In this document: positions 1 through 64,000 of the stretch, piece by piece
How positions within the stretch are numbered: the first letter of the stretch is position 1
Layout: every line of letters starts with the position of its first letter
NCBI GenBank assembly: GCA_900767825.1
Contig: CAAGAN010000038.1
Span: forward strand, 29,645 to 93,644
DNA from: Bacilli bacterium
GTDB taxonomy: Bacteria > Bacillota_I > Bacilli_A > RFN20 > CAG-826
Length of the DNA stretch: 64,000 nt
Reading direction: 5' to 3'
Position numbers and translations under genes: made by a program
Notes under the pieces: model-generated
Database searches by the model: none
Told to the model about the DNA's origin: nothing
The model's input: only the letters and a program-made list of their open reading frames with translations

Positions 1-1
1 A

Positions 2-82
2 GTTACTACATATGGGCTAGAAAAATCAGGTTATTTTGATGATTTTGCTAATGTTATAACCTTAAATGATTTCTTCAAATAA
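2..82 (+). CDS. 3' end of an ORF cut by the window edge; C-terminus resembles the DUF234-type ATPase paralog at 14300-15742
   Basis: Frame 2 reads ...VTTYGLEKSGYFDDFANVITLNDFFK then TAA at 80-82. The ending ITLNDFFK parallels LICLNDLFN at the C-terminus of the 480-aa ATPase. Confidence 0.3.
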   Translation, partial: VTTYGLEKSGYFDDFANVITLNDFFK

Positions 83-144
83 TAGTTTGATTAGAGATAG
101 GTTCTGGCAATAGGTTCATCGATAAATCAAAGTACCGCCCTCTA

Positions 145-221
145 TATTCTTACTGAAATTCCAAATATTCTTACTGAAAAAGCAATTATTCTTACTGAAA
201 AAGCAATTATTCTTACTGAAA
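145..221. repeat. Four direct copies of TATTCTTACTGAAA at an exact 21-bp period, plus a degenerate fifth copy at about 223-235
   Basis: Copies start at 145, 166, 187 and 208. The array lies between the truncated ATPase ORF end (82) and the SWIM gene start (370). Confidence 0.9.
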
Positions 222-369
222 TTGTTACTGATTCTTAATTTAGACCGTTTTACTTTCCTCTAAAGGAAATCAAAAACGCCCATATTTCTTAGGTTTAAAT
301 GCAATCTACTTAAATTTTCTTTCATTTGTATCCATAAAGTAGTTAAAATAAGGTGTTTAACTATCGCTT

Positions 370-1872
370 ATGGACAATACAAATTTCTTTGATTACTCAA
401 TTATTTCTAGAGGAAGAACCATCTTTAGGGAAGAAAACTTCAAGATTAAAGATGAAAACAAGAACGCTATAAACGCGGATGTTTTCGGAACAAGTACATA
501 TAGGGTTCACCTCGAATTTAATGACAAGGGAAGGCTATTGATTGCCAGATCAAACTGCACCTGCCCCTGCTCATATCCTTGCAAGCACATGGCAGCTTTA
601 GTCTTATATCATGATAAGCAATATAAAGATGCCTATGATGACGATGCTATTCAAATAATACGTCCAAATAAAAGCAAACCAAATAATGTCCTTAATTCCT
701 TAGAGAGAAGTTCTAAAGAGATGGCATCTTATTATTCTAGCCAGTATTCATCTACTAAATATGTATATGAATCATTAAATAAATTAAAGGGCCTAGAAGC
801 AATCGATGGCTTTAAAGGCAATGAATCTAGAGTTTTAGGCATTTTAAATAATCTACTAAATATTACCCTAGATGCCGATTATTCATATTCCTATGATGCC
901 CATTACTACTACATCGATTTTGATACTTTATTGAAAAACATTTTTGTATTGATGGATAAATTAGGCGTCAGGAATAACCTAAATGACTTAATACTTGCCT
1001 TCATAACAAAAGTAAGGAAAATCAATTCATCACATATCAATAAACTCCTTCTAGATGAATCCACTTCTTCTTTAACAAATTTATTAATAGAAACCATAAT
1101 AAAAACAAAGAGGACTTCTCGGTTTTTAACATCTTTAAGAATCCCTTATACGGGAATGAGCTTAGATGGATATAGTTATTTCAATAAAAAATCATTATTG
1201 AAAACCAACTTCAAAGATATCAACGATACATCAAAATTCAATTTCATCGAGGAAACATTTTATAAGCATGATAAAAATGACATCTTGGATTTGGTTTCAA
1301 TCTTAGAAATTAATAGCTCGAAGCTTATCTTGAATAGCCACGAACTCTCGATCCTAGATGGAATAGATCATAAATTAGCGTTAAAAACCTTGTTGAACAT
1401 CAAAGAATTCCATAACCTCGATTGGATTTCTACATTCTTATCTTTAGTTAAAGAGGAAGACAAGAAAGAAAAAGAAGACTTCAACAAAATAATGAACTAT
1501 CTTATATCAAATGGGACATATACCCCTCTTCTTTTATATCCTTCTTCTAATATAGACATAAAGAAACTCAATGTATTTGAAATCGAATCAATTAGGAAAT
1601 TCATTCTTGATGAATATAAGCAAAAAGTAATCGATTATATATTTGATAAAGCTAACAAAGATATGGGGCTAAAAAGCGATAGGTCAAATGAAATTGCATC
1701 AATCCTAATTACCTTAAACGATTTAGAACCTAGCTTATGTTCGAAATTACTTCTAAATAACAAATTAAAGACAAAGATAGAAAATAACGAAGCGTCCTTA
1801 GCCATCTATTTTATGTTGCTAGATAAATATAACCTCCTAGTAGATGCAGGATATTTTCCATATAAGGGGTAA
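370..1872 (+). CDS. SWIM zinc-finger domain protein (YwqB-like partner of the SNF2 helicase)
   Basis: CxCxnCxH signature SNCTCPCSYPCKHMAALVL near the N-terminus. It ends 3 nt before the SNF2 gene, the same pairing as B. subtilis ywqB-ywqA (from memory). Confidence 0.8.
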   Translation: MDNTNFFDYSIISRGRTIFREENFKIKDENKNAINADVFGTSTYRVHLEFNDKGRLLIARSNCTCPCSYPCKHMAALVLYHDKQYKDAYDDDAIQIIRPNKSKPNNVLNSLERSSKEMASYYSSQYSSTKYVYESLNKLKGLEAIDGFKGNESRVLGILNNLLNITLDADYSYSYDAHYYYIDFDTLLKNIFVLMDKLGVRNNLNDLILAFITKVRKINSSHINKLLLDESTSSLTNLLIETIIKTKRTSRFLTSLRIPYTGMSLDGYSYFNKKSLLKTNFKDINDTSKFNFIEETFYKHDKNDILDLVSILEINSSKLILNSHELSILDGIDHKLALKTLLNIKEFHNLDWISTFLSLVKEEDKKEKEDFNKIMNYLISNGTYTPLLLYPSSNIDIKKLNVFEIESIRKFILDEYKQKVIDYIFDKANKDMGLKSDRSNEIASILITLNDLEPSLCSKLLLNNKLKTKIENNEASLAIYFMLLDKYNLLVDAGYFPYKG

Positions 1873-1875
1873 TTT

Positions 1876-4800
1876 ATGTATATAGATAAGATTAAATTAG
1901 ATAAAGAATTCGAACTTGAGGAAATAAAAGAAAACCAAAAATACGTAGATATCCTTCTTTCCTTATTCAAAGAAAAGAAAATAAAGATGGCCTATAGCTA
2001 CGACAAGGAAACAGATTCTTTTACATATCATTGCTACAGGCAGCAATTAGATGACCACCTTGTATATTTATCATTAAAAGTAGATTCATCTGGTTCTATT
2101 TCATATAAAAAGGGTGAGGATGTATTCGCTTATTCCCTTTGCAAATATCTTCTAGATGTAGAAAAAAACAAAACTCCAGAAGAATTAGAAAAGCTATATG
2201 AAGGAATTGATTCAAGTGTCCTTAAATCAGCATTTTTATCCCCAGAAGAAAATAGAAAAAGACTTACTTTAAGGAATTCATTCTTGGATATGTTAGGTGA
2301 AAAAGAATCAATCCAAGAAGATCCAATTAACTTTATCGCGACTGAAATTAGACTTTATTTGCATACAGATAGTTCAATTTATGGTTCCGATTATTTCACT
2401 TCCAATATCATTTTTTACATATCCAACAAAGACAAAGACAAAATTCCTTTATTTCCGAAAGAATTACTTTCATCCACCTCTTCTATTCTAAAAAAGGGAA
2501 AGAAAAGATATAGAATAAATTATTCATTAATTGAAAATCTAGTTAACCCCTGTCTTGTTATTGCATCTAAATATGCTAACTCCAACCTAAACGTAAGAGA
2601 GTCCGAACTACCTGATTTAATAAGTCTATTTAGGGGTCAGACAATATATCTAAATAATAAAAAGTATTACGTTAATGAAGAGTTAAACGAAGGAGGAATA
2701 AGCCTAAAAGAAGATGGGTCTATATCCTTGCTTCCTGATTTAGAAAGTCTACATGAGACTTTATTGTTTTCTTCTTCCGATAAGTTAGTAACTTCTAATG
2801 AAAAGTCATCTTTAATCAAGATATATTCCTTTAGAAGCGAGAAATCTAAATCAATATATAGCTATATCTATGATCATCAACTTAGGGATAAAGAAATTAG
2901 CTATATCCAGGATTTGGTAATCTCAAAAATGAAGAAAGAAAAAGGACTTAAGATAATAGGTTCCAATTCAAAATATAAGATTAAATATTATGTAGATTAT
3001 CTATCTGAATTAGAAAAACTAGTATTTAAGACAGAGCTATATTTTGATGAAGAAGAAATAAGCAAAGAAAACTTCATCCAAAGCGAATTCGCGAATGAAT
3101 ATTATTCTTCTTTTGAAGAAGAAGTTAATTCCCTCCATGGACTTCTAAATGGAGAAATAAAGGACCCATTATATGTTTATGCCTTCCTTTCTTCTCAATA
3201 TAAGGATTTATCTACCTACTGCAATTTATATCTAAGTAGCAACCTTGCTAACTTAACTAGATCAAAAGGAACATCAATCAAAGTAAAGCTAGATTCTAAA
3301 GATGGCTGGATTAATGGAGATATATCTAGCAATGAATTTAGTGAAGAAGAAATAAGGGAAATTATCGAATCATATAAGAGAAAGAAAGAATTTGTCTTAA
3401 TAAAAGATAAATTGATTAACCTCCATGATGAAGAAATATCTTCCTTAGTAGAAATAAATGATTTATTAAAAGATTCAAAAGGCAAAAAGAAAGAAGATTT
3501 ACCTTTCTGGACTACTTTCATGTTGTCTTCTAAAAAAGGTATCGAGGTTGATTTATCTTCTTCTTTAAATGATTTTGTAACTGACCTATCTAATTTTAAA
3601 AAGAATAAATTAGATTTACCAAAAGAATTGTCTTCCGTTTTACGTCCATATCAAAAAAACGGGGTCAAATGGCTTTCTACTTTAAATAAATACCGTCTCC
3701 CTGCTTTATTAGCAGACGACATGGGATTAGGTAAGACACTTCAGACGATTTGCTTTATAAAAACATTAAAACAGAAGGGGCCTGTATTAATTGTCTGCCC
3801 AAAATCAGTTACTTATAACTGGCAAAAAGAAATAGAAAAATGGGCACCTGAACTTAAAAGCAATGTTATCTCTGGTTCAGTTGAATCTAGAGCCAAATCA
3901 TTAAATGAAATATCAAAAGGTACGAATGAAATATTCATTACTTCTTATGAAACATTAAGAAATGATGAAGATAAATATTCTTCTCTTTCTTTCCTCTTGC
4001 TCATATTAGATGAAGCGCAGAATATTAAAAACCCACATGCGAAGAAATCTTTCGCGGTTAAATCAATCCAATCTAAGTATCGACTAGCCTTAACTGGCAC
4101 CCCAATTGAAAATTCAGCGATAGATTTATTCTCTATATTTGATTTTTTAATGGAAGGATATCTAGGTAATGAAAAGGAATTCTTCTCTAGGTATGGAGGA
4201 GTTCCAGACAAAGAAAAAAGCAATGAACTATATAACAAGATCAAGCCATTCTATCTAAGAAGAAAGAAAGAAGATGTCTTAAGCGACCTTCCTCCAAAGA
4301 CAGTTGAAGTAGTCTCCATTACAATGGATGAAGAAGAATCTAAGATTTATAAGGCCAACCTAGAAAAAGCTAGAATCGAATCAAATGAAGGCAATCCTAT
4401 CGCAATTTTGGCTACGATTACTAAATTAAGGACAATATGTGTCGATACTCCTGCTTTCTTTGAAGGGGCTAACTTTATATCTAGCAAGCTCCAATATAGC
4501 ATCGATAAGATTAAGCAAGGATTAGAGACTGGGCATAAATTCATCGTTTTCTCTTCCTTTACAAAAGTACTCCACCACTTAAACCAATTATTAAATAACG
4601 AAAATATCCCTAATAAGATTATTGAAGGAGATACACCTGCTAAAGAAAGAGTATCTATATCAGAAGACTTCAATAAGAAGAATGATTTTGGAGTCGTATT
4701 AGTTTCCTTAAAAGCTGGTGGAACTGGTCTAAATCTATATGGGGCTGATATGGTAATACACCTAGATCCATGGTGGAATGTCGCAGCCGAAGAACAAGCT

Positions 4801-4992
4801 AGCGATAGGGCACACCGTATCGGACAAACCCGTCCTGCAACTGTCTATAAATTAGTCGCATTCAATACAATTGAAGAAAAAGTATTGAAATTGCAGGAAA
4901 TTAAAGCAGGCATTGTATCTAGCTTGATAAAAGAAGGAGATGCCGGAATCACTAAATTAAGCAAGGAAGATATTAAATTCCTATTGTCTTAA
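1876..4992 (+). CDS. SNF2/RapA-family DEAD/H helicase with a roughly 600-aa uncharacterised N-terminal region
   Basis: SNF2_N motifs LRPYQKNGVKWL, LLADDMGLGKT and LILDEAQNIKN. Helicase C motifs GGTGLNLYGADMVIHLDPWWNVAAEEQASDRAHRIGQTRP. Confidence 0.92.
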   Translation: MYIDKIKLDKEFELEEIKENQKYVDILLSLFKEKKIKMAYSYDKETDSFTYHCYRQQLDDHLVYLSLKVDSSGSISYKKGEDVFAYSLCKYLLDVEKNKTPEELEKLYEGIDSSVLKSAFLSPEENRKRLTLRNSFLDMLGEKESIQEDPINFIATEIRLYLHTDSSIYGSDYFTSNIIFYISNKDKDKIPLFPKELLSSTSSILKKGKKRYRINYSLIENLVNPCLVIASKYANSNLNVRESELPDLISLFRGQTIYLNNKKYYVNEELNEGGISLKEDGSISLLPDLESLHETLLFSSSDKLVTSNEKSSLIKIYSFRSEKSKSIYSYIYDHQLRDKEISYIQDLVISKMKKEKGLKIIGSNSKYKIKYYVDYLSELEKLVFKTELYFDEEEISKENFIQSEFANEYYSSFEEEVNSLHGLLNGEIKDPLYVYAFLSSQYKDLSTYCNLYLSSNLANLTRSKGTSIKVKLDSKDGWINGDISSNEFSEEEIREIIESYKRKKEFVLIKDKLINLHDEEISSLVEINDLLKDSKGKKKEDLPFWTTFMLSSKKGIEVDLSSSLNDFVTDLSNFKKNKLDLPKELSSVLRPYQKNGVKWLSTLNKYRLPALLADDMGLGKTLQTICFIKTLKQKGPVLIVCPKSVTYNWQKEIEKWAPELKSNVISGSVESRAKSLNEISKGTNEIFITSYETLRNDEDKYSSLSFLLLILDEAQNIKNPHAKKSFAVKSIQSKYRLALTGTPIENSAIDLFSIFDFLMEGYLGNEKEFFSRYGGVPDKEKSNELYNKIKPFYLRRKKEDVLSDLPPKTVEVVSITMDEEESKIYKANLEKARIESNEGNPIAILATITKLRTICVDTPAFFEGANFISSKLQYSIDKIKQGLETGHKFIVFSSFTKVLHHLNQLLNNENIPNKIIEGDTPAKERVSISEDFNKKNDFGVVLVSLKAGGTGLNLYGADMVIHLDPWWNVAAEEQASDRAHRIGQTRPATVYKLVAFNTIEEKVLKLQEIKAGIVSSLIKEGDAGITKLSKEDIKFLLS

Positions 4993-5011
4993 TCGTGCTA
5001 GAATAGTCGTT

Positions 5012-6208
5012 ATGGTAAATCTATTAAGAAGAATCTTCATAAAAGATTATAAAAATGTTGATAATGAAATAGTTAGGGGGAGGCATGGCAAATTTGCAGC
5101 CTTCTTTGGCATTGTTACTAACTTGATATTAGTCTTATTAAAAGGCGGGGTTGCTTTATATGGGGCGAGTAAGAACCATTGGGTATTCTCTTTGGCCTTA
5201 ATCGCCGATACAGTTAATAACCTTGGTGATTTAGCATCTAACCTAGTTACTTTATTTGGATTTAAGATGGCTATGAAGCCTGCTGATAAAGACCATCCGT
5301 TCGGCCATCAACGCATTGAATATATATCTGGATTAATTGTATCTATATTTGTCGTCGCGACTGGGCTTGAATTATTTTCTTCTTCTATTCAGGCGGCGAT
5401 TAATAAAGCTGAAGTCACCTATGATTTATTAGCAATCATCATCTTATTCATATCTAGCCTAATCAAATTAGGACAAGGCTATGTCAATTATGGATTAGGT
5501 AAAGCTATATCCTCCCCTTCATTAAAGGCAACTTGCCTTGATTCGATTTCAGATGCAATCGCCACCACTATATTAGGAATCGGTGCCATTATTACCTATT
5601 GCCTTAATTTCCCTTATCTAGACTCATATCTAGGTTTAGCCATATCTTTATTTATCATCTATTCAGGAATAATGATGATAAAAGAGACTAGCGATCCTCT
5701 TATTGGACACGCGGCAAATAAAGAAGATGTAGAAAAGATAGTAAAAGAAATACTCTCCTATAAGGAAATTAAGGGGGTACATGATGTCATTTGCCATAAT
5801 TATGGACCTACTAAGATATTTATTTCTTTACATGTCGAAGTTGATGAAAAAAATGACCTTGCCTATATCCATGATGTAATCGATAACATTGAAGAAGATA
5901 TTAGAAAGAAATTTGCAGTAGAGATAACTATCCACATGGATCCTATTTCTATTGGGAATAAGGAAGTAGATGAAACAAAGGAAAAGGTTCTAGCCATATT
6001 AGAGAAATTAGATAAATCATTGACTATCCATGACTTCAGAATGGTAAAAGGACCGACCCATGTAAACGTTATCTTCGATATAGTCGTTCCTTATGATGAT
6101 AAATCATTTAATGAAGTTAATGTCTTAAATACCTTAGAAGCAGGTTTTTTAGATGAACCTACAAAGCATAACTTCATTGTTAGGTTTGATCATCCTTACG
6201 AAGAATAA
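5012..6208 (+). CDS. Cation diffusion facilitator (CDF) family metal efflux transporter
   Basis: Six-TM N-terminal half containing DTVNNLGDL and DKDHPFGHQRIEY. C-terminal cytoplasmic domain GVHDVICHNYGP...ISLHVEV is typical of CDF proteins. Confidence 0.9.
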   Translation: MVNLLRRIFIKDYKNVDNEIVRGRHGKFAAFFGIVTNLILVLLKGGVALYGASKNHWVFSLALIADTVNNLGDLASNLVTLFGFKMAMKPADKDHPFGHQRIEYISGLIVSIFVVATGLELFSSSIQAAINKAEVTYDLLAIIILFISSLIKLGQGYVNYGLGKAISSPSLKATCLDSISDAIATTILGIGAIITYCLNFPYLDSYLGLAISLFIIYSGIMMIKETSDPLIGHAANKEDVEKIVKEILSYKEIKGVHDVICHNYGPTKIFISLHVEVDEKNDLAYIHDVIDNIEEDIRKKFAVEITIHMDPISIGNKEVDETKEKVLAILEKLDKSLTIHDFRMVKGPTHVNVIFDIVVPYDDKSFNEVNVLNTLEAGFLDEPTKHNFIVRFDHPYEE

Positions 6209-6212
6209 ATGC

Positions 6213-6264
6213 ATCAAAAACTCGTTGGAATTTCATTAATTTTTTTAAAGATTCCAACGCATTT
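6213..6264. repeat. Copy 1 of a roughly 52-nt hairpin-containing direct repeat flanking the ATPase gene
   Basis: ATCAAAAACTCGTTGGAAT-loop-ATTCCAACGCATTT with a 9-bp stem CGTTGGAAT/ATTCCAACG. On the minus strand it is followed by GTTTTT, so it is a likely terminator for 6264-7499. Confidence 0.85.
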
Positions 6265-7499
6265 CAAGATAAATAGATATCTACCTTGCCCGTTAGGAAA
6301 TCAATAATATTGATATGCGTAATCCCGTTATTAGAGGTATCTTTCTTATCTAAAGACATTACATACTTAGGTGAATTATCCCTTATTTTTGCAAAGGACC
6401 CATATTCTCTATCGAAGGTTTTTTGGTCTTTTATAGAATAGGCAACTTGAATTAGGCACTTCTTCTTATTTTTAATAACGACAAAATCAATTTCACCATC
6501 ATTAAATTTCCCATAACGTACTTCATAACCTCTATATAGAAGTTCATTAAACAAAATCCCCTCCAAGGCGAAAGTATCATCTAATTCCAAAACATTGCCT
6601 AGTGCATTCCTTAGCCCCACATCTATTGCATAATATTTCTTCGTTCCGGTTAATTGCTCTTTTCCCTTTAGATAATATGGCTTGCATTCAAGCAAGAAAT
6701 AACATTCCTCAAGATATTTAGCGTAGTTGCTTATAGTTTGAGAAAAACTCTTTTGCTCGTCCTTTGTAGCGTTCTTTTTTATAAATTTAGCTATAGAGTA
6801 AGCTGAAAAAGGCTTGCCGGTGGTAGAAATTATATATTTTGATACATTCTCGAAATAATTCTTATTTATAGATTTATGAACCTTGTATACATCCTTTTGG
6901 ATGATTGAATCATATAGAGATACTAGATATTGCCTAATCCCATCCCCATCAATTTCTTCATAACGTTGAGGCATTCCTCCAAATTCTAGATAATCATCAA
7001 AATCATTATCTAGAATAGGCATATCATTCTTTCTTTTGTATTCTAGGGTTTCTAGATAAGTAAATGGATAAACCTCAAATTCTTTAGCCCTGCCTGTTAA
7101 TCTATCTTGCAATTTGCCATGAAGTAATTTTGAGTTAGAACCAGTTATAAATAAAGAGCAGTTATAACTTACTCGAATAGACGCGACAGCTTCTTCGAAT
7201 TTCCTAATATGCTGGACTTCATCAATGAAAATATAATATTTTTCTTTATCTTTTATTAATTTATCTAGCTTTTTCTCTATTTTCTTTCTAGTAGTCAATC
7301 CTTCTCCTGACTTACCTTCTAAGTCAAAAACGATGATGTGATCTTCAGATATACCTAACGCTTTTATTTCAGCAATAATCTGTAGCAATAACTCTGATTT
7401 GCCACATCTTCTAACTCCGGTTATAGCCTTAATGTATTTAGAATGATAAAAAGGCCTGATTCTAGCTAAATAGTTTTCCCTAATGATTATATTATCCAT
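6264..7499 (-). CDS. AAA ATPase (AAA_14 + DUF4143 type) with a degenerate C-terminal nuclease-like motif
   Basis: Walker A GVRRCGKSELL and Walker B YIFIDEVQ. The C-terminus has GEIDFVV...CLIQVAYS where the paralogs have D...ExK. Confidence 0.85.
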   Translation of the reverse strand: MDNIIIRENYLARIRPFYHSKYIKAITGVRRCGKSELLLQIIAEIKALGISEDHIIVFDLEGKSGEGLTTRKKIEKKLDKLIKDKEKYYIFIDEVQHIRKFEEAVASIRVSYNCSLFITGSNSKLLHGKLQDRLTGRAKEFEVYPFTYLETLEYKRKNDMPILDNDFDDYLEFGGMPQRYEEIDGDGIRQYLVSLYDSIIQKDVYKVHKSINKNYFENVSKYIISTTGKPFSAYSIAKFIKKNATKDEQKSFSQTISNYAKYLEECYFLLECKPYYLKGKEQLTGTKKYYAIDVGLRNALGNVLELDDTFALEGILFNELLYRGYEVRYGKFNDGEIDFVVIKNKKKCLIQVAYSIKDQKTFDREYGSFAKIRDNSPKYVMSLDKKDTSNNGITHINIIDFLTGKVDIYLS

Positions 7500-7510
7500 A
7501 ATTTGAATAT

Positions 7511-7561
7511 ATCAAAAACTCGTTGGAATTTCATTAATTTTTTAAAGATTCCAACGCATTT
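7511..7561. repeat. Copy 2 of the hairpin direct repeat, immediately upstream of the ATPase start codon
   Basis: Identical to 6213-6264 apart from a one-T length difference in the loop. In this copy the palindrome is extended by ATATATCAAAA / TTTTGATATAT arms. Confidence 0.85.
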
Positions 7562-7570
7562 TGATATATT

Positions 7571-7598
7571 TAAAAAGAAAACAGCCGGTTAAGGCTGC
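7571..7598 (-). terminator. Putative intrinsic terminator after the 117-aa acidic protein gene
   Basis: The minus strand reads GCAGCCTTAACCGGCTGTTTTCTTTTT: a short GC stem followed by a T-run. Confidence 0.5.
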
Positions 7599-7654
7599 TT
7601 CCTTTACCAATCAACTAGCAAGATGTAATAAATCTATTCAAATATAGTATCCAA

Positions 7655-8008
7655 CTATTTCTCTCCGTTGATTAATGACCTTAGGTGGCCGGAAATCATA
7701 TCGTGAATTTCGAAAGAACCATCATTAATTTCATTTAATCTAGAAATCAATTTAGTAATCATTTGCAACAATAGAGGGGCTAATTCCTTTTCCTTATTTG
7801 TATCAAAATGCAATCCGTCTGGACTACTTTTGTCTTCCGAGAAAAGAGAATACCACAAATCATTAATCTTTTTATCTAAAGATTGTGCAATTTCATCTTT
7901 ATCCACAATACTGCTACCTGTTGATTCGTTTCCTTTTTCATCCTCTTCATCTTTTAGCAAGGGACCAAACACGAATTCCAAACCAATTTGTATAATAACT
8001 TTGCTCAT
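7655..8008 (-). CDS. Small acidic hypothetical protein, a possible immunity or antitoxin partner
   Basis: Internal ATG at 8008 (MSKVIIQ...) is preceded by GGAGG and lies 1 nt after the upstream ORF stop (8010-8012). The protein is rich in D/E (KDEEDEKGNESTG). I recognise no family. Confidence 0.45.
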   Translation of the reverse strand: MSKVIIQIGLEFVFGPLLKDEEDEKGNESTGSSIVDKDEIAQSLDKKINDLWYSLFSEDKSSPDGLHFDTNKEKELAPLLLQMITKLISRLNEINDGSFEIHDMISGHLRSLINGEK

Positions 8009-8009
8009 T

Positions 8010-8501
8010 CTAAATACCTCCGTACGACACTGGATATGCTGTTTCAATATAACCATTTTCAGCTATTCCGTAAACAACACAATATTTTCCTTGATAATAA
8101 TACTTATTTCTGTAAAAAGTTTTTCCGTCCCTCGCGTTGAATTTTGCAGAAATCAGTTTTCCTTTAGAAATTGTATCACTCAACAAAGCAACCAACTGAT
8201 TACTTTTGATGCCAAAAGCACTTTCAAAATCTTGAATATGCCTTTCGATAATGTGTTCAACTCTATCATTTTCTAAGAAAATATGTTCACCATTATCAAG
8301 TCTTGCGGCAAAAACGATCTTTTCTTTGGTGAACTTTATACCATTTTTGCTCATTTCATCCAAAATGTCAGTTGCCAGCAAATCACCAATACTAATTTTG
8401 TCACTAGTAACAAAATTTAATTTTCCTCCTCTTGTGCTTAGAGCACTATCGAATTTACTACCGCCACCCATAAATGGAACTCTCCTTCTTATAACGATCA
8501 A
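8010..8501 (-). CDS. Hypothetical 150-163-aa protein; its C-terminal half resembles polymorphic-toxin / BECR-type RNase modules (weak)
   Basis: Motifs HIFLENDRVEHIIERHIQDF and the terminal ENGYIETAYP resemble toxin CT domains I remember. The start is ambiguous (8501 or ATG at 8471). It overlaps the DUF4417 gene end and is coupled to the acidic ORF. Confidence 0.4.
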   Translation of the reverse strand: MIVIRRRVPFMGGGSKFDSALSTRGGKLNFVTSDKISIGDLLATDILDEMSKNGIKFTKEKIVFAARLDNGEHIFLENDRVEHIIERHIQDFESAFGIKSNQLVALLSDTISKGKLISAKFNARDGKTFYRNKYYYQGKYCVVYGIAENGYIETAYPVSYGGI

Positions 8502-9189
8502 TTTTGGAATGGGGAATTACTATTTTGGTACCTTTCGATTTGGCATAACCGAAAAATTCGTCAAAATTGTCTTCACTAATAAACCCATAAACTAATATAT
8601 ATTTGGGGGCAATTCTATCAACGGCTTCCCTTAGGCCGTCTAAAAACATCTTCTTGTTGTCTTTATTTCTAATTTGTCCAAGTGCCCCAACAGAAATGTT
8701 AGATCCCTTTGAAATACCATCAAAGCAATATTCAAACGTAAAAGGATGTGTCCATCTAACATTTGGAATAACCTTGGCGTTTGTATTAATAGTTAACCAA
8801 CGGATGCAAACACGCGATTTATAGACATTAAATATTTGCAACGCATTCGGAAAATCTCCAAAAAGAGAATAATCAGGGCCGGCAATATACTTTACATCCT
8901 TAAATCTTTCTCTAAACTTTTCTAACCTGCTTTCGTCCTTGTAAATAATGGAATTATAAAGTCCATGTATTCCGTCAAAAACGTGATCATATTGATAAAA
9001 CGCAACACATGTATTGTTGGTTTTATTGTATTCTTTTTTATCAGAATATAGAGCTATATAATCAATCTCTGAGATATCATCAAAATTACCAACGACTGGC
9101 ATGTCAAAATCGCCATCAAAAGAAAGCGATTCTAATAAATAAACACCGAAAATGTCTTTAAAGTTATCTCTAACTAAATAATTGGGCAT
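8458..9189 (-). CDS. DUF4417 domain protein
   Basis: VAFYQYDHVFDG, GPDYSLFGDFPNALQIFNVYKSRVCIRWL, VIPNVRW and ILVYG match my memory of the DUF4417 consensus. A strong AGGAGG RBS precedes the ATG. Confidence 0.7.
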   Translation of the reverse strand: MPNYLVRDNFKDIFGVYLLESLSFDGDFDMPVVGNFDDISEIDYIALYSDKKEYNKTNNTCVAFYQYDHVFDGIHGLYNSIIYKDESRLEKFRERFKDVKYIAGPDYSLFGDFPNALQIFNVYKSRVCIRWLTINTNAKVIPNVRWTHPFTFEYCFDGISKGSNISVGALGQIRNKDNKKMFLDGLREAVDRIAPKYILVYGFISEDNFDEFFGYAKSKGTKIVIPHSKIDRYKKESSIYGWR

Positions 9190-9355
9190 TTTTTCTACCT
9201 CCTATATCAAGAGCCAAAAATAAGCCAAAAATAACTTTGTTACCAAATTATGTATTCATTCATAAAGAAAACCTCCTTATTCGAGCCGAAACCATTTGCT
9301 TAAACAAGGGGGTTAGAGTACAATGATATTGTCCAGGTATCAAAGTACCTAACCG

Positions 9356-9386
9356 GCGCTGACTTCAGTTAGCGCTTTTTTGTTTT
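9356..9386 (+). terminator. Plus-strand-oriented intrinsic terminator with no plus-strand gene upstream
   Basis: GCGCTGAC-TTCA-GTTAGCGC stem (8 bp, one G-U pair) followed by TTTTTTGTTTT. On the minus strand it lacks a T-run. Confidence 0.55.
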
Positions 9387-9400
9387 GAAACAAATTAGTT

Positions 9401-9817
9401 TTATTTGTCTAGAAGGCGTGCTTTTGTGAAATCAAACAAAAGCGTGGGCGAGACTTCGCAATCGAGATAATCTCCTTCACAAATGAAATTACCTGCTGCC
9501 AGTTCTTTCGAAACCAGACACTTGATATTCTCAACAAATGTCGGGTTGCTCCATCTAAGCGAATCAGTTCGTTCTTTTTTTTCAGGAACAAACTTCATAG
9601 CCCCAGAAGCATCTTTGTCGCATTTTCTAATGCCAAGTTGTTTATCAACCTTATTAATGAACATTTGTACATAATGAGCATATTCAAGTCTAGATAAAGC
9701 TTGTTTAGAAAACCCAACACCATTTTTTGTTATGGAGATTGTCGGTTTTCCAGCAACCCTATCCAATGGCTGGAAATTTGGATTTTCGAATATTGAAGTC
9801 ACAGCTACTGCCTCCAT
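9401..9817 (-). CDS. Hypothetical protein (138 aa)
   Basis: Clean ORF co-directional with the DUF4417 cluster. I recognise no motif. Confidence 0.5.
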   Translation of the reverse strand: MEAVAVTSIFENPNFQPLDRVAGKPTISITKNGVGFSKQALSRLEYAHYVQMFINKVDKQLGIRKCDKDASGAMKFVPEKKERTDSLRWSNPTFVENIKCLVSKELAAGNFICEGDYLDCEVSPTLLFDFTKARLLDK

Positions 9818-10429
9818 AAATAATTATAATGCTATAGCGAATATTAAACAAATGCTTTTTTATTATTTCATGTTTTCTCTTGTTGTTTCTTTCATAGTCC
9901 CTAACATCATCCTGATAAAAATGGCATTTTATGGCCACTATTTATTTTTTTAACATAATTAATTATTAATTTTTTTAAAGCTTTTTAAATGAACTAAAAC
10001 AAAAAGCAAAGAAATATATGCAATAAAAAGAGAAATTTAACGAATAACAATCAAAAAACAAATAACACGCTAAACCACATGATAATTAACAAAAGTAAGC
10101 AAGACGTTGATTAAAAATTTGATATTATCAAATTAGTCGAGTTGCCCCTATCGTTTTCACCCGTTTATCGAAAATGGTTCTTATTATTTCTTTATGCACT
10201 AAATTCCAAATAGAGTGTCATTTATAAAAATGGTACCTAATTTTTTCATTCTTCGAGAGATTTTTAAGGAACTGTTTTGTCTTTGAAAAGAGATGCCCAG
10301 GTTTCTACATCAAATCACAATATAAGAAAATATAGTAGCAAATTAGCCGAATTTGTCATAAATATTTTGGCACGTTGGTGGAAGAATAATGATTCTTTCG
10401 GTTTGCATTATTTAACTCACGCAAAATTC

Positions 10430-12616
10430 TTATTTTCTTTCAATCCACTTAATCTCGTGAGGGGCTAAGCTAAATTCAGTTTTATTCCCATCTATATCAA
10501 AGAATGTAGTCTTTCCTTCTTTATCTACGTTATTTAATAAAGAATATGAATTGCTAGAAGAATAATAATAACAATCAATATTTGGATTACTAGATAAAGC
10601 CTTTTGGTAACTATTCTCTTTTTTAGATGCCCAAAGAAGGCTCTTATATATAAGCCTAAAAGCTTCAAAAGAATCTAATAGACCAGAGATATATACTGCC
10701 CTGCCTTTATTATATGTATTGACTGAGAAATCAATATTCCCTCCTTGAAGGGTATTTTGGGTAGGATCATTTTCATTTATCGAGCAAGATAATATAGTCG
10801 CACCGATCGGATAAACCATTTCTCTAGAAGAAACAAATTTAACCTTAGACATATCTAAATCGGAAATAATCCAGTGATTAGAATCGATTTTATCAAATAC
10901 CTTATTCTTGCAATAGGTAAATCCTCTTTCTTTTTCTATTCCAAATATATCTCCTAGCTGGATATATTTGCCTTCGTAGAAATATCCGCTAGGACTACCA
11001 ATTCCAATTAATCCCCCGCCGTTATAGACATATTCCCTAATCTTGGTTAATAAGATTTCATTCTTCCAATAATAATCACCCTGGAAAGAAGAACCTTCTA
11101 GGCCTGTATTAACTAATACATCATATTTAGATATATCTATATTTCCGTTAATGATGTCATCAAAGGAAATAAATTCTACTTCAACAGGCTGTCCACATAT
11201 GGCATTAAAGAAAGTCCCATATCCTTTTGTTTCCATCTTTGTATCGTCAGTAAAATTGCCATTGAACATCCAGCTATTTTGTCTTCCCCAATAACTCATG
11301 ACTCCAACTTTAACAAAATTAAAGGAACCAGATTTATCTACATGCGACTTGATTAGACGGAATTCATCACATACTTGTTTGGCTAGCTTTTGGAAATTAG
11401 GATAAGAATCCACAAGCTTTAGATATCCACCAAATCCAATACGGTCGATGCATTTCTTTAATAATCCCCTTCTCTCGCTTAAATAATTCTTATTTAGATA
11501 GGCACATCCTAACTCATCACTAGGACATTCATTAGGAAAGAAATATGGATTTAATCTACCTTCGGTATATTTAATGCCTTTCATATCAGTTAATAAACGG
11601 ATATAAGGCCCGCTATGAGGGGCACCAACAACTGCATCTAGTCCAATAGAAGCAAAATAAGGATTATATGGTTCAACTCCAATTCGATGATCCCCATCAA
11701 ACATCATAGCTTTCTTGTTATATTTATGGACTATATCAACAAATAATTTAGCCCAGCCACAGCATTTCCTTTGGACCATATCGATATAACATCTAGTTTT
11801 CTTGCTAGGTATTTGATATCTAGATGCATATGTTCCTGAAGTAACTAAATCTTCTAGAGTTATTTCTTCTCCATATTCTTTTTTAAATTCATTAAACATC
11901 ATAGGAGATGCACTCATCGCATAGGTATGCCAATCCCAGATAGATTGATGTAAGCCATCTTTATAAACCATGAAGAAGTTATAGAAGAATGTAGTAAAAC
12001 GTACGACAGTGATGTCTGGATTAGATTTACACCACTGTTCCATTCTATCCAACATATGCTTTAAAGCTTCTGGATAGATTGGATCTATATCAATATCAAT
12101 AGGAACGTCTTCCCAATTATTTGAATGGTAATTATATATTTGGACTGGATCCCATAAGTTTTTAGCAAAGAAGCTAACCGTATATTCATGGAATAGGATA
12201 GCTTTATTTATCCTGACGATATTATTCCCGATATATTCATAATCATTAACTAGTTCCCCAGTCGTACGGTCAAATACCTGCATGTAATCCAATGCATCAA
12301 TATTTACTTCTAGTGATTTCTTGAAGATATTTTCTAATAAATCAATATCTAGGGTTTTTGAAGTCGCTAATTTCCTATCGGTAATTAAAGCAACGTTTTG
12401 AAGATATTCAGGATGGTTCTTCGCATATTCATGGTCTTCCCTAATTATGAAATAGGCTTTATATACTTCGCAGTCAAATAATTCTTTTGCATTCTTAGGA
12501 AGAGAAACTCCATCGCAATCCCTAACGGCATCAGCTCCCCATAGGTCAATATATTTTTTTGTCCCTTCGATAAAATTAGAATCGGTTGGAATTGTTACAA
12601 AGCCTTTATTTTTCAT
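10430..12616 (-). CDS. lnpA: GH112 1,3-beta-galactosyl-N-acetylhexosamine (lacto-N-biose/galacto-N-biose) phosphorylase
   Basis: Collinear with the Bifidobacterium LNBP as I remember it: LWGADAVRDCDG, VVRFTTFFY, MMFDGDHRIGVEPY, GLDAVVGAP, KYTEGRLNPYFFP, GFGGYL, ISFDDI, KGRAVYISGL, SSNPN. Confidence 0.9.
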   Translation of the reverse strand: MKNKGFVTIPTDSNFIEGTKKYIDLWGADAVRDCDGVSLPKNAKELFDCEVYKAYFIIREDHEYAKNHPEYLQNVALITDRKLATSKTLDIDLLENIFKKSLEVNIDALDYMQVFDRTTGELVNDYEYIGNNIVRINKAILFHEYTVSFFAKNLWDPVQIYNYHSNNWEDVPIDIDIDPIYPEALKHMLDRMEQWCKSNPDITVVRFTTFFYNFFMVYKDGLHQSIWDWHTYAMSASPMMFNEFKKEYGEEITLEDLVTSGTYASRYQIPSKKTRCYIDMVQRKCCGWAKLFVDIVHKYNKKAMMFDGDHRIGVEPYNPYFASIGLDAVVGAPHSGPYIRLLTDMKGIKYTEGRLNPYFFPNECPSDELGCAYLNKNYLSERRGLLKKCIDRIGFGGYLKLVDSYPNFQKLAKQVCDEFRLIKSHVDKSGSFNFVKVGVMSYWGRQNSWMFNGNFTDDTKMETKGYGTFFNAICGQPVEVEFISFDDIINGNIDISKYDVLVNTGLEGSSFQGDYYWKNEILLTKIREYVYNGGGLIGIGSPSGYFYEGKYIQLGDIFGIEKERGFTYCKNKVFDKIDSNHWIISDLDMSKVKFVSSREMVYPIGATILSCSINENDPTQNTLQGGNIDFSVNTYNKGRAVYISGLLDSFEAFRLIYKSLLWASKKENSYQKALSSNPNIDCYYYSSSNSYSLLNNVDKEGKTTFFDIDGNKTEFSLAPHEIKWIERK

Positions 12617-12982
12617 ATATTACTTAATCCTTTTTTTAAGTTTTTGAATCAAAGAACAATAGTTTATCTAAATTAAAGCAAATCTCTACTTCATTAATAG
12701 GAGAAACCTTGCTATCACTAGGAATCTTCATGATGATTTCTCGCTCATCAATTTAAAATAAACTGCAAGTTCAAATCCTAATAATTCTATAAAATCACAT
12801 GCCAATTTAAAAGACTCGCTCTTGTTTTTAATTGTTTGTTTTAGTTAAACATTTGTTTCTCGAAAATAAATCTCAAATAAAGATGCTAAATTATTTTTTA
12901 TGGCATTTTGTAATTGCTTTAACAATATATTCCTTTGATTTTGTATCATTACAATGATATAAATATTAATAGGAAAACCATT

Positions 12983-13681
12983 ATGGCTACAATCAAATTA
13001 TTTCATGGATCAAGCAATAAAATAGAAACCCCTAGTTATTTATTAGGAAAGCCCAATAACGACTATGGAAAAGGATTTTATTGCACCCAAGATATAGAAT
13101 TAGCCAAAGAATGGGCGTGTAAACAAAATTCGGATGGATATGTAAACGAATATAATCTAGATTTGGATGGATTAAAGATATTGGACCTATTAAATGGGGA
13201 ATATAATATCCTCAACTGGATTGCCTTATTGCTAAAATACCGCACGTTCACTATAGAAGATGAAATAGCACTTGATGCGAAAGAATACATATTAAAGCAT
13301 TATTTCATTGACCTACCTAATTATGATGTTGCCATAGGTTATAGGGCTGATGATTCTTATTTTTCCTTTGCTTATTCTTTTGTTAGCAATTCATTGCCAT
13401 TAAAAGGATTAACAAAGGCATTAGAATTAGGAAAATTGGGGACGCAATTTGCTTTAATATCAAAAAAAGCTTTTACTCAACTAAAATATATTTCTAGCGA
13501 GAAAGTTGATGGAAGAGCCTATTTTTGCAAGTTTTCATCTAGAGATAGCCTTGCTAGAGATACATATAAAAAGGTAATTAAAAAGCAAAAGTCCTATAAA
13601 GACGATATCTTCGTGATGGATATATTAAGACAGGAGATCAAAGAAGATGACCCCCGCATACAAAGAATGTTACATAAATGA
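12983..13681 (+). CDS. DUF3990-like protein with a PARP-like H-Y-E ADP-ribosyltransferase signature
   Basis: Start chosen at MATIKLFHGS (ATG 12983, AGGAAA RBS). LFHGSS, DYGKGFYCT and YVNEYNL parallel PARP1 LWHGSR, FGKGIYFA and LYNEYIVY. Confidence 0.7.
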   Translation: MATIKLFHGSSNKIETPSYLLGKPNNDYGKGFYCTQDIELAKEWACKQNSDGYVNEYNLDLDGLKILDLLNGEYNILNWIALLLKYRTFTIEDEIALDAKEYILKHYFIDLPNYDVAIGYRADDSYFSFAYSFVSNSLPLKGLTKALELGKLGTQFALISKKAFTQLKYISSEKVDGRAYFCKFSSRDSLARDTYKKVIKKQKSYKDDIFVMDILRQEIKEDDPRIQRMLHK

Positions 13682-13688
13682 TGCATCA

Positions 13689-14297
13689 ATGAATCTAGGG
13701 GCTGCTTTTGATTATGCATTAAATACATGGAAACTAGATATAGACTTTTTTCAATTTGCTTTCTCTTCTAGCCCTTTAATTGCTCAATTTGAAAGAGGCA
13801 ATCCTAGTGTAGTTTCTGGCAGAAGCGGGATTGAATTAGTTAGGGATATTATTTATGAAATAGATAAAAAAGCCAAATCCCCTGCCCCTTCTATTATTCT
13901 AAATAGGACTCCTGAGTATTGGGCTGGGTATTACCTAGCTAAATATCAATGGGCTTATTGCAGGCGTTTTAAAGACATATTATCTAGAATCAAATTAAGC
14001 GAAATAATATCTATGTATCCTTTATATCATGAAATGGATGTAACTAGATTCTATGAAGAAATGGAAAGACGCTATAAGGAAGCTAGTAAAGAAACTAGTT
14101 TAGCTAGGATCAGGAAGAGTTATTCATTATCCCAGTCAGAATTAGCAAAATTATCAAATGTAAATCTACGTTCGATTCAATTATATGAGCAAAGAGTAAA
14201 TGATATAGACAAGGCTGAAGCCCATACCTTATTCAAATTAGCAGTTGTTCTTAAATGTAATATAGAAGATTTATTAGAGAGTCCTGCATCTATATAA
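13689..14297 (+). CDS. Protein with a C-terminal XRE-type helix-turn-helix; partner of the DUF3990-like gene
   Basis: C-terminus SLSQSELAKLSNVNLRSIQLYEQRVNDIDKAEAHTLFKLAVVLKCNIEDLL is a classic HTH_3. The start is either ATG 13689 (7 nt after the upstream stop) or 13647 (overlapping). Confidence 0.7.
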   Translation: MNLGAAFDYALNTWKLDIDFFQFAFSSSPLIAQFERGNPSVVSGRSGIELVRDIIYEIDKKAKSPAPSIILNRTPEYWAGYYLAKYQWAYCRRFKDILSRIKLSEIISMYPLYHEMDVTRFYEEMERRYKEASKETSLARIRKSYSLSQSELAKLSNVNLRSIQLYEQRVNDIDKAEAHTLFKLAVVLKCNIEDLLESPASI

Positions 14298-14299
14298 GC

Positions 14300-15742
14300 C
14301 TAATTAAAAAGATCATTTAAGCAGATTAATTTAGAAAAGATGCCTGAGTATTCGTTCTTTTTTAAGCCGAATGTTGTTATCAACGTATTCTGAACAACAC
14401 TTTTTTTAGAAATCAATGATGTTACGTAGTTAACTCTGCTTAGTAATGTTTCGTAATACTTTTTATCAACAGAGAAAACATCTCCATAGTATTTTATTTC
14501 ACAGACATTGACTACATCATCTTTTCTTTCAATTATCAAATCAATTTGTTTGCCGTTTGTATTCTCATTGCCTTGGATATGAAGAACGGATTGATTAGTG
14601 GATACTCCACTTATGCCTAAAGCAGCCTTGATTTGTTTTATATGATTTAAGCAGACATTTTCAAAAGCAATCCCTCTCCAAGAAACGAATTTCTGTGAAT
14701 TGAAATTATCGGTATAGTAAGTTTCGTTTATGGAAGATTGTTCATTAACAATTTTTAAATAGAAAATAGAGAATGGATCAATTAATTTATAGCATTCATC
14801 TCTTTTCTTTCCTTTAAAAGGAACATATTTCATGACGAAATCGCTGCCGACTAAAGAAGACAATGCAGTATATAAAGATTCCCCATCGCTCATTGACAAT
14901 GCATCCATTATTTCGTTTTTAGTATATCCAACATCATTTTTAGCTAATAATTTAATGATAGCCATGGTTGTTTTTAAATTAGAAAAGTCCAAAGAAAGCA
15001 AATTATTGAATTCGCCTTTTAGCTTTGCATTAACTTTAAAGAACAAATTATCGATGTTTTCTATGAAAGTAAGATTACTAGAAAAGTAGTTAAGATAATA
15101 AGGTATTCCACCTACCATCATGTAAGCCTGTGCTATATCGTATATTGATATTTGAATTTTCTTTTCTTGGAATAATTCTTCGTATTCTTTTAGTGAAAAA
15201 GGCACTAGCTTAATTTGATAAGTAATTCTTCCATAAAGCCCGCCATGGTTATTAATTAATTTATTTAATATATAGGATGTCGCACTGCTACATACGATAA
15301 GCATTAAATTATTTCTAGCGCATCCCCAATTATTCCAAAATGATTCAAACGCTGTAATGAAGTCGGATTTAGGAGTATCTAGCCATGGAAATTCATCTAT
15401 GAAAACAACTTGTCTGGATCCAGAATCTTTTTCAATCAAAAACTTTTTCAGCAAGGCAAATGCTTCAAACCAATCTTCTGGTTTATCGCATTTTTCCATC
15501 CCCTGTTCAATAAGCGACTGATAGAAACTTTTTAGTTGTTTGTTCAAAAGACTTCTACCTTTCATATTTTTTAATTCAATAGGAGACAGCCCAGCATGCT
15601 TAAATGTAAATTTATCGGCAAAGGTTTGGTTTATTAAATACGTTTTGCCAACCCTTCTCCTGCCGTAAACTACTACAAATTGGGAATCATTTGATTCATA
15701 TAAATCCAATAGTTCATTTTGCTCAGCGTTTCTTCCAACCAT
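14300..15742 (-). CDS. ATP-binding protein, archaeal-type ATPase/DUF234 class, with a C-terminal PD-(D/E)xK-like motif
   Basis: Walker A YGRRRVGKTYLI and Walker B VVFIDEFPWL. The C-terminus has KQIDLIIER...VCEIKY. Confidence 0.85.
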   Translation of the reverse strand: MVGRNAEQNELLDLYESNDSQFVVVYGRRRVGKTYLINQTFADKFTFKHAGLSPIELKNMKGRSLLNKQLKSFYQSLIEQGMEKCDKPEDWFEAFALLKKFLIEKDSGSRQVVFIDEFPWLDTPKSDFITAFESFWNNWGCARNNLMLIVCSSATSYILNKLINNHGGLYGRITYQIKLVPFSLKEYEELFQEKKIQISIYDIAQAYMMVGGIPYYLNYFSSNLTFIENIDNLFFKVNAKLKGEFNNLLSLDFSNLKTTMAIIKLLAKNDVGYTKNEIMDALSMSDGESLYTALSSLVGSDFVMKYVPFKGKKRDECYKLIDPFSIFYLKIVNEQSSINETYYTDNFNSQKFVSWRGIAFENVCLNHIKQIKAALGISGVSTNQSVLHIQGNENTNGKQIDLIIERKDDVVNVCEIKYYGDVFSVDKKYYETLLSRVNYVTSLISKKSVVQNTLITTFGLKKNEYSGIFSKLICLNDLFN

Positions 15743-16033
15743 ATAATTACCAACTACGTATTGTTATTTTAAATAACCAAAGGTTTTTGATAAACAAAAA
15801 AAGTGTAGATAACGCGTGGAAAACATATATTTTTTAGTAGTTTTACCGGTCTTATCTACATGTTTTTCATATAAATAGAAGATTGATTTAGATAGATATC
15901 TATAAAAAAGTACCGATGAATACTGGCTTTTTAAATAAAATGTGGCGGAAATGTGAACTAGCCCATAAAAGACGAGAGAAAATAGCGAAAGCATAAGAAA
16001 ACTTTCACCTCACTACCTTAAATTGAAACTTCT

Positions 16034-16064
16034 GACTAATTCCGAATTGAATTCGGAATTAGTC
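16034..16064. terminator. 31-nt perfect palindrome between the two tandem ATPase genes
   Basis: GACTAATTCCGAATT-G-AATTCGGAATTAGTC lies 29 nt after the stop of 16093-17424. Only a weak T-run follows on the minus strand. Confidence 0.45.
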
Positions 16065-16092
16065 AATGACATGTTTAGTACATAGAAAAGTG

Positions 16093-17424
16093 TCAAATAA
16101 ACAAAACCATATAATGTGGAACGGTCTTCTTTACGCCGTCAATTCCAACATTCCCATTAATTAGTTTATAAGCGACTTTAGGAGAATAACTCTTAATAAA
16201 ATTATTCAAAGAAATTGAGGCTGCATTACCTGCCTTGACTTCGATTGGAAGTACCTCTCCATCTTTTTCTATCAAGAACTCTAATTCTTGGTTATCATCA
16301 GGTCTATAATAATGCAATTTATATCCTTTCTTAACCAAAAGTTCAGATACCACATTTTCATAAATTGCCCCTTTGGCGTTACCTTTTAGAGTATTATTTA
16401 GAATAGCAATCTTCGTTTCTCTTCCATACATTTCCGTTAGTAATCCAGTATCGTTGATATAGAGTTTGAATTGCTCTTCTATTTCATTTGCCATAAGGGG
16501 AATATATGGTTCTCTAACGTTATAGCAAGCATTTACAAGAGCAGAATCTTTTAACCATTTAATGCTTCCAGAAAACTTTCTGCTAGTCTGCCTAGTTTCT
16601 ACAACAGAATACTGGAACTTCTTGATTTCTCTTGCTAATTGTTTAGGAATGGAATCATAACATTGCCTTACCTTTATTTTTTGATCACCTTTAGCGTGAT
16701 TGGATATATCACCTTGGTAATCCGTAATAATCTTATCCTGAACTCTTATTGCTTCGTTGAAATTATTAGATTTTTCAAATGCATCAACAACTTCAGGCAT
16801 GCCTCCGACAACAATATATTCCCTAAATAATGATTCCATTTTTTCATTAATATCGCTTGGGACAGCAATGCCTTTATCAAAAAATGATTTTACGTATAAA
16901 AGTTGTTTATCTTCGTATCCTTTTGACCATAGATATTCTTCAAAATCCATTGGATACATTACCATGGCTGATTCATAACCAACAGGTATAGACTCGGGGA
17001 CTTCAACATTTTTTTCATCATCTTCCCCATATTCGAGTCCAAGTAAAGAACCTGATGCAATAAAGTCATAACGTAAATCAGATGCTAAGAATTTAATAGC
17101 AGTTCTTGCATCACCACAATTTTGTATTTCGTCTAAAAAGAAAAGGGTTCTACCTTCTAGAAGTTTCATTTTTGGAAAATATATAGATAAACGTTGATAA
17201 ATTGCTTCCGGGCTCTTATTGCCTCTAAAAGCATTTTTAAGTTCAGGCTGTTTTATAAAATTGATTTCTATAAAAGACTTATATTCCTTTTTTCCGAATT
17301 TCTCGACTAAATACGACTTGCCGACCTGCCTGGCCCCTTTTATAAGCAGGGCTTCTTTCAATGATTTATTGTGCTTAGTATTTTTCCAATCAAGTAATTG
17401 TTGATATGCCTTTCTCTTTAACAT
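16093..17424 (-). CDS. AAA ATPase (AAA_14 + DUF4143 type) with a C-terminal PD-(D/E)xK-like motif
   Basis: Real start is MLKRKAYQQLLDW at ATG 17424, preceded by AAAGGAGG. Walker A GARQVGKSYLV and Walker B LFFLDEIQ. The C-terminus has ELEFLIE...PIEVKAG. Confidence 0.85.
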   Translation of the reverse strand: MLKRKAYQQLLDWKNTKHNKSLKEALLIKGARQVGKSYLVEKFGKKEYKSFIEINFIKQPELKNAFRGNKSPEAIYQRLSIYFPKMKLLEGRTLFFLDEIQNCGDARTAIKFLASDLRYDFIASGSLLGLEYGEDDEKNVEVPESIPVGYESAMVMYPMDFEEYLWSKGYEDKQLLYVKSFFDKGIAVPSDINEKMESLFREYIVVGGMPEVVDAFEKSNNFNEAIRVQDKIITDYQGDISNHAKGDQKIKVRQCYDSIPKQLAREIKKFQYSVVETRQTSRKFSGSIKWLKDSALVNACYNVREPYIPLMANEIEEQFKLYINDTGLLTEMYGRETKIAILNNTLKGNAKGAIYENVVSELLVKKGYKLHYYRPDDNQELEFLIEKDGEVLPIEVKAGNAASISLNNFIKSYSPKVAYKLINGNVGIDGVKKTVPHYMVLFI

Positions 17425-17484
17425 TGATATTGCCTCCTTTTTAAGGAAATTGTATATAAAAATGAGCGATAAGTAAATATGACT

Positions 17485-17633
17485 TGCATCAAATCGGATA
17501 GTCAATTTATCGAAAAATGCATCAAATCGGATAGTCGAAACTTGAAAAAATGCATCAAATCGGATAGTCAATTTATCGAAAAATGCATCAAATCGGATGG
17601 TTAATTTGAGAAAATTTGCATCGAATGGGGACT
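17485..17633. repeat. Five phased direct repeats (17-nt core TGCATCAAATCGGATAG on plus) at an exact 33-bp period, upstream of the ATPase gene
   Basis: Cores start at 17485, 17518, 17551 and 17584, with a degenerate copy at 17617. Spacers 1 and 3 are identical, giving a 66-bp higher-order unit. Confidence 0.9.
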
Positions 17634-17741
17634 TACAATAAGTATGTGTTTTAGGTCCTGAAGACTTGCAAGAAATTTTGTGTTTGAGTAAATAGGATGT
17701 AATAACTGACAAGATAGATATATAGCAGTCACCAATACGCT

Positions 17742-18113
17742 TTATCTTGCATATGCAAAAGATTGAGGGGCAGTCCTTAAACCAAATTCAATTAATGATT
17801 TAGGTTCATCATATACTTTTACTTTCCCTAATTTATATGCATATGCTACAGATCTATTTTTAAAGTATTCACCAAAGAATTCTTTGCTTATACCAGAATA
17901 ATCCTTTGTTTGTTCCCATAATGTATTAGGATCAAGCGATAAGACTTCAATAACATCTACTTCTGCTACAACCTTTTTAATAGGAGCAGTTTCATAGATT
18001 AGAAGTTTATTTACATCCTTACTAGCTATTCTAGTACGGTACTCATATCTTTTGGACCCATTAATAATGTTATTAACGTGTCTTGGATTAATAGACACTA
18101 TAATCTTATTCAT
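17742..18113 (-). CDS. ASCH (PUA-like) domain protein
   Basis: IVSINPRHVNNIINGSKRYEYR...LLIYETAPIKKVVAEVDV matches the ASCH/COG4933 pattern. It starts 3 nt after the nuclease gene stop. Confidence 0.75.
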   Translation of the reverse strand: MNKIIVSINPRHVNNIINGSKRYEYRTRIASKDVNKLLIYETAPIKKVVAEVDVIEVLSLDPNTLWEQTKDYSGISKEFFGEYFKNRSVAYAYKLGKVKVYDEPKSLIEFGLRTAPQSFAYAR

Positions 18114-18115
18114 TA

Positions 18116-20431
18116 TTATCTTTCTTTTTTCTTCTTACGCAATATAAGGCAAGTAGAGAAAGTAACGCTACCAATAGAGAATACAAGAAGGTGCGCTAAT
18201 AAAGATATATTGGTATCAATATTATTAATATATCTATCTATATTATTAGCATTAGTAGCATATACGCCTTCATTATAAGTTAATACCTTGCCTTCGCTTC
18301 TAGCCCATGCTTCTAATCTATTTCTAGCAGTAGATATTACATAATCACTAGATGAATTGAATAAATCCTTCTCTGTTGTGGATAGTGAATTAAGTTTATC
18401 TATTGCTATGCCTAATTTGGTCTTACATTGATTAGTCGTATCATTAATCATTATGTAGTTAGCTATATTAAGCGCAGATTCATTGCTACCATAAGTAACA
18501 ACAATTTCATCTAAATACATCGCACCACTATTAGAACGTAATCCAATGTATTTATATTTGCCTGTAATCGTTAATGATGTTGATGCCCCGTTAGTAATAG
18601 ACCCGAGTAAGGTACCACTAGGTGGATCGCTATATAAATCAATTGGACTTTTATAAGGGGCGTTAGAACCATAAATATCTAATTTCCTACCAGAAGCTGT
18701 TTTGGCATTCCATTTAACGGTTACGCTAGATAAATAAGAGGAACCATCATATTCAGTTGTAACAATACCGCTTGGGCTTTTCTCGCTCCTAAGTTGAATG
18801 ACATGCATATTCTTATTTCCGCCAGCACTATTCCCGGCATACTTAGCCCCTGAGCTATTTGTTTTAACCCAATCTGCATAAGTTGAATTAGTTACCCCAG
18901 TCCAAGCTCTATTCATTACATCATTAATAGAATTGGCTTCGACATATTTAGCTCTAGATACATTAACTACCAAATCAGTAACAAAAGAAGAATAACTAAC
19001 TGCATTCTTAAATGTCTTAGGTGTAACATCTCCGCCTTCAATCGCATCATCATAGGTAAACCGATAATTATTATTAACAAATCCAAAACTAGTAATGTCA
19101 TTACCTAAATCATCTTTAACATTAATATCATCTTTAGTAATGGTATCCCCTGGATGATATATCTTAGTAACATTAGCGGTTATACTAGTTGAACTAGAAT
19201 CAATTACATTAACATTGCATTCACCATATTTAGATGAATCAAAAGTAGATATAGCCTTAATAACGCAGCTACCTTTAGATTTAGCAGTTACTAATCCATT
19301 ATTATCAATAGATGCTACATTAGGATTGCTAGATATCCAACTAACTCCATTAGAAGCCCCATTAGATACATCTACAATAGCTTCTAAGATAGCAGTCATA
19401 TTGTTATTTAAATCTAATTGCAATGATGATGGATTGATAGTTACTTTATTAACTACAGGCGATGATGGATCTATAGGATTATCACCCCAGATTAAATTGG
19501 CATAATTGCTATTATCAATAAATGGATTCCTATTACCTTGATAAGTAGCAACTTTATCATTCCTTCTTCTTTCTATATCATCTACTGGATCAGATGAATT
19601 CCATCTTAATAACATCTTTAGTGCATCTTCTTCGGTATTATTAGCGGTTATATTAGTTAACGGTAGTAATGTAGATGAAAAATATGATGAGCTACCATTA
19701 TTCCCATTAGTAGAAGCATATCCATCAAATAATGAACTAACTGAATATGAATTGTAATGTAAATATAGATATAGGACTATTCTAGCTACATCACCTTTCT
19801 TGTTATCTAGGGGTTCAAAGGTTCCACCAGATACATATCCACCTAATGCATAAGTTAGATCATTGCCAAACTTAGCATATGTCTTATGTGAATCCCTATT
19901 AGGTACCTCGCCGAAAGGATTGTTGCCCCTAGTGCTATTTAGTCTTGTTTCAGATGGCCTAATATGGTGCATATCGGCTCCACCGCCAGTCGTACCCCAT
20001 AATCCAGTACTTTTGGACTGACACCAAACATGTTCCCTATTGTAGCCACCGCTAGTATTGCCAGCATTTGAATTCCATCCATCAGGCCACTTAACCCCTG
20101 AATAGAATTCATAGATATATCCATTTGCTGGTGAACCATTTTCATAATATCTATCAGTTTCTTTTTGATAACCATTTTTGCCATTATCATCATAGATAGT
20201 ATATGTTCTATGAGTAGACGTAATTAAATCGTGTAATTGGCCTGCTAAAGGTTTACCACTTGTAGCGGTTATATTCTGATAATAACTAGATGCATCAGTA
20301 GAATAATTACCTACCGCTGCATATGTAGGAGCTACATCATTATTAATATTGGAATTAATAGAAATACCAATTCCAATAGATAATGATGCTCCTAGTAAGG
20401 ATAATAATAATTTTGACTTAATTCTTTTCAT
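18116..20431 (-). CDS. Membrane-anchored extracellular endonuclease I family nuclease with a Big_2 domain
   Basis: N-terminal signal peptide. Endonuclease_1 motifs YNREHVWCQS, DMHHIRPSETRLNSTRGNNPFG and YQGNRNPFIDN. Big_2 motif VSWISSNPNVASIDNNGLVTAKSKGSC. C-terminal TM helix followed by RKKKKER. Confidence 0.85.
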   Translation of the reverse strand: MKRIKSKLLLSLLGASLSIGIGISINSNINNDVAPTYAAVGNYSTDASSYYQNITATSGKPLAGQLHDLITSTHRTYTIYDDNGKNGYQKETDRYYENGSPANGYIYEFYSGVKWPDGWNSNAGNTSGGYNREHVWCQSKSTGLWGTTGGGADMHHIRPSETRLNSTRGNNPFGEVPNRDSHKTYAKFGNDLTYALGGYVSGGTFEPLDNKKGDVARIVLYLYLHYNSYSVSSLFDGYASTNGNNGSSSYFSSTLLPLTNITANNTEEDALKMLLRWNSSDPVDDIERRRNDKVATYQGNRNPFIDNSNYANLIWGDNPIDPSSPVVNKVTINPSSLQLDLNNNMTAILEAIVDVSNGASNGVSWISSNPNVASIDNNGLVTAKSKGSCVIKAISTFDSSKYGECNVNVIDSSSTSITANVTKIYHPGDTITKDDINVKDDLGNDITSFGFVNNNYRFTYDDAIEGGDVTPKTFKNAVSYSSFVTDLVVNVSRAKYVEANSINDVMNRAWTGVTNSTYADWVKTNSSGAKYAGNSAGGNKNMHVIQLRSEKSPSGIVTTEYDGSSYLSSVTVKWNAKTASGRKLDIYGSNAPYKSPIDLYSDPPSGTLLGSITNGASTSLTITGKYKYIGLRSNSGAMYLDEIVVTYGSNESALNIANYIMINDTTNQCKTKLGIAIDKLNSLSTTEKDLFNSSSDYVISTARNRLEAWARSEGKVLTYNEGVYATNANNIDRYINNIDTNISLLAHLLVFSIGSVTFSTCLILRKKKKER

Positions 20432-20564
20432 AGCTGTAATAAATATAAGAGTTATTTATCTAGCAATAGAATACCAAGAATAAGGATTATTTAAAAGAAT
20501 ACAAGGTTAAAGAAAAGAGACCCTACTTTATCAATAGAGTCCCTTAATAGTTAATCTTTAATGA

Positions 20565-22142
20565 TTAGTTTTGTTCTTTACGTTTTCTGATAAAGAAGAA
20601 TGAACCAATAGCAGCAGCACTAGCACAGGCAATTAGAGAAATTACCATAATGTTGTTAGTGGTATTAGCCTTGAATAATTGATTGGCTAAGCTAGCGGTA
20701 ACACCTCTACCAATGAAGTCATTGATTTCGGTATGAATAGCACTATAACGTTTTACGATATGATCATATCTAGCCATGGCCTTTTCTAAATCAGTTCCGG
20801 CATTGTTAGCAACTGCCTCTTTGACAAGCTTCTTAGCACCATCAGACAATGCATTAAATTCAGTCTTTAATGTAGCCCAAGCAGTCTTTAATGCTTCGCT
20901 ATTGTCTTTAGTTCCATCGGCGCAGGCATCAACTGTGTTATTTAAGAATGAGGTTCCAAATGCTAATGCATCTGTGGTAGAAGTATCAACAAAGTCTACG
21001 TAAGTAACAGTTATAGACACAATTCTTCTATGTCCGCTTGTGCCACCAACACTAAATGTAACATCTTGAGCATTCCCAAGCCAAGTTGGGGAATTAAATT
21101 TTCCCTTGTCAGTTGTAATTACATTAGCATCTTCACCCTTTTCAAAAGCAAGGGTAATAGAAGCCAATCTTTTTGAGGTGTCGTTTAAGATTATTTTAAA
21201 TGTATTCCCGCCATAAACACGGACGGCCGCTCCGGTGTCATAGTAAACTGGGGAGTACTTTTCATTAGTACCTTTATTAAAAATAACCTTAGTGGTTGAA
21301 TTAATATCGGCTTCCGATATCTTTTGACTATCGCTATAGCCTTTCTCGGAAAAAACAATACTATGCGGTTCTATCAAACCGCTCCAAGTAACGTTTATAG
21401 AGTTAGAAATTTGATTGCCGTCGCTAGCAAGAGCAACCGATGTTGCAGTAATAACGGCCTGCCCACTTGCGGTTTTTAAAGTCAAAAGTCCTTCTTTGGA
21501 AACAGCGGCGTTCTCATTACTGGAAGACCAAAAAACTCTACTGTCTGTCTGAGTGCTTTCGTTATACGCAACGACAGCGGACAGTTGTTTAGTATATCCT
21601 ATTTTGTCTTCAGTAACTTTTAATTCAGAAGGGTTAATAGTTACGCTCTTCGCAGTAAGAACAACGGTGGACTCCATCTCGTACGAAAAGGTATTCAATT
21701 GCAATTGCCCCTTTCCTCCGAGTGTAAATACAACCGATTTAGAAGAACCGGTCCAAACGCCTTCACCATCGCTGGATGGATGAGCATAATTGGTAACATT
21801 TGAAGTTACGGAAGCAAAAACTTTGCTTCCCTGCTTTTCCCAATTAAAAACTATTTTTGAAATGTTAGAATCGCTTTTAGAAGCTATAGTAACAGTGTTT
21901 TTGGCGTACAAGCGCAAACCTTCTTCATACCACTTAGGGGCGTTAGATCCGCTGCCTTTTGCAAAAGTAGCTGTAATTGTCCCATCATCTATCTTTGCTT
22001 CACTAGTTACAGTAACTACTTTTGAAGCTGCCTCTACTCTAGCAATCTCACTATGAGTATTACTAGTAATTCCAATTCCGACACCTAGGCTCAAGGCCAG
22101 TCCTAAGGTCCATCCAATTAGTCGTTTCTTGATGTTTTTCAT
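20565..22142 (-). CDS. Surface protein with a Big_2 domain, a duplicated uncharacterised beta-rich module and a C-terminal TM anchor; paralogous in parts to the nuclease
   Basis: The signal peptide LGLALSLGVGIGITSN resembles that of 18116-20431. Big_2 motif VFWSSSNENAAVSKEGLLTLKTASGQAVITATS. The C-terminus has a TM helix followed by RKRKEQN. Confidence 0.7.
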   Translation of the reverse strand: MKNIKKRLIGWTLGLALSLGVGIGITSNTHSEIARVEAASKVVTVTSEAKIDDGTITATFAKGSGSNAPKWYEEGLRLYAKNTVTIASKSDSNISKIVFNWEKQGSKVFASVTSNVTNYAHPSSDGEGVWTGSSKSVVFTLGGKGQLQLNTFSYEMESTVVLTAKSVTINPSELKVTEDKIGYTKQLSAVVAYNESTQTDSRVFWSSSNENAAVSKEGLLTLKTASGQAVITATSVALASDGNQISNSINVTWSGLIEPHSIVFSEKGYSDSQKISEADINSTTKVIFNKGTNEKYSPVYYDTGAAVRVYGGNTFKIILNDTSKRLASITLAFEKGEDANVITTDKGKFNSPTWLGNAQDVTFSVGGTSGHRRIVSITVTYVDFVDTSTTDALAFGTSFLNNTVDACADGTKDNSEALKTAWATLKTEFNALSDGAKKLVKEAVANNAGTDLEKAMARYDHIVKRYSAIHTEINDFIGRGVTASLANQLFKANTTNNIMVISLIACASAAAIGSFFFIRKRKEQN

Positions 22143-22391
22143 GAGTCTCCTTTTCTACCCCTTTTATGTAATAAATAGGTAAATCAGTCTTAATAGACAA
22201 CCTATTTTGATATATAAATATATATATTTCAATACTCTATATACTTAAAATGCGTGATAATCGATTCTTTTTATTTGAATTATTACAAAATAACCAACTT
22301 TGATTTACATTCTAGATAGATGAGTAATCATTTTTAGCATTGTGTATATTAGGTTTTTTCTATGCTTTAATAGGAGTAAATCATTTATTTA

Positions 22392-25300
22392 TCAACTGTT
22401 CAACTTTTCGAATTTAGACATTGATTCAATACCTTCTTTTAACTCACTTATTTTATCTTCCACCAATTGCCTATGATCTATAAAAGAAATATCGTCAGGA
22501 ATTATTTTTAATAAGCTTTCACAATAAGACATCTTAGAGTTTAATACTGAAACGGCTCCATCATTTAATACTTCGAGAGATGGGAATTCGAGAAAATCTT
22601 TAAATAGATCTTTTGATACACCGATACTAATTAATTTCTTAGCATATTCAATCTTTGTTCCATGGCCAAGCCCACGAACGAGATTATTTAAGCATTTAAT
22701 AGAATCATTATCTTTATGCGAATTAAGATAGGAACTAAGCCATGTCGATTGTTCAGCAGTCAACTCCATTCCTCCTTGTGCAGAATAAAAGCCGAACATT
22801 AAAGTTTCATTATTAAAACGATTTGGAGTCATTCTAAAACGCATGAAATCTAACATTAAATTTCCGATGGAAATATATTCATTGCATTTCCAAATTGATT
22901 TCATTCTTTCAGCACTTTCATATGACATTTGTCCACAAAGCAATAATCCTAAAACCACTGCGGAGAACTTTATGTCCCTATCAACAATCAGTTTAAGATA
23001 ATTTCCCTCGTAGTCGAAACTATAATTACCGTTTTTTAAACTCAAACAATACAGTTTTTCAAGCAAGGAAATATTTTCTGAAAGCAAATAATTAAACATG
23101 CCTTTGTTTTCATCAATCAGCGAGCAAAAAACGCTTTGATATCGCCCGTTTTCGGGCTGTTCCGATATCTCGAAATACTTTTTTAAAAACAAATGTATCT
23201 TATCAAAAGGAATCTTGCCATGTAAAAAATAGTTAATATCAAAATCTTTAGGTAACGCTACTTTTATATCTTCGAGATATCGGTCGAAAATGGTCATTGC
23301 TGATGGCCTATCAAACTCAAAAGCTTTCTCGAAAAAATAAGTGATAAACTTTTCTTTGAATCCACCTCTTGTGCCATTAATAATTTTTGAATATGCATCA
23401 TTAGCGCCCACTTCTTCAATGACTCTATCTATAAGAAGGTAATTGTAACCGACAACTTTGTCTGTGACGTTGGTAAAAGCCAAAAACGAGTCAATCTTAT
23501 TGTACATTTCTTTTTCGGGGAACGTAGAGAACCACATCTTAACAAATTTGATAATCGATTCGTTAAATGACGATGAGAATTTAATTATTTCGTTAAACAA
23601 TTCCAGTCGCTTAAAGTTAGTATCGAACGACGATTTTTTAGTTTCTTCTAAAACTAATTCGTCTCTTTTTCTTTCCTTCTCGTAATAATCACCTTTAAAC
23701 CGATAATTGCTCTTTTCTATAATAGGCAAAATAAGATTCAATTTGTCTTTCAGACTTTCTTCCATAAATTCACAGCGAAGTTTAAAGAAATCCAGTGTAT
23801 TTTTTAAATCGAGGTAAATTGCGAGTTCATGGTTCATGTCCCTATCGCTTTTTTCTTGCAATTTTGTTCCAATCGTCTTTAAGTCCTGCTCAAATATTCC
23901 AACATTCTCTTTGTTTGGGCTCCAAGAGAAATATGAATCAAGCGAACCGTAAGCATCACTGCATTCAAAGAGCACATCAAAACATTTTTTACGCAGTGTG
24001 GAAAGATTTTCGTCTCCAGGCCTAACGGTCATTATATTATAGTCGGGACTATTGCCTATGCTTTCAACATATGGAATATCAAATTTAAGCATCTCCAAAC
24101 AATATTTCTTAAGAAATTCTATTGAACATTCTTCTTTTTTATTAAGGAAATATGAAAGTATAAAAATCTGAGCATTATATTTGTGGTAGCATGATTTCCT
24201 CGATATTCCATTTCGCTGAACAAGAATATAGGTTATGCTCTGACTATCGATTAGTTTTGAACAAATCATTTTCTCAATAATTTGGCAACACGTTTTTGGC
24301 CTGACATTTAGAAGGGACGAGATTGCAGAAAGTCTCCAATCTACATTTCCATTTGTTACGCCTGACCACGAGTCTTCCTTTTCATCAGTGTGGTCTCGTA
24401 AAAACTGCAACGAATTAGCCTCATTTGCCAAAGCAAATTTCGCGCAGAACAATTTCAAATTTTTAACGTTTCCTTTTTCAACTAAGTCATTCCACGAACG
24501 CTTAACTTCTTCAGTTATATAATCCATTCCCTCTTTGGAATTAAACATGCTTCCAAACATATTTATCATTACGACAACGTTGTCGTAATATTTTTCAGAG
24601 AAAACATCCATAAACGAAGAGAGACTTAACAATCTCTTCTCCAAAAAAACATAATAAGAAAGATAATCAGCTAGACACTGGTCAGAAATTTCGACCACAC
24701 CATCCTTAAATAACGAAACTATATCGTTATCATAAAGATAATTTATTGCTTTCTTAAAATCTTCTTTGGATACATTGGTAAATTTAAGAATTGGATCCTC
24801 ATCTTTAAGATCTTCAATTGATAGTTTCTTTAAAAGACATACAATTCCAATAACTTTCAGCAATTCGTCGCTTTTATCGTTCCATTCCTTAATTCTTTTT
24901 ATCCTGTCACAATAGTAATTTGCAAAAACCTTTGTAACGTTAAATAAAGTAGAAGGCCCATTTTTAATTGATCCTTCCGCAGCCATAAAAGCTATACGTG
25001 GATTCCCCTTTGCCACTTGAACAATTTTCCTTAAATACTCAATGTTGGTAATCCCGAGATTACTTTTAACTATTGATTCAATGCTTTCATCAGAAAGAAT
25101 ATCTATGGCTGATATTTTATATTGCAGCTCTGCGCTTCTTAATTCGTCTTCCAAATCATCCATTAAATAATTTCTAGACGTTACAATTACATTCTTGCCT
25201 TTCAGGATTTGAATAACATCCGGGACGCTATTCCCAAAAGAGCTTAAATCATCGACTACAAAATGGTCACATCCAACGGTTGATTCCCTAATTTCTTCAA

Positions 25301-26036
25301 GGTTTGGATTTCCGACGGCCTTAATAACAAGCCACTTCTCCCCAATTTTTGTTTTAGCTTTAGCGTATTCTAGTGCAAGCATCGTTTTCCCAACGCCTGC
25401 GTTTCCAGTTAAAACAACAAATTGATTTTCTTTAAACGAACCCTCGACTGATTTAATTTCTGATTCTCTGAAATCAAACTTTTTATCTAATGATGGTGAA
25501 AGTGATTTTTTTGTTTCATTAATAAACTCGTCAATCTCAAACACGCATTTAGAAAAAGGCACTGGAATCCCTAAAAAATCCGATGCTAAACTTTGAAATC
25601 TATTACATATATCAGATGCAATATCTTCTAGCCCATACGCATTAAAATTGATATTTTTCTCTTTTAGTTCAGTGGTTATCTTAAAGTATATGGAATTATT
25701 AATTGCTCTTCCCATGTGACAAAAGGCTATTTCTTCTATCGCGCCCATATCTATTCCTGCTTTGCTTTCATCAATGCAGGCCTCGACATCTGATTTAATC
25801 TTTTTCTTTAAATTTTTACTTTGTGTCGTGCACTCGACCAAAATAAAAGATGAAGAATCCTTCTTTTTTAGCAAAAAATCAGGGTGTCCTTTCGTTGTTT
25901 TGTTGCTTCCTAACGATCCACCATTTGCCTGAACCAAATAATCAGGATGCTTCTTTTTGAATAGTTCAACACATAGTTTTTGAAACATGCCACCTTCTAA
26001 GGTAAGCAATCTCTGCTCAATAGTATTAATATTCAT
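22392..26036 (-). CDS. Stand-alone STAND (NB-ARC-like) NTPase with an N-terminal restriction-endonuclease-like domain and a roughly 800-aa helical C-terminal region (Avs/bacterial-NLR-like)
   Basis: N-terminus GHPDFLL...FILVECTTQSK. Walker A VLTGNAGVGKTMLA and Walker B HFVVDDL. NVIVTSRN is TTR/RNBS-B-like and KGNPRIAFMA is GxP-like. The long C-terminal region has no motif I recognise. Confidence 0.7.
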   Translation of the reverse strand: MNINTIEQRLLTLEGGMFQKLCVELFKKKHPDYLVQANGGSLGSNKTTKGHPDFLLKKKDSSSFILVECTTQSKNLKKKIKSDVEACIDESKAGIDMGAIEEIAFCHMGRAINNSIYFKITTELKEKNINFNAYGLEDIASDICNRFQSLASDFLGIPVPFSKCVFEIDEFINETKKSLSPSLDKKFDFRESEIKSVEGSFKENQFVVLTGNAGVGKTMLALEYAKAKTKIGEKWLVIKAVGNPNLEEIRESTVGCDHFVVDDLSSFGNSVPDVIQILKGKNVIVTSRNYLMDDLEDELRSAELQYKISAIDILSDESIESIVKSNLGITNIEYLRKIVQVAKGNPRIAFMAAEGSIKNGPSTLFNVTKVFANYYCDRIKRIKEWNDKSDELLKVIGIVCLLKKLSIEDLKDEDPILKFTNVSKEDFKKAINYLYDNDIVSLFKDGVVEISDQCLADYLSYYVFLEKRLLSLSSFMDVFSEKYYDNVVVMINMFGSMFNSKEGMDYITEEVKRSWNDLVEKGNVKNLKLFCAKFALANEANSLQFLRDHTDEKEDSWSGVTNGNVDWRLSAISSLLNVRPKTCCQIIEKMICSKLIDSQSITYILVQRNGISRKSCYHKYNAQIFILSYFLNKKEECSIEFLKKYCLEMLKFDIPYVESIGNSPDYNIMTVRPGDENLSTLRKKCFDVLFECSDAYGSLDSYFSWSPNKENVGIFEQDLKTIGTKLQEKSDRDMNHELAIYLDLKNTLDFFKLRCEFMEESLKDKLNLILPIIEKSNYRFKGDYYEKERKRDELVLEETKKSSFDTNFKRLELFNEIIKFSSSFNESIIKFVKMWFSTFPEKEMYNKIDSFLAFTNVTDKVVGYNYLLIDRVIEEVGANDAYSKIINGTRGGFKEKFITYFFEKAFEFDRPSAMTIFDRYLEDIKVALPKDFDINYFLHGKIPFDKIHLFLKKYFEISEQPENGRYQSVFCSLIDENKGMFNYLLSENISLLEKLYCLSLKNGNYSFDYEGNYLKLIVDRDIKFSAVVLGLLLCGQMSYESAERMKSIWKCNEYISIGNLMLDFMRFRMTPNRFNNETLMFGFYSAQGGMELTAEQSTWLSSYLNSHKDNDSIKCLNNLVRGLGHGTKIEYAKKLISIGVSKDLFKDFLEFPSLEVLNDGAVSVLNSKMSYCESLLKIIPDDISFIDHRQLVEDKISELKEGIESMSKFEKLNS

Positions 26037-26182
26037 TCAAATCGTCCTTTCTAGATTGATTTTCATCTTTCCGATTATGACTTAAAAATATCTTTATGGT
26101 GTTCCCCTTAAATTTCTACCATTATTATCTCACTATTTATAACTACAAAGAATGATTTGTTGATGCCCCTAAATACAAAATA

Positions 26183-26224
26183 AACCCCCACTACTAATCA
26201 TGATAATGATGTTCATGGGGGTTA
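26183..26224 (-). terminator. Intrinsic terminator after gpmA
   Basis: The minus strand has an AACCCCCA...TGGGGGTT stem (8 bp, large loop) followed by TATTTTGTATTT. Confidence 0.55.
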
Positions 26225-26254
26225 TATATAAATGAATAATATTTAGCTAATTGA

Positions 26255-26962
26255 TTATAGGTAATATTTATCTAGAACCTTTAGATCTTTTTCATCTAGT
26301 TCATAGACAAGTGGCTTACCAGTTGGTATTTCAACAGAGATTATTTGCTCTGGGGTTAGATGTTCTAACATCATAACAATAGCCCTTAAAGAATTACCAT
26401 GTGCTGCAATTAACACTTTCTTGCCTTCTTTGATTAATGGGGCAATCTCACTATCGAAGTATGGTTTAACTCTTTTAGCAGTGTCAATTAGACATTCAGT
26501 TAATGGGCAATCTTCGATAGTCATTTGACCTTCTTTAATAAGGTTTTGGTACTTTTCTTGATTACCTGGCCATCTTTCGTCATCTTTAGTTAATGCTAGA
26601 GGTGGAACATCGGCACTTCTTCTCCAGATATGGACTTGTTCATCGCCCCATTTTTTAGCAGCGTCAGCCTTATTTAATCCTTGTAAGGCTCCATAATGAC
26701 GTTCATTAAGTCTCCAGGAATAATTCTTTGGAATAGAAGTTTCTCCCATTTCTTCCAAAACAAAATCCATCGTGTGGTTAGCTCTCTTTAAGCTAGAAGA
26801 GAACGCTACATCAAAGGTATATCCCTTTTCTTTTAATAACTTACCAGCTTCATGAGCTTCCTTAACCCCATTTGGAGATAATTCGACATCAGTCCAACCA
26901 GTGAATAGATTAAGTAAATTCCATTCAGATTGACCATGTCTTATCAAGACTAATTTAATCAT
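26255..26962 (-). CDS. gpmA: 2,3-bisphosphoglycerate-dependent phosphoglycerate mutase
   Basis: [41 protein letters not shown] and AAHGNSLRA are dPGM hallmarks. Confidence 0.95.
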
Positions 26963-27205
26963 TTCAATTTATCCTTTCGAAACAAGATGAATTATAAATC
27001 AAAGAGTTATTAATCTAAAGAAAGACTTTAGATAGATAATCAAAAAAAGAACTGTTTGTTACTTGATAGAACCGTTGTAACAAATGGTATCCAAGCAAAA
27101 AATCCACCAAACGACATGTTGCTTCTTATTATCTTTTAAATATAAGTCAACAGAAGTTTCGACATGTACCGAAATTAGATACCTATAGCTGCGGAAACAT
27201 ATCAG

Positions 27206-28246
27206 TTATTTACGGTAATACATTGCGTCTTTATACGAACCAATTTTAATAATTTTTTCTTCTTTAAGTAGTTTAGACAAAACCATTTCAATTAATTGCT
27301 CGCTGATATCCGGAAGATGATCTTGAATCCCTTTTTTTGAAATTGGTACAAAAACATTTAGCAAAAGAGTCTCGATTCTTTCGGACTTTGATAATTTCTT
27401 GTCGATTTGAGAAAATACATTTTCATCTAATTTCATATAACATTCATAAAGGATTCGAATCATATAAAGCATGAATGGTTCATAGTTGTTTTTATTGTTT
27501 TGCCATTCAATAGATGATTCTTGAAGGGTTCGATAATATTCACCTTTGTTTTCATTTATCATATTCTCAATTGAAATAAACCTTCCAATATCGAAACCAC
27601 GTTTATATAAAAGCAATAAAGTCAGAAGTCTAGACATTCTTCCGTTTCCGTCATCAAATGGGTGAACGCAAAGAAAATCTAAAATAAAACATGGTATTAA
27701 TAGCAACGGATTAATATTTGCGTTATGGCTTGCTTCGTTAAAAGCAATCAACATTTGGTCAATTGATTCTTCGACTTCTTTTGGGGCGGTAGGAACAAAA
27801 ACAACATATTTTTTTCCATCCCTTGTTTCAGCAATAATATTAGGTTCTTTTTTAAACCGGCCTCTATTCTCACTTTCTGCAACATCTAATAATTGTTTAT
27901 GTAGCGATAAGATAGTCGTTTTATCAAAAATAATTCTTTCGTTAAAGGTGTGAATGTTGTTAAGAACATTTCTATAGCCGATAATTTCTTTTTCAGGATG
28001 TGTAAAGGCGGTGTTATCGCCGGCAGCAATTTCATCAATACGTTTTTCAGTAGTATGGATATTCTCGATGGCATTACTACCTTTGATAGAATCCCTAACG
28101 GCTTTTTCTTTTAACTTTTTGAATAATTTTGGATTGTCTTTTAAACGAACGCTTTCTTTGCCTTTGATATCATAAATAATAGCGGTCAAATTTAGTAATC
28201 TAGCAGGTACTTGGTTTTCTAAAAATGAATAATCGAATTTTCTCAT
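27206..28246 (-). CDS. Fic family protein (AMPylase-type)
   Basis: Canonical Fic motif HPFDDGNGRMSRLL, with an N-terminal Fic_N-like region. Confidence 0.9.
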   Translation of the reverse strand: MRKFDYSFLENQVPARLLNLTAIIYDIKGKESVRLKDNPKLFKKLKEKAVRDSIKGSNAIENIHTTEKRIDEIAAGDNTAFTHPEKEIIGYRNVLNNIHTFNERIIFDKTTILSLHKQLLDVAESENRGRFKKEPNIIAETRDGKKYVVFVPTAPKEVEESIDQMLIAFNEASHNANINPLLLIPCFILDFLCVHPFDDGNGRMSRLLTLLLLYKRGFDIGRFISIENMINENKGEYYRTLQESSIEWQNNKNNYEPFMLYMIRILYECYMKLDENVFSQIDKKLSKSERIETLLLNVFVPISKKGIQDHLPDISEQLIEMVLSKLLKEEKIIKIGSYKDAMYYRK

Positions 28247-28270
28247 TAATGTTTTCTCTTTTCTGCTTAA

Positions 28271-28298
28271 ATTATATCATATTTTAGGCAGTAAACAA
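28271..28298 (-). promoter_or_regulatory. Putative sigma-A promoter for the Fic gene
   Basis: Minus strand: TTGTTT, 16 nt, then TGaTATAAT (extended -10). It is flanked or overlapped by two TACTGCC direct repeats 20 nt apart. Confidence 0.4.
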
Positions 28299-28600
28299 CT
28301 ACTATGGGCAGTATTTCAAAAAGATTTGTTATTTGACAGAGCCGTTGCAATAGGGTCACGTAAAAAGTTCAGAAATTCGTTAAACTATCCTATTTTATTG
28401 CGATAACTTTGTCATCTAACATAAAACCGAGCATCAAACTAAACTAGTTAGATTAATAACTTACTGATTAAATATATTTTAAGGCACTGCTTCTATTTCT
28501 TTAGATTATCAATCATCGTCTTTTTATAAAATTATTAGTAAAGGTCAGAAACGTGATACAATACAGTTAATTATAATTAACTATTAAAGGAGAATTGGAT

Positions 28601-29209
28601 ATGTCTTTCTTTCAAAACACTTGTAAACCAAAAGGAATAGGCGGAAAAATCATGGTAAATATGATGAATATAGGACATTCATCTATGGCTAAATGGGGGT
28701 TTACCCACATAGAGATTAAAAATAATTCTATATGCCTAGATATTGGCTGTGGAGGCGGGGCAAATGTAAAAAGATTATTAGATAAAGTTCCTTATGGCAA
28801 AGTAACCGGGATTGATTATTCAGAAATCAGCGTTATTAAATCAAAAAAGACCAATAAGGCAGGAATAAAAAATAGACGTTGCGAAATCTTGCAAGCTAAC
28901 GTTATGGAATTGCCTTTTGATAATGACTTTTTTGATTTAATAACGGCATTTGAAACAATATATTTCTGGCCTGATATTCTTGAAGCATTTAAGCAAGTAC
29001 ATAGAGTTTTAAAACCAAACGGTACTTTTATGATTTGTAATGAAGTTAACGGAGAAAATCCTAAAGATGAAAACTGGACCAAGATTATAAATGGAATGAA
29101 GATATATAATTCCGAACAAATCAGAAAAACTTTAGAAAGTGCCGGCTTTATCGATATAAAAATAGATAAGAACGGGAAAAACTGGCTTTGTGTTATTTGC
29201 AAAAAATAG
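28601..29209 (+). CDS. Class I SAM-dependent methyltransferase
   Basis: Motif I CLDIGCGGGANV and the post-I acidic residue GIDYS. ATG at 28601 follows AAAGGAGA; the track start at 28595 is a TTG. Confidence 0.85.
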   Translation: MSFFQNTCKPKGIGGKIMVNMMNIGHSSMAKWGFTHIEIKNNSICLDIGCGGGANVKRLLDKVPYGKVTGIDYSEISVIKSKKTNKAGIKNRRCEILQANVMELPFDNDFFDLITAFETIYFWPDILEAFKQVHRVLKPNGTFMICNEVNGENPKDENWTKIINGMKIYNSEQIRKTLESAGFIDIKIDKNGKNWLCVICKK

Positions 29210-29241
29210 ATTTAAAAAACAATAAATGTGTATTAATAGAC

Positions 29242-29913
29242 TTACATTGCCCAGACTAATTCCCCTACTAACTTGACTGCAGGCTTGAAATTAGCGAAAT
29301 ATTCACTTTCATCATTAACATCGGTAATGACTTTAAAAGAAGAGAATTTTACTTTGTATTCATAGGCAATCTCTGCTATGGCAGCAGCTTCCATTTCTAT
29401 TACAAGGGAATTGAATTTGGATTTAATAAAATCCTTATCTTCTTTTGATGCGATGAATTTATCCCCAGTAGATATAATCCCATAGGAATATGGTTTATTT
29501 AATTTATTGCATCCCTTCTCGATTAATTTATTTAATTTATCTGAAGATGGGAAATAAACCATATTAGGTCCACTTACCATGCCTAATGGATCTCCAATTG
29601 GAGTTGTATCGATGTCATATTGGACAAAGCTAGTACCTATAACAATGCCTAATATATCTGCAACATTTTTATCTAGGCTACCAGAAGTACCTACATTAAA
29701 GAAATTATTGTTCCTACCAAATATATTTATAGCAGCTACAAAAGCAGCCCCTGCATGGACTTTACCAATATTAGTAATAACTAAGCCAATATGCTTCTTA
29801 TTCTTCTCTAATTCAAAAATATCAAATCCAGGGCACTTATGTTTATTAATTACATTCGCACCCCTTCTTATGTAATAGGCTTCTTTATTTGTGGCTAGGA
29901 AAAATATATTCAT
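29242..29913 (-). CDS. PNP_UDP_1 family nucleosidase/phosphorylase (MTA/SAH nucleosidase-like)
   Basis: IGKVHAGAAFVAAI, NVGTSGSL and VIEMEAAAIAEIAYEYKV resemble Pfs/MtnN. The N-terminus is atypical, so no gene symbol is assigned. Confidence 0.65.
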   Translation of the reverse strand: MNIFFLATNKEAYYIRRGANVINKHKCPGFDIFELEKNKKHIGLVITNIGKVHAGAAFVAAINIFGRNNNFFNVGTSGSLDKNVADILGIVIGTSFVQYDIDTTPIGDPLGMVSGPNMVYFPSSDKLNKLIEKGCNKLNKPYSYGIISTGDKFIASKEDKDFIKSKFNSLVIEMEAAAIAEIAYEYKVKFSSFKVITDVNDESEYFANFKPAVKLVGELVWAM

Positions 29914-29996
29914 GAAAATAAATATAGCAACTAAGTATTTATTAATCTACTTTTATAAACCCAAAATAAAGCAACATAACAAGGATGGACAAGACG

Positions 29997-30044
29997 ATTT
30001 ATCTTATCATTTATCTACTCATTTATCTTATCATTTATCTTATC
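29997..30044. repeat. Head-to-tail 12-nt tandem array (ATTTATCTTATC x4, one variant unit)
   Basis: Units at 29997, 30009 (ATTTATCTACTC), 30021 and 30033. Confidence 0.9.
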
Positions 30045-30209
30045 ATCCCAAGTTAGCTTAGATGATGAGACCCAAGTAGGAAACGCTTATTTGCTTTATC
30101 AAACGATCCATTAAAACTAATAAATTATATCGATAAACACTTGTTTTTCTTGCTTTGATGTTTCATTTATCTAGTTGTATTTATTCGCCTAAACCCAGTT
30201 TGGAAAGAA

Positions 30210-30245
30210 AATTTATCTTATCATTTATCTTATCATTTATCTTAT
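30210..30245. repeat. Second 12-nt tandem array of the same unit (ATTTATCTTATC x3), same orientation
   Basis: Units at 30210, 30222 and 30234, lying 165 bp from the first array. Confidence 0.9.
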
Positions 30246-30330
30246 CACCTTGATGTTATGCATAAGATTACTTCTAGATATAGCATTAAACATTTTTCTA
30301 AATATAAGTTAGGTTATGCCTAACATAAGT

Positions 30331-30359
30331 AAAGAAAATCCCTGAATATGCATCAGGGA
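30331..30359 (-). terminator. Intrinsic terminator after the 1931-aa helicase gene
   Basis: The minus strand reads TCCCTGA-TGCATAT-TCAGGGA followed by TTTTCTTT, 25 nt after the stop. Confidence 0.75.
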
Positions 30360-30383
30360 AATCCTTTATATCTAATAAATAGA

Positions 30384-33300
30384 TTAATTAATCTTTAAAC
30401 CCATCTTCTTAATGGATTCATATATGTGTCTAGCACTTCTTTCAGTCAATGCTTCATATCCAAATAGATGTAATACTTCCTTGCATAGATCATCAATAGT
30501 AATATCCCCTTGCAAAGCCACTATATCTTCAACACATAATTTAATCTCTTCATAAGGAATATCTACCATCGATCTATCCCCATTAACCCTATAAGAGGTG
30601 ATGGATGAAGGAAGTAAAGAGGAAGAATACCAATATGTATAGGAATTGAATACTATATCAGTCGCCCCAATGGACCTAAGTTCATTCAATATGATTTGGT
30701 ATTTCTTGTTTGTAATCCTACCAACTCCATATATAGCCCTTATCCTTCTTTTTAATAATTCATCAGAAATAGGAGATTCTAAAGATAATATAGAAGGCAA
30801 TACAGTCTTTAAAGAAGGTTTATCCCCAACAAGAGGATAATTTAATTCAGGATAATTGACCTTATGTGGATAAGGATTAGATAAAGTCGCCTTATCAAAT
30901 ACAATCTCTTGTTTCTCTTTCTTATTGGATTTAGAACTTGGGGAGCTTAATGTCTTGATAATATTATCGATAACTACATCTGGATGATCTATATATTCGC
31001 TAGAGAATACCCTTATGCTCTTCCAGTGTAATGCATCTAGCATATTAGGTCCCACTACATTCCTATCATTGCAGGTAGGAGAAGAAACATAGGTATCATC
31101 ATCAGTTAATATACCTAATGCATATTTAGAATTATCTAATGGATCCTTGATTGCTATATCAACCTTAAATGAACTAGTCCCGATATCTAAATCAACCTTA
31201 TAGCCAAGTCTAGTTAGATGAGCTGCCAATGAAGATGCAAAATTGAATTTAATAGGTTTCTTTGCCCATCTAAAATCATTAGTAAGGCTAGTTGGACCAT
31301 TCTCGGCATATAAAAGGAATTGCTTTAGATATTCAGCCCCTTCGTTTTTAGATACCCCGCTTCTAATATCGCTACTTCTACAAGAAGAGAATACAATCAT
31401 CTCTTCTTTTGCCCTAGATACGGCTACATTAAGTCTTCTTTCGCCCTTTTCCCTACTTAATGGACCAAAATTAATAGACATGGTCTTGTTCTTTTTATTC
31501 GGTCCAAAGCAAATAGAAAACAATATGCAATCTCTTTCATCACCTTGTACATTCTCTAGATTCTTGACAAATATTTCTTCTCCGCCTGGATATTTATTAA
31601 GTGAATTATCCTTAGAGAAAGCTTCATCAAGCAAATCATTAATAAGATCCATCTGCTTCTTATTGAATGTAACTATACCTATTGAGCGTTTAGATAATTC
31701 TTTATCCTTACATCTAGATATTACTTCCTTAACAATAGCCTTAGCTTCTTCTTTATTAATACCCCTGCCCATTAGATAATCACCCCCGACATATCTAAAT
31801 TTAACCGCGGATACTTGGTTATATGGGGATGGGAAAGTTGCTAAGGAATTATCATAGAATTTATTATTAGAGAAAGCGATTAATGATTCATGATGTGACC
31901 TATAATGGTAAGTAAGCCTATGTCTAGGCAAATCTAATGCAATCGCATCATCTAATAATGATTCAAGGTCATCATAATTGATGTTATCTTCATTTGAGAT
32001 AGATGAAGATATAGTCGCATTAAAGAAATTAGTCGGAGGCATCTGTTGCTTATCCCCTGCAATAATCGTGGAATCACCTCTAGCAATTGCTCCAATCGCT
32101 TCTGAAGTCGGTATTTGGCTAGCCTCGTCAAATATAACCAAATCAAAATGATGCTTGCTTGGATCGATATATTGGGCGACTGACATTGGGGACATTAGGA
32201 AACATGGGGTATATTTAAATATTAGTTCCCCATATGTATCGAATATGTTCCTAAGAGATTTACCCCTACCTGAAGTTGCCAAAACCTTCCTAAATTGGTA
32301 ATTAGATGAACTAGTCGCATAATGGACATTATCTAGAGGGAATTCCTTTGTTATTTCAAATGCAGTTTCCTTGACTGAAAGTAATCTATATTCATCAATC
32401 GCCTTTTTATATTTATTAATCTTATCTTCTACTTCAAGAGAATTTAGATTTAGCAAATCCTCTTCAAATAAAGAAGAGACCATAATCGAATAGAAAAGGA
32501 CACATTTAAAGGCAGGTTCTAATTCTAATTCATCTAATTTGCCATTTAGATAAGAAGATATAACTGGATTAGGCAAGATAGAAGAAGCTTCATCAATATA
32601 ATTAAGTAACTTAATCCATTCACCTAGGTGCTGGATATCTTCTTTTGCCTTATTTAATAGGCTTATAGATGTTTCATAATATATGTCGTTATCATTTAGA
32701 TTAAATACATCAAAACCCAATGTAGTCTTTAATCTTTCATTCTCTTTCTTTAATCTAGCTAGATTATCTAAGAAAGAGGTAACTTTATTCTCGAATAAAT
32801 ATTCAGGATTAGATGAAACAGAGACAAAATAGCTTTCGATTGGTTTAATATCCAATTTGGAACTAGATTGCATGTTATTAAGCAAATCTAGCATATCCAG
32901 GGTATTCTTTACTTTCTTATATTCAGCCTCTACTTCTACTTTGTTTTTATTAATTAAATAAGAATAGATAAAAGAAGAATAGCCATTAAATGAGGCCATC
33001 TTTTCTTTCTTTTGCTTAACTATCTTTATTAAATTAAGGAAATTAGATATAGATTCATCATTTCTTAAGTCTTTCTTATCCTTGATAAATGGACGTATAG
33101 CCTTCTTTATTTGTTTTCTAGTTCTATTTCTAGCAAAGAAAGATAAAGACGGTAAAGAGGATAACATTCCTAATAAAGAAGATTCATCAATAGATAAACT
33201 AGAAGAAGAATATCTATTAAATAAGATATCTTCATCATTTTTATAATCTAATAGGCATTCAAAATAATTCTTGATGTCAACTTTAGAAGAATAATATGTC

Positions 33301-36179
33301 TTGTTGGTTATTTTAGAATAATCGATGTTATCTTTATTTTCTTTTATTAGATTAAATAAGGATTCCAAAGCGAAAGAATTAGATCTAGATAACTTGATAT
33401 CTAATCCATTCTTATTTACTAGCTCTAGATAAGAATCTTCCAAAGAAAGAAGCAAAGGAAGGATGTTATCGATTTCTTTTTCTAATTTATCCCTAGAGTC
33501 TAAAGAATATTCTCTAGATGTAAAGAAGCTGAAGCAATTTGAATAATATCCACCTAGAGGTATCCCATATAGCTTTATTTTAGAGATGACATCTAGGCAT
33601 TTATTATATTTAGTCTCATCCATCGATTTAGAATAAGATACATCTACATTTCCAATGGTTTTATATTTCTCATAGGCTAAATAATTTAATATAGCCTCAT
33701 ATGGGGAGACAAAATATCCTTTCTTATCATGAAGCCTGGACAATAAAGCATTTAATTCATTTCTAATTGAAAGTAAATTAGAAGCAATTTCTTCTTTATT
33801 TTCATTAGATAAAGTCTTACCAACCTGTAAAGAAGAATTTAATTGGTTCAATACTTCTTTTTTATTAGCTTTTGCTGAATGTATCTGTAAGCAGAATTGC
33901 CCTAGGTTTAATTCGTCTAGCCTTTTCTTAACTACTTGCAAGGCCACTTCTTTTTCAGCGACGAAAAGAACTTTATTATGTTTATATAAAGCGTTGATTA
34001 TTATATTCGCGATAGTTTGGCTTTTACCTGTTCCAGGAGGCCCATCAAGAACAAAAGACTCCCCTAAATCAGAACACTTAATCGCATATAATTGACTTGA
34101 ATCATAAGGAAGAGGCAAGGAAAGTTCCCCTGGCTTAATTTGTTCATCCAATTTAGATATATCTAATTCCTTGGTCTTATTCTTCCAGCACTTCTCCCCC
34201 TTAACAAAAGAAGAGACTACATCATTTTTAATAAAGATATCCTTATATTTCTTGATGTCATTCCACATGACAAAATGGGAGAAAGAGAATAAAGACAAGG
34301 AAGCGACTTCTTCTTCAATAGTCCAGCTCTTATAGGAAGATATCTTTCTCCTAAAGGTATTGAATACTTTCCTTAAATCGATATTAGGATTATCGAAATA
34401 ATTATCAAATTCGCTAAAATCCATATCGAAGTTCTGCTTAAAATATTCAAGCAAGGTTGTATTGAATTGGATTCCATCTAAATCTAATTCGATTTGATAA
34501 TATGGTCCTACCCTTCGCTTTGGCATGGATGCTGGGATTAATAATAAAGGAGAGCAAATCCCATATTTACCATTTTTGGAGCTAGATTCATTATCAAACC
34601 AATTAAGGACACCTAATGTTAAATATAATGGGTTACATCCAGATTCTTCAATCTGGGTCGAGGCTTTTCTAGATAACCCTTTTAAGGCATCTTCGGTTTT
34701 ATTGTTTTTAGAGAATATATTTATAAAGCCTTTTGATAAACTTTCTTTAAAAGAAGAAATAAACGCGTTATCGAAGACATAATAAAGGAAACGTTTGGAA
34801 TTAGTCTCGCTTGAATCATTTGGCAATAAGTTCCACTTCTCTTTCTTTGTAATCATAGAGAAGAATTCATAAGCATCAGAAATACCTAACTGGACATTAG
34901 ATGAACTTATTTTGAAATTGATTAGGTTATTAGACAAATTCAAATCTAATAATCCTTCTTCCCAGACATCGAATTTGGATTTAATAGAAGAACTAGATTC
35001 GATATATCCTGCTTTCTTATTGATTTTATTCAAGGAATAATCAATATCGACATTGACCCCATAATCAATACTAGTCTTGCCATTAATAGTAACTGGAGTT
35101 GGTAAAGGCAATATGCCATCTAACCTAGAAGCTGCTACATCTATAAAGAAACGGAACGGGACAGTAGATAAATATCTTTTCGCATTGTTTTGGCTAGAGA
35201 CAAAATTAACTAGAGTCGAACTAGATGCATCGACCGGATTAAATAAGACTATCCTTTTATTCGTCTCGCTAGAATCATTAGACAATAAAGAAAGATTGTC
35301 GTTAAATCCGCTTTGATAAGTTGCTTCTTCTAGAAAGCAACCAATAAAGGCATGACCATCAACGATAACTAGAAGCGGATTCAATCCGATAGACTCTAAG
35401 CAAGAGGCAAATAATAATGAAAAATCAATACACGTCCCTGCTTTTTCTAATAATAAAGTACGTGGCAAGCGAAGACGTTGGAAAGTTAATTCAAATGATG
35501 CCGGGGGATTTGAATACCTAATTCCTTCTTTTTCAATGGCAAGGTAAATCGAATCGATTTGTTCCATAACCCTATCTGGATCATGGCTTTGATAACCATC
35601 AAATCCATCCGTGTCATATTTTTCTTTTTGTATAATAGCGGCTTTATTTACCACTTCTTTTACCATTTCATCATTAGGAGTGACAAAAGAAGATAAAGTC
35701 TCGAATACAAAATTCTCGCTGGCGGCTTCTTCAATAGGAAGAATCTTCATAGGTAATGAGGAAAAGGCGATTAATTTATTCATAGAAGAATATAATTCGA
35801 CCTTCATATTACCCATGACGGCTTCATTTATTTTATATAGATATTCGGCATCAACATTAATAGAGAAGGAATTTACTTCTGTTACTTTCTTTTTCTCTAG
35901 ACAAGTCAAAATGACTTCATCAGTCGTAATAGATGGGAATGAGAAACTTATTTTTAAAAATGAGCCAAAAATATCTTCTTCTCCATCATTTTTAATAAGT
36001 ACTTTCTTTAAAAAAGAGAAGGAATTCTGTTTATTGGAACTAGATCTAATCTTTCCAATCATCTCGGCTTTATAGTTGACGTAATTAATAGTCGGAGTAG
36101 CTTCGATAGTTAAGGAAATATTATTATTCAAATCCAATTGGGTAACGTTAGTTTCGAGTAGGTTATTATTTTCTTGCAT
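30384..36179 (-). CDS. Giant multidomain protein: transglutaminase-like N-domain + DUF4011 + SF1 UPF1/DNA2-like helicase (AAA_11/AAA_12) + Vsr/DUF559-like REase fold + DUF3320-like tail
   Basis: KAGTCIDFSLLFASCLE...VDGHAFIGCF; LLDLNLSNNLINFK; GPPGTGKSQT; VIFDEASQ; IIAGDKQQMPP; YRSHHESL; NVQGDERD; LNVAVSRAKEE; FKVDIAIKD...ALGILTDDDTY. Confidence 0.85.
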   Translation of the reverse strand: MQENNNLLETNVTQLDLNNNISLTIEATPTINYVNYKAEMIGKIRSSSNKQNSFSFLKKVLIKNDGEEDIFGSFLKISFSFPSITTDEVILTCLEKKKVTEVNSFSINVDAEYLYKINEAVMGNMKVELYSSMNKLIAFSSLPMKILPIEEAASENFVFETLSSFVTPNDEMVKEVVNKAAIIQKEKYDTDGFDGYQSHDPDRVMEQIDSIYLAIEKEGIRYSNPPASFELTFQRLRLPRTLLLEKAGTCIDFSLLFASCLESIGLNPLLVIVDGHAFIGCFLEEATYQSGFNDNLSLLSNDSSETNKRIVLFNPVDASSSTLVNFVSSQNNAKRYLSTVPFRFFIDVAASRLDGILPLPTPVTINGKTSIDYGVNVDIDYSLNKINKKAGYIESSSSIKSKFDVWEEGLLDLNLSNNLINFKISSSNVQLGISDAYEFFSMITKKEKWNLLPNDSSETNSKRFLYYVFDNAFISSFKESLSKGFINIFSKNNKTEDALKGLSRKASTQIEESGCNPLYLTLGVLNWFDNESSSKNGKYGICSPLLLIPASMPKRRVGPYYQIELDLDGIQFNTTLLEYFKQNFDMDFSEFDNYFDNPNIDLRKVFNTFRRKISSYKSWTIEEEVASLSLFSFSHFVMWNDIKKYKDIFIKNDVVSSFVKGEKCWKNKTKELDISKLDEQIKPGELSLPLPYDSSQLYAIKCSDLGESFVLDGPPGTGKSQTIANIIINALYKHNKVLFVAEKEVALQVVKKRLDELNLGQFCLQIHSAKANKKEVLNQLNSSLQVGKTLSNENKEEIASNLLSIRNELNALLSRLHDKKGYFVSPYEAILNYLAYEKYKTIGNVDVSYSKSMDETKYNKCLDVISKIKLYGIPLGGYYSNCFSFFTSREYSLDSRDKLEKEIDNILPLLLSLEDSYLELVNKNGLDIKLSRSNSFALESLFNLIKENKDNIDYSKITNKTYYSSKVDIKNYFECLLDYKNDEDILFNRYSSSSLSIDESSLLGMLSSLPSLSFFARNRTRKQIKKAIRPFIKDKKDLRNDESISNFLNLIKIVKQKKEKMASFNGYSSFIYSYLINKNKVEVEAEYKKVKNTLDMLDLLNNMQSSSKLDIKPIESYFVSVSSNPEYLFENKVTSFLDNLARLKKENERLKTTLGFDVFNLNDNDIYYETSISLLNKAKEDIQHLGEWIKLLNYIDEASSILPNPVISSYLNGKLDELELEPAFKCVLFYSIMVSSLFEEDLLNLNSLEVEDKINKYKKAIDEYRLLSVKETAFEITKEFPLDNVHYATSSSNYQFRKVLATSGRGKSLRNIFDTYGELIFKYTPCFLMSPMSVAQYIDPSKHHFDLVIFDEASQIPTSEAIGAIARGDSTIIAGDKQQMPPTNFFNATISSSISNEDNINYDDLESLLDDAIALDLPRHRLTYHYRSHHESLIAFSNNKFYDNSLATFPSPYNQVSAVKFRYVGGDYLMGRGINKEEAKAIVKEVISRCKDKELSKRSIGIVTFNKKQMDLINDLLDEAFSKDNSLNKYPGGEEIFVKNLENVQGDERDCILFSICFGPNKKNKTMSINFGPLSREKGERRLNVAVSRAKEEMIVFSSCRSSDIRSGVSKNEGAEYLKQFLLYAENGPTSLTNDFRWAKKPIKFNFASSLAAHLTRLGYKVDLDIGTSSFKVDIAIKDPLDNSKYALGILTDDDTYVSSPTCNDRNVVGPNMLDALHWKSIRVFSSEYIDHPDVVIDNIIKTLSSPSSKSNKKEKQEIVFDKATLSNPYPHKVNYPELNYPLVGDKPSLKTVLPSILSLESPISDELLKRRIRAIYGVGRITNKKYQIILNELRSIGATDIVFNSYTYWYSSSLLPSSITSYRVNGDRSMVDIPYEEIKLCVEDIVALQGDITIDDLCKEVLHLFGYEALTERSARHIYESIKKMGLKIN

Positions 36180-36271
36180 AGCAAAAAATATTATAAGGGT
36201 AAAATTTATTTTATTGAATTGCCCTATTGAATTTTTAGCTTTAAAAATAAAGGATTGTGTTAATGATAATT

Positions 36272-37216
36272 TTAAAATGTATCAAATTCTTTTTTTAATA
36301 TTGCAAGAGATTGCAATACATCATCAAAGCACAATTTGTCTTGTTCATTAAAGACATAAATACTTTGCATTTCCAAAAACGATTTTTTAAATTCTTTATC
36401 GTTTGCAAGTTCTGTAAAGTATAGAAAATCGGCAATTTTAACGTTTGCAGGAATCCCGCCTTTTCGATAACTTTCCTCCTTCCGTTCAAGTTCCAAAATT
36501 TTTAGAACGTGAATTTTATCATTCAAAAAATCTCCAATTCGACAATTATTAAGAAGAACGGCAAGGTCATAAACATGTTTGGCGACGTCCCTATAACTTC
36601 TCCTAGAATAGTAAAACTCAGCCGCGAACAGTTTATCTATAAAAATACGCTCGAGCGTAATTGTTTTTATTTCAAACGAATTGACTCCATACTTTTTGCT
36701 CAAAATCGCTTGTTGTTCAGCGCTGGCAAAGTCGTATAAACAAGGTGCTATCCGTAATATTTCCGTCGGCTCGCTAACAGTAAAGCTCGTGGCTTCAATT
36801 TTTACTTTACCAAAGCGTTGAAGCTTGTCAGCATTGCTAAATGAAAACAAAGAATTATAGAAATATTCGCACTCAACGCTGCCGTGATGGCTTTCAATTG
36901 TTTGTCCTTTCCCCAAAAGCTTAAATTTCAAACAGGCGTTATTTAAACGCTTTTTTGCTTGACTTTGCGTAGGGCAATCTTCGACAAATACAGTAAGATC
37001 TATGTCTTCAGAGAATCTACGAATTGATTTAATAGCCTTATATAAAGCAGTGCCGCCTTTAAAATAAGCGTGCGCCTGAAACCTCTTTTTAGATAATTCT
37101 TCTAGCAAAAGAGTGACATAGTAATCTTTTTCCAATATATCGGGCCTTATATGACTTTTTCTTGATACCTCATTAACAATAAATCGAAACGCAGCTTCAT
37201 TAGAATGCAAATTCAT
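36272..37216 (-). CDS. AbiEii/AbiGii family nucleotidyltransferase toxin (type IV TA / abortive infection)
   Basis: ILEKDYYVTLLL and FKGGTALYKAIKSIRRFSEDIDLTV are the family hallmark. Confidence 0.88.
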   Translation of the reverse strand: MNLHSNEAAFRFIVNEVSRKSHIRPDILEKDYYVTLLLEELSKKRFQAHAYFKGGTALYKAIKSIRRFSEDIDLTVFVEDCPTQSQAKKRLNNACLKFKLLGKGQTIESHHGSVECEYFYNSLFSFSNADKLQRFGKVKIEATSFTVSEPTEILRIAPCLYDFASAEQQAILSKKYGVNSFEIKTITLERIFIDKLFAAEFYYSRRSYRDVAKHVYDLAVLLNNCRIGDFLNDKIHVLKILELERKEESYRKGGIPANVKIADFLYFTELANDKEFKKSFLEMQSIYVFNEQDKLCFDDVLQSLAILKKEFDTF

Positions 37217-37219
37217 AAA

Positions 37220-37855
37220 TTATCTATATCTAGCTATTTTTGAAAGACCTAAATATACCTTTCTACTATTATAGTAGGCAGCTAAATGTATTAACGTTTC
37301 AAAATTTAAGTTATTTTTGCTAATTTCTTTTCTTAATATCTCTATATAGTTATTTGCTTCTATCTCTATATTCATCTTGTTATCAAGAATATCTAAAAGC
37401 TGTAGATATCTATAATTATCCTTATCTATTGGAATAACTGGCTTGATAAACCTTATCTTATCTTCTTCGTCCAGGATTGAATATCTAACTTTATTAGTAG
37501 CAACATAGGTCAAACTAGGAATTTGGGTAGTAAGACCGATTTTATTCATATAAGATGGCCCAGATTCATAACCGAACACTTCTTCTTTATGAGACAAATA
37601 TAATCTTTTAATAAGAAGAGTTTTATCTATCTTGCTTAATCCAAATGGGGTAAGAGCCGTCCTATAATAAATACCTTTTTGGTAACGAATAAAGGCATCG
37701 TTAGACTTTTCATAACGTTGCAAAGTCATGTTAAAAGTAGGCTTCTCTATTTTAGTTAACTTGCTTTTTACAAATTCATATATGTCGTTACTAAAAATAG
37801 GAACACCTGCTTCAATGTTCTTAATAAATTCATCAATGCATTTATTAAGGTTCAT
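37220..37855 (-). CDS. AbiEi-like / DUF6088-type antitoxin-transcriptional regulator
   Basis: It ends 3 nt before the AbiEii start, and its size and the QKGIYYR motif are typical of AbiEi-type partners. Confidence 0.65.
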   Translation of the reverse strand: MNLNKCIDEFIKNIEAGVPIFSNDIYEFVKSKLTKIEKPTFNMTLQRYEKSNDAFIRYQKGIYYRTALTPFGLSKIDKTLLIKRLYLSHKEEVFGYESGPSYMNKIGLTTQIPSLTYVATNKVRYSILDEEDKIRFIKPVIPIDKDNYRYLQLLDILDNKMNIEIEANNYIEILRKEISKNNLNFETLIHLAAYYNSRKVYLGLSKIARYR

Positions 37856-37973
37856 CTAATTTCCTCTTAATGATATTATCTTTACATATTTTAATTAATT
37901 TTGCACTTAGAAAATATCAAAACACGAAAATAGGCAATATTTAACTCAAATTTAAAAATGATGTAGATTTTAA

Positions 37974-38033
37974 GGGGTTTAACGGGACTTTTTTGCAAAA
38001 ATTTAAAATTAGTCCCGTTAAACCCCCTTTTTT
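37974..38033 (+). terminator. Very strong 16-bp hairpin plus T-run sitting in a divergent intergenic region (an orphan terminator-like element)
   Basis: GGGGTTTAACGGGACT - 21-nt loop - AGTCCCGTTAAACCCC followed by CTTTTTT. No plus-strand gene lies upstream. Confidence 0.5.
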
Positions 38034-38134
38034 GGTAATTATCCAAAAGAAATTCAAAAATATATTCAAAACACCCTTTTTAACGACCTAAATAGCTTAT
38101 TTATCCAGTATAATTAAATCATCGCGAGGTAATT

Positions 38135-38854
38135 ATGAGACTACTAATAATTCGTCATGCTGATCCAGATTATTCAATTGATTCACTTACTCCACTTGGG
38201 TTTAAGCAAGCTAAAGCACTTGGAAAATATCTAAAAGGTATCCAAATAGATGAAGCCTATATCTCTCCTTTAGGAAGGGCACAGGATACTGCTAGATTAG
38301 GTTTAAAATATAAAAACATCAAACCCATTACATTAAAATGGCTTAGGGAATTTGATTCCACCATCCCTTTTCCTGATGGAAGAAAAAATACCTGGGACTG
38401 GCAAGTAAATGAATGGAGTTCTAGCGAAGAAAGCTATTCAATCGATACTTGGCTAAACCAAGAATTAATTAGCAAGAGCCCAAATATAAAAGAATTATAT
38501 AAAGAAAGAATAGATGGATTAGATGAGTTATTAGCTAAACACGGCTACATTAGAGATGGTAGGAATTATAAGGTAATTAAAGAAAGCCATGAGACTATCG
38601 CCTTATTTTGCCATTTCGGGGTCGAATGTATATTTTTAGCCCACTTATTGCATATATCCCCAATTCTTTTGTGGCATCATTTTGTTGCTACCCCAAGTTC
38701 AGTAACAATAATAAATACAGAAGAAAGAAAGCAAGGATTAGCCTCTTGGAGAGTGTCTTGCTTTGGAGATTTATCGCATCTACATAAATACAATGTAGAG
38801 GAAGCTTTTGCTGCTAGATATTGCGAATGCTATAGCGATCCAACTAGGCATTAA
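38135..38854 (+). CDS. Histidine phosphatase (phosphoglycerate mutase-like) family protein
   Basis: LLIIRHADPDY, SPLGRAQDTA and the second His in LFCHFGV. Confidence 0.85.
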   Translation: MRLLIIRHADPDYSIDSLTPLGFKQAKALGKYLKGIQIDEAYISPLGRAQDTARLGLKYKNIKPITLKWLREFDSTIPFPDGRKNTWDWQVNEWSSSEESYSIDTWLNQELISKSPNIKELYKERIDGLDELLAKHGYIRDGRNYKVIKESHETIALFCHFGVECIFLAHLLHISPILLWHHFVATPSSVTIINTEERKQGLASWRVSCFGDLSHLHKYNVEEAFAARYCECYSDPTRH

Positions 38855-39378
38855 GAAATCTTTTTATTGGATTTAAAACGTGCATAATAGGCATTATCTT
38901 CTTTTAAAGATATCTGGCCCGTGTATCTTTTAGAATTGACTGTATAGGATAAATATAGCTTAGCGTTGCTAGGAATTTTGCTAGTAACTCTAAAAGAAAC
39001 AACGCAGGTCAAACTATCCCCTGGATTAATAAATATCCCATAATGCCCTTCATTATTTTTAAAAACTGCATCCTTAGATGAAGAAGGAAGCAAAGGATAA
39101 TCAATACAATATATTTGCTTTTGCTTTCCTTCGTCCATATATAGCAAGGACAACTCATTAAATACCCTTTTCTTCTTGAATGAAGTCGCGTCTAGATTAA
39201 TCTCTAATCTAATCTCGTCTTGGCTTAATAAATTCATATTGCGGACCCTAAATTCGAAATCCCCACTGAATTTAAGCCTCTCCGCCACTTTGGCTAATAT
39301 AAGCAAAAGAACGACACCTGCAATCGCAGCTATCGAGGCAATGATTGAAGTTGATTTAGAAGCCAAGACAAATAACAT
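38851..39378 (-). CDS. Hypothetical N-terminally anchored membrane protein
   Basis: One N-terminal TM helix (IIASIAAIAGVVLLLILAKV). I recognise no motif. Confidence 0.5.
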   Translation of the reverse strand: MLFVLASKSTSIIASIAAIAGVVLLLILAKVAERLKFSGDFEFRVRNMNLLSQDEIRLEINLDATSFKKKRVFNELSLLYMDEGKQKQIYCIDYPLLPSSSKDAVFKNNEGHYGIFINPGDSLTCVVSFRVTSKIPSNAKLYLSYTVNSKRYTGQISLKEDNAYYARFKSNKKIS

Positions 39379-39426
39379 AATGAAAAAGATATATTTATAA
39401 AGTATTTATTACAACTTGAAAGGGCT

Positions 39427-40584
39427 TTATTTAGCCTTATTCGATTTCTTTTTAAGTTTGTAGTAAGTATATCCTAGGACTATTCCTTCAAATAATGGAT
39501 AACAAATATGGATTAATCCAAAGAAAAGATATTTACTCGCATCAAAGTTTTTGCCCTTGCATATAAATATAAAGGCAATCCCATAACAAATAGAAAGAAG
39601 CGGGAAGAATATAGAAGAGAAGGCAAAAAATTTAGATTTCTTGAAATTAAATGTCTTCCTATCTTCTACTATATATCCAGTCGGGACATTTGACATAAAA
39701 GTAAAGGCAATTGCCATTAATATAGTAACAGTAAACATCCATCCAAGTTCAGGAGTAGAGAAAGCAAAATATATTGGACCAGTTGAAGCTGCTAAGGCAA
39801 AGAAGACAATAGAGAAGGCAATATTAGCAAGGTCGCTTTTGTCTTCCTTTGATATATTAATATTTATATTGAATTTAAAAGGTTTCTTTTCTTCTTTAGG
39901 CTTGCTAGGTTCTTTTGTTTCTTCTTTTGGTTTATCTTCATTAAATAAAGTCCCAGGGACAACTTCCTTAGTCTCGCATATATCATCGATAAAGGCTTTA
40001 AATCCCACTTCTTCTGCCTTTTTATAATCTTCCATATAGAAAGGCTTTGTTTCATTTATTTGATTTAGGTTAGGAGAGAAGGAAATACTTAATTCATCCC
40101 TAATATAATCTCTAGGTAAGATAAATAAAGGATAAGAAGGGAAGAGTTTGGATATTAGATATAATAAATGGGGATATAAATCTATATCTGCATTAGATAA
40201 ATCTAATAGCAAATAAAGAGGTTTCTCTTTTAAAATGGAATATATATCTAAAGAGAACCTAATCAATTTATCTTTATTAATATCATCTAATCCTTTTTCT
40301 TTTGAATAAGTCGATACCATCGCATTGATGTCATCATTTTCAAAATCAATTCCATTACTTAATAAAACATGACTAGACGAAGTAAAAGAAATAATCCCAT
40401 ATCTAATATTTTCATTAAATACATCTACTTCATCTATATAAAAACATCCATCTACTTTCATTTGCTTTGCTAAAGCGTGAAAGAAAATAGGTGCATCCTT
40501 ACCTAAAAGGAAGAGATTACCTTTAGGAGAATCCCCTACAAAGGTGTAACTAGAATTATGTAGATGGAAGAAAGATGAAATCAT
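39427..40584 (-). CDS. Hypothetical protein: degenerate ABC-ATPase-like N-domain, K/E/P-rich linker and a 4-TM C-terminal region
   Basis: LLGKDAPIFFHALAKQM sits at the Walker A position and LYLLLDLSNADIDL at the Walker B position, both lacking catalytic residues. The linker is KPKEETKEPSKPKEEKKP. Confidence 0.5.
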   Translation of the reverse strand: MISSFFHLHNSSYTFVGDSPKGNLFLLGKDAPIFFHALAKQMKVDGCFYIDEVDVFNENIRYGIISFTSSSHVLLSNGIDFENDDINAMVSTYSKEKGLDDINKDKLIRFSLDIYSILKEKPLYLLLDLSNADIDLYPHLLYLISKLFPSYPLFILPRDYIRDELSISFSPNLNQINETKPFYMEDYKKAEEVGFKAFIDDICETKEVVPGTLFNEDKPKEETKEPSKPKEEKKPFKFNININISKEDKSDLANIAFSIVFFALAASTGPIYFAFSTPELGWMFTVTILMAIAFTFMSNVPTGYIVEDRKTFNFKKSKFFAFSSIFFPLLSICYGIAFIFICKGKNFDASKYLFFGLIHICYPLFEGIVLGYTYYKLKKKSNKAK

Positions 40585-40585
40585 A

Positions 40586-41716
40586 TTACTGCTTTAACCA
40601 GGTTTCCTTATTAACTATATCAATATATTTGGATATAGTTCTAGAAACAATTGAAGATACTTCATTCGTATCATAATCTGGAACGATACGTAATTTATTA
40701 CCTTTTTTATGTATTTCCCTAGCCTCTTCTATGCCTTTTTTAATGCCATCATAGTCAACTCCACCTAGAACAATCGACCCATGTATATTAGCTTCTTGTC
40801 TTTCAGTTGAAGTCCTAATCAAGACGGCAGGGAAATCTAAAATTGAGGATTCTTCAGACAAAGTGCCTGAATCAGAAAGGACTACATAGGCATTTTCCTG
40901 TAATTTAACATATTCAAAGAATCCAAATGGCTTGGATTCGATTATATATGGCGATAGCTTGAATCCAAGGCTATCTAGACGTTTTCTTGTACGTGGATGG
41001 ACTGAAAAAATAGCAGGCATTTTCAATTCATCTACTATTTTATTTAAGGCAGGAAATAAAGTATTAAATTTAGATGGAATATCGACATTTTCTTCCCTGT
41101 GGCTAGATATAACAATATATTTGCCTTTACTTAATCCTAGGTCTTCAATAACTGTACTAGATTCGATTTTGTCGCGATAATTATCGATTACTTCTTTCAT
41201 TGGAGAACCAGTTTTGACAAGTCTATCAACACTTAATCCTTCTTTTATCAAATTGCCATAGGCATAGAAAGAATAAGGCAAGTTGACATCAGAAATATGG
41301 TCTACGATAGTCCTATTGGTCATCTCGGCAACATTCCAGTCGCTACACCTATTGCCTGCTTCCATATGGAATATGGGACATTTTAATCTTTTCGCAGATA
41401 TTGCACTTAAGGCGCTATTTGTATCACCAAGTATCAATATGGCATCAGGATTTACTTCTTTTATCAAATCAAAGGATTTAGCAATGACATTACCCATCGT
41501 ATGACCTAGGTTTTCCCCTACTGCACCTAAAAAATAATCAGGTTTACGTAATCCAAATTCCTTAAAGAATATCTCATTAAGTTCATAATCATAATTCTGT
41601 CCTGTATGGACCAAGATATGATCAAAATCCTTGTCTAGCCTTTTTATGACTTCGCATAGACGAATTATTTCAGGACGGGTCCCTACTATTGTCATTACCT
41701 TGTATTTCTTATTCAT
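40586..41716 (-). CDS. fnlC: UDP-N-acetylglucosamine 2-epimerase (non-hydrolysing), FnlC/CapG-like
   Basis: IVGTRPEIIRL, HTGQNYD and ILGDTNSALS, with operon context downstream of FnlA/FnlB homologs. Confidence 0.85.
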   Translation of the reverse strand: MNKKYKVMTIVGTRPEIIRLCEVIKRLDKDFDHILVHTGQNYDYELNEIFFKEFGLRKPDYFLGAVGENLGHTMGNVIAKSFDLIKEVNPDAILILGDTNSALSAISAKRLKCPIFHMEAGNRCSDWNVAEMTNRTIVDHISDVNLPYSFYAYGNLIKEGLSVDRLVKTGSPMKEVIDNYRDKIESSTVIEDLGLSKGKYIVISSHREENVDIPSKFNTLFPALNKIVDELKMPAIFSVHPRTRKRLDSLGFKLSPYIIESKPFGFFEYVKLQENAYVVLSDSGTLSEESSILDFPAVLIRTSTERQEANIHGSIVLGGVDYDGIKKGIEEAREIHKKGNKLRIVPDYDTNEVSSIVSRTISKYIDIVNKETWLKQ

Positions 41717-42824
41717 CGCTTCTTACCTTCATAAATATCGTATCAGGATTTTTTTGATCATATAATTCATTCGCCCACATAAGGGTAACTGAATCTTCTT
41801 TACCAATGTTTGTTATGGAATGGGTATATCCTGGAGGTATATCGATTACTTCTAATTTATCTCCGCTTGTCTTAATTGAAATTATTTCATCTGAATCTAT
41901 TTTCCTAAATTCAGTAAGGCAAGTCCCGGATACAACAAGGAATTTCTCATTCTTTGTGTGATGGTAATGATTACCTTTAGTAATCCCAGGTTTAGATATA
42001 TTAATTGATACCTGTCCCTGCCCGATTGTCTTTAATACTTCGGTAAATGAACCCCTGTAATCTTTATGCATATCTAATGGATAGGCAAAATTAGATTTAT
42101 CTAGATAACTTAGATAAGTCGAATGTAGCTTCTTTTCAAATGGAGTAGCTATATTAGGCACCATATGGTTAATTCTAGATTGCTTGAAGCTTTCTAATAA
42201 TGAGGCAACTTCTTCTAGAGTCTTGGAATAATGGGGCTCGACATAAAGAATTTCGTTAGATCCAGCATGATTTCCTTCGATAATAGAAATGAAGCTAGAT
42301 GCAATATCATCGATATAGACAAAATCGATAGACGGGGCATCTTTATTTATTTCTATAGGCAAATCGTGAGCAATGTTATAACACCAAGTCGCGATTACTG
42401 AATTATAGGAAGGTCTGCACCACTTCCCAAATACGTTATATAGCCTAAATACATATACGGGGTGGTTATTTTCTTTTGAAAAAGAGAAAAATAGGTCTTC
42501 TGCCATCTTCTTGCTTTTCCCATAATCTGAAGTAGATGTCGCTTTAGTTGAACTAGTTAGAATTATAGGAGACTTAGATCCTACTTTCTTGACTATATCT
42601 AATAATCTAGCAGCAAAATTGACATTGCCATCATAGAATTCTTCTTTGCTTAAAGGTCTATTGATTCCGGCAAGGTTAATAATAAAATCGCTAGAAGAGA
42701 CATATTCTTCTAATTTATCTTCATCCCCAACATCATAACTTAAAACTTCATATCCTTTTTCTTTAAGGAAAAAAGACAAGTTCTTACCAATAAATCCTTT
42801 CGCACCAGTTAGAAGTATCTTCAT
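41709..42824 (-). CDS. fnlB: CapF/FnlB-like bifunctional reductase/epimerase (SDR + cupin)
   Basis: MKILLTGAKGFIGKNL Rossmann fold plus a C-terminal cupin (GNHYHHTKNEKFLV). The ATG at 42824 overlaps the fnlA stop (ATGA); the track start at 42833 is a TTG. Confidence 0.85.
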   Translation of the reverse strand: MKILLTGAKGFIGKNLSFFLKEKGYEVLSYDVGDEDKLEEYVSSSDFIINLAGINRPLSKEEFYDGNVNFAARLLDIVKKVGSKSPIILTSSTKATSTSDYGKSKKMAEDLFFSFSKENNHPVYVFRLYNVFGKWCRPSYNSVIATWCYNIAHDLPIEINKDAPSIDFVYIDDIASSFISIIEGNHAGSNEILYVEPHYSKTLEEVASLLESFKQSRINHMVPNIATPFEKKLHSTYLSYLDKSNFAYPLDMHKDYRGSFTEVLKTIGQGQVSINISKPGITKGNHYHHTKNEKFLVVSGTCLTEFRKIDSDEIISIKTSGDKLEVIDIPPGYTHSITNIGKEDSVTLMWANELYDQKNPDTIFMKVRSDE

Positions 42825-43840
42825 GAAAGGCAACTTCCTCCAAACAAGGATAATTTCTTAAGCAATTTCTTCATTCCCTCGACATCAAGTCGAGTCGTAT
42901 TATGCGAATTATAGGTATCTATTTGATCCATCTTTGGCTCGCCTTTAGAGAAGTATTTGTCATAATTCAAATCTCTATTATCGGCAGCAATTCTAAAGAA
43001 ATTACCCATATCTTCTGCCCTAACCATTTCTTCTGAAGTCACTAGGGTCTCGTATAATTTCTCCCCATGTCTAGTCCCAATGTTTTGGATACCAGTTTTA
43101 GATCCGGTTAGTTCAATAACAGCTTTGGCTAATGTATCAATTGTGGCAGCTGGAGCTTTTTGGACGAACAAATCACCTTGATGGGCGTGTTGAAAAGCAA
43201 ACATAACTAGATCGACTGCATCATCTAGAGTCATCATGAATCTAGTCATGTCAGGATTAGTAATAGTAATTGGCTTACCTGCCTTGATTTGGTCTAAAAA
43301 TAACGGAATAACTGAACCCCTACTAGCCATGACATTACCATATCTAGTAAGGCAAAGAACTGTATCCCCTTCTAGTAGTTGCCTACTTCTAGCAATGACA
43401 TTCTTTTCCATTAAGGCTTTTGTTATACCCATCGCATTAATTGGATAGGCGGCTTTATCAGTAGATAGGAAAACTGCATTCTTTACATGGTTATTAACAC
43501 AGGCCGTAATAACATTATCCGAGCCAAGTACATTAGTCTTAGTAGCTTCTAAAGGATAGAATTCGCAGGAAGGAACTTGCTTTAAAGCAGCGGCAGAGAA
43601 AACGTAATCAACACCTTTGAAGGCATTTACTATCGAATTATAGTCACGAACATCACCGATATAGAATTTGAGTTTCTCATCATCAAATTCCTTTCTCATG
43701 TCGTCTTGCTTCTTTTCGTCTCTAGAAAGTATCCTGATTTCCTTTATCCCTGTATGGAGGAAACGCCTAGTAACCGCGTGTCCAAAAGAACCGGTTCCCC
43801 CAGTCACAAGAAGAATCTTGTTATCAAATACATCACCCAT
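42821..43840 (-). CDS. fnlA: UDP-GlcNAc 4,6-dehydratase/5-epimerase, FnlA/CapE-like
   Basis: ILLVTGGTGSFG, RILSRDEKKQ, AAALKQVPSCEF, TRYGNVMASRGSVIPLF and IGTRHGEK. Confidence 0.9.
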   Translation of the reverse strand: MGDVFDNKILLVTGGTGSFGHAVTRRFLHTGIKEIRILSRDEKKQDDMRKEFDDEKLKFYIGDVRDYNSIVNAFKGVDYVFSAAALKQVPSCEFYPLEATKTNVLGSDNVITACVNNHVKNAVFLSTDKAAYPINAMGITKALMEKNVIARSRQLLEGDTVLCLTRYGNVMASRGSVIPLFLDQIKAGKPITITNPDMTRFMMTLDDAVDLVMFAFQHAHQGDLFVQKAPAATIDTLAKAVIELTGSKTGIQNIGTRHGEKLYETLVTSEEMVRAEDMGNFFRIAADNRDLNYDKYFSKGEPKMDQIDTYNSHNTTRLDVEGMKKLLKKLSLFGGSCLS

Positions 43841-43900
43841 TAATAAAACTCCGTCACTTAATGGTTAGATTATCGCACTTTTTAGATAGAAAAAGTAGTT

Positions 43901-44803
43901 TTACTTAGTAACGAAGTCTGCAACGTCTTTAAAGACCATCTCTTTTTCGGTCTCATTAAGTATTTCATGTCTCATATGGTCATATAATTTCATGGACACT
44001 TTCTTTATTCCGAGTTTCTTATATGTCTCATATAGCCAGATAGGTCCTTTTGAATTTCTTCCGACTGGATCTTCTTTTCCAGCGATTATGAATATAGAAG
44101 TATTCTTATCGATATTCTTTAATTGCTTCTTGTCCCAGATAGTAGACATACCCTTAAGGAATCCTTTCCAGAAGGAACCCGTATTAAGCGCCCCACAATA
44201 TGGGTCATTTTTATAATTCTCAAGATTTTCTTCATCATAAGAGAGCCAATCTAAATCACTCTTCCTATCCTTAATCGATTTAGCGTAGGCATCAAGCGAT
44301 AGCTTTTGGATTAATGGGACTGGCTTTTCTAGATTGGATTTATTAACAACGATATTCGCGATGAAAGAGGCTAGTTTCATTAAAAAACGTTGTCCCCCAT
44401 TTGAACCACATAATATTATCTTATCTACTTTCCCTGGATAACGTTCCATGAAAGACTGGGTCATAAATGAGCCCATGGAGTGGCCAAAATGAGTTGTAGG
44501 AAGGCCATTTGCTTTAGCCCTATCGACCATTAAGGCAATACCTTCGACATTCTTAAAGAATCCGTCTTTTGGCCAGATTTGTTGCCTTTCAACTGATTCA
44601 GCATTCAATCCTTGTCCGAATGCATCAAGGACAAAGACATTTATTTTCTTTGAATTTAGGTGTTTTGCCACTTCTATATATCTAGTAGCGTGTTCACACA
44701 TGCCAGTCTGGATAGTCAAGTTGTATTTAGCGTCTTTAACGATATATTCGACGCCTTTCATCTTCTCGCCGGTTGATAAAGTAAGTTCAAATTCTTCGTG
44801 CAT
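43901..44803 (-). CDS. Alpha/beta hydrolase (lysophospholipase / monoacylglycerol lipase-like)
   Basis: Nucleophile elbow GHSMGS and a C-terminal H in YDHMRHEIL. Confidence 0.85.
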   Translation of the reverse strand: MHEEFELTLSTGEKMKGVEYIVKDAKYNLTIQTGMCEHATRYIEVAKHLNSKKINVFVLDAFGQGLNAESVERQQIWPKDGFFKNVEGIALMVDRAKANGLPTTHFGHSMGSFMTQSFMERYPGKVDKIILCGSNGGQRFLMKLASFIANIVVNKSNLEKPVPLIQKLSLDAYAKSIKDRKSDLDWLSYDEENLENYKNDPYCGALNTGSFWKGFLKGMSTIWDKKQLKNIDKNTSIFIIAGKEDPVGRNSKGPIWLYETYKKLGIKKVSMKLYDHMRHEILNETEKEMVFKDVADFVTK

Positions 44804-44941
44804 GGATTTTCTCTCCCTTAATTAAAATTATTCTAATCAAATCAAAAGATATTAAAAAGAGAATAAAACCACTTCTATGACAAAAAGACTCTTTTGTAAA
44901 TAAAAAGGACTACTACATCATGCAATAGCCCTTCATGTTCT

Positions 44942-45952
44942 TTATATTCCGTTAGGATTTTTCTTTTGGAAGTTATAAGCATCCCTACAGGCATCGATTA
45001 CATTATATTTAGCAACCCAGCCTAATTCATTTTTAGCCTTATCGCATTCAGCATAATTCTCTGCGACATCCCCTGCTCTTCTTCCTACTATTTCATAAGG
45101 AATCTTAACTCCGGTTGCCTTTTCAAAAGCAGAAATCATTTCTAATACGCTAGTACCTTTTCCAGTACCTAGGTTATAGATAACTAAACCTGGATTTTCT
45201 TCTAGTTTTTTAATAGTAGCAACATGTCCTAAAGCCAAATCAACAACATGGATATAATCCCTTATTCCAGATCCATCTGGAGTTGGGTAATCATCTCCAT
45301 ATACTTTTAGACATTTAAGCTTACCAATTGCTACTTGGCAAATATAAGGCATCAAGTTATTTGGAATGCCGTTTGGATCTTCTCCAAGTAATCCGCTTGG
45401 ATGGGCACCAATTGGATTAAAGTAACGTAACAAGACTGCATTCATACTCTTATCGGCAGCACAATAATCAGTGATGATTCTTTCAATCATGACCTTAGTC
45501 TCGCCATATGGGTTAGTCGCACTCTTTACTGGGTCAGTTTCTTTTAATGGGACTCTATCTGGAACTCCATATACAGTTGCAGAGGAAGAGAAGACTAACT
45601 TCTTGACGTTAAATTCTTTCATCAAAGTCAAAAGATTACATGTAGAAATAAGGTTATTTGAATAATATTCGACTGGTTTAGCAACCGATTCCCCAACTGC
45701 TTTTAATCCAGCAAAATGGATGACTGCATCAAAATGTTCAGCTTCGAATACTTTTCTAAAAGAAGCCATGTCACAGCAATCGATTTCATAGAAAGTCGGC
45801 ATTACTCCAGTTAATGTCTTGATTCTATTTAGGACTTCTTTCTTGGAATTATATAGATTATCGACAACAGAGACTTCATATCCTTTTTCAATTAAGGCTA
45901 TAACGGTTTCGCTTCCTATAAAACCAGTCCCTCCAGTAACTAGAATTCTCAT
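44942..45952 (-). CDS. galE: UDP-glucose 4-epimerase
   Basis: ILVTGGTGFIGS, SSSATVYG, YGETK and RDYIHVVDLA. Confidence 0.95.
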   Translation of the reverse strand: MRILVTGGTGFIGSETVIALIEKGYEVSVVDNLYNSKKEVLNRIKTLTGVMPTFYEIDCCDMASFRKVFEAEHFDAVIHFAGLKAVGESVAKPVEYYSNNLISTCNLLTLMKEFNVKKLVFSSSATVYGVPDRVPLKETDPVKSATNPYGETKVMIERIITDYCAADKSMNAVLLRYFNPIGAHPSGLLGEDPNGIPNNLMPYICQVAIGKLKCLKVYGDDYPTPDGSGIRDYIHVVDLALGHVATIKKLEENPGLVIYNLGTGKGTSVLEMISAFEKATGVKIPYEIVGRRAGDVAENYAECDKAKNELGWVAKYNVIDACRDAYNFQKKNPNGI

Positions 45953-46752
45953 TTCTTCTTCTCCTTCTTGGATTTATTTTCTTCCTTGCTAGGCTTTGCC
46001 TTAGCTTTTTCTTTTTCTTTCTCTTTTACTTCTTCCTTCTTGGCTTTTGCTTTAGCGTGGGTATATTTAGCCTCTGCTAATCGCTTTGCCTCTTTTTCAT
46101 TCGCAATGGCTTCATGTTTTAATTCATGGCTAGAAGGAGTTACTTCTAATGTCGCCACTTCTCCATGAAGTTCATTACGTAATAAGGATATGATGTAATC
46201 AGAAAGCAATTTGTTGGCCTGGCTAGATATAGCAAGGCGAAGTGCTAATAAACCAAGGCTATCCCTAGCGTTTTCAGTCGCTTTCTTTGGGCTTGTCTTG
46301 GCTTCAGCTTTATAACGTTTGGCAATTTGGTCTATCTTAATAGAAACTTTATCGCTAGATTCAGAGATAATTGAAGTCTCTAATTCGCAAAAGAAGGCAT
46401 ATAGTTTCCCTTTATCGGTGGATATACCTTTATCTAATTCAAGCAATAAAGACATATCTGACATAGACAAAGTATTCTTCATGAGGGAAATTGCCATCAA
46501 ATAGCCAATTTGGTCACGTGAATATTTTTTCTTGACAGGTTCAGAAACCATCTTGGCCTTAACATAGTTATTTACCATGAAGGAAGTTAGTTTCTTTTCT
46601 TCATTTGGAGAAAGAGTTTCAAGGGCTCCATTAATGAATTTAAGCACCTGCTCCATATAAAGTTCTACTCCAGGTAGTTCTTTATATTTAGGTAACGAAA
46701 AAGAGGATACTTCCTTTATGTATTGCTTAAGAAGCTCAATCTCTTTTTCCAT
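45949..46752 (-). CDS. DUF1836-like protein with a K/E-rich C-terminal tail
   Basis: LPGVELYMEQVLKFIN, LTSFMVNNYVKAKM and KKKYSRDQIGYLM match my memory of DUF1836. The tail is KAKAKKEEVKEKEKEKAKAK. Confidence 0.6.
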   Translation of the reverse strand: MEKEIELLKQYIKEVSSFSLPKYKELPGVELYMEQVLKFINGALETLSPNEEKKLTSFMVNNYVKAKMVSEPVKKKYSRDQIGYLMAISLMKNTLSMSDMSLLLELDKGISTDKGKLYAFFCELETSIISESSDKVSIKIDQIAKRYKAEAKTSPKKATENARDSLGLLALRLAISSQANKLLSDYIISLLRNELHGEVATLEVTPSSHELKHEAIANEKEAKRLAEAKYTHAKAKAKKEEVKEKEKEKAKAKPSKEENKSKKEKKK

Positions 46753-46757
46753 AATTA

Positions 46758-48188
46758 TTACCTTTTGTTAATTTCTTCGTTCATTATTTTAGCAACTAAC
46801 GAAGCATTTATCTTCCCTTTTCCTTTTTTCATGACTTGTCCGATAAGGAATCCAATAGCCCTGCCATTGCCGCCTTTAAAGTCAGCAATAGACTGTGGGT
46901 TTGCATCTAATACCTCAGTTACCAAAGGTAGTATCTCGCCTGCATCGTTAGATTGCTTCTCGATATGAAGAGCTTTAACTGCATCTTCAATAGAAGAATC
47001 ATTATCAAGGCAATAGAAGAAAATATCCGCGCATTGCTTATGTGAATACCCTTCTTCTTGCATAGATGCTAGTTTCGCTAAATCTTCAGGAGCTAATTTA
47101 AAATCAGCCATGGTCAAGCCATTTTTATTTAGATATGAATTAGTCTCTACAATTAGGAAATTGGATATGGTCTTGGCTAATTTTTCATTGCCCTTGATAC
47201 ATTTTTCAAAATAATAGGCCATATCTAATGAAGACAAGATGATATCGGCATCTACTTCTGCTAAGCCATATGACATATATCTATTCTTTTTCGAATCATA
47301 TAATTCAGGGCAAGTAGATATTGCCTCATTAACAAATTCATCGCTTAATATGATTGGAGTTATATTTGGTTCAGGGAAATATTTATAGTCAACCGCATCG
47401 GTTTTCTTTCTCATCAAAATAGTCTTGCCACTAGATTCATCAAACCTTCTAGTTTCTTGCTCAACCTTGCCTCCACTTAATAAAATGGAGCTTTGCCTAG
47501 ATATTTCATAGGCCAAGGCTAATTCAATATTCTTTAAGGAATTGAGGTTCTTTAATTCGACTTTCGTGCCAAATTCGCTTGACCCATATGGTCTTAAAGA
47601 TACATTTACGTCAACTCTAAGGGAGCCTTCTTCCATCTTGCCATCGCTAGTTAAGGAATAGACAACTATATTCCTAATTGCTTCGACATATCTACTCGCC
47701 TCAACATCTGATCTCATCTCTGGATAAGAGACGATTTCAACTAATGGGGCACCTGCCCTATTGTAGTCTAGAAGAGAATAGTCAACGAAATGGAGTTGCT
47801 TACATGTATCTTCTTCCATGTGGATACGTTCGATTCCAATACGTTTAGGATTGCCATCTTTATCCTTGATCATTAAATATCCATTAGATCCGATAGGCCT
47901 TCTTTGCTGGGTAATCTGGAATCCCTTTGGAAGGTCGGCATAGAAATAATTCTTTCTATCAAAATGAAGAGTATGGTCAATATTCATATGCAAGGCATTT
48001 GCAACTCTAATTGCATTGATAACTGCTTGCTTATTGACTACTGGCATCGTCCCAGGGAAAGCCATATCGAAAGGAGTGACTTCGCTATTTGGGAAACGCG
48101 AGAAAGAATTTGGAGAAGAAGAAAACATCTTGGATTTTGTTTTCATCTGGACATGGATTTCAAGTCCGATAACTGGTTCAAAATTCAT
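46758..48188 (-). CDS. gatB: Asp/Glu-tRNA amidotransferase subunit B
   Basis: EPVIGLEIHVQ, DYNRAGAPLVEIV, RVDVNVS and the C-terminal YqeY-like tail. Confidence 0.97.
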   Translation of the reverse strand: MNFEPVIGLEIHVQMKTKSKMFSSSPNSFSRFPNSEVTPFDMAFPGTMPVVNKQAVINAIRVANALHMNIDHTLHFDRKNYFYADLPKGFQITQQRRPIGSNGYLMIKDKDGNPKRIGIERIHMEEDTCKQLHFVDYSLLDYNRAGAPLVEIVSYPEMRSDVEASRYVEAIRNIVVYSLTSDGKMEEGSLRVDVNVSLRPYGSSEFGTKVELKNLNSLKNIELALAYEISRQSSILLSGGKVEQETRRFDESSGKTILMRKKTDAVDYKYFPEPNITPIILSDEFVNEAISTCPELYDSKKNRYMSYGLAEVDADIILSSLDMAYYFEKCIKGNEKLAKTISNFLIVETNSYLNKNGLTMADFKLAPEDLAKLASMQEEGYSHKQCADIFFYCLDNDSSIEDAVKALHIEKQSNDAGEILPLVTEVLDANPQSIADFKGGNGRAIGFLIGQVMKKGKGKINASLVAKIMNEEINKR

Positions 48189-49654
48189 AGATTTCCCTCC
48201 TTTTTGTTTAAGACGCTTAGGTTAGATAAGCCACTATTTTCTTCGAATTTATTGGCAATATTGAACAATAATGATTCCTCGAATTTCCTTCCCATGAAGT
48301 TAACTCCTAATGGAAGTGAATTCTCTAATGTTAATGGAAGGGTAATTGAAGGTAATCCGGCAAAATTACCAAGGGCAAGTTGGTTATCAGCGATTAGATA
48401 TTCGCTAGATAATTTGTTGCTGCTTCCTTCAAATAACGGGGCAACATTAGGTGCAGCTGGAGTTAGGATTGCATCGTAAGAAGATAATATTTCATTAACT
48501 TTCTCAACAATCTTGGCCCTTACTTTAGTAGCACGTAAGAACAATACATCCTGGTTTTCTCTCATTAAAGCAAAACTTCCGATGACAAATCTTCTTTTAA
48601 TTAGCTCCGAGAATCCTTTAGTCCTGGCATTCATCATTACTTCTTGATAACTATTGCCTCCATAATTTGGACCAAACTTAATGCCATCTAGATTTGCATC
48701 GTTACTAGTAGCCTCGGCACAAGAAATTACTATATAGGCTGGATAAATTGCCTTTAATAATTCTAATGGGAAAGATACATAATCTACTATAGCACCCTCT
48801 TCTTTTAGCTTTTCTACGCCTTTTTCAAAAGAAGAAATAAGCTTTTTATCACTTACTGATTCATTTATTTCCTTAATAACTGCAATCTTTCTTCCTTTTA
48901 TAGAATCATCTATATGGGTTAAGTAATTAGGTACTTCTACAGTTGATGAAGTTGAATCTTTTTCGTCTCTTCCTGCTAAAGCATTTAATAAAACGGCACT
49001 ATCTTTAACTGAACGGGTGAAATATCCAACATGGTCTAGGCTTGGGGCAAATGGGAATAAACCAAATCTAGAAATCCTTCCCCAGGTTGGTTTCATTCCT
49101 ACTAATCCAGCATAGGCAGCTGGCTTTCTAACTGAGTCACCAGTATCGCTTCCAGTAGAAAAAGGAACGACCCCTGCACTAGTTAAGGCAGCACTACCGC
49201 AGCTAGATCCGCCAACCATTCTCGTATGAGTTTCATCATATGGGTTAAATGTTTTTCCTTTATGACCAGTCGTACCAGTTCCACCCATGGCTAATTCATC
49301 CATCGTGGATTTGCCAATCATGATGGCTTTCTTTTGCTTTAATCTAGCTACTACTTCAGCATCAAAAACAGGAACATATCCATTCAAGACATTACTAGAT
49401 GCCGTAGTTTCTATTCCTTTGGTAGAGAAATTATCCTTGCAGAAAAATGGAATCCCCCATAATGGGTTATCTATTTCTACTTCTTTTAAAGATGATGCAA
49501 ATTCTATCGCGCCTTGCTCATCTAATATCTCTATCGCGTTATTTTTGTCTTCCTTGGCCCGCTTTATTGCCTCTAATGTTAATTCAATAGGAGTGACTTC
49601 TTTGTCGACATAGGCCTTATGTATTTCTAATATTGTTCTATCTAAAACTGACAT
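48185..49654 (-). CDS. gatA: Glutamyl-tRNA(Gln) amidotransferase subunit A
   Basis: Amidase signature GGSSCGSAALTSAG...STGSDTGDSVRKPAAYAG. Start chosen at MSVLDRT (ATG 49654), 1 nt after the gatC stop; the longer track ORF overlaps gatC. Confidence 0.96.
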   Translation of the reverse strand: MSVLDRTILEIHKAYVDKEVTPIELTLEAIKRAKEDKNNAIEILDEQGAIEFASSLKEVEIDNPLWGIPFFCKDNFSTKGIETTASSNVLNGYVPVFDAEVVARLKQKKAIMIGKSTMDELAMGGTGTTGHKGKTFNPYDETHTRMVGGSSCGSAALTSAGVVPFSTGSDTGDSVRKPAAYAGLVGMKPTWGRISRFGLFPFAPSLDHVGYFTRSVKDSAVLLNALAGRDEKDSTSSTVEVPNYLTHIDDSIKGRKIAVIKEINESVSDKKLISSFEKGVEKLKEEGAIVDYVSFPLELLKAIYPAYIVISCAEATSNDANLDGIKFGPNYGGNSYQEVMMNARTKGFSELIKRRFVIGSFALMRENQDVLFLRATKVRAKIVEKVNEILSSYDAILTPAAPNVAPLFEGSSNKLSSEYLIADNQLALGNFAGLPSITLPLTLENSLPLGVNFMGRKFEESLLFNIANKFEENSGLSNLSVLNKKEGNL

Positions 49655-49655
49655 A

Positions 49656-49952
49656 TTAAATGACCACCTTTGGTAATTTGATTTGGTTATCCATAGTAAC
49701 TTTTGCATTCTTTAAAGCAACTTCAGTTTCTAATGGAGTTACCGGAATATCTTCTCTTAAATAAGAAGTCTCGCAGTCAAAAGGGAAAGTCATGGACTCA
49801 TAAGAGTCAATATCTTTAATCTCTCCTAATAATTCCATTTGCTTTGTCAAAATAACAAATTCTTCATAAAGAGTATCGACTTCAGCAGGAGTTAATTTAA
49901 ACATCAATCTCATAGCCGCGTCATTTAGAACTTCTTTTGTAATCTTTTTCAT
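49656..49952 (-). CDS. gatC: Asp/Glu-tRNA amidotransferase subunit C
   Basis: A 98-aa protein at the head of gatCAB, with typical LREDIP and MDNQIKLPKVV motifs. Confidence 0.9.
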   Translation of the reverse strand: MKKITKEVLNDAAMRLMFKLTPAEVDTLYEEFVILTKQMELLGEIKDIDSYESMTFPFDCETSYLREDIPVTPLETEVALKNAKVTMDNQIKLPKVVI

Positions 49953-49977
49953 AAATAACCTCTTTGAAAGTATACTA

Positions 49978-54257
<4,280 letters not shown>

Positions 54258-54414
54258 AGCCTTAATATTTTACAATTGCTTTCATTCCTTATAAATAAGG
54301 AAAAGCAATATTTAGGAAGAATTGTGATTCAAGATGGATATAAATATTTATCCCGATGAAAAAAGCCCTTAGATTGGGAACAATTAATCAAATTTTTCTT
54401 CCAAAATAGAAAAA

Positions 54415-54458
54415 TGGCACTGATTTGGCACTCATTTGGCACTGATTTGGCACTGATA
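54415..54458. repeat. Head-to-tail 11-nt tandem array (TGGCACTGATT x4, one variant)
   Basis: Units at 54415, 54426 (TGGCACTCATT), 54437 and 54448 (a truncated final unit, TGGCACTGA then TA), in the divergent region between pcrA and 54509-55405. Confidence 0.9.
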
Positions 54459-54508
54459 ATTTTTAGATTACTTAAAATGTCTTTAATGTAAAATATAAAA
54501 GAGCAAAC

Positions 54509-55405
54509 ATGAATATCTTCAAGCAAAAGGAAACTACAAGCGAGAATATAGCCTTCATAGGTATATGTTCTGGGTTAATCGCGGTTATATCATTAATCGC
54601 CTCATTTTTCCCTTTGTCTAATTTGTTCTTGCCCCTAATTATTCCCTTTTTTGCATGCATGCCCCCCTTATTTTGTAAAAAGGGGTATTCATATCTATTC
54701 TTATTTACTTCCTTTGCTTTATCTTTAATTGCCGGATTATATTCAGTCTTGGATACTATATTTTTTATATTTCCGTCTATCTTAATTGGATTTGCCTTTG
54801 GGATATGTCGAAAAATAAAGATAAGCGAATCAATCCTCTTATTCCTATTATCTTTATTAGAATTAGGATTATTCTATATTTGTCTTTATCTAATAAAGGG
54901 GATATTTAATGTTGATATAGGAGAAACCATCCTATCCTTAATGAAGCAAAATAAAGAAGGTGCAGAAGATGCATTACCTTTATTTTATTTAGCGTATTCT
55001 TTTGCCCAGGTTGGTCTAACTGCCTTGTTCCTTAATTTTGAATTACCTAAATTGAATCTAGATAAAAAAAGCAAGGACATCCCATATTTAGGTGAGTCCT
55101 TATCAATATTATTTGGAATAGTTGCGATGATTATTGGATTATATGTTCCTTGGTTAGGATTACTTTTATTAGGTTTATCTTCCTATTGGGCGATTTATAG
55201 TGCGATTAATGTATTTTATAGCCAAAAATGGTATGTATATCTATCTTTAGGGATATTGTTTTTTATCGGAATTTTCCTTTTTGCCTATTTATATCAATTC
55301 TATTTAGAAAAATATGGGATAATCTTAATAGGAATAGTTTTTATTAGCTTCCCTATCTCTTCTTTAATAAATGAATTCTCCAAATTAAGGAAAAAAGAAA
55401 ACTAA
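54509..55405 (+). CDS. Polytopic membrane protein, unknown function
   Basis: About 8 hydrophobic segments and no motif I recognise. Confidence 0.6.
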   Translation: MNIFKQKETTSENIAFIGICSGLIAVISLIASFFPLSNLFLPLIIPFFACMPPLFCKKGYSYLFLFTSFALSLIAGLYSVLDTIFFIFPSILIGFAFGICRKIKISESILLFLLSLLELGLFYICLYLIKGIFNVDIGETILSLMKQNKEGAEDALPLFYLAYSFAQVGLTALFLNFELPKLNLDKKSKDIPYLGESLSILFGIVAMIIGLYVPWLGLLLLGLSSYWAIYSAINVFYSQKWYVYLSLGILFFIGIFLFAYLYQFYLEKYGIILIGIVFISFPISSLINEFSKLRKKEN

Positions 55406-55447
55406 TATCTTTATAATAAGGAATTATAAGAGCAAAATTAAAAGGCA

Positions 55448-55981
55448 ATGAACGCGATCAAACAATTTGGACTTGGAATACTGTATGCGGTACTATTCCC
55501 ATTAATCCTAGTTATAGCCGCTCTAGTTGGAATATTTGGAATATTCAACTTCCTTTACCAAGGGATTGTTTTAATCGTTAATTTCTTTTCTGGCAAGCCT
55601 ATATTCCCTCCATTTAAGGAAGATAATAAAGCCTATGATATCCTTCAAAAGGCCATAGATAAGCAAAATGGAATGGAAGAAGAAAAGAAAGAAGCTGCCC
55701 CTGCTTCTCAAACTGTCTATATCCAACAAAATTATTATCAGCAGACCCCAACTGGATTTATTCCAGCTGGCCAGCAAGGTCCTCAAATAGGAATGAATCC
55801 AAACATGAATAATGGTTTTATCCCTAACCAAGGTTTCCAAACTCCTCAAATACAACAAACCCCACCTGTAAATAATGTTCAGCCAGATCAAATTCCAATG
55901 GCTAATCCAAATAATGTCATTGAGAATGAACCAAAGCCAGATGTCGAATTACTTAACTTCCCGGAAGGAGATAAAAAATGA
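55448..55981 (+). CDS. Membrane protein with a Q/N/P-rich C-terminal tail
   Basis: Two N-terminal TM helices followed by a low-complexity tail (QQNYYQQTP...IPNQGFQTPQIQQTPP). Confidence 0.6.
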   Translation: MNAIKQFGLGILYAVLFPLILVIAALVGIFGIFNFLYQGIVLIVNFFSGKPIFPPFKEDNKAYDILQKAIDKQNGMEEEKKEAAPASQTVYIQQNYYQQTPTGFIPAGQQGPQIGMNPNMNNGFIPNQGFQTPQIQQTPPVNNVQPDQIPMANPNNVIENEPKPDVELLNFPEGDKK

Positions 55982-56634
55982 ATTTATTTATACTTCTTTC
56001 TGAAAGTGATAAAAAAGCCTTGATAGTCTTGCTTGTTATAGCAATGGTCCTTTTCCTTATTATTGGTTTACTTGGTGTTGCAGTTAGGAAAACCATGATT
56101 TATCAAGGGAAAAAAGCCGATAACATGCTTCATGATGTTGCAATTACTCATGTTGTTGATACCCCTGCCGCTTTTAAAAAATTAGGATTAAAGAAAAACT
56201 GCAGGAAGCTATTTAAGGAATCCCTCTATCCATTTTTAATCGCTTTTATCGGTTTATTAATTTATCTAATTACTAACATTGCTACTTCTAGATGGAACGA
56301 AAATCCTTTTGTTATCTTCTCTGAACTATTCTATTCGTTCGATTGGAAAGCTGAAGAAGTCTGGACCAAGGTATTTGGTTTAACCTTATTAGCTAACTTC
56401 CCTCCAGTCTCCCATCGCCCAACATTTGTTTTATCCAATCTTCCATTTTATATAGCAACTTCTTGTTTCTATGTTGCAATTGTCTATTATCTAATTTCTT
56501 GCCAGGCATTTATTTCTAGGGCAGTCATGATTAATAGAAGAGCCACTAGCGTCTTTGAAAAATCCCTAGAAGGATTTAAAGCTAGCGAAGATATAAAAAT
56601 AACTCCAGATAAGCCACTTCCCCCAAGTGAATAA
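55978..56634 (+). CDS. Membrane protein, unknown function
   Basis: ATGA overlap with the preceding gene; about 4 TM helices. Confidence 0.6.
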   Translation: MNLFILLSESDKKALIVLLVIAMVLFLIIGLLGVAVRKTMIYQGKKADNMLHDVAITHVVDTPAAFKKLGLKKNCRKLFKESLYPFLIAFIGLLIYLITNIATSRWNENPFVIFSELFYSFDWKAEEVWTKVFGLTLLANFPPVSHRPTFVLSNLPFYIATSCFYVAIVYYLISCQAFISRAVMINRRATSVFEKSLEGFKASEDIKITPDKPLPPSE

Positions 56635-56638
56635 TTAC

Positions 56639-56776
56639 TTATAAATCAATTCTAAGTCCAATCGGGCAAGTTAAACCGTTCCCGTTACATTTAGAGGAAC
56701 TCTTTTTAGAACCCCCACAAGAAATTAAAGCAAGACTAGAGAATAAAAGCATCAATACAAGTAACTTCTTTTTCAT
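56639..56776 (-). CDS. Small (45 aa) putative lipoprotein
   Basis: Internal start MKKKLLVLMLLFSSLALISCGG has a signal peptide and a lipobox-like LISC. The ATG lies 2 nt after the upstream stop. Confidence 0.45.
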   Translation of the reverse strand: MKKKLLVLMLLFSSLALISCGGSKKSSSKCNGNGLTCPIGLRIDL

Positions 56777-56778
56777 AA

Positions 56779-57240
56779 TTAATCTAGATAATCTTTGGCT
56801 AAAAACCAGCCGATAAAGTATATGCACAAGGATAAATCCATGGAAGCGAAAGATTCAAGGAAAGATTCCCAGTTCCCACTAGAAAATAGATTATTGAAAT
56901 CAAATATAATCCAGATAAAAAAGAAAACAGCCGAAACAATCGCAGTTAAGGCAGTCAACGAAAGGAAAGGTCCTTTGTTTAAAGAAAATGACACTCCTCC
57001 AATCGAAGAAAAAATCATAAATAAATACAGGATGAAAGACAAGATAACCAGGAAATAAGAAACGGCAGTAAATGTCGAATAATCCGTATTAACAAGACTT
57101 ATAATCGAAACGATAATATGGGTTAGTCCGCTGATAAAAAGAAAAATTGATCCAAAGGCCAAAAGCAATCTTCCGAGTCGTATCGAAAACTTGATTTCTT
57201 TGTCAAAATAAGCCTTGTAGATCAATCCATCCTTTTTCAT
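56779..57240 (-). CDS. Four-TM membrane protein, unknown function
   Basis: Hydrophobic profile. Its ATG overlaps the stop of the 54-aa ORF (ATGA). Confidence 0.6.
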   Translation of the reverse strand: MKKDGLIYKAYFDKEIKFSIRLGRLLLAFGSIFLFISGLTHIIVSIISLVNTDYSTFTAVSYFLVILSFILYLFMIFSSIGGVSFSLNKGPFLSLTALTAIVSAVFFFIWIIFDFNNLFSSGNWESFLESFASMDLSLCIYFIGWFLAKDYLD

Positions 57241-57401
57241 TTGTATAACGCTATATCAACAATTTCCCAAATAATGAAAGCCAAAATAACAATACAAATG
57301 CCCAAAAGAAGGAAAAATACTCTTTTCCTGGCAACTTCCTTTTCACTCGAAGGGAGTTTTTCTTTTGTTTCTTCTACTTTTGTATTATCGATTTCTTCCA
57401 T
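57237..57401 (-). CDS. Untracked 54-aa single-TM ORF immediately after asnS
   Basis: My translation is MEEIDNTKVEETKEKLPSSEKEVARKRVFFLLLGICIVILAFIIWEIVDIALYK. The ATG at 57401 lies 1 nt after the asnS stop (57403-57405). Confidence 0.4.
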   Translation of the reverse strand: MEEIDNTKVEETKEKLPSSEKEVARKRVFFLLLGICIVILAFIIWEIVDIALYK

Positions 57402-57402
57402 A

Positions 57403-58794
57403 TTAGTATTTTAAGTTAGATGATGTCCTTGGGTAAGGTTCTGTATCACGAATGTTTGTAACTCCGGTTAGATACATTAGTAATCTATCAAATCCAATTC
57501 CGAATCCAGAATGGATGGCTCCACCATATTTCCTTAGATTCAAATACCATTCGAGTCCATCGATATTTCCGGCTTTTTCCATCTTGGATTTTAATATTTC
57601 ATAACGTTCTTCTCTTTGGGAACCGCCAATGATTTCACCTTCACCAGGAACTAATAAGTCACACGCGGCAACAGTTTTTCCATCATCATTTTCCCTCATA
57701 TAGAAGGCTTTGATTTCTTTTGGATAATTGATTAGGAACATTGGTCCCTTAACTACTTCTTCAGTTAGATAACGTTCATGTTCGCTTTGTAAATCCATTC
57801 CCCATTCAATCTTGTTATATTCGAATTTGTGGCCATTGCTGACTGCTTCTTGAAGCAATTTGATGCCTTCGGTGTATTCCATTTTGGTAAATGGAGTTGC
57901 CAAAACATGGTTTAATTTTTCAATTAATCCAGGGGCAATCCTCTTGTCGAAGAATTCCATTTCGTCTTTGCAATGCTCTAAAACATAGGAAATACAGAAC
58001 TTAATCGTATCTTCCATTAATTCCATATCGTCATCAAGATCACCAAAGAATATTTCTGGTTCAATCATCCAGAATTCAGAAGCATGACGTGGAGTATTAG
58101 ATTTTTCAGCCCTGAAAGTCGGACCAAAGGTATAGACATTTCTAAATGCAGAAGCAAAAGCTTCGACATGTAATTGGCCTGATACGGTTAAAGATGCTCT
58201 TCTTCCAAAGAAATCCTTATCATCAAGCTTGCCGTCATTAGATGTGCAGACTGTAAATACTTGTCCTGCCCCTTCTGCATCATTTGCAGTTATTTCAGGA
58301 GTATGGACGTAGACAAATCCCCTCTCTTGAAAGAATTCATGTATTCCTAAAGCCAACTTGCTTCTTAATCTATATAAGGCAAGGAAGGTATTTGTCCTTG
58401 GACGGAGATAGGCTAAATCGCGAAGGTATTCAAAGCTATGTCTTTTCTTTTGAAGAGGATAATCGCTAGAGCAATCACCTAGGATATTTATTTCTTCGGC
58501 ATGTATTTCAAATGGTTGCTTCATTTCTGGAGTCATAACCAAATTACCCTTAATTTCAATACACGCCCCCGTTAAAATGTGGGAAACTACTTCAAAATTA
58601 GATAGGGTTGGGGAATAAATGACTTGAATTGGTTTGAAACAAGTCCCGTCATTTAAAGAGATAAAACCAATCGAACCAGAGTCACGGTTAGTCTTAACCC
58701 AGCCTTTTAAAGTTACTAAACCAAGTTTAGATAGGTCCTCGCCTTTAGAGGCAAGGATATAGAGATCGTTAATTAATGTAGATTTGCTTTGCAT
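57403..58794 (-). CDS. asnS: Asparagine--tRNA ligase
   Basis: Class IIb motifs FRAEKSNTPRHASEFWMIEPE and GFGIGFDRLLMY, with a length of about 463 aa. Confidence 0.96.
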   Translation of the reverse strand: MQSKSTLINDLYILASKGEDLSKLGLVTLKGWVKTNRDSGSIGFISLNDGTCFKPIQVIYSPTLSNFEVVSHILTGACIEIKGNLVMTPEMKQPFEIHAEEINILGDCSSDYPLQKKRHSFEYLRDLAYLRPRTNTFLALYRLRSKLALGIHEFFQERGFVYVHTPEITANDAEGAGQVFTVCTSNDGKLDDKDFFGRRASLTVSGQLHVEAFASAFRNVYTFGPTFRAEKSNTPRHASEFWMIEPEIFFGDLDDDMELMEDTIKFCISYVLEHCKDEMEFFDKRIAPGLIEKLNHVLATPFTKMEYTEGIKLLQEAVSNGHKFEYNKIEWGMDLQSEHERYLTEEVVKGPMFLINYPKEIKAFYMRENDDGKTVAACDLLVPGEGEIIGGSQREERYEILKSKMEKAGNIDGLEWYLNLRKYGGAIHSGFGIGFDRLLMYLTGVTNIRDTEPYPRTSSNLKY

Positions 58795-58840
58795 AAGAAA
58801 TAGTATAAAACCTCCAAATTATTTTAACACCTAGAATTGA

Positions 58841-59854
58841 TTAAAATTCCTTATAGTGATCTATTTTCCAATTTGGGTCTACCCCTAGATCAAGTGGGGC
58901 GAATATATTCATTTTATATAGATGAGATGCTACTTTAGCAATCATGGCAGCATTATCGGTCGTACACCATAATGGAGGAATGATGAGTTCGACATCGCTT
59001 CCATCGAATTTTTCTTTCATCTGTTCCCTTAGATATGAATTAGCGGATACCCCTCCTGCTAAAACTATTTGTTTGACGTTGAATTCTTTAGCAGCCATAA
59101 CAGCCTTATTGACTATCTGGGCAACTGCTACATCTTGGAAAGATTTAGCCATGTCATCAATATTGATTTCTTCCCCTTTCATCTTAAGGGTGTTGACTAG
59201 ATTAATGACTGCAGTCTTTAGCCCAGAATAAGAGAAATCATAAGGATTATCGCTAACATGAGGAGAAGGTAAATCATATGTATGCTTACCTAATTTAGCA
59301 TGTTTATCAATCGGGACTCCTCCTGGATAAGGAAGGCCTAATACCCTAGCAACCTTATCATAACATTCCCCGATTGCATCATCATTAGTCTCGCCGATTA
59401 TCTTGAAGTCCATATCTTCTTTCATATAGACTAGCTCGGTATTCCCCCCACTTACAACAACACAAAGAAGAGGGAATTTTAGCTTACCAACATATTCATT
59501 CGCATATATATGTCCTGCTAAATGATGTACTGGTATGAGTGGTTTCTTATAAAGCAATGCTAAAGTTTTAGCAGCTTGAAGCCCAACATGGAGGCAGCCA
59601 ATTAAACCAGGCCCCCTAGTAACTGCTATAGCATCCATATCCTCAAACTTCATCTTTGATTCATCTAAAGCCTGTTGGAGACAGAAACAAATATTCTCGC
59701 AGTGAAGCCTAGAGGCAATCTCAGGCATGACTCCACCGAATTTTTCATGTACGGCAATCTGGGTGGCAACTGCATTAGCCTTAAGGCAATCCCCATCTAG
59801 AATTGCAACAGCTGTTTCATCGCAGCTAGATTCTATTGCAAGTATCTTAGCCAT
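58841..59854 (-). CDS. tsaD: tRNA N6-adenosine threonylcarbamoyltransferase
   Basis: ILAIESSCDETAVAI, HLAGHI, SGGNTEL and LAGGVSAN. Confidence 0.97.
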   Translation of the reverse strand: MAKILAIESSCDETAVAILDGDCLKANAVATQIAVHEKFGGVMPEIASRLHCENICFCLQQALDESKMKFEDMDAIAVTRGPGLIGCLHVGLQAAKTLALLYKKPLIPVHHLAGHIYANEYVGKLKFPLLCVVVSGGNTELVYMKEDMDFKIIGETNDDAIGECYDKVARVLGLPYPGGVPIDKHAKLGKHTYDLPSPHVSDNPYDFSYSGLKTAVINLVNTLKMKGEEINIDDMAKSFQDVAVAQIVNKAVMAAKEFNVKQIVLAGGVSANSYLREQMKEKFDGSDVELIIPPLWCTTDNAAMIAKVASHLYKMNIFAPLDLGVDPNWKIDHYKEF

Positions 59855-60899
59855 TGATAATACTCCTTACAAAATATAGCGCATCTTCCCCATCGTCATA
59901 ATATGACTTCTTGGTAGTAATCTCTTCAAATTTATGTTTTTTGTAGAACTTTTGCGCGACTTCATTGGATTTTCTTACTTCTAATGTAATGAATTCGACT
60001 GGGTCTTCTTTGGATTCGCAGTCTTTAATCATCTGCCCTAGAAGCATATTGGCAACGCCTTTGTTCCTATATTCTTTTTTAGTCGCGATTTGGCAAATAG
60101 AAGAAGAATTGAAGGTAACATAGAAATCAATGAACCCCACCACTTTATTATCAACAAGAGCAACATAGAGGTAGCTAACTGGGTTTTCATTCATCTCATA
60201 TAGCATTTGCTTTAAATCATATGGGTGTTTGAAACATTCGTTTTCGATTGCCATTACTTCATCTAAATCGCTTGGAAGCATCTTCCTGACAACAATCTTA
60301 AATAATGGGGAAGCATAGTCATCTTTTAGATATAGAGGTCTTACTTCCATTGGGTTTTTAACATGATGGGCCTCATCTTTTAGCAAAATTAGATTAGAAG
60401 CAACGTCTGCTTTATACCCTTCTTTTCCTAAATAAGTCGCATCCCCACACAAAACCAAGGAAGGATCTTTTTCTAGCATTGATAAGACTTCAACATTTTC
60501 TTTAATGCAATCTTTTAATATTTCTTTGTCTTTATCATAGATTGCAACGTAGCTTCTTTTGCCTCTCGCATTAGAAACAATCAATGACTTAGCCTCTCTA
60601 TTTCTAAGTATTTCTAAGCTGGACCCAACATAAAGAGGGATGTTTAAAGAGAATGCGATTATCTTAGCAACCGTAAGGGCAATTCTAATCCCTGTATAAG
60701 AACCAGGTCCTTTAGAAACACATACGGAAGCGATATCTTTCCTAGTTAAGTTATGCTTATTCATTAATTTATCTATTTCATAAACAAGCAATTCGCTTTG
60801 CCTTTGATAACAAGAATAGCTAACTACATCCTTAATAGAATCACCAAATATTCCAACAAGAAGGTCCTTGTCAGAAGAATCCAATACCAAATCAATCAT
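59847..60899 (-). CDS. Fused TsaB (N-terminal) - RimI-type GNAT acetyltransferase (C-terminal)
   Basis: The N-terminal roughly 200 aa carry GPGSYTGIRIALTVAKIIA (TsaB). The C-terminal roughly 150 aa carry ATKKEYRNKGVANMLL (GNAT motif A). It is one uninterrupted ORF between tsaE and tsaD. Confidence 0.85.
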   Translation of the reverse strand: MIDLVLDSSDKDLLVGIFGDSIKDVVSYSCYQRQSELLVYEIDKLMNKHNLTRKDIASVCVSKGPGSYTGIRIALTVAKIIAFSLNIPLYVGSSLEILRNREAKSLIVSNARGKRSYVAIYDKDKEILKDCIKENVEVLSMLEKDPSLVLCGDATYLGKEGYKADVASNLILLKDEAHHVKNPMEVRPLYLKDDYASPLFKIVVRKMLPSDLDEVMAIENECFKHPYDLKQMLYEMNENPVSYLYVALVDNKVVGFIDFYVTFNSSSICQIATKKEYRNKGVANMLLGQMIKDCESKEDPVEFITLEVRKSNEVAQKFYKKHKFEEITTKKSYYDDGEDALYFVRSIING

Positions 60900-61350
60900 T
60901 GTCTAGACTCCCAATAAGAGGATAAAAACGAGAAGAAGTAGAAGAAAATGTTATCTTTCTTTTGTTTTCTCCCAAATTATTAATAGTTATTTCAAGGAAT
61001 TCATCAGGAATTAAAGAAGCGATATAATCAGGCCACTCGATAAAACAAGCTCCATCGCCTTCGATATATTCATCCAAACCAATTTCGATGTTTTGTCCTT
61101 CAAGCCTATATGCATCGATATGATATAGAGGGATAATCCCGTCAAAATAGCATTTCATGATGTTAAATGTAGGAGAAATAACATCATCTTTGATGTTTAG
61201 CGCTTTCGCTACTCCAGAAACAAAAGTAGTCTTCCCGGCACCTAAATCACCTTTTAAAAGAATAACGTCCCCCCTAGTTAAACTAGAGGCAATCTTGGAG
61301 GCAATTTGCTTTGTTTCTTCCTTTGAATTCGATATTAAAACTTTTTCCAT
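60892..61350 (-). CDS. tsaE: tRNA threonylcarbamoyladenosine biosynthesis ATPase TsaE
   Basis: LKGDLGAGKTTF P-loop, SPTFNI and HIDAYRL. Confidence 0.92.
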   Translation of the reverse strand: MEKVLISNSKEETKQIASKIASSLTRGDVILLKGDLGAGKTTFVSGVAKALNIKDDVISPTFNIMKCYFDGIIPLYHIDAYRLEGQNIEIGLDEYIEGDGACFIEWPDYIASLIPDEFLEITINNLGENKRKITFSSTSSRFYPLIGSLDND

Positions 61351-61432
61351 AAATAAACCCTTGGAAATTATACTCTTTTTTACTTAGTAAAAGATATTAA
61401 GGTTTGTCCTTTTGCTAGAGATTGAGGAAAAC

Positions 61433-62857
61433 TCATAATTTTGGATAGACTAATGGTTCAAATGTATATCCTTTTTTAAGTTCACCCATTAACTCATCTA
61501 ATAAAAACGGCAAATAGAATTGAGGGATACTTGTATAAAAATCACCTTCTCCAAAATTATTCCTGATGACTTTATAGCATTTGCTAGCCTTGTAAGAAGT
61601 TTTGCCTTCCATAACGTTACGGGAAGCGCTCATTTTCCCATTCGTTGATTTTTCTTCGATTAGGTTTATCCCGTCTTTAGTTTCAATGATGAAATCTATT
61701 TCTAGGTGTTCCATCCCAGATGCAAAATAGTATAGAGGAAATCCTGCTTTATTTAGCATTATAGCCGCCAAATTCTCATATATCGCACCTTTCCTGCTAT
61801 CTAATTTATCAGTAAGGAAAGAAGTTGAAGTTGTTAAAGGATACATAGCCATAAGTAAGCCAATATCCGCAATAAAAGCCTTGAAATAGCTAGAGTCAGC
61901 ATTAGCTTCTAAAGGTTCTTCTATCGCATGCAAATTAAAACATCTTAAAACTAGTCCTGCCTTTTCTAACCATTGGAAAGGTTCTTCGAATTCCTTAGAC
62001 CTCCCACCGCTTTTGATTTCTGAATACTTAAATTTTGAAACATCCGCCTCCCTGGCTAATTGAGAAGGAATCGAATCAAATACTCTATTTAATTTAGCTT
62101 GCAAGGAATAATCTACTTCCTCTTCATCGTCTTTATTTATAAACCTGCCAAAATCGCTTCTATAATCCTTTATCAAACCCTCTAGATATTCCCTAGATTT
62201 AATGAAGTTATTGGTTTTTAGAAATTCTTTGACCGAACCAGGCATTCCCCCAATGACAACATAACGTTCAATCATTCCTTTATAGAAATTTGCCAGAGCT
62301 GAAGGCAATTCTTTTTTCTGCTTTATATATTCTTTTAACGTAGAAATTGCTTTTTTATCAACCCCATTTGCCCATAAGAATTCTTCAAAGTCTAAAGAAG
62401 ACATATGAATTATCTTTTCATAGCCAGTGGGTACTTCTATCTTTTCTTTCCTTCTATAATTCAATACACCTAAAAGGCTACCTGTCCCTATAACGGCATA
62501 TCTTTTATCAAGGGCAAAGCTTTTTAATGATGTCCTAGCAAGTGGACAATCCCCTATTTCTTCAAATATTAAAATCGTTTTGTTTGGAATGAATTTATCG
62601 TTAGGAAAATATGGAAATGACTTCTCAATTAGAGAATCTACATCAAGATTTCCATTAAAAATGCTTCTTAGTTCTTTACGATGTCTAAAATCATAAGTAA
62701 TTACATTTTCATAATTCTCATGAGCAAATTTATCAACTATATAACTTTTGCCAACTTGCCTTAGTCCATCAACGATTAAAGGCACTTTGTGTGGATTAGA
62801 GTTCCATTCAAGCAAATCATCATATATTTTTCTTTTCAATACAATATCTTCATCCAT
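61433..62857 (-). CDS. AAA ATPase (AAA_14 + DUF4143 type) with a C-terminal PD-(D/E)xK-like motif
   Basis: Walker A GLRQVGKSYIV and Walker B-like ILIFEEIG. The C-terminus has LEIDFIIE...LIEEKS. Confidence 0.85.
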   Translation of the reverse strand: MDEDIVLKRKIYDDLLEWNSNPHKVPLIVDGLRQVGKSYIVDKFAHENYENVITYDFRHRKELRSIFNGNLDVDSLIEKSFPYFPNDKFIPNKTILIFEEIGDCPLARTSLKSFALDKRYAVIGTGSLLGVLNYRRKEKIEVPTGYEKIIHMSSLDFEEFLWANGVDKKAISTLKEYIKQKKELPSALANFYKGMIERYVVIGGMPGSVKEFLKTNNFIKSREYLEGLIKDYRSDFGRFINKDDEEEVDYSLQAKLNRVFDSIPSQLAREADVSKFKYSEIKSGGRSKEFEEPFQWLEKAGLVLRCFNLHAIEEPLEANADSSYFKAFIADIGLLMAMYPLTTSTSFLTDKLDSRKGAIYENLAAIMLNKAGFPLYYFASGMEHLEIDFIIETKDGINLIEEKSTNGKMSASRNVMEGKTSYKASKCYKVIRNNFGEGDFYTSIPQFYLPFLLDELMGELKKGYTFEPLVYPKL

Positions 62858-62887
62858 AATTTTGCCTCAATATTATGATAATAGATT

Positions 62888-62965
62888 TTCGTAAAATGTA
62901 AATAAACACATTATACGTATTCGTAAAATGTAATTTTTTACACAAAACGAATTCGTAAAATGTAA
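62888..62965. repeat. Three phased direct repeats (core TTCGTAAAATGTAA on plus) at a 32-bp period, immediately upstream of the ATPase gene
   Basis: Cores start at 62888, 62920 and 62952. In gene orientation the proximal core reads TTACATTTTACGAA, and its TTACAT lies 18 nt from a CATAAT -10-like box. Confidence 0.9.
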
Positions 62966-63036
62966 TGAAACAATTAGAAAAATGCTAAAAAGTTCCTATT
63001 TATCGAAACTTTTTATAAAAAAGACAAGAATTTGAT

Positions 63037-63621
63037 TTATTTTGGGTTTTTAAAGAAGTTTTCGGCCTTCCTAAAAGGCTGATTCTCTTCGAGGAATTTA
63101 GAATATAGTCTTTCTATTTCTTCATTTTGGAATGGGAATTTCCTATCCTTGATTAACCCACGTACCTCAGAAATGGATTTTTCTATAGCCTTTGATAATT
63201 CTTTTGGATATCCATATGTCTGAATATGTCTAGCGTATTCTTTTTCATCCAAAGTCTTTTCTAGTCCATCTGGATAAAGCTTAACATCTAGATCATAATC
63301 AATATATTTTAGATATCCTTTATCCCAAATCGTAGGAGAAGCGACATTAACGTAATAACAAATGCCTCTATTTTCTTTAAACATTGCCAAGACATTCATC
63401 CACTTATGCTTAAAAAGAATAAATACGGCTTTTTCTTTTGTTATCCATCTTCTTCCATCTGATTCAGTAACACAGCTAGCCTTGGAGGCTAACACCCAAT
63501 AATCATCAGTCTCGCATACTAAATAAGATGGAGACCACTGACGATGAAGAAGCCCATCATGTTTATAGGCTTGCACTTTTACCCAACGGGCATATTTATC
63601 ATTTGAATTATTAATAGACAT
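63037..63621 (-). CDS. ntdp: Nucleoside tri/diphosphate phosphatase, DUF402 / UPF0374 (YgaC/Ntdp-like)
   Basis: VQAYKHDGLLHRQW, VTESDGRRW and LKYIDYDLDVKLYPDG match B. subtilis YgaC as I remember it. Confidence 0.85.
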   Translation of the reverse strand: MSINNSNDKYARWVKVQAYKHDGLLHRQWSPSYLVCETDDYWVLASKASCVTESDGRRWITKEKAVFILFKHKWMNVLAMFKENRGICYYVNVASPTIWDKGYLKYIDYDLDVKLYPDGLEKTLDEKEYARHIQTYGYPKELSKAIEKSISEVRGLIKDRKFPFQNEEIERLYSKFLEENQPFRKAENFFKNPK

Positions 63622-63924
63622 AAGTAGCTAGGTTTAAAACCTTCCTAGTTAGGATTATAAAGCCAAAACGGCAAATAAGGAAATTAGAAGTATGTATTTT
63701 TTGAAAAAATAATATATCTACTGGATATGTTTGGGGGTGGGCCTATAGGAATCTTAAGACGACACCCCTAGAAATAGGATATCATTTAGTTGCACAGCTT
63801 TGTAATTATGTGTGCATTTTGCAAATGGTTTAACAAAATCAAGCGAACAATATGCTTCAGTGTGAGTGGTCTCCTTTTTTCAAAAAAGATTTCGAAACGG
63901 TTTCGCCTCTTTATTTGTTATCAT

Positions 63925-64000
63925 TCACTCACCGTGAATAACAATTCTATCCTTTGCAAATTCTTCAAATGTACAATCTATTTCTTCGTAAATTTTGTTC
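63925..64000 (-). CDS. 3' end of a minus-strand ORF cut by the window edge
   Basis: It reads ...NKIYEEIDCTFEEFAKDRIVIHGE then TGA (63925-63927). The identity is unknown. Confidence 0.3.
   Translation of the reverse strand, partial: NKIYEEIDCTFEEFAKDRIVIHGE

Follow-up and report, generated by a model that had tools for sequence, protein, structure and literature searches.

The product of the gene described here is probably an antiviral STAND ATPase of the Avs, or bacterial NLR, kind that works as a single protein. The gene lies in a window of 64,000 nucleotides, the whole stretch of DNA that was analyzed, and its product is tripartite: a restriction endonuclease (REase)-fold head (residues 1–165) is followed by an NTPase module (residues 186–470) and an α-solenoid of ~745 residues. 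REase-STAND-repeat proteins are an established defense design (PMC13581612; PMC8195603).

Results

Gene Organization

The motifs quoted in the original prediction are all present in the translated open reading frame, and the gene stands alone, as had been claimed, between noncoding spacers of roughly 250 and 220 bp (measured lengths are given in Table 1). The intrinsic terminator of the upstream gpmA gene, which has a 9-bp stem (−17.9 kcal/mol, z = −2.36 in the fold calculation) followed by a U-tract, would set the STAND gene apart transcriptionally. This terminator and the Shine-Dalgarno motif ahead of the ATG make independent transcription of the STAND gene plausible. A terminator was also looked for downstream of the STAND gene and was not found. 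Codon and CpG counts bore out the impression that the gene uses more CG-containing codons than gpmA and the surface-protein genes; such codons make up 3.8% of the total, and the observed/expected CpG ratio is 1.15, compared with 0.75 across the window, 0.44 in gpmA, and 0.62–0.87 in the surface-protein genes. The genes on either side of it, gpmA among them, have housekeeping functions or code for surface proteins.

Table 1. Position of the gene, its flanking elements, and the domains and motifs of its product
Feature	Residues	Window coordinates	Strand	Basis or remarks
Complete ORF, single-gene effector-STAND-sensor protein	1–1214	22392..26036	minus	ATG start, 1214 aa plus stop
Upstream spacer		26037–26254		218 bp
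Downstream spacer		22143–22391		249 bp
Intrinsic terminator of upstream gpmA		26171..26223 (hairpin 26183–26223 plus U-tract)	minus	Sequence and fold
Shine-Dalgarno AAAGGA		26045..26050	minus	9 nt before ATG; direct sequence reading
REase-fold (PD-(D/E)xK-like) domain, putative effector	1–165	25542..26036	minus	AlphaFold model and Foldseek
GHPDFLL	50–56			ORF translation
P52-D53 "PD" motif, start of strand 2 (54–58)	52–53	25878..25883	minus	Conservation and model
FILVECTTQSK	64–74			ORF translation
K79...D83 pair, helix after strand 3, candidate relocated catalytic residues	79–83	25788..25802	minus	Conserved in 196/196
STAND nucleotide-binding domain	186–300	25137..25481	minus	Pfam nSTAND3 and invariant motifs
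Walker A region LTGNAGVGKTMLA	209–221			ORF translation
Walker B HFVVDDL	258–264			ORF translation
NVIVTSRN (sensor-1)	282–289			ORF translation
Helical (ARC1/HD1-like) domain with GxP-type motif	301–395	24852..25136	minus	Conservation; boundary inferred
KGNPRIAFMA (GxP-type)	343–352			ORF translation
Probable winged-helix domain, ending in ISD452-Q453-C	396–470	24627..24851	minus	Position in STAND module
C-terminal α-solenoid, ~40 helices, putative sensor	471–1214	22395..24626	minus	AlphaFold model
Single β-hairpin inserted in solenoid	653–670	24027..24080	minus	DSSP strands 184–191 and 194–201 of the C-terminal model
Most divergent sensor segment	801–950	23187..23636	minus	Comparison with syntenic allele in L015

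The N-Terminal Head

The AlphaFold model of the head (pLDDT 84.5, pTM 0.82) comprises helix 15–29, strands 33–37, 54–58 and 64–70, helix 76–88, strand 100–107, helix 114–125, and strand 130–134, and it contains the αβββαβ core fold of the PD-(D/E)xK nucleases. The domain spans about 165 residues rather than the ~100 originally proposed. When the model was compared with the PDB using Foldseek as a check for a non-nuclease fold, the top matches were mainly PD-(D/E)xK nucleases (BstEII, Avs4 8dgf, EcoT38I, Can2, FokI, BspD6I, and HamA), with E values of only ~1e-3 and TM scores of 0.35–0.52. The nuclease domain of Avs4 (8dgf) occupies ranks 2 and 7 (probability 1.0, TMq 0.48–0.52). Profile searches that included relatives gave no match between the head and a Pfam nuclease family, and a sequence search of the PDB gave no match either. 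The closest solved folds are the type IIS-like cleavage domains of FokI, BspD6I, and BstEII, at 11–17% identity.

The PD-(D/E)xK-like fold and the PD dipeptide had been predicted correctly; the assignment of the Glu in the VEC stretch as catalytic did not hold. P52-D53 is invariant in 33/33 sequences and kept in 195 of 196 family N termini. At the canonical (D/E)xK position on strand 3 the window protein reads E68-C-T70; of the 196 sequences, 116 (59%) have Glu at residue 68, 40 have Met, and 19 have Ala, and at residue 70 Thr occurs in 157 and Gly in 36 but Lys in none. The canonical D...(D/E)-x-K signature on strands 2 and 3 is therefore not what this family carries, because only the PD is invariant, the strand 3 Glu varies, and the Lys is absent. 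FokI has the canonical D...DxK arrangement (D450/D467/K469), whereas in the window family the second acid is variable, the Lys is missing, and two residues of the following helix, K79 and D83, never vary. Five polar residues, Q19, K46, D53, K79, and D83, are 97–100% conserved across the 196 sequences even though the family otherwise falls to ~30% identity, a pattern typical of an active site that argues for a catalytic rather than a purely structural head. K79 and D83 may stand in for the missing (D/E)xK residues; some restriction enzymes, the Cfr10I/NgoMIV group for example, are known to have catalytic residues moved to the neighboring helix.

The STAND Module

Upstream of the Walker A motif (G211-N-A-G-V-G-K217-T) lies an F-D-F-R190-E-S-E stretch, with the Arg of the hhGRExE-type motif, and V-V-D262-D263 (Walker B) and T286-S-R288 (sensor-1) follow. 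R190, G211, G214, G216, K217, D262, D263, T286, and R288 are invariant in 24 sequences. In the GxP-type motif (G344-N-P-R-I-A349), G344 and A349 are invariant and N345 and R347 are at least 90% conserved; the Pro varies across the family (P/A/V/I).

The original description of an NB-ARC-type NTPase was right as to a STAND NTPase, but the NB-ARC label was not sustained (E = 0.4 for the window protein), the domain being of nSTAND3 type. A significant STAND-clade match was looked for: the window protein is borderline for nSTAND3 (residues 200–300, 27.0 bits, E = 4e-6, 0.2 bits under the Pfam gathering cutoff of 27.2), and within the family nSTAND3 matches 23 of 24 members (best 1.1e-11), nSTAND5 18, NB-ARC 11 (3.2e-7), and NACHT 7 (1.3e-5). 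A Bacillus homolog exceeds the cutoffs for both nSTAND3 (36.4 bits) and NB-ARC (29.2 bits), and in it the NB-ARC profile reaches over the region equivalent to the helical domain (residues 244–367). A weak match to CvfB_WH (residues 406–447, E = 0.0019, Pfam) falls within the probable winged-helix domain of the window protein, at whose end D452 is invariant and Q453 at least 90% conserved.

The C-Terminal Solenoid

The C-terminal region had been described as helical and ~800 residues long; the AlphaFold model (pLDDT 87.2, pTM 0.70) agrees on the helices but gives about 745 residues. Its structural matches are exclusively generic HEAT/ARM/TPR proteins, both in the PDB (TM 0.13–0.32) and in BFVD, and no solved Avs sensor is among its top 50 PDB structure matches. 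Among its best neighbors are DNA-binding HEAT proteins (CAP-G/Ycg1-Brn1) and the FANCI-D2 complex, and importins score equally. Between clades, the solenoid retains ~16% identity versus 28–30% for the other domains, diverging about twice as fast.

A related strain retains the gene at the corresponding locus. Over its full length the gene is 89.5% identical to the syntenic L015 allele, whereas gpmA is 100% identical, and its dN/dS is 0.23 versus 0.01–0.08 for neighbors at equal dS. The most divergent segment has 78% amino acid identity, a dN of 0.114, and a dN/dS of 0.27. These ratios lie below 1 and so do not demonstrate positive selection.

Family Distribution and Genomic Context

The family comprises 1321 clusters at 50% identity, with full-length homologs of 1200–1260 residues; among the matches listed, 100 of 143 newly listed ones have at least 1150 residues (median 1243), and the head is at or near the N terminus in 150 of 150. 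Its distribution is patchy and covers Firmicutes, Mollicutes-like taxa, and Leptospira plasmids, with members in Clostridioides difficile, Bacillus cereus, Sporolactobacillus, and plasmids of pathogenic Leptospira. UniProt already lists one homolog under the name "nSTAND3 domain-containing NTPase".

Enrichment of homologs in defense islands was also looked for. Approximately eight of ten distinct homolog contexts contain recognized defense genes within 10 kb or mobile elements, a count from a small sample (~10 distinct loci) without a formal statistic. The defense neighbors are restriction-modification (R-M), Abi, Gabija/OLD-like, GmrSD, and Wadjet genes. The contexts include type I R-M with AbiJ; type I R-M with Nmad2/3, dynamin-like GTPases, and RT; type II R-M with RES, GmrSD, JetD, and an integrase; IS110 with AAA_15/OLD-TOPRIM beside smpB; type I R-M with a resolvase; and, on a Bacillus megaplasmid, an SLFN helicase with Mrr and AAA_21. 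Two sampled contexts have few or no recognizable defense genes, and in the sampled contexts we found no conserved partner gene, methyltransferase, or other self-protection gene beside the homologs. The window itself contains SoFic, PDC-S37, AbiE, PDC-S01, and PDC-S27.

Discussion

Relationship to Known Systems

Avs4 (SeAvs4, PDB 8DGF) is a protein of about 1540 residues with an Mrr-like nuclease, a STAND module, and a TPR sensor that recognizes the phage portal protein. The window protein shares with it the order of nuclease, STAND NTPase, and helical-repeat sensor in one polypeptide, the occurrence in defense islands, and a head whose best structural matches include the Avs4 nuclease. It differs in having no PADLOC Avs or PDB sequence match, in its length of 1214 residues, in a noncanonical catalytic motif, and in a solenoid whose top 50 matches do not include the Avs4 sensor. 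PADLOC-DB v2 Avs/AVAST models, any type V model among them, gave no match to the window protein at E ≤ 1 or to 24 relatives at E ≤ 0.01, which sets the family apart from Avs1–5 as modeled there. Avs5 is an anti-jumbo-phage protein with SIR2, nSTAND3, and repeat-sensor domains (bioRxiv 10.1101/2025.07.08.663546). The nSTAND3 (PF20720) NTPase, the tripartite single-gene layout, and the helical-repeat sensor are common to both, but profile searches gave no SIR2 match and the head has an REase fold, so the window protein is not an Avs5. Nor does it belong with the bNACHT proteins: in the window protein NACHT matches only the P loop (residues 206–222, E = 0.17), and the NACHT matches in the family are fewer and weaker than those of nSTAND3. 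The best NTPase profiles, nSTAND3 and nSTAND5 (PF25199), represent "novel STAND NTPase" clades from bacterial conflict systems and cover the NTPase and not the head or the sensor.

A recent survey of prokaryotic STAND proteins described 589 clades, 684 structural clusters of sensors, and Avs7–24 (Lee et al., Nature 2026; PMC13581612). Members of the window family deposited at NCBI (C. difficile, Bacillus, Leptospira, Sporolactobacillus) should have been accessible to its PSI-BLAST search, so the family is probably one clade of that catalog. The survey's named and tested families (Avs7, 8, and 10–24) come mainly from Enterobacteriaceae and other Proteobacteria. It is possible, though we hold the view only tentatively, that the window protein represents a distinct Avs family, as yet without a name, found in low-GC Gram-positives and on Leptospira plasmids, with both a rearranged D53/K79/D83 site and a solenoid that recognizes a phage component outside the range assigned to Avs1–5, 7, 8, and 10–21.

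A Proposed Mechanism

By analogy with Avs3 and Avs4, the solenoid would at rest hold the protein in a monomeric, inactive state with nucleotide bound. During infection it would bind a ligand of phage origin, most probably a conserved protein of the phage, and thereby free the nSTAND3-type NTPase, helical, and winged-helix module for ATP binding and oligomerization. Oligomerization would gather the N-terminal heads. Cleavage domains of the FokI/BspD6I/BstEII type act only when dimerized and offer a model for this step. The activated heads would then degrade DNA nonspecifically and infection would be aborted. Of these steps DNase activity is the least secure and is not assured, since the family does not conserve the canonical (D/E)xK and an active site would need D53, K79, and D83. 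The analysis supports the original reading of an antiviral NLR-like protein, and none of the three outcomes that would have counted against it was observed. The architecture, the STAND motifs and family-level profile matches, the head fold, the solenoid fold with its fast divergence, the lack of a conserved partner gene, and the defense-island or mobile-element context are direct results; we infer the antiviral role, a phage protein as the class of ligand, oligomerization, and DNase activity.

Alternative Explanations

The protein could be a defense STAND whose head is not a DNase and instead binds or senses nucleic acid, assembles or recruits the oligomer, or acts as an RNase or other hydrolase, giving an output unlike that of Avs3 and Avs4. 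The E-C-T of strand 3, with its variable Glu and absent Lys, fits such a head, as does a nuclease likeness that appears at marginal E values and in neither Pfam nuclease-family nor PDB sequence matches. However, the five-residue polar set has the conservation of an active site, the PD is at its canonical position in the model, the Cfr10I/NgoMIV group provides a precedent for relocation, and the domain, among the matches listed, is always N-terminal, where Avs proteins have their effectors. We regard this reading as unlikely. An NTP-dependent restriction-like enzyme that senses nucleic acid in place of a phage protein appears less probable again; here DNA or RNA would be clamped by the HEAT-like solenoid, in the manner of condensin CAP-G/Ycg1 or FANCI-FANCD2, and the nuclease would act on foreign DNA once licensed by the NTPase. 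The solenoid neighbors, the frequent position of the gene directly beside R-M systems, and the resemblance of the head to type IIS cleavage domains are in keeping with this, but the solenoid matches are generic and importins do equally well, no conserved methyltransferase or self-protection gene adjoins the homologs, and characterized Avs proteins with helical-repeat sensors mostly recognize phage proteins (PMC13581612).

Least probable of all, and in our judgment quite improbable, is a STAND protein with no role in defense, a signaling or transcription-type regulator (MalT/AfsR type) placed in a variable genomic region by chance. In the STAND phylogeny, defense clades are intermingled with nondefense ones (PMC13581612), the gene sits between gpmA and surface-protein genes at a locus shared with a related strain, and its dN/dS is below 1. 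Yet profile searches of the window protein and 24 relatives detected neither an HTH nor any other DNA-binding output domain, the fold of the head is that of a nuclease, and the patchily distributed homologs, where sampled, mostly lie in defense islands, plasmids, or integrative elements.

Significance

The window protein is probably an uncharacterized member of the known antiviral-STAND class. There are at least 90 families of antiviral STAND/NLR-like proteins, and those characterized are nearly all from Proteobacteria and were tested in E. coli. The general design principle is already established, and the conceptual gain is thus incremental. The present family is large, is outside PADLOC v2 detection, and rigidly keeps an architecture of ~1240 residues. 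With its noncanonical but invariant D/K/D set, the family lends itself to a clean test of how plastic the active site of the PD-(D/E)xK fold can be. Identification of its trigger would extend the map of phage components recognized by NLRs to the phages of Firmicutes and spirochaetes, and would be relevant to phage therapy of C. difficile.

The Gene and Its STAND NTPase

The STAND gene is one long ORF on the minus strand that begins with ATG and encodes a protein of 1214 aa, and every motif quoted in the original prediction was found in its translation where expected. The spacers that flank it are non-coding as claimed (218 bp upstream and 249 bp downstream). Direct reading and folding of the upstream spacer revealed an intrinsic terminator for gpmA (−17.9 kcal/mol, z = −2.4); its 9-bp stem is rich in G+C and encloses an inner hairpin, and UUUAUUUUGUAUUU follows. 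The same spacer carries an AAAGGA ribosome-binding site 9 nt 5′ of the ATG. Given this terminator and its own ribosome-binding site, the STAND gene is probably transcribed independently. A consensus promoter and terminator scan of the region gave a result no better than shuffles; it missed the gpmA terminator because the loop is long (>8 nt). The excess of CG-containing codons noticed by eye was confirmed numerically: the CpG observed/expected ratio of the gene is 1.15, while the window has 0.75 and gpmA 0.44. The one similar value belongs to the nearby Fic gene (1.40, the highest in the region).

The window protein matches Pfam nSTAND3 with 27.0 bits (E = 4e-6), 0.2 bits under the curated cutoff, while NB-ARC and NACHT profiles align with the P-loop only; NCBIfam and PADLOC scans of the protein yielded nothing useful. 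A word-indexed homolog search found 36 full-length relatives. When 24 family members were scanned individually, nSTAND3 matched 23 (best 1.1e-11), nSTAND5 18, NB-ARC 11 (best 3.2e-7), and NACHT 7; a homolog on a Bacillus cereus plasmid lies above both the nSTAND3 and NB-ARC cutoffs. Invariant residues in the family alignment comprise R190 (F-x-F-R-E), Walker A G211/G214/G216/K217, Walker B D262-D263, sensor-1 T286-x-R288, and G344/A349 in the GxP-type motif. The homolog scans and these residues show that the protein was rightly called a STAND, whereas its description as NB-ARC-type was imprecise: the NTPase is of the nSTAND3 type. Matches to KaiC, ATPase_2, and AAA_x profiles reflect generic P-loop likeness and are weaker than nSTAND3 across the family. 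PADLOC matches to mad8 (1e-6 in 8 of 24 relatives) and VakA (spanning only aa 204–229 in the window protein) were likewise taken as generic NTPase likeness because none is significant for the window protein and none is an Avs model. Searching PDB sequences with the protein, a full-length profile, or an N-terminal profile returned P-loop-level matches (UvrA, DnaB, ADR1) or noise only.

A Nuclease-Like Head with an Unusual Candidate Site

Residues 1–185 had no match in any sequence library searched. A confident AlphaFold model of the head built from the family alignment (pLDDT 84.5, pTM 0.82) has the order α(15–29), β(33–37), β(54–58), β(64–70), α(76–88), β(100–107), α, β. Its top Foldseek matches in the PDB are mainly PD-(D/E)xK nucleases with marginal E values (∼1e-3); they include BstEII, EcoT38I, Can2, FokI, BspD6I, XPF, and Hachiman HamA, as well as the N-terminal nuclease of Avs4 (8DGF; probability 1.0, TMq 0.48–0.52). 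With no single strong score, the assignment rests on agreement among the matches, which supports a restriction-endonuclease fold for the modeled head. The nuclease-like N terminus that had been proposed is thus favored by the predicted structure.

Conservation was tabulated over 196 distinct family N termini, and a smaller set was also examined. G39, K79, and D83 are 100% conserved, P52-D53 99.5%, and K46 and Q19 97%. In the model, P52-D53 sits at the very start of strand 2, matching canonical enzymes. The strand-3 triplet of the window protein is E68-C-T70. Position 68, that of the canonical acid, is Glu in 59%, Met in 20%, and Ala in 10% of the N termini, and position 70, that of the canonical Lys, is Thr or Gly and Lys in none. 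The glutamate of the "VEC" motif, earlier put forward for mutagenesis, is therefore a poor catalytic candidate. If the head is enzymatic, the most likely site combines D53 with K79 and D83, the latter two from the helix after strand 3.

The C-Terminal Solenoid

A confident AlphaFold model of the C-terminal 745 aa (pLDDT 87.2, pTM 0.70) is an α-solenoid of ∼40 helices with one β-hairpin (aa 653–670). Foldseek against the PDB gave generic HEAT/ARM/TPR matches only (TM 0.13–0.32), including CAP-G/Ycg1, importins, CRM1, Ctr9, and FANCI-D2, and there was no Avs sensor among the top 50. Against the viral library BFVD, the solenoid matched generic repeat proteins (including ankyrin) and no informative viral protein. 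The region had been described as 800 aa long and unrecognizable; it indeed has no specific known relative, but it measures 745 aa and is recognizable as a generic solenoid. A HEPN_LA2681 match at aa 944–1001 (E = 0.013; 1e-4 in one homolog) was rejected because the sole Rx4-6H in the protein lies at 613–618 and lacks conservation. The solenoid diverges at about double the rate of the other regions: identity between the two main clades is ∼16% here, versus 28–30% in the head, NTPase, and WH regions.

A Large Single-Gene Family

Profile searches of the word-indexed database yielded, besides fragments, just one further and distant protein (P0037), and an NTPase-only profile found no outgroup there for placing the family among named Avs clades. 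These searches gave the impression of a tiny family, a large undercount compared with an exhaustive search using a 164-position N-terminal profile, which recovered, at 50% identity, 1321 representatives with E ≤ 1e-3, of which 585 reach E ≤ 1e-30. In each of the 150 matches listed, the head lies at or near the N terminus. Of the 143 new ones among them, 100 were at least 1150 aa long (median 1243); the shorter sequences appear fragmentary. By this position and length, the head is bound to a single architecture. The named members are from Clostridioides difficile (a single sequence found on 95 contigs; UPI00093B94BA), Sporolactobacillus (WP_274401137.1), Desulfosporosinus (WP_407306364.1), a Clostridiales MAG, an Anaeroplasmataceae MAG, a megaplasmid of B. 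cereus (WP_139849294.1), and 13 plasmids of Leptospira (WP_017857409.1). All of them bear the annotation "hypothetical," "ATP-binding protein," or "nSTAND3 domain-containing NTPase." A scan of species-representative genomes with the family alignment identified one locus only, in the Anaeroplasmataceae MAG. The homolog there (9986–13634) is split into two overlapping ORFs (9986–13066 and 13014–13634), a frameshift, pseudogene, or assembly error. A phage-encoded origin was rejected, as 50,697 phage records contained zero homologs.

On the Leptospira interrogans plasmid pLiSL2, a second P-loop protein (12872–16666, 1264 aa, no Pfam match) is encoded directly downstream of the family member (8992–12720). 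Their NTPase regions align weakly (28% identity over 202 aa; GLSGVGKTRLV / GGNARIAIALA), and the two genes may encode different STAND-like proteins in tandem.

Sampled homologs have varied neighborhoods. One directly follows a type I R-M system with embedded AbiJ; another is preceded by type I R-M with Nmad2/Nmad3 and followed by dynamin-like GTPases, IS110, and RT; a third follows type I R-M with a resolvase. One homolog has two C5-methyltransferases and a serine recombinase nearby, and another, carried by an element with an integrase, has type II R-M with RES on one side and FRG/GmrSD/JetD on the other. A further homolog adjoins smpB, with IS110 and AAA_15/OLD-TOPRIM genes, and one on a megaplasmid is flanked on one side by an SLFN-like helicase and on the other by Mrr and AAA_21 genes. 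Two further contexts were uninformative. The immediate neighbors differ every time, indicating no conserved partner and hence a single-gene system.

Local Context and Divergence

Defence genes identified by PADLOC models are interleaved with housekeeping genes, making the window a loose defence island. No tRNA or tmRNA integration site was found in the window, nor, beyond the SNF2 helicase, any further component of Zorya or Dpd.

Features of the window around the STAND gene
Feature	Coordinates	Strand	Evidence or remarks
SWIM zinc-finger protein, then 1038-aa SNF2 helicase (SNF2_assoc)	370-4992	+	∼1e-110 vs PADLOC ZorD and DpdE
Three candidate defence ATPases	6264-7499, 14300-15742, 16093-17712	all -	Very strong PADLOC scores; two PDC-S01 (AAA_14 + DUF4143), one PDC-S27 (ATPase_2)
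DUF4417 and DUF3990 proteins, same variable region	8458-9189, 12935-13681	-, +	
771-aa membrane-anchored surface protein	18116-20431	-	Endonuclease_1 + Big_2; downstream of STAND gene
525-aa membrane-anchored surface protein	20565-22142	-	No Pfam match; downstream of STAND gene
STAND gene	22392-26036	-	ORF list of the window
gpmA intrinsic terminator	26171-26223	-	Spacer read directly and folding
SoFic-like Fic gene, between gpmA and methyltransferase	27206-28246	-	PADLOC SoFic 3.5e-35; 1.2 kb upstream of STAND gene
DUF4011 / Upf1-like helicase (AAA_11/AAA_12) + MTES_1575 REase, 1931 aa	30384-36179	-	PDC-S37 8.9e-290, Hhe 2.3e-133
AbiEii + AbiEi toxin-antitoxin / abortive-infection pair	36272-37855	-	AbiEii 4.8e-114, AbiEi 1.7e-40

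In the related strain L015, the STAND gene has kept its place, with gpmA on one side and a surface-protein gene on the other. Across four compared genes dS is alike (0.17–0.21), while amino acid identity and dN/dS are 100% and 0.011 for gpmA, 99.1% and 0.03 for the DUF4011 helicase, 96.9% and 0.078 for PNP_UDP, and 89.5% and 0.23 for the STAND gene, with a hotspot of divergence at aa 801–950 (78% identity). Evolution of the STAND protein is accelerated, short of demonstrated positive selection. The Fic gene is absent from L015, where the locus is otherwise syntenic and retains only a 28-aa remnant, which suggests a defence gene that varies between strains through insertion or deletion. The 525-aa surface protein shares 45% identity with its positional counterpart, versus 100% for gpmA, and is thus hypervariable. 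The 771-aa surface protein is probably an extracellular nuclease.

A Model for Function

The architecture, folds, conservation, and genomic context established here bear out the original reading of an antiviral NLR-like protein, the antiviral role itself being drawn by analogy. The best-supported interpretation is an Avs-like sensor-switch-effector. Binding of a ligand to the solenoid would free the NTPase to bind ATP and oligomerize, and the REase-fold heads, clustered in this way, would cleave DNA, thereby aborting the infection. The ligand class, oligomerization, and DNase activity are, like the antiviral role, predicted from characterized Avs proteins (Lee et al., 2026; PMC13581612) and from the head's likeness to FokI-type domains, which depend on dimer formation.

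Other readings were weighed against this one. The protein could be a defence STAND whose head is something other than a DNase; the atypical strand-3 positions speak for this, the near-invariant Q19, K46, D53, K79, and D83 against it, and we consider it unlikely. A nucleic-acid-sensing, restriction-like enzyme seems less probable still. Least probable is a STAND with a non-defence role; the position next to gpmA speaks for it, and the R-M systems that recur near homologs speak against it.

The Avs-like interpretation is closest to Avs4, which has a similar nuclease-STAND-repeat layout and would be expected to work alike. Avs5 has the same type of NTPase, reported as nSTAND3 from the same Pfam family (bioRxiv 10.1101/2025.07.08.663546). 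The protein falls outside Avs1–5 as modeled in PADLOC and outside the NACHT clade. The survey by Lee et al. describes 589 STAND clades and 684 sensor clusters, among which the family is probably included. The literature searched contained no published trigger or phenotype for anything recognizably similar. The STAND protein is an uncharacterized addition to the established antiviral-STAND class, with a non-canonical candidate active site.

What the first reader, a model, noticed from the sequence alone, without database searches (positions are those of the whole stretch)
30384..37855. AbiEi/AbiEii module directly abutting a 1931-aa transglutaminase-like + DUF4011 + UPF1-like helicase + REase-fold giant protein
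Seen in sequence: three co-directional minus-strand genes with 3-nt and 92-nt gaps. There is no hairpin terminator in 36180-36271, although a TTCAAT-17-TATAAT promoter-like box is present there. The only strong terminator follows the giant gene (30331-30359). The giant ORF has an N-terminal module of about 350 aa with a transglutaminase/cysteine-protease-like core: KAGTCIDFSLLFASCLESIGL, VDGHAFIGCF and FNPVDA give a candidate Cys-His-Asp triad. Next comes the DUF4011-type LLDLNLSNNLINFK, then a full SF1 UPF1/DNA2 motif set. After that is a Vsr/DUF559-like block in which the usual IExDG-type acidic motif reads LTDDD, followed by a long tail. Established knowledge: AbiE is a type IV TA / abortive-infection system. 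UPF1-like helicases combined with a nuclease define Mokosh-type defence, but I see no PLD HxK motif here. Inference: either a composite defence locus, or a Mokosh-like variant whose effector is a protease/transglutaminase-like or Vsr-like domain. By eye the AbiE genes are richer in CG-containing codons than the giant gene, so they may have arrived separately.
Basis: partly seen in the sequence, partly recalled or inferred. Interest (0 to 1): 0.8.

Follow-up and report, generated by a model that had tools for sequence, protein, structure and literature searches.

The report
AbiE toxin–antitoxin beside ProA-like defence helicase
A gut-bacterium chromosome carries an ordinary AbiE toxin–antitoxin pair inserted next to a separate 1931-residue protein of the catalogued "ProA" anti-phage helicase–nuclease family, so this is two neighbouring defence units and not one new system.

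Summary
The three genes, their gaps, the terminator, the promoter-like box and the quoted motifs are all present as described. The giant protein aligns end to end with NCBIfam "anti-phage protein ProA" (1460 bits, curated cut-off 1500). From residue 397 onward it matches PADLOC candidate PDC-S37 (E 9e-290). It is a relative of Hhe and is not Mokosh.

The N-terminal region is a beta-sandwich followed by a transglutaminase/PNGase-like cysteine-hydrolase fold. Cys250 and His276 are each conserved in 114 of 119 full-length proteins compared. This module separates ProA from Hhe.

AbiE is not coupled to the giant gene:
- No AbiE homologue was found in 86 other loci that carry the giant gene.
- Strains with a 99%-identical giant gene carry IetA/IetS plus PDC-S01 in the same slot, with leftover fragments of AbiEi.
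- The giant gene keeps its own conserved 70-bp upstream region.

In this lineage the giant gene is syntenic and under strong purifying selection (dN/dS 0.03). It acts as the fixed flank of a small defence hotspot.

Verdict: a divergent new member of a known kind. No paper on ProA could be found, so the role of the cysteine-hydrolase domain is untested here.

The parts
37220..37855 (-). AbiEi antitoxin/transcriptional regulator gene (211 aa)
   Evidence: PADLOC AbiEi PDLC02247 at E 1.7e-40. NCBIfam TAA_AbiEi gives only 15.9 bits against a cut-off of 150. A strong Shine-Dalgarno sequence (AAGAGGA) precedes the ATG.
36272..37216 (-). AbiEii nucleotidyltransferase toxin gene (314 aa)
   Evidence: Pfam PF08843 at E 8.3e-26 and PADLOC AbiEii PDLC02316 at E 4.8e-114 over the full length. 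The GGTAL and EDIDL motifs are present. It starts 3 nt after the AbiEi stop. CpG observed/expected is 1.47, unlike the backbone genes.
37974..38026 (.). 21-nt inverted repeat (90% complementary, 11-nt spacer) upstream of AbiEi; candidate AbiEi operator or cassette boundary
   Evidence: The segment 37924-38042 survives as a remnant in strains that have lost AbiE.
36180..36250 (-). Conserved upstream region of the giant gene, with TTCAAT-17-TATAAT (36218-36190)
   Evidence: Homology with strains carrying a different upstream cassette resumes at 36250. The box is identical in four strains. The -10 element ends 10 nt before the ATG and there is no Shine-Dalgarno sequence, so a leaderless or near-leaderless transcript is inferred.
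30384..36179 (-). Giant gene (1931 aa): ProA-family / PDC-S37-type helicase-nuclease
   Evidence: NCBIfam antiphage_ProA scores 1460.1 bits (cut-off 1500), aligning aa 49-1909 to model positions 4-1902 of 1903. PADLOC PDC-S37 gives E 8.9e-290 over aa 397-1926. dN/dS is 0.03 against the L001 and L007 orthologues.
35742..36119 (-). N-terminal beta-sandwich domain (aa 21-146)
   Evidence: AlphaFold model with pLDDT 83 and pTM 0.81. Foldseek hits are Ig-like/ML-type sandwiches.
35064..35732 (-). Transglutaminase/PNGase-like cysteine-hydrolase domain (aa 150-372) with Cys250, His276 and Asn314
   Evidence: Domain model with pLDDT 91.7 and pTM 0.90. The leading Foldseek hits are predominantly transglutaminase-fold proteins: PNGase 3esw (probability 1.00), 3kd4, 3isr, PeiW/PeiP, TglA, Rad4/XPC and LapG. 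Of 30 homologues, 16 match Pfam Transglut_core, 6 match DUF553 and 5 match Transglut_core2. The triad C-H-(E/N/D) is present in 113 of 119.
34443..34952 (-). DUF4011 domain (aa 410-579)
   Evidence: Pfam PF13195 at E 1.6e-25.
33735..34106 (-). SF1 helicase N-terminal lobe with Walker A GPPGTGKS (aa 713-720)
   Evidence: Pfam AAA_11. PDB sequence hits to IGHMBP2, UPF1 and Nam7. Motif position.
32160..33734 (-). About 525-aa insertion between Walker A and Walker B (aa 816-1340)
   Evidence: Matches only the ProA model (positions 782-1299) and part of the Hhe model (positions 953-1277).
31383..32159 (-). Helicase Walker B DEASQ (1351-1355), GDKQQMPP, VQGDERD and LNVAVSRAK motifs; AAA_12 lobe
   Evidence: Pfam AAA_12 at E 6e-21. 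Motif positions.
30948..31241 (-). REase_MTES_1575 (Vsr-like fold) nuclease domain (aa 1647-1744)
   Evidence: Pfam PF18741 at E 1.2e-16. D1674, D1693, D1705-R1706, W1719 and D1731 are conserved in the family.
30387..30947 (-). C-terminal tail containing a DUF3320-like segment (aa 1787-1825)
   Evidence: Pfam DUF3320 at E 2.6e-7 on the isolated tail. ProA model positions 1748-1902.
30329..30359 (-). Intrinsic-terminator-like hairpin plus T-run after the giant gene

Best explanation
The region holds two independent units.

(1) AbiE. This is an intact AbiEi/AbiEii type IV toxin-antitoxin / abortive-infection cassette. It occupies a small defence hotspot between a phosphoglycerate-mutase-type gene (38135-38854) and the giant gene.

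(2) The giant gene. It is a stand-alone, single-gene member of a divergent branch of the family that NCBIfam names 'anti-phage protein ProA' and that PADLOC lists as candidate PDC-S37. The family is a relative of Hhe.

Shown here
- The domain order is beta-sandwich, transglutaminase/PNGase-like Cys-His-(Glu/Asp/Asn) hydrolase, DUF4011, UPF1-like SF1 helicase with a roughly 525-aa insertion, Vsr-fold MTES_1575 nuclease, and a DUF3320 tail.
- All helicase motifs and the family's conserved nuclease acidic residues are intact.
- The gene has its own conserved promoter-like region and its own terminator.

Inferred
- As in Hhe-type single-protein systems, the helicase loads on or translocates along nucleic acid produced by phage DNA metabolism, and the nuclease then cuts it.
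- The N-terminal cysteine hydrolase is catalytically active. It serves either as a sensor/licensing module or as a second effector acting on a protein or a protein/sugar conjugate.
- The transcript is probably leaderless.
- In this RF39-type gut Bacilli lineage (closest records are labelled Candidatus Enteromonas, uncultured Bacillales and uncultured Mollicutes) the gene has become a fixed, vertically inherited flank beside which other defence cassettes are swapped (AbiE in some strains, IetAS plus PDC-S01 in others).
For: Family assignment
- The ProA model aligns end to end at 1460 bits, and the N-terminal 404 aa alone match only ProA (245 bits, model positions 4-319).
- Homologues P0114, P0144 and P0147 pass the ProA cut-off at 2088-2325 bits, and the closer relative P0040 passes at 1521.
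- PDC-S37 matches at E 9e-290 and PADLOC Hhe at 2e-133.

Fold and triad
-.

Independence from AbiE
- phmmer found no AbiEi or AbiEii hit at E<=10 in the ORFs of the 86 loci held at that point (L001-L086), each carrying a giant-gene homologue.
- L001 and L007 carry the same flanks and a 99%-identical giant protein. In place of AbiE they carry IetA (5e-42), IetS (4e-64) and PDC-S01 (4e-125), with remnants of the AbiEi 3' end and of its upstream inverted repeat.
- The 70-bp upstream region is conserved whichever cassette is present.
- The exact AbiEii protein was seen on four contigs; wherever there was context, the arrangement was the same as here.

Single-gene architecture and mobility elsewhere
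- All 80 loci kept from the genome scan carry a long ORF through the match: about 1860-2100 aa in most contigs long enough to hold the gene, a few shorter ORFs, and truncated at contig ends in the rest.
- Of the 150 best representative clusters, most are 1900-2000 aa; 8264 clusters match at E<=1e-3.
- Eighty-one plasmids carry the module. In K. pneumoniae pM63-1 the gene lies between IS elements, next to a PDC-S32 gene.

Behaviour of the relative Hhe
- Hhe is a single gene with helicase and nuclease domains. It is triggered by phage DNA-metabolism functions and is toxic when co-expressed with a trigger (10.1101/2024.10.10.617714).
Against: - No publication describing ProA could be found in ten literature searches. 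The anti-phage label therefore rests only on the NCBIfam name and on PADLOC's candidate status.
- The window protein scores 40 bits below NCBI's curated cut-off.
- In this lineage the gene looks core-like. It keeps conserved synteny with capsule, PNP and phosphoglycerate-mutase-type genes across orthologues that are 50-75% identical.
- dN/dS is 0.03 in every domain, which is atypical of fast-evolving defence genes.
- Neighbourhoods elsewhere are mixed, and some are plainly housekeeping (ProRS, GrpE-Hsp70-DnaJ).
- The nuclease lacks the canonical Glu of Vsr/DUF559 proteins.
- One clade has lost both Cys and His yet keeps the domain, so catalysis by the N-terminal module is not universally required.
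- No activity was tested.
Confidence: 0.75

Rival explanations
1. AbiEi, AbiEii and the giant protein form one three-gene defence system, with the AbiEii nucleotidyltransferase working together with the helicase-nuclease.
For: The genes are co-directional with a 92-nt gap and no terminator between them, so read-through is possible.
Against: No AbiE homologues were found next to giant-gene homologues in 86 loci. A 99%-identical giant gene sits behind IetAS in sister strains. The homology break lies 22 nt after the AbiEii stop, and the giant gene's own upstream region is conserved. AbiEii has a different CpG signature.
Confidence: 0.03
2. The giant protein is a Mokosh-type (MkoA/MkoC) variant whose PLD effector has been replaced by a protease-like or Vsr-like domain.
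For: Weak PADLOC MkoA and MkoC matches (E 3e-31 and 5e-27). Both families use UPF1-like SF1 helicases.
Against: The Mko matches cover only the C-terminal helicase lobe (aa 1342-1624). PDC-S37 (9e-290), ProA (1460 bits) and Hhe (2e-133) match far better and over the full length. There is no PLD domain. DUF4011, MTES_1575 and DUF3320 are among the families detected here in the ProA/PDC-S37-type homologues.
Confidence: 0.03
3. In this lineage the giant protein is not an immune protein. It is a conserved genome-maintenance or RNA-surveillance helicase-nuclease that merely lies next to a defence hotspot.
For: Synteny is conserved across orthologues that are 50-75% identical. dN/dS is 0.03 with dS about 0.28, similar to the backbone divergence. 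A large DUF4011 gene is a core gene flanking defence hotspot cDHS1 in all P. aeruginosa isolates (PMC10250203). Some neighbourhoods elsewhere are housekeeping.
Against: NCBIfam names the family anti-phage, and PADLOC lists the core as a defence candidate. Copies occur on 81 plasmids, some flanked by IS elements and next to other defence candidates. Others lie next to AbiU/AIPR genes. Distribution is patchy: 477 hits among 185,579 species representatives, a lower bound because only two peptide patterns were used. The closest validated relative, Hhe, is a defence protein.
Confidence: 0.15
4. The giant protein is simply an orthologue of Hhe (Gao et al. 2020).
For: It shares DUF4011, an SF1 helicase, a Vsr-fold nuclease and a long inter-motif insertion. 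PADLOC Hhe matches at E 2e-133 and NCBIfam Hhe gives 618 bits.
Against: The NCBIfam Hhe cut-off is 2000 bits. The N-terminal 404 aa give no Hhe match at E<=1, whereas they match ProA at 245 bits. ProA and PDC-S37 both score far higher.
Confidence: 0.04

Closest known systems
NCBIfam NF058533.1 'anti-phage protein ProA' (equivalog model, 1903 positions)
   Same: The alignment is end to end, with the same length class (about 1920-1960 aa) and the same order of all modules, including the N-terminal beta-sandwich plus transglutaminase-like domain (model positions 4-319).
   Different: The score is 1460 bits against a cut-off of 1500. The window protein belongs to a divergent low-GC Bacilli branch in which the third triad residue is Asn rather than Glu. 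I could not find the paper behind the name, so ProA's phenotype and mechanism are unknown to me.
PADLOC PDC-S37 (phage-defence candidate, single gene)
   Same: E 8.9e-290 over model positions 4-1533 of 1550, covering DUF4011 through the C-terminus.
   Different: The model does not cover the first 396 residues, which form the beta-sandwich plus transglutaminase-like module. It is a candidate system, not a validated one.
Hhe (single-gene helicase + Vsr-like nuclease defence protein, Gao et al. 2020; NCBIfam NF042953)
   Same: Both have DUF4011, a UPF1-like SF1 helicase with a long insertion, and a Vsr-fold nuclease in a single polypeptide. Hhe's behaviour (indirect activation by phage DNA-metabolism genes, toxicity with a trigger) is the best available functional analogy.
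   Different: The score is 618 bits against a cut-off of 2000, and the N-terminal module gives no Hhe match.
Transglutaminase-fold cysteine hydrolases (PNGase, LapG, PeiW/PeiP, BDI_1141-type 'putative proteases') and the non-catalytic Rad4/XPC transglutaminase-like domain
   Same: The fold matches. Cys sits at a helix N-terminus, His on the next strand, and an acidic or amide residue after the following strand. A beta-sandwich precedes the core, as in 3kd4 and animal transglutaminases.
   Different: Sequence similarity is below Pfam thresholds for this protein (15.2 and 13.1 bits). TM-scores are modest (0.43 at most). The domain is fused to a helicase-nuclease. Stand-alone homologues of the module (about 385 aa) have hydrophobic N-termini with a Cys that read as lipoprotein-type signals (by eye, not run through a predictor).
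AbiE (AbiEi/AbiEii) type IV toxin-antitoxin / abortive infection system
   Same: The gene order is antitoxin then toxin with a 3-nt gap. The AbiEii nucleotidyltransferase domain is present, AbiEi matches the PADLOC model, and an inverted repeat lies upstream.
   Different: Nothing unusual was seen. AbiEi is below NCBIfam's equivalog cut-off, so it is a divergent subfamily.
Mokosh (MkoA+MkoB / MkoC)
   Same: Both use a UPF1-like SF1 helicase core.
   Different: Only the C-terminal helicase lobe matches. There is no PLD nuclease, and the accessory domains differ.

Membership tests
ProA (NCBIfam NF058533.1) | Full-length alignment to the 1903-position model | tested here: met
   aa 49-1909 align to model positions 4-1902 of 1903.
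ProA (NCBIfam NF058533.1) | Score at or above the curated equivalog cut-off (1500 bits) | tested here: not met
   1460.1 bits. The relative P0040 (50% identical) scores 1521.6, and P0114, P0144 and P0147 score 2088-2325. The window protein is a borderline, divergent branch.
ProA (NCBIfam NF058533.1) | N-terminal module (model positions about 4-319) present | tested here: met
   The N-terminal 404 aa alone score 245.3 bits, aligning aa 49-366 to model positions 4-319. No other NCBIfam family matches.
ProA (NCBIfam NF058533.1) | Anti-phage activity | not testable with these tools
PDC-S37 (PADLOC candidate) | Match to PDLC05009 over most of the model, as a single gene | tested here: met
   E 8.9e-290, model positions 4-1533 of 1550. 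Single-gene status is supported by the variable neighbours.
Hhe (NCBIfam NF042953 / PADLOC PDLC02194) | Score at or above the curated cut-off (2000 bits) | tested here: not met
   618.3 bits.
Hhe (NCBIfam NF042953 / PADLOC PDLC02194) | DUF4011 + SF1 helicase + Vsr-fold nuclease in one protein | tested here: met
   Pfam domains.
Hhe (NCBIfam NF042953 / PADLOC PDLC02194) | Homologous N-terminal region | tested here: not met
   aa 1-404 give no Hhe match at E<=1.
Mokosh | PLD-family nuclease (MkoB, or the PLD domain of MkoC) | tested here: not met
   No PLD domain in the Pfam scan of the giant protein or its neighbours.
Mokosh | Full-length match to the MkoA or MkoC model | tested here: not met
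   Only aa 1342-1624 match (E 3e-31 and 5e-27).
Transglutaminase-like / papain-like cysteine hydrolase fold | Pfam Transglut_core or DUF553 at the gathering threshold | tested here: not met
   The query scores 15.2 bits (cut-off 20.5) and 13.1 bits (cut-off 23). Among homologues, 16 of 30 match Transglut_core (best 1.6e-3), 6 match DUF553 (1.2e-5) and 5 match Transglut_core2 (7.5e-5).
Transglutaminase-like / papain-like cysteine hydrolase fold | Three-dimensional fold | tested here: met
   A model with pLDDT 91.7 has as its leading Foldseek PDB hits predominantly transglutaminase-fold proteins (probability 0.9-1.0). E-values (1.6e-3 or weaker) and TM-scores (0.43 or lower) are modest.
Transglutaminase-like / papain-like cysteine hydrolase fold | Conserved Cys-His-(Asp/Glu/Asn) triad in the canonical secondary-structure positions | tested here: met
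   C250 begins helix 250-263, H276 begins strand 276-282, and N314 follows strand 310-313. C-H-(E/N/D) is present in 113 of 119 proteins. The three-dimensional geometry of the triad was not measured.
AbiE type IV TA | AbiEii nucleotidyltransferase (PF08843) adjacent to, and downstream of, an AbiEi regulator | tested here: met

The most novel reading that the evidence does not exclude
ProA-type proteins may be three-enzyme immune proteins. In this reading the conserved transglutaminase/PNGase-like Cys-His-(Glu/Asp/Asn) hydrolase is an active amidase or protease that acts on a protein or on a protein- or sugar-nucleic-acid conjugate. Examples would be a phage terminal protein, a DNA-bound phage factor or a hypermodified base. 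That action would license the fused UPF1-like helicase and Vsr-fold nuclease. In RF39-type gut Bacilli this protein would then have been fixed as a core gene that anchors a defence hotspot. Nothing found here excludes this reading and nothing found here demonstrates it.
Probability: 0.12. Interest if true: 0.7.

Novelty: new member of a known kind. Interest (0 to 1): 0.3.

Why it matters
The work shows that an apparently exotic 'AbiE plus giant protein' locus is two catalogued defence units sitting side by side. It also corrects the family assignment from Mokosh to ProA / PDC-S37.

Three residual points may be of use:
- The beta-sandwich plus transglutaminase-like cysteine-hydrolase module is what distinguishes ProA from Hhe. 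It is conserved in thousands of protein clusters, and its role is untested as far as I could find.
- In a reduced-genome gut lineage the gene behaves like a core gene under strong purifying selection and marks a slot where AbiE and IetAS are exchanged. This resembles the report that a large DUF4011 gene flanks a core defence hotspot in P. aeruginosa.
- The locus offers natural isogenic-like variants (AbiE versus IetAS) for population studies of gut phage defence.

Tried and rejected
- Literature. Ten full-text searches (PDC-S37; ProA with anti-phage, antiphage, defense or defence, helicase, nuclease; DUF4011; Hhe/DUF3320; transglutaminase-like plus helicase) found no paper on ProA or PDC-S37. 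Two candidate hits turned out to be 'proactively' and 'Proaerolysin'.
- PDB sequence search. A profile of the N-terminal alignment found nothing relevant.
- Foldseek on the two-domain N-terminal model. Generic beta-sandwich hits dominated and TM-scores were poor. I therefore modelled the hydrolase domain alone.
- The search for related loci with the broad alignment A2. It failed because no stretch was conserved enough. I repeated it with the tighter alignment A3.
- E. coli homologues with current RefSeq annotation. I searched at DNA level using the Klebsiella plasmid copy as a bridge. Neither megablast nor blastn found a match.
- RNA genes. Rfam on 26000-39000 gave only a sub-threshold group I intron hit (23 bits against a gathering score of 50), taken as chance. 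There are no tRNA genes in the window.
- Antisense ORFs inside the giant gene (31243-31779 and 35611-36075, plus strand). I treated these as chance ORFs in AT-rich DNA.
- An operon or fusion reading of AbiE with the giant gene, and the Mokosh reading. Both were rejected on the comparative data given above.

Full report
**Observation**

A terminator-like hairpin with a T-run follows the giant gene at 30359-30339, and none is reported in the 92-nt gap. The TTCAAT-17-TATAAT box lies at 36218-36190. All the quoted peptide motifs are present.

Pfam places the following on the giant protein:
- DUF4011 at 410-579
- AAA_11 at 692-815
- AAA_12 at 1407-1599
- REase_MTES_1575 at 1647-1744
- a DUF3320 segment at 1787-1825

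There is no PLD domain. The two small genes are an ordinary AbiEi/AbiEii pair. AbiEii matches PF08843 at 8e-26 and the PADLOC AbiEii model at 5e-114. AbiEi matches the PADLOC model at 2e-40.

**What the giant protein is**

NCBIfam's equivalog model NF058533.1, 'anti-phage protein ProA', aligns from residue 49 to 1909 against model positions 4-1902 of 1903. The score is 1460 bits, just under the curated cut-off of 1500. PADLOC's candidate PDC-S37 matches residues 397-1926 at E 9e-290. Hhe matches at 2e-133, and the Mokosh models match only the C-terminal helicase lobe at about 1e-30.

The first 404 residues, scanned alone, match only the ProA model (245 bits, positions 4-319) and give no Hhe match. 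The N-terminal module is therefore what separates ProA from Hhe and from the PDC-S37 model.

More distant homologues from Oscillospiraceae, Pontibacter and a 5.3-Mb genome pass the ProA cut-off comfortably at 2088-2325 bits. A 50%-identical relative passes at 1521 bits. The window protein (1460) and another Bacilli homologue (1467) fall just short. I therefore file it as a divergent branch of ProA, not a clean equivalog.

Ten literature searches found no paper on ProA or PDC-S37. The 'anti-phage' label therefore rests on the database name alone.

**The N-terminal module**

An alignment-based AlphaFold model of residues 1-404 (pLDDT 83, pTM 0.81) shows a beta-sandwich at 21-146 followed by an alpha/beta domain at 160-372. 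The hydrolase domain modelled alone (150-378) reaches pLDDT 91.7 and pTM 0.90.

Its leading Foldseek hits in the PDB are predominantly transglutaminase-fold proteins:
- PNGase (3esw, 2f4m, 1x3w; probability about 1.0)
- the 'putative proteases' 3kd4 and 3isr
- PeiW/PeiP, TglA, LapG and TG2
- the non-catalytic Rad4/XPC domain

E-values are modest (1.6e-3 or weaker) and the best TM-score is 0.43.

By sequence, the query is below the Pfam thresholds. Among 30 homologues, 16 match Transglut_core, 6 match DUF553 and 5 match Transglut_core2.

In 119 full-length proteins:
- Cys250 is present in 114.
- His276 is present in 114.
- The position after the next strand (Asn314 here) is Glu in 69, Asn in 25 and Asp in 24.

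The combination C-H-(E/N/D) occurs in 113 of 119. A small clade has lost both Cys and His yet keeps the domain.

Cys250 opens a helix, His276 opens the next strand, and Asn314 follows the strand after that. This is the canonical layout for the fold.

Stand-alone copies of the two-domain module (about 385 aa) exist; their N-termini are hydrophobic with a Cys and read as lipoprotein-type signals (by eye, not run through a predictor). One copy is fused to FHA and Clp_N domains.

**Helicase and nuclease**

Walker A (GPPGTGKS, 713-720), Walker B (DEASQ, 1351-1355) and the later SF1 motifs are intact. The closest solved sequences are IGHMBP2, UPF1 and Nam7. About 525 residues are inserted between Walker A and Walker B, and this segment matches only the ProA and Hhe models.

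D1674, D1693, D1705-R1706, W1719 and D1731 are conserved in 99-117 of 117 sequences. The domain is under constraint, but it lacks the canonical Glu of Vsr/DUF559 proteins. Whether it cuts nucleic acid is untested.

**Is AbiE coupled to the giant gene?**

It is not.
- A genome scan with the hydrolase-domain alignment found 477 loci among 185,579 species representatives.
- The 80 loci kept all carry a long ORF through the match: about 1860-2100 aa in most contigs long enough to hold the gene, a few shorter, and cut by the contig end in the rest.
- phmmer with the window's AbiEi and AbiEii against all ORFs of the 86 loci fetched by then found nothing, even at E<=10.

Two sister-strain contigs are decisive. 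These are L001 and L007; L007 is the species-representative MAG 'uncultured Bacillales MGYG-HGUT-00664'.
- Both carry the same flanks at about 94% nucleotide identity and a 99%-identical giant protein.
- Between the phosphoglycerate-mutase-type gene and the giant gene they carry PDC-S01 (4e-125) and IetA/IetS (5e-42 and 4e-64) instead of AbiE.
- Only a 145-169-bp remnant of the AbiEi 3' end and a roughly 120-bp remnant of its upstream inverted-repeat region remain.

Homology to the window resumes at 36250, which is 22 nt after the AbiEii stop. The following 70 bp, including the promoter-like box, are conserved in four strains whichever cassette lies upstream. The -10 element ends 10 nt before the ATG and there is no Shine-Dalgarno sequence, so I infer a leaderless or near-leaderless transcript.

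AbiEii has a CpG observed/expected ratio of 1.47. The giant gene has 0.67 and the backbone genes 0.35-0.44. AbiEi (0.70) does not stand out. The exact AbiEii protein occurs on four metagenomic contigs, and wherever there is context the arrangement is the same as here.

**Context and evolution**

The window comes from an RF39-type gut Bacilli lineage. The best-matching records are labelled Candidatus Enteromonas, uncultured Bacillales and uncultured Mollicutes.

Region 12.9-37.9 kb mixes housekeeping genes with defence-type genes:
- PDC-M42, PDC-S27 and PDC-S01
- an nSTAND3 NTPase
- SoFic
- the giant gene and AbiE

In relatives whose orthologue is 50-75% identical, the giant gene keeps the same place. 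FnlA/B/C-type capsule genes lie upstream, and PNP plus a phosphoglycerate-mutase-type gene lie downstream.

Against L001 and L007, dN/dS is 0.03 in every domain, with dS about 0.28. In this lineage the gene therefore behaves like a vertically inherited core gene that flanks a swap site. This resembles the published observation that a large DUF4011 gene is a core flank of defence hotspot cDHS1 in P. aeruginosa (PMC10250203). I did not test whether that Pseudomonas protein is ProA-type.

Elsewhere the family looks mobile or defence-associated:
- Eighty-one plasmids carry it.
- In K. pneumoniae pM63-1 it lies between IS1 and IS3 elements, next to a PDC-S32 gene.
- Other copies sit next to an AIPR/AbiU-like gene or a MoxR-VWA-RtcB cluster.

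Some copies sit in plainly housekeeping settings. A profile search of 1.84 billion cluster representatives found 8264 matches at E<=1e-3, and most of the best 150 are 1900-2000 aa long.

**Mechanism (inference)**

The closest validated relative, Hhe, is a single-gene helicase-nuclease. It appears to be activated indirectly by phage DNA-metabolism functions and is toxic when co-expressed with a trigger.

By analogy, I propose the following. The UPF1-like motor engages nucleic acid made during infection, and the Vsr-fold domain cuts it. The conserved Cys-His-(Glu/Asp/Asn) hydrolase acts as a sensing or licensing module, or as a second effector. None of this was tested.

The main rival is that in this lineage the protein has a genome-maintenance role and no immune role. 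I give that about 0.15.

**Verdict**

The locus is a new, divergent member of a catalogued family sitting beside a standard AbiE cassette. Interest is modest.

Noticed in passing
window 29991-30045 and 30205-30259: Two arrays of a 12-nt tandem unit (ATTTATCTTATC; five copies of a 20-nt probe against 0 expected by chance) lie just downstream of the giant gene. In sister strain L007 a third array is present, and a 453-aa ORF lies between arrays that the window lacks. The ORF is AlbA_2/Schlafen-like by eye, and its C-terminus encodes DKINDKIN from the repeat. The arrays therefore mark a gene gain or loss site.
   Followed up: partly
L001 4938-9871 and L007 (same slot as window 36251-38098): The slot occupied by AbiE in the window holds PDC-S01 (DUF4143 ATPase) and an IetA/IetS (AAA ATPase + S8 protease) system in sister strains, with AbiEi remnants. 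It is a small strain-variable defence hotspot.
   Followed up: yes
window 37974-38026: A 21-nt inverted repeat (GGGGTTTAACGGGACT...AGTCCCGTTAAACCCC) lies between the divergent phosphoglycerate-mutase-type gene and AbiEi. It is retained in strains that lost AbiE. It could be the AbiEi operator, a bidirectional terminator or a cassette boundary.
   Followed up: partly
window 12935-28246: Further defence-type genes are interspersed with housekeeping genes: PDC-M42A/B (DUF3990 + HTH, 12935-14297), PDC-S27 (14300-15742), PDC-S01 (16093-17712), a 1214-aa nSTAND3 NTPase with no PADLOC match (22392-26036), and SoFic (27206-28246).
   Followed up: partly
window 26255-26962 and 38135-38854: Two His_Phos_1 (phosphoglycerate-mutase-type) paralogues bracket the region. 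Only the 26255 copy has orthologues next to the giant gene in related species.
   Followed up: partly
window genes generally (e.g. 29242-29913, 26255-26962, 38135-38854): Backbone genes are strongly CpG-depleted (observed/expected 0.35-0.44). AbiEii, Fic and the STAND gene are not (1.15-1.47). This is a usable marker of recent acquisition in this genome.
   Followed up: partly
homologues P0022-P0029, P0026: The beta-sandwich plus transglutaminase-like module also exists as stand-alone proteins of about 385 aa whose hydrophobic, Cys-containing N-termini read as lipoprotein-type signals (by eye, e.g. in Anaerolineae). One protein fuses it to FHA and Clp_N domains.
   Followed up: no
L087 3446-7752 and L090 1-7350: Some ProA homologues lie directly downstream of a GrpE-Hsp70-TPR-DnaJ cluster or a MoxR-DUF5682-VWA-RtcB cluster. 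It was not examined whether these are conflict systems linked to ProA.
   Followed up: no
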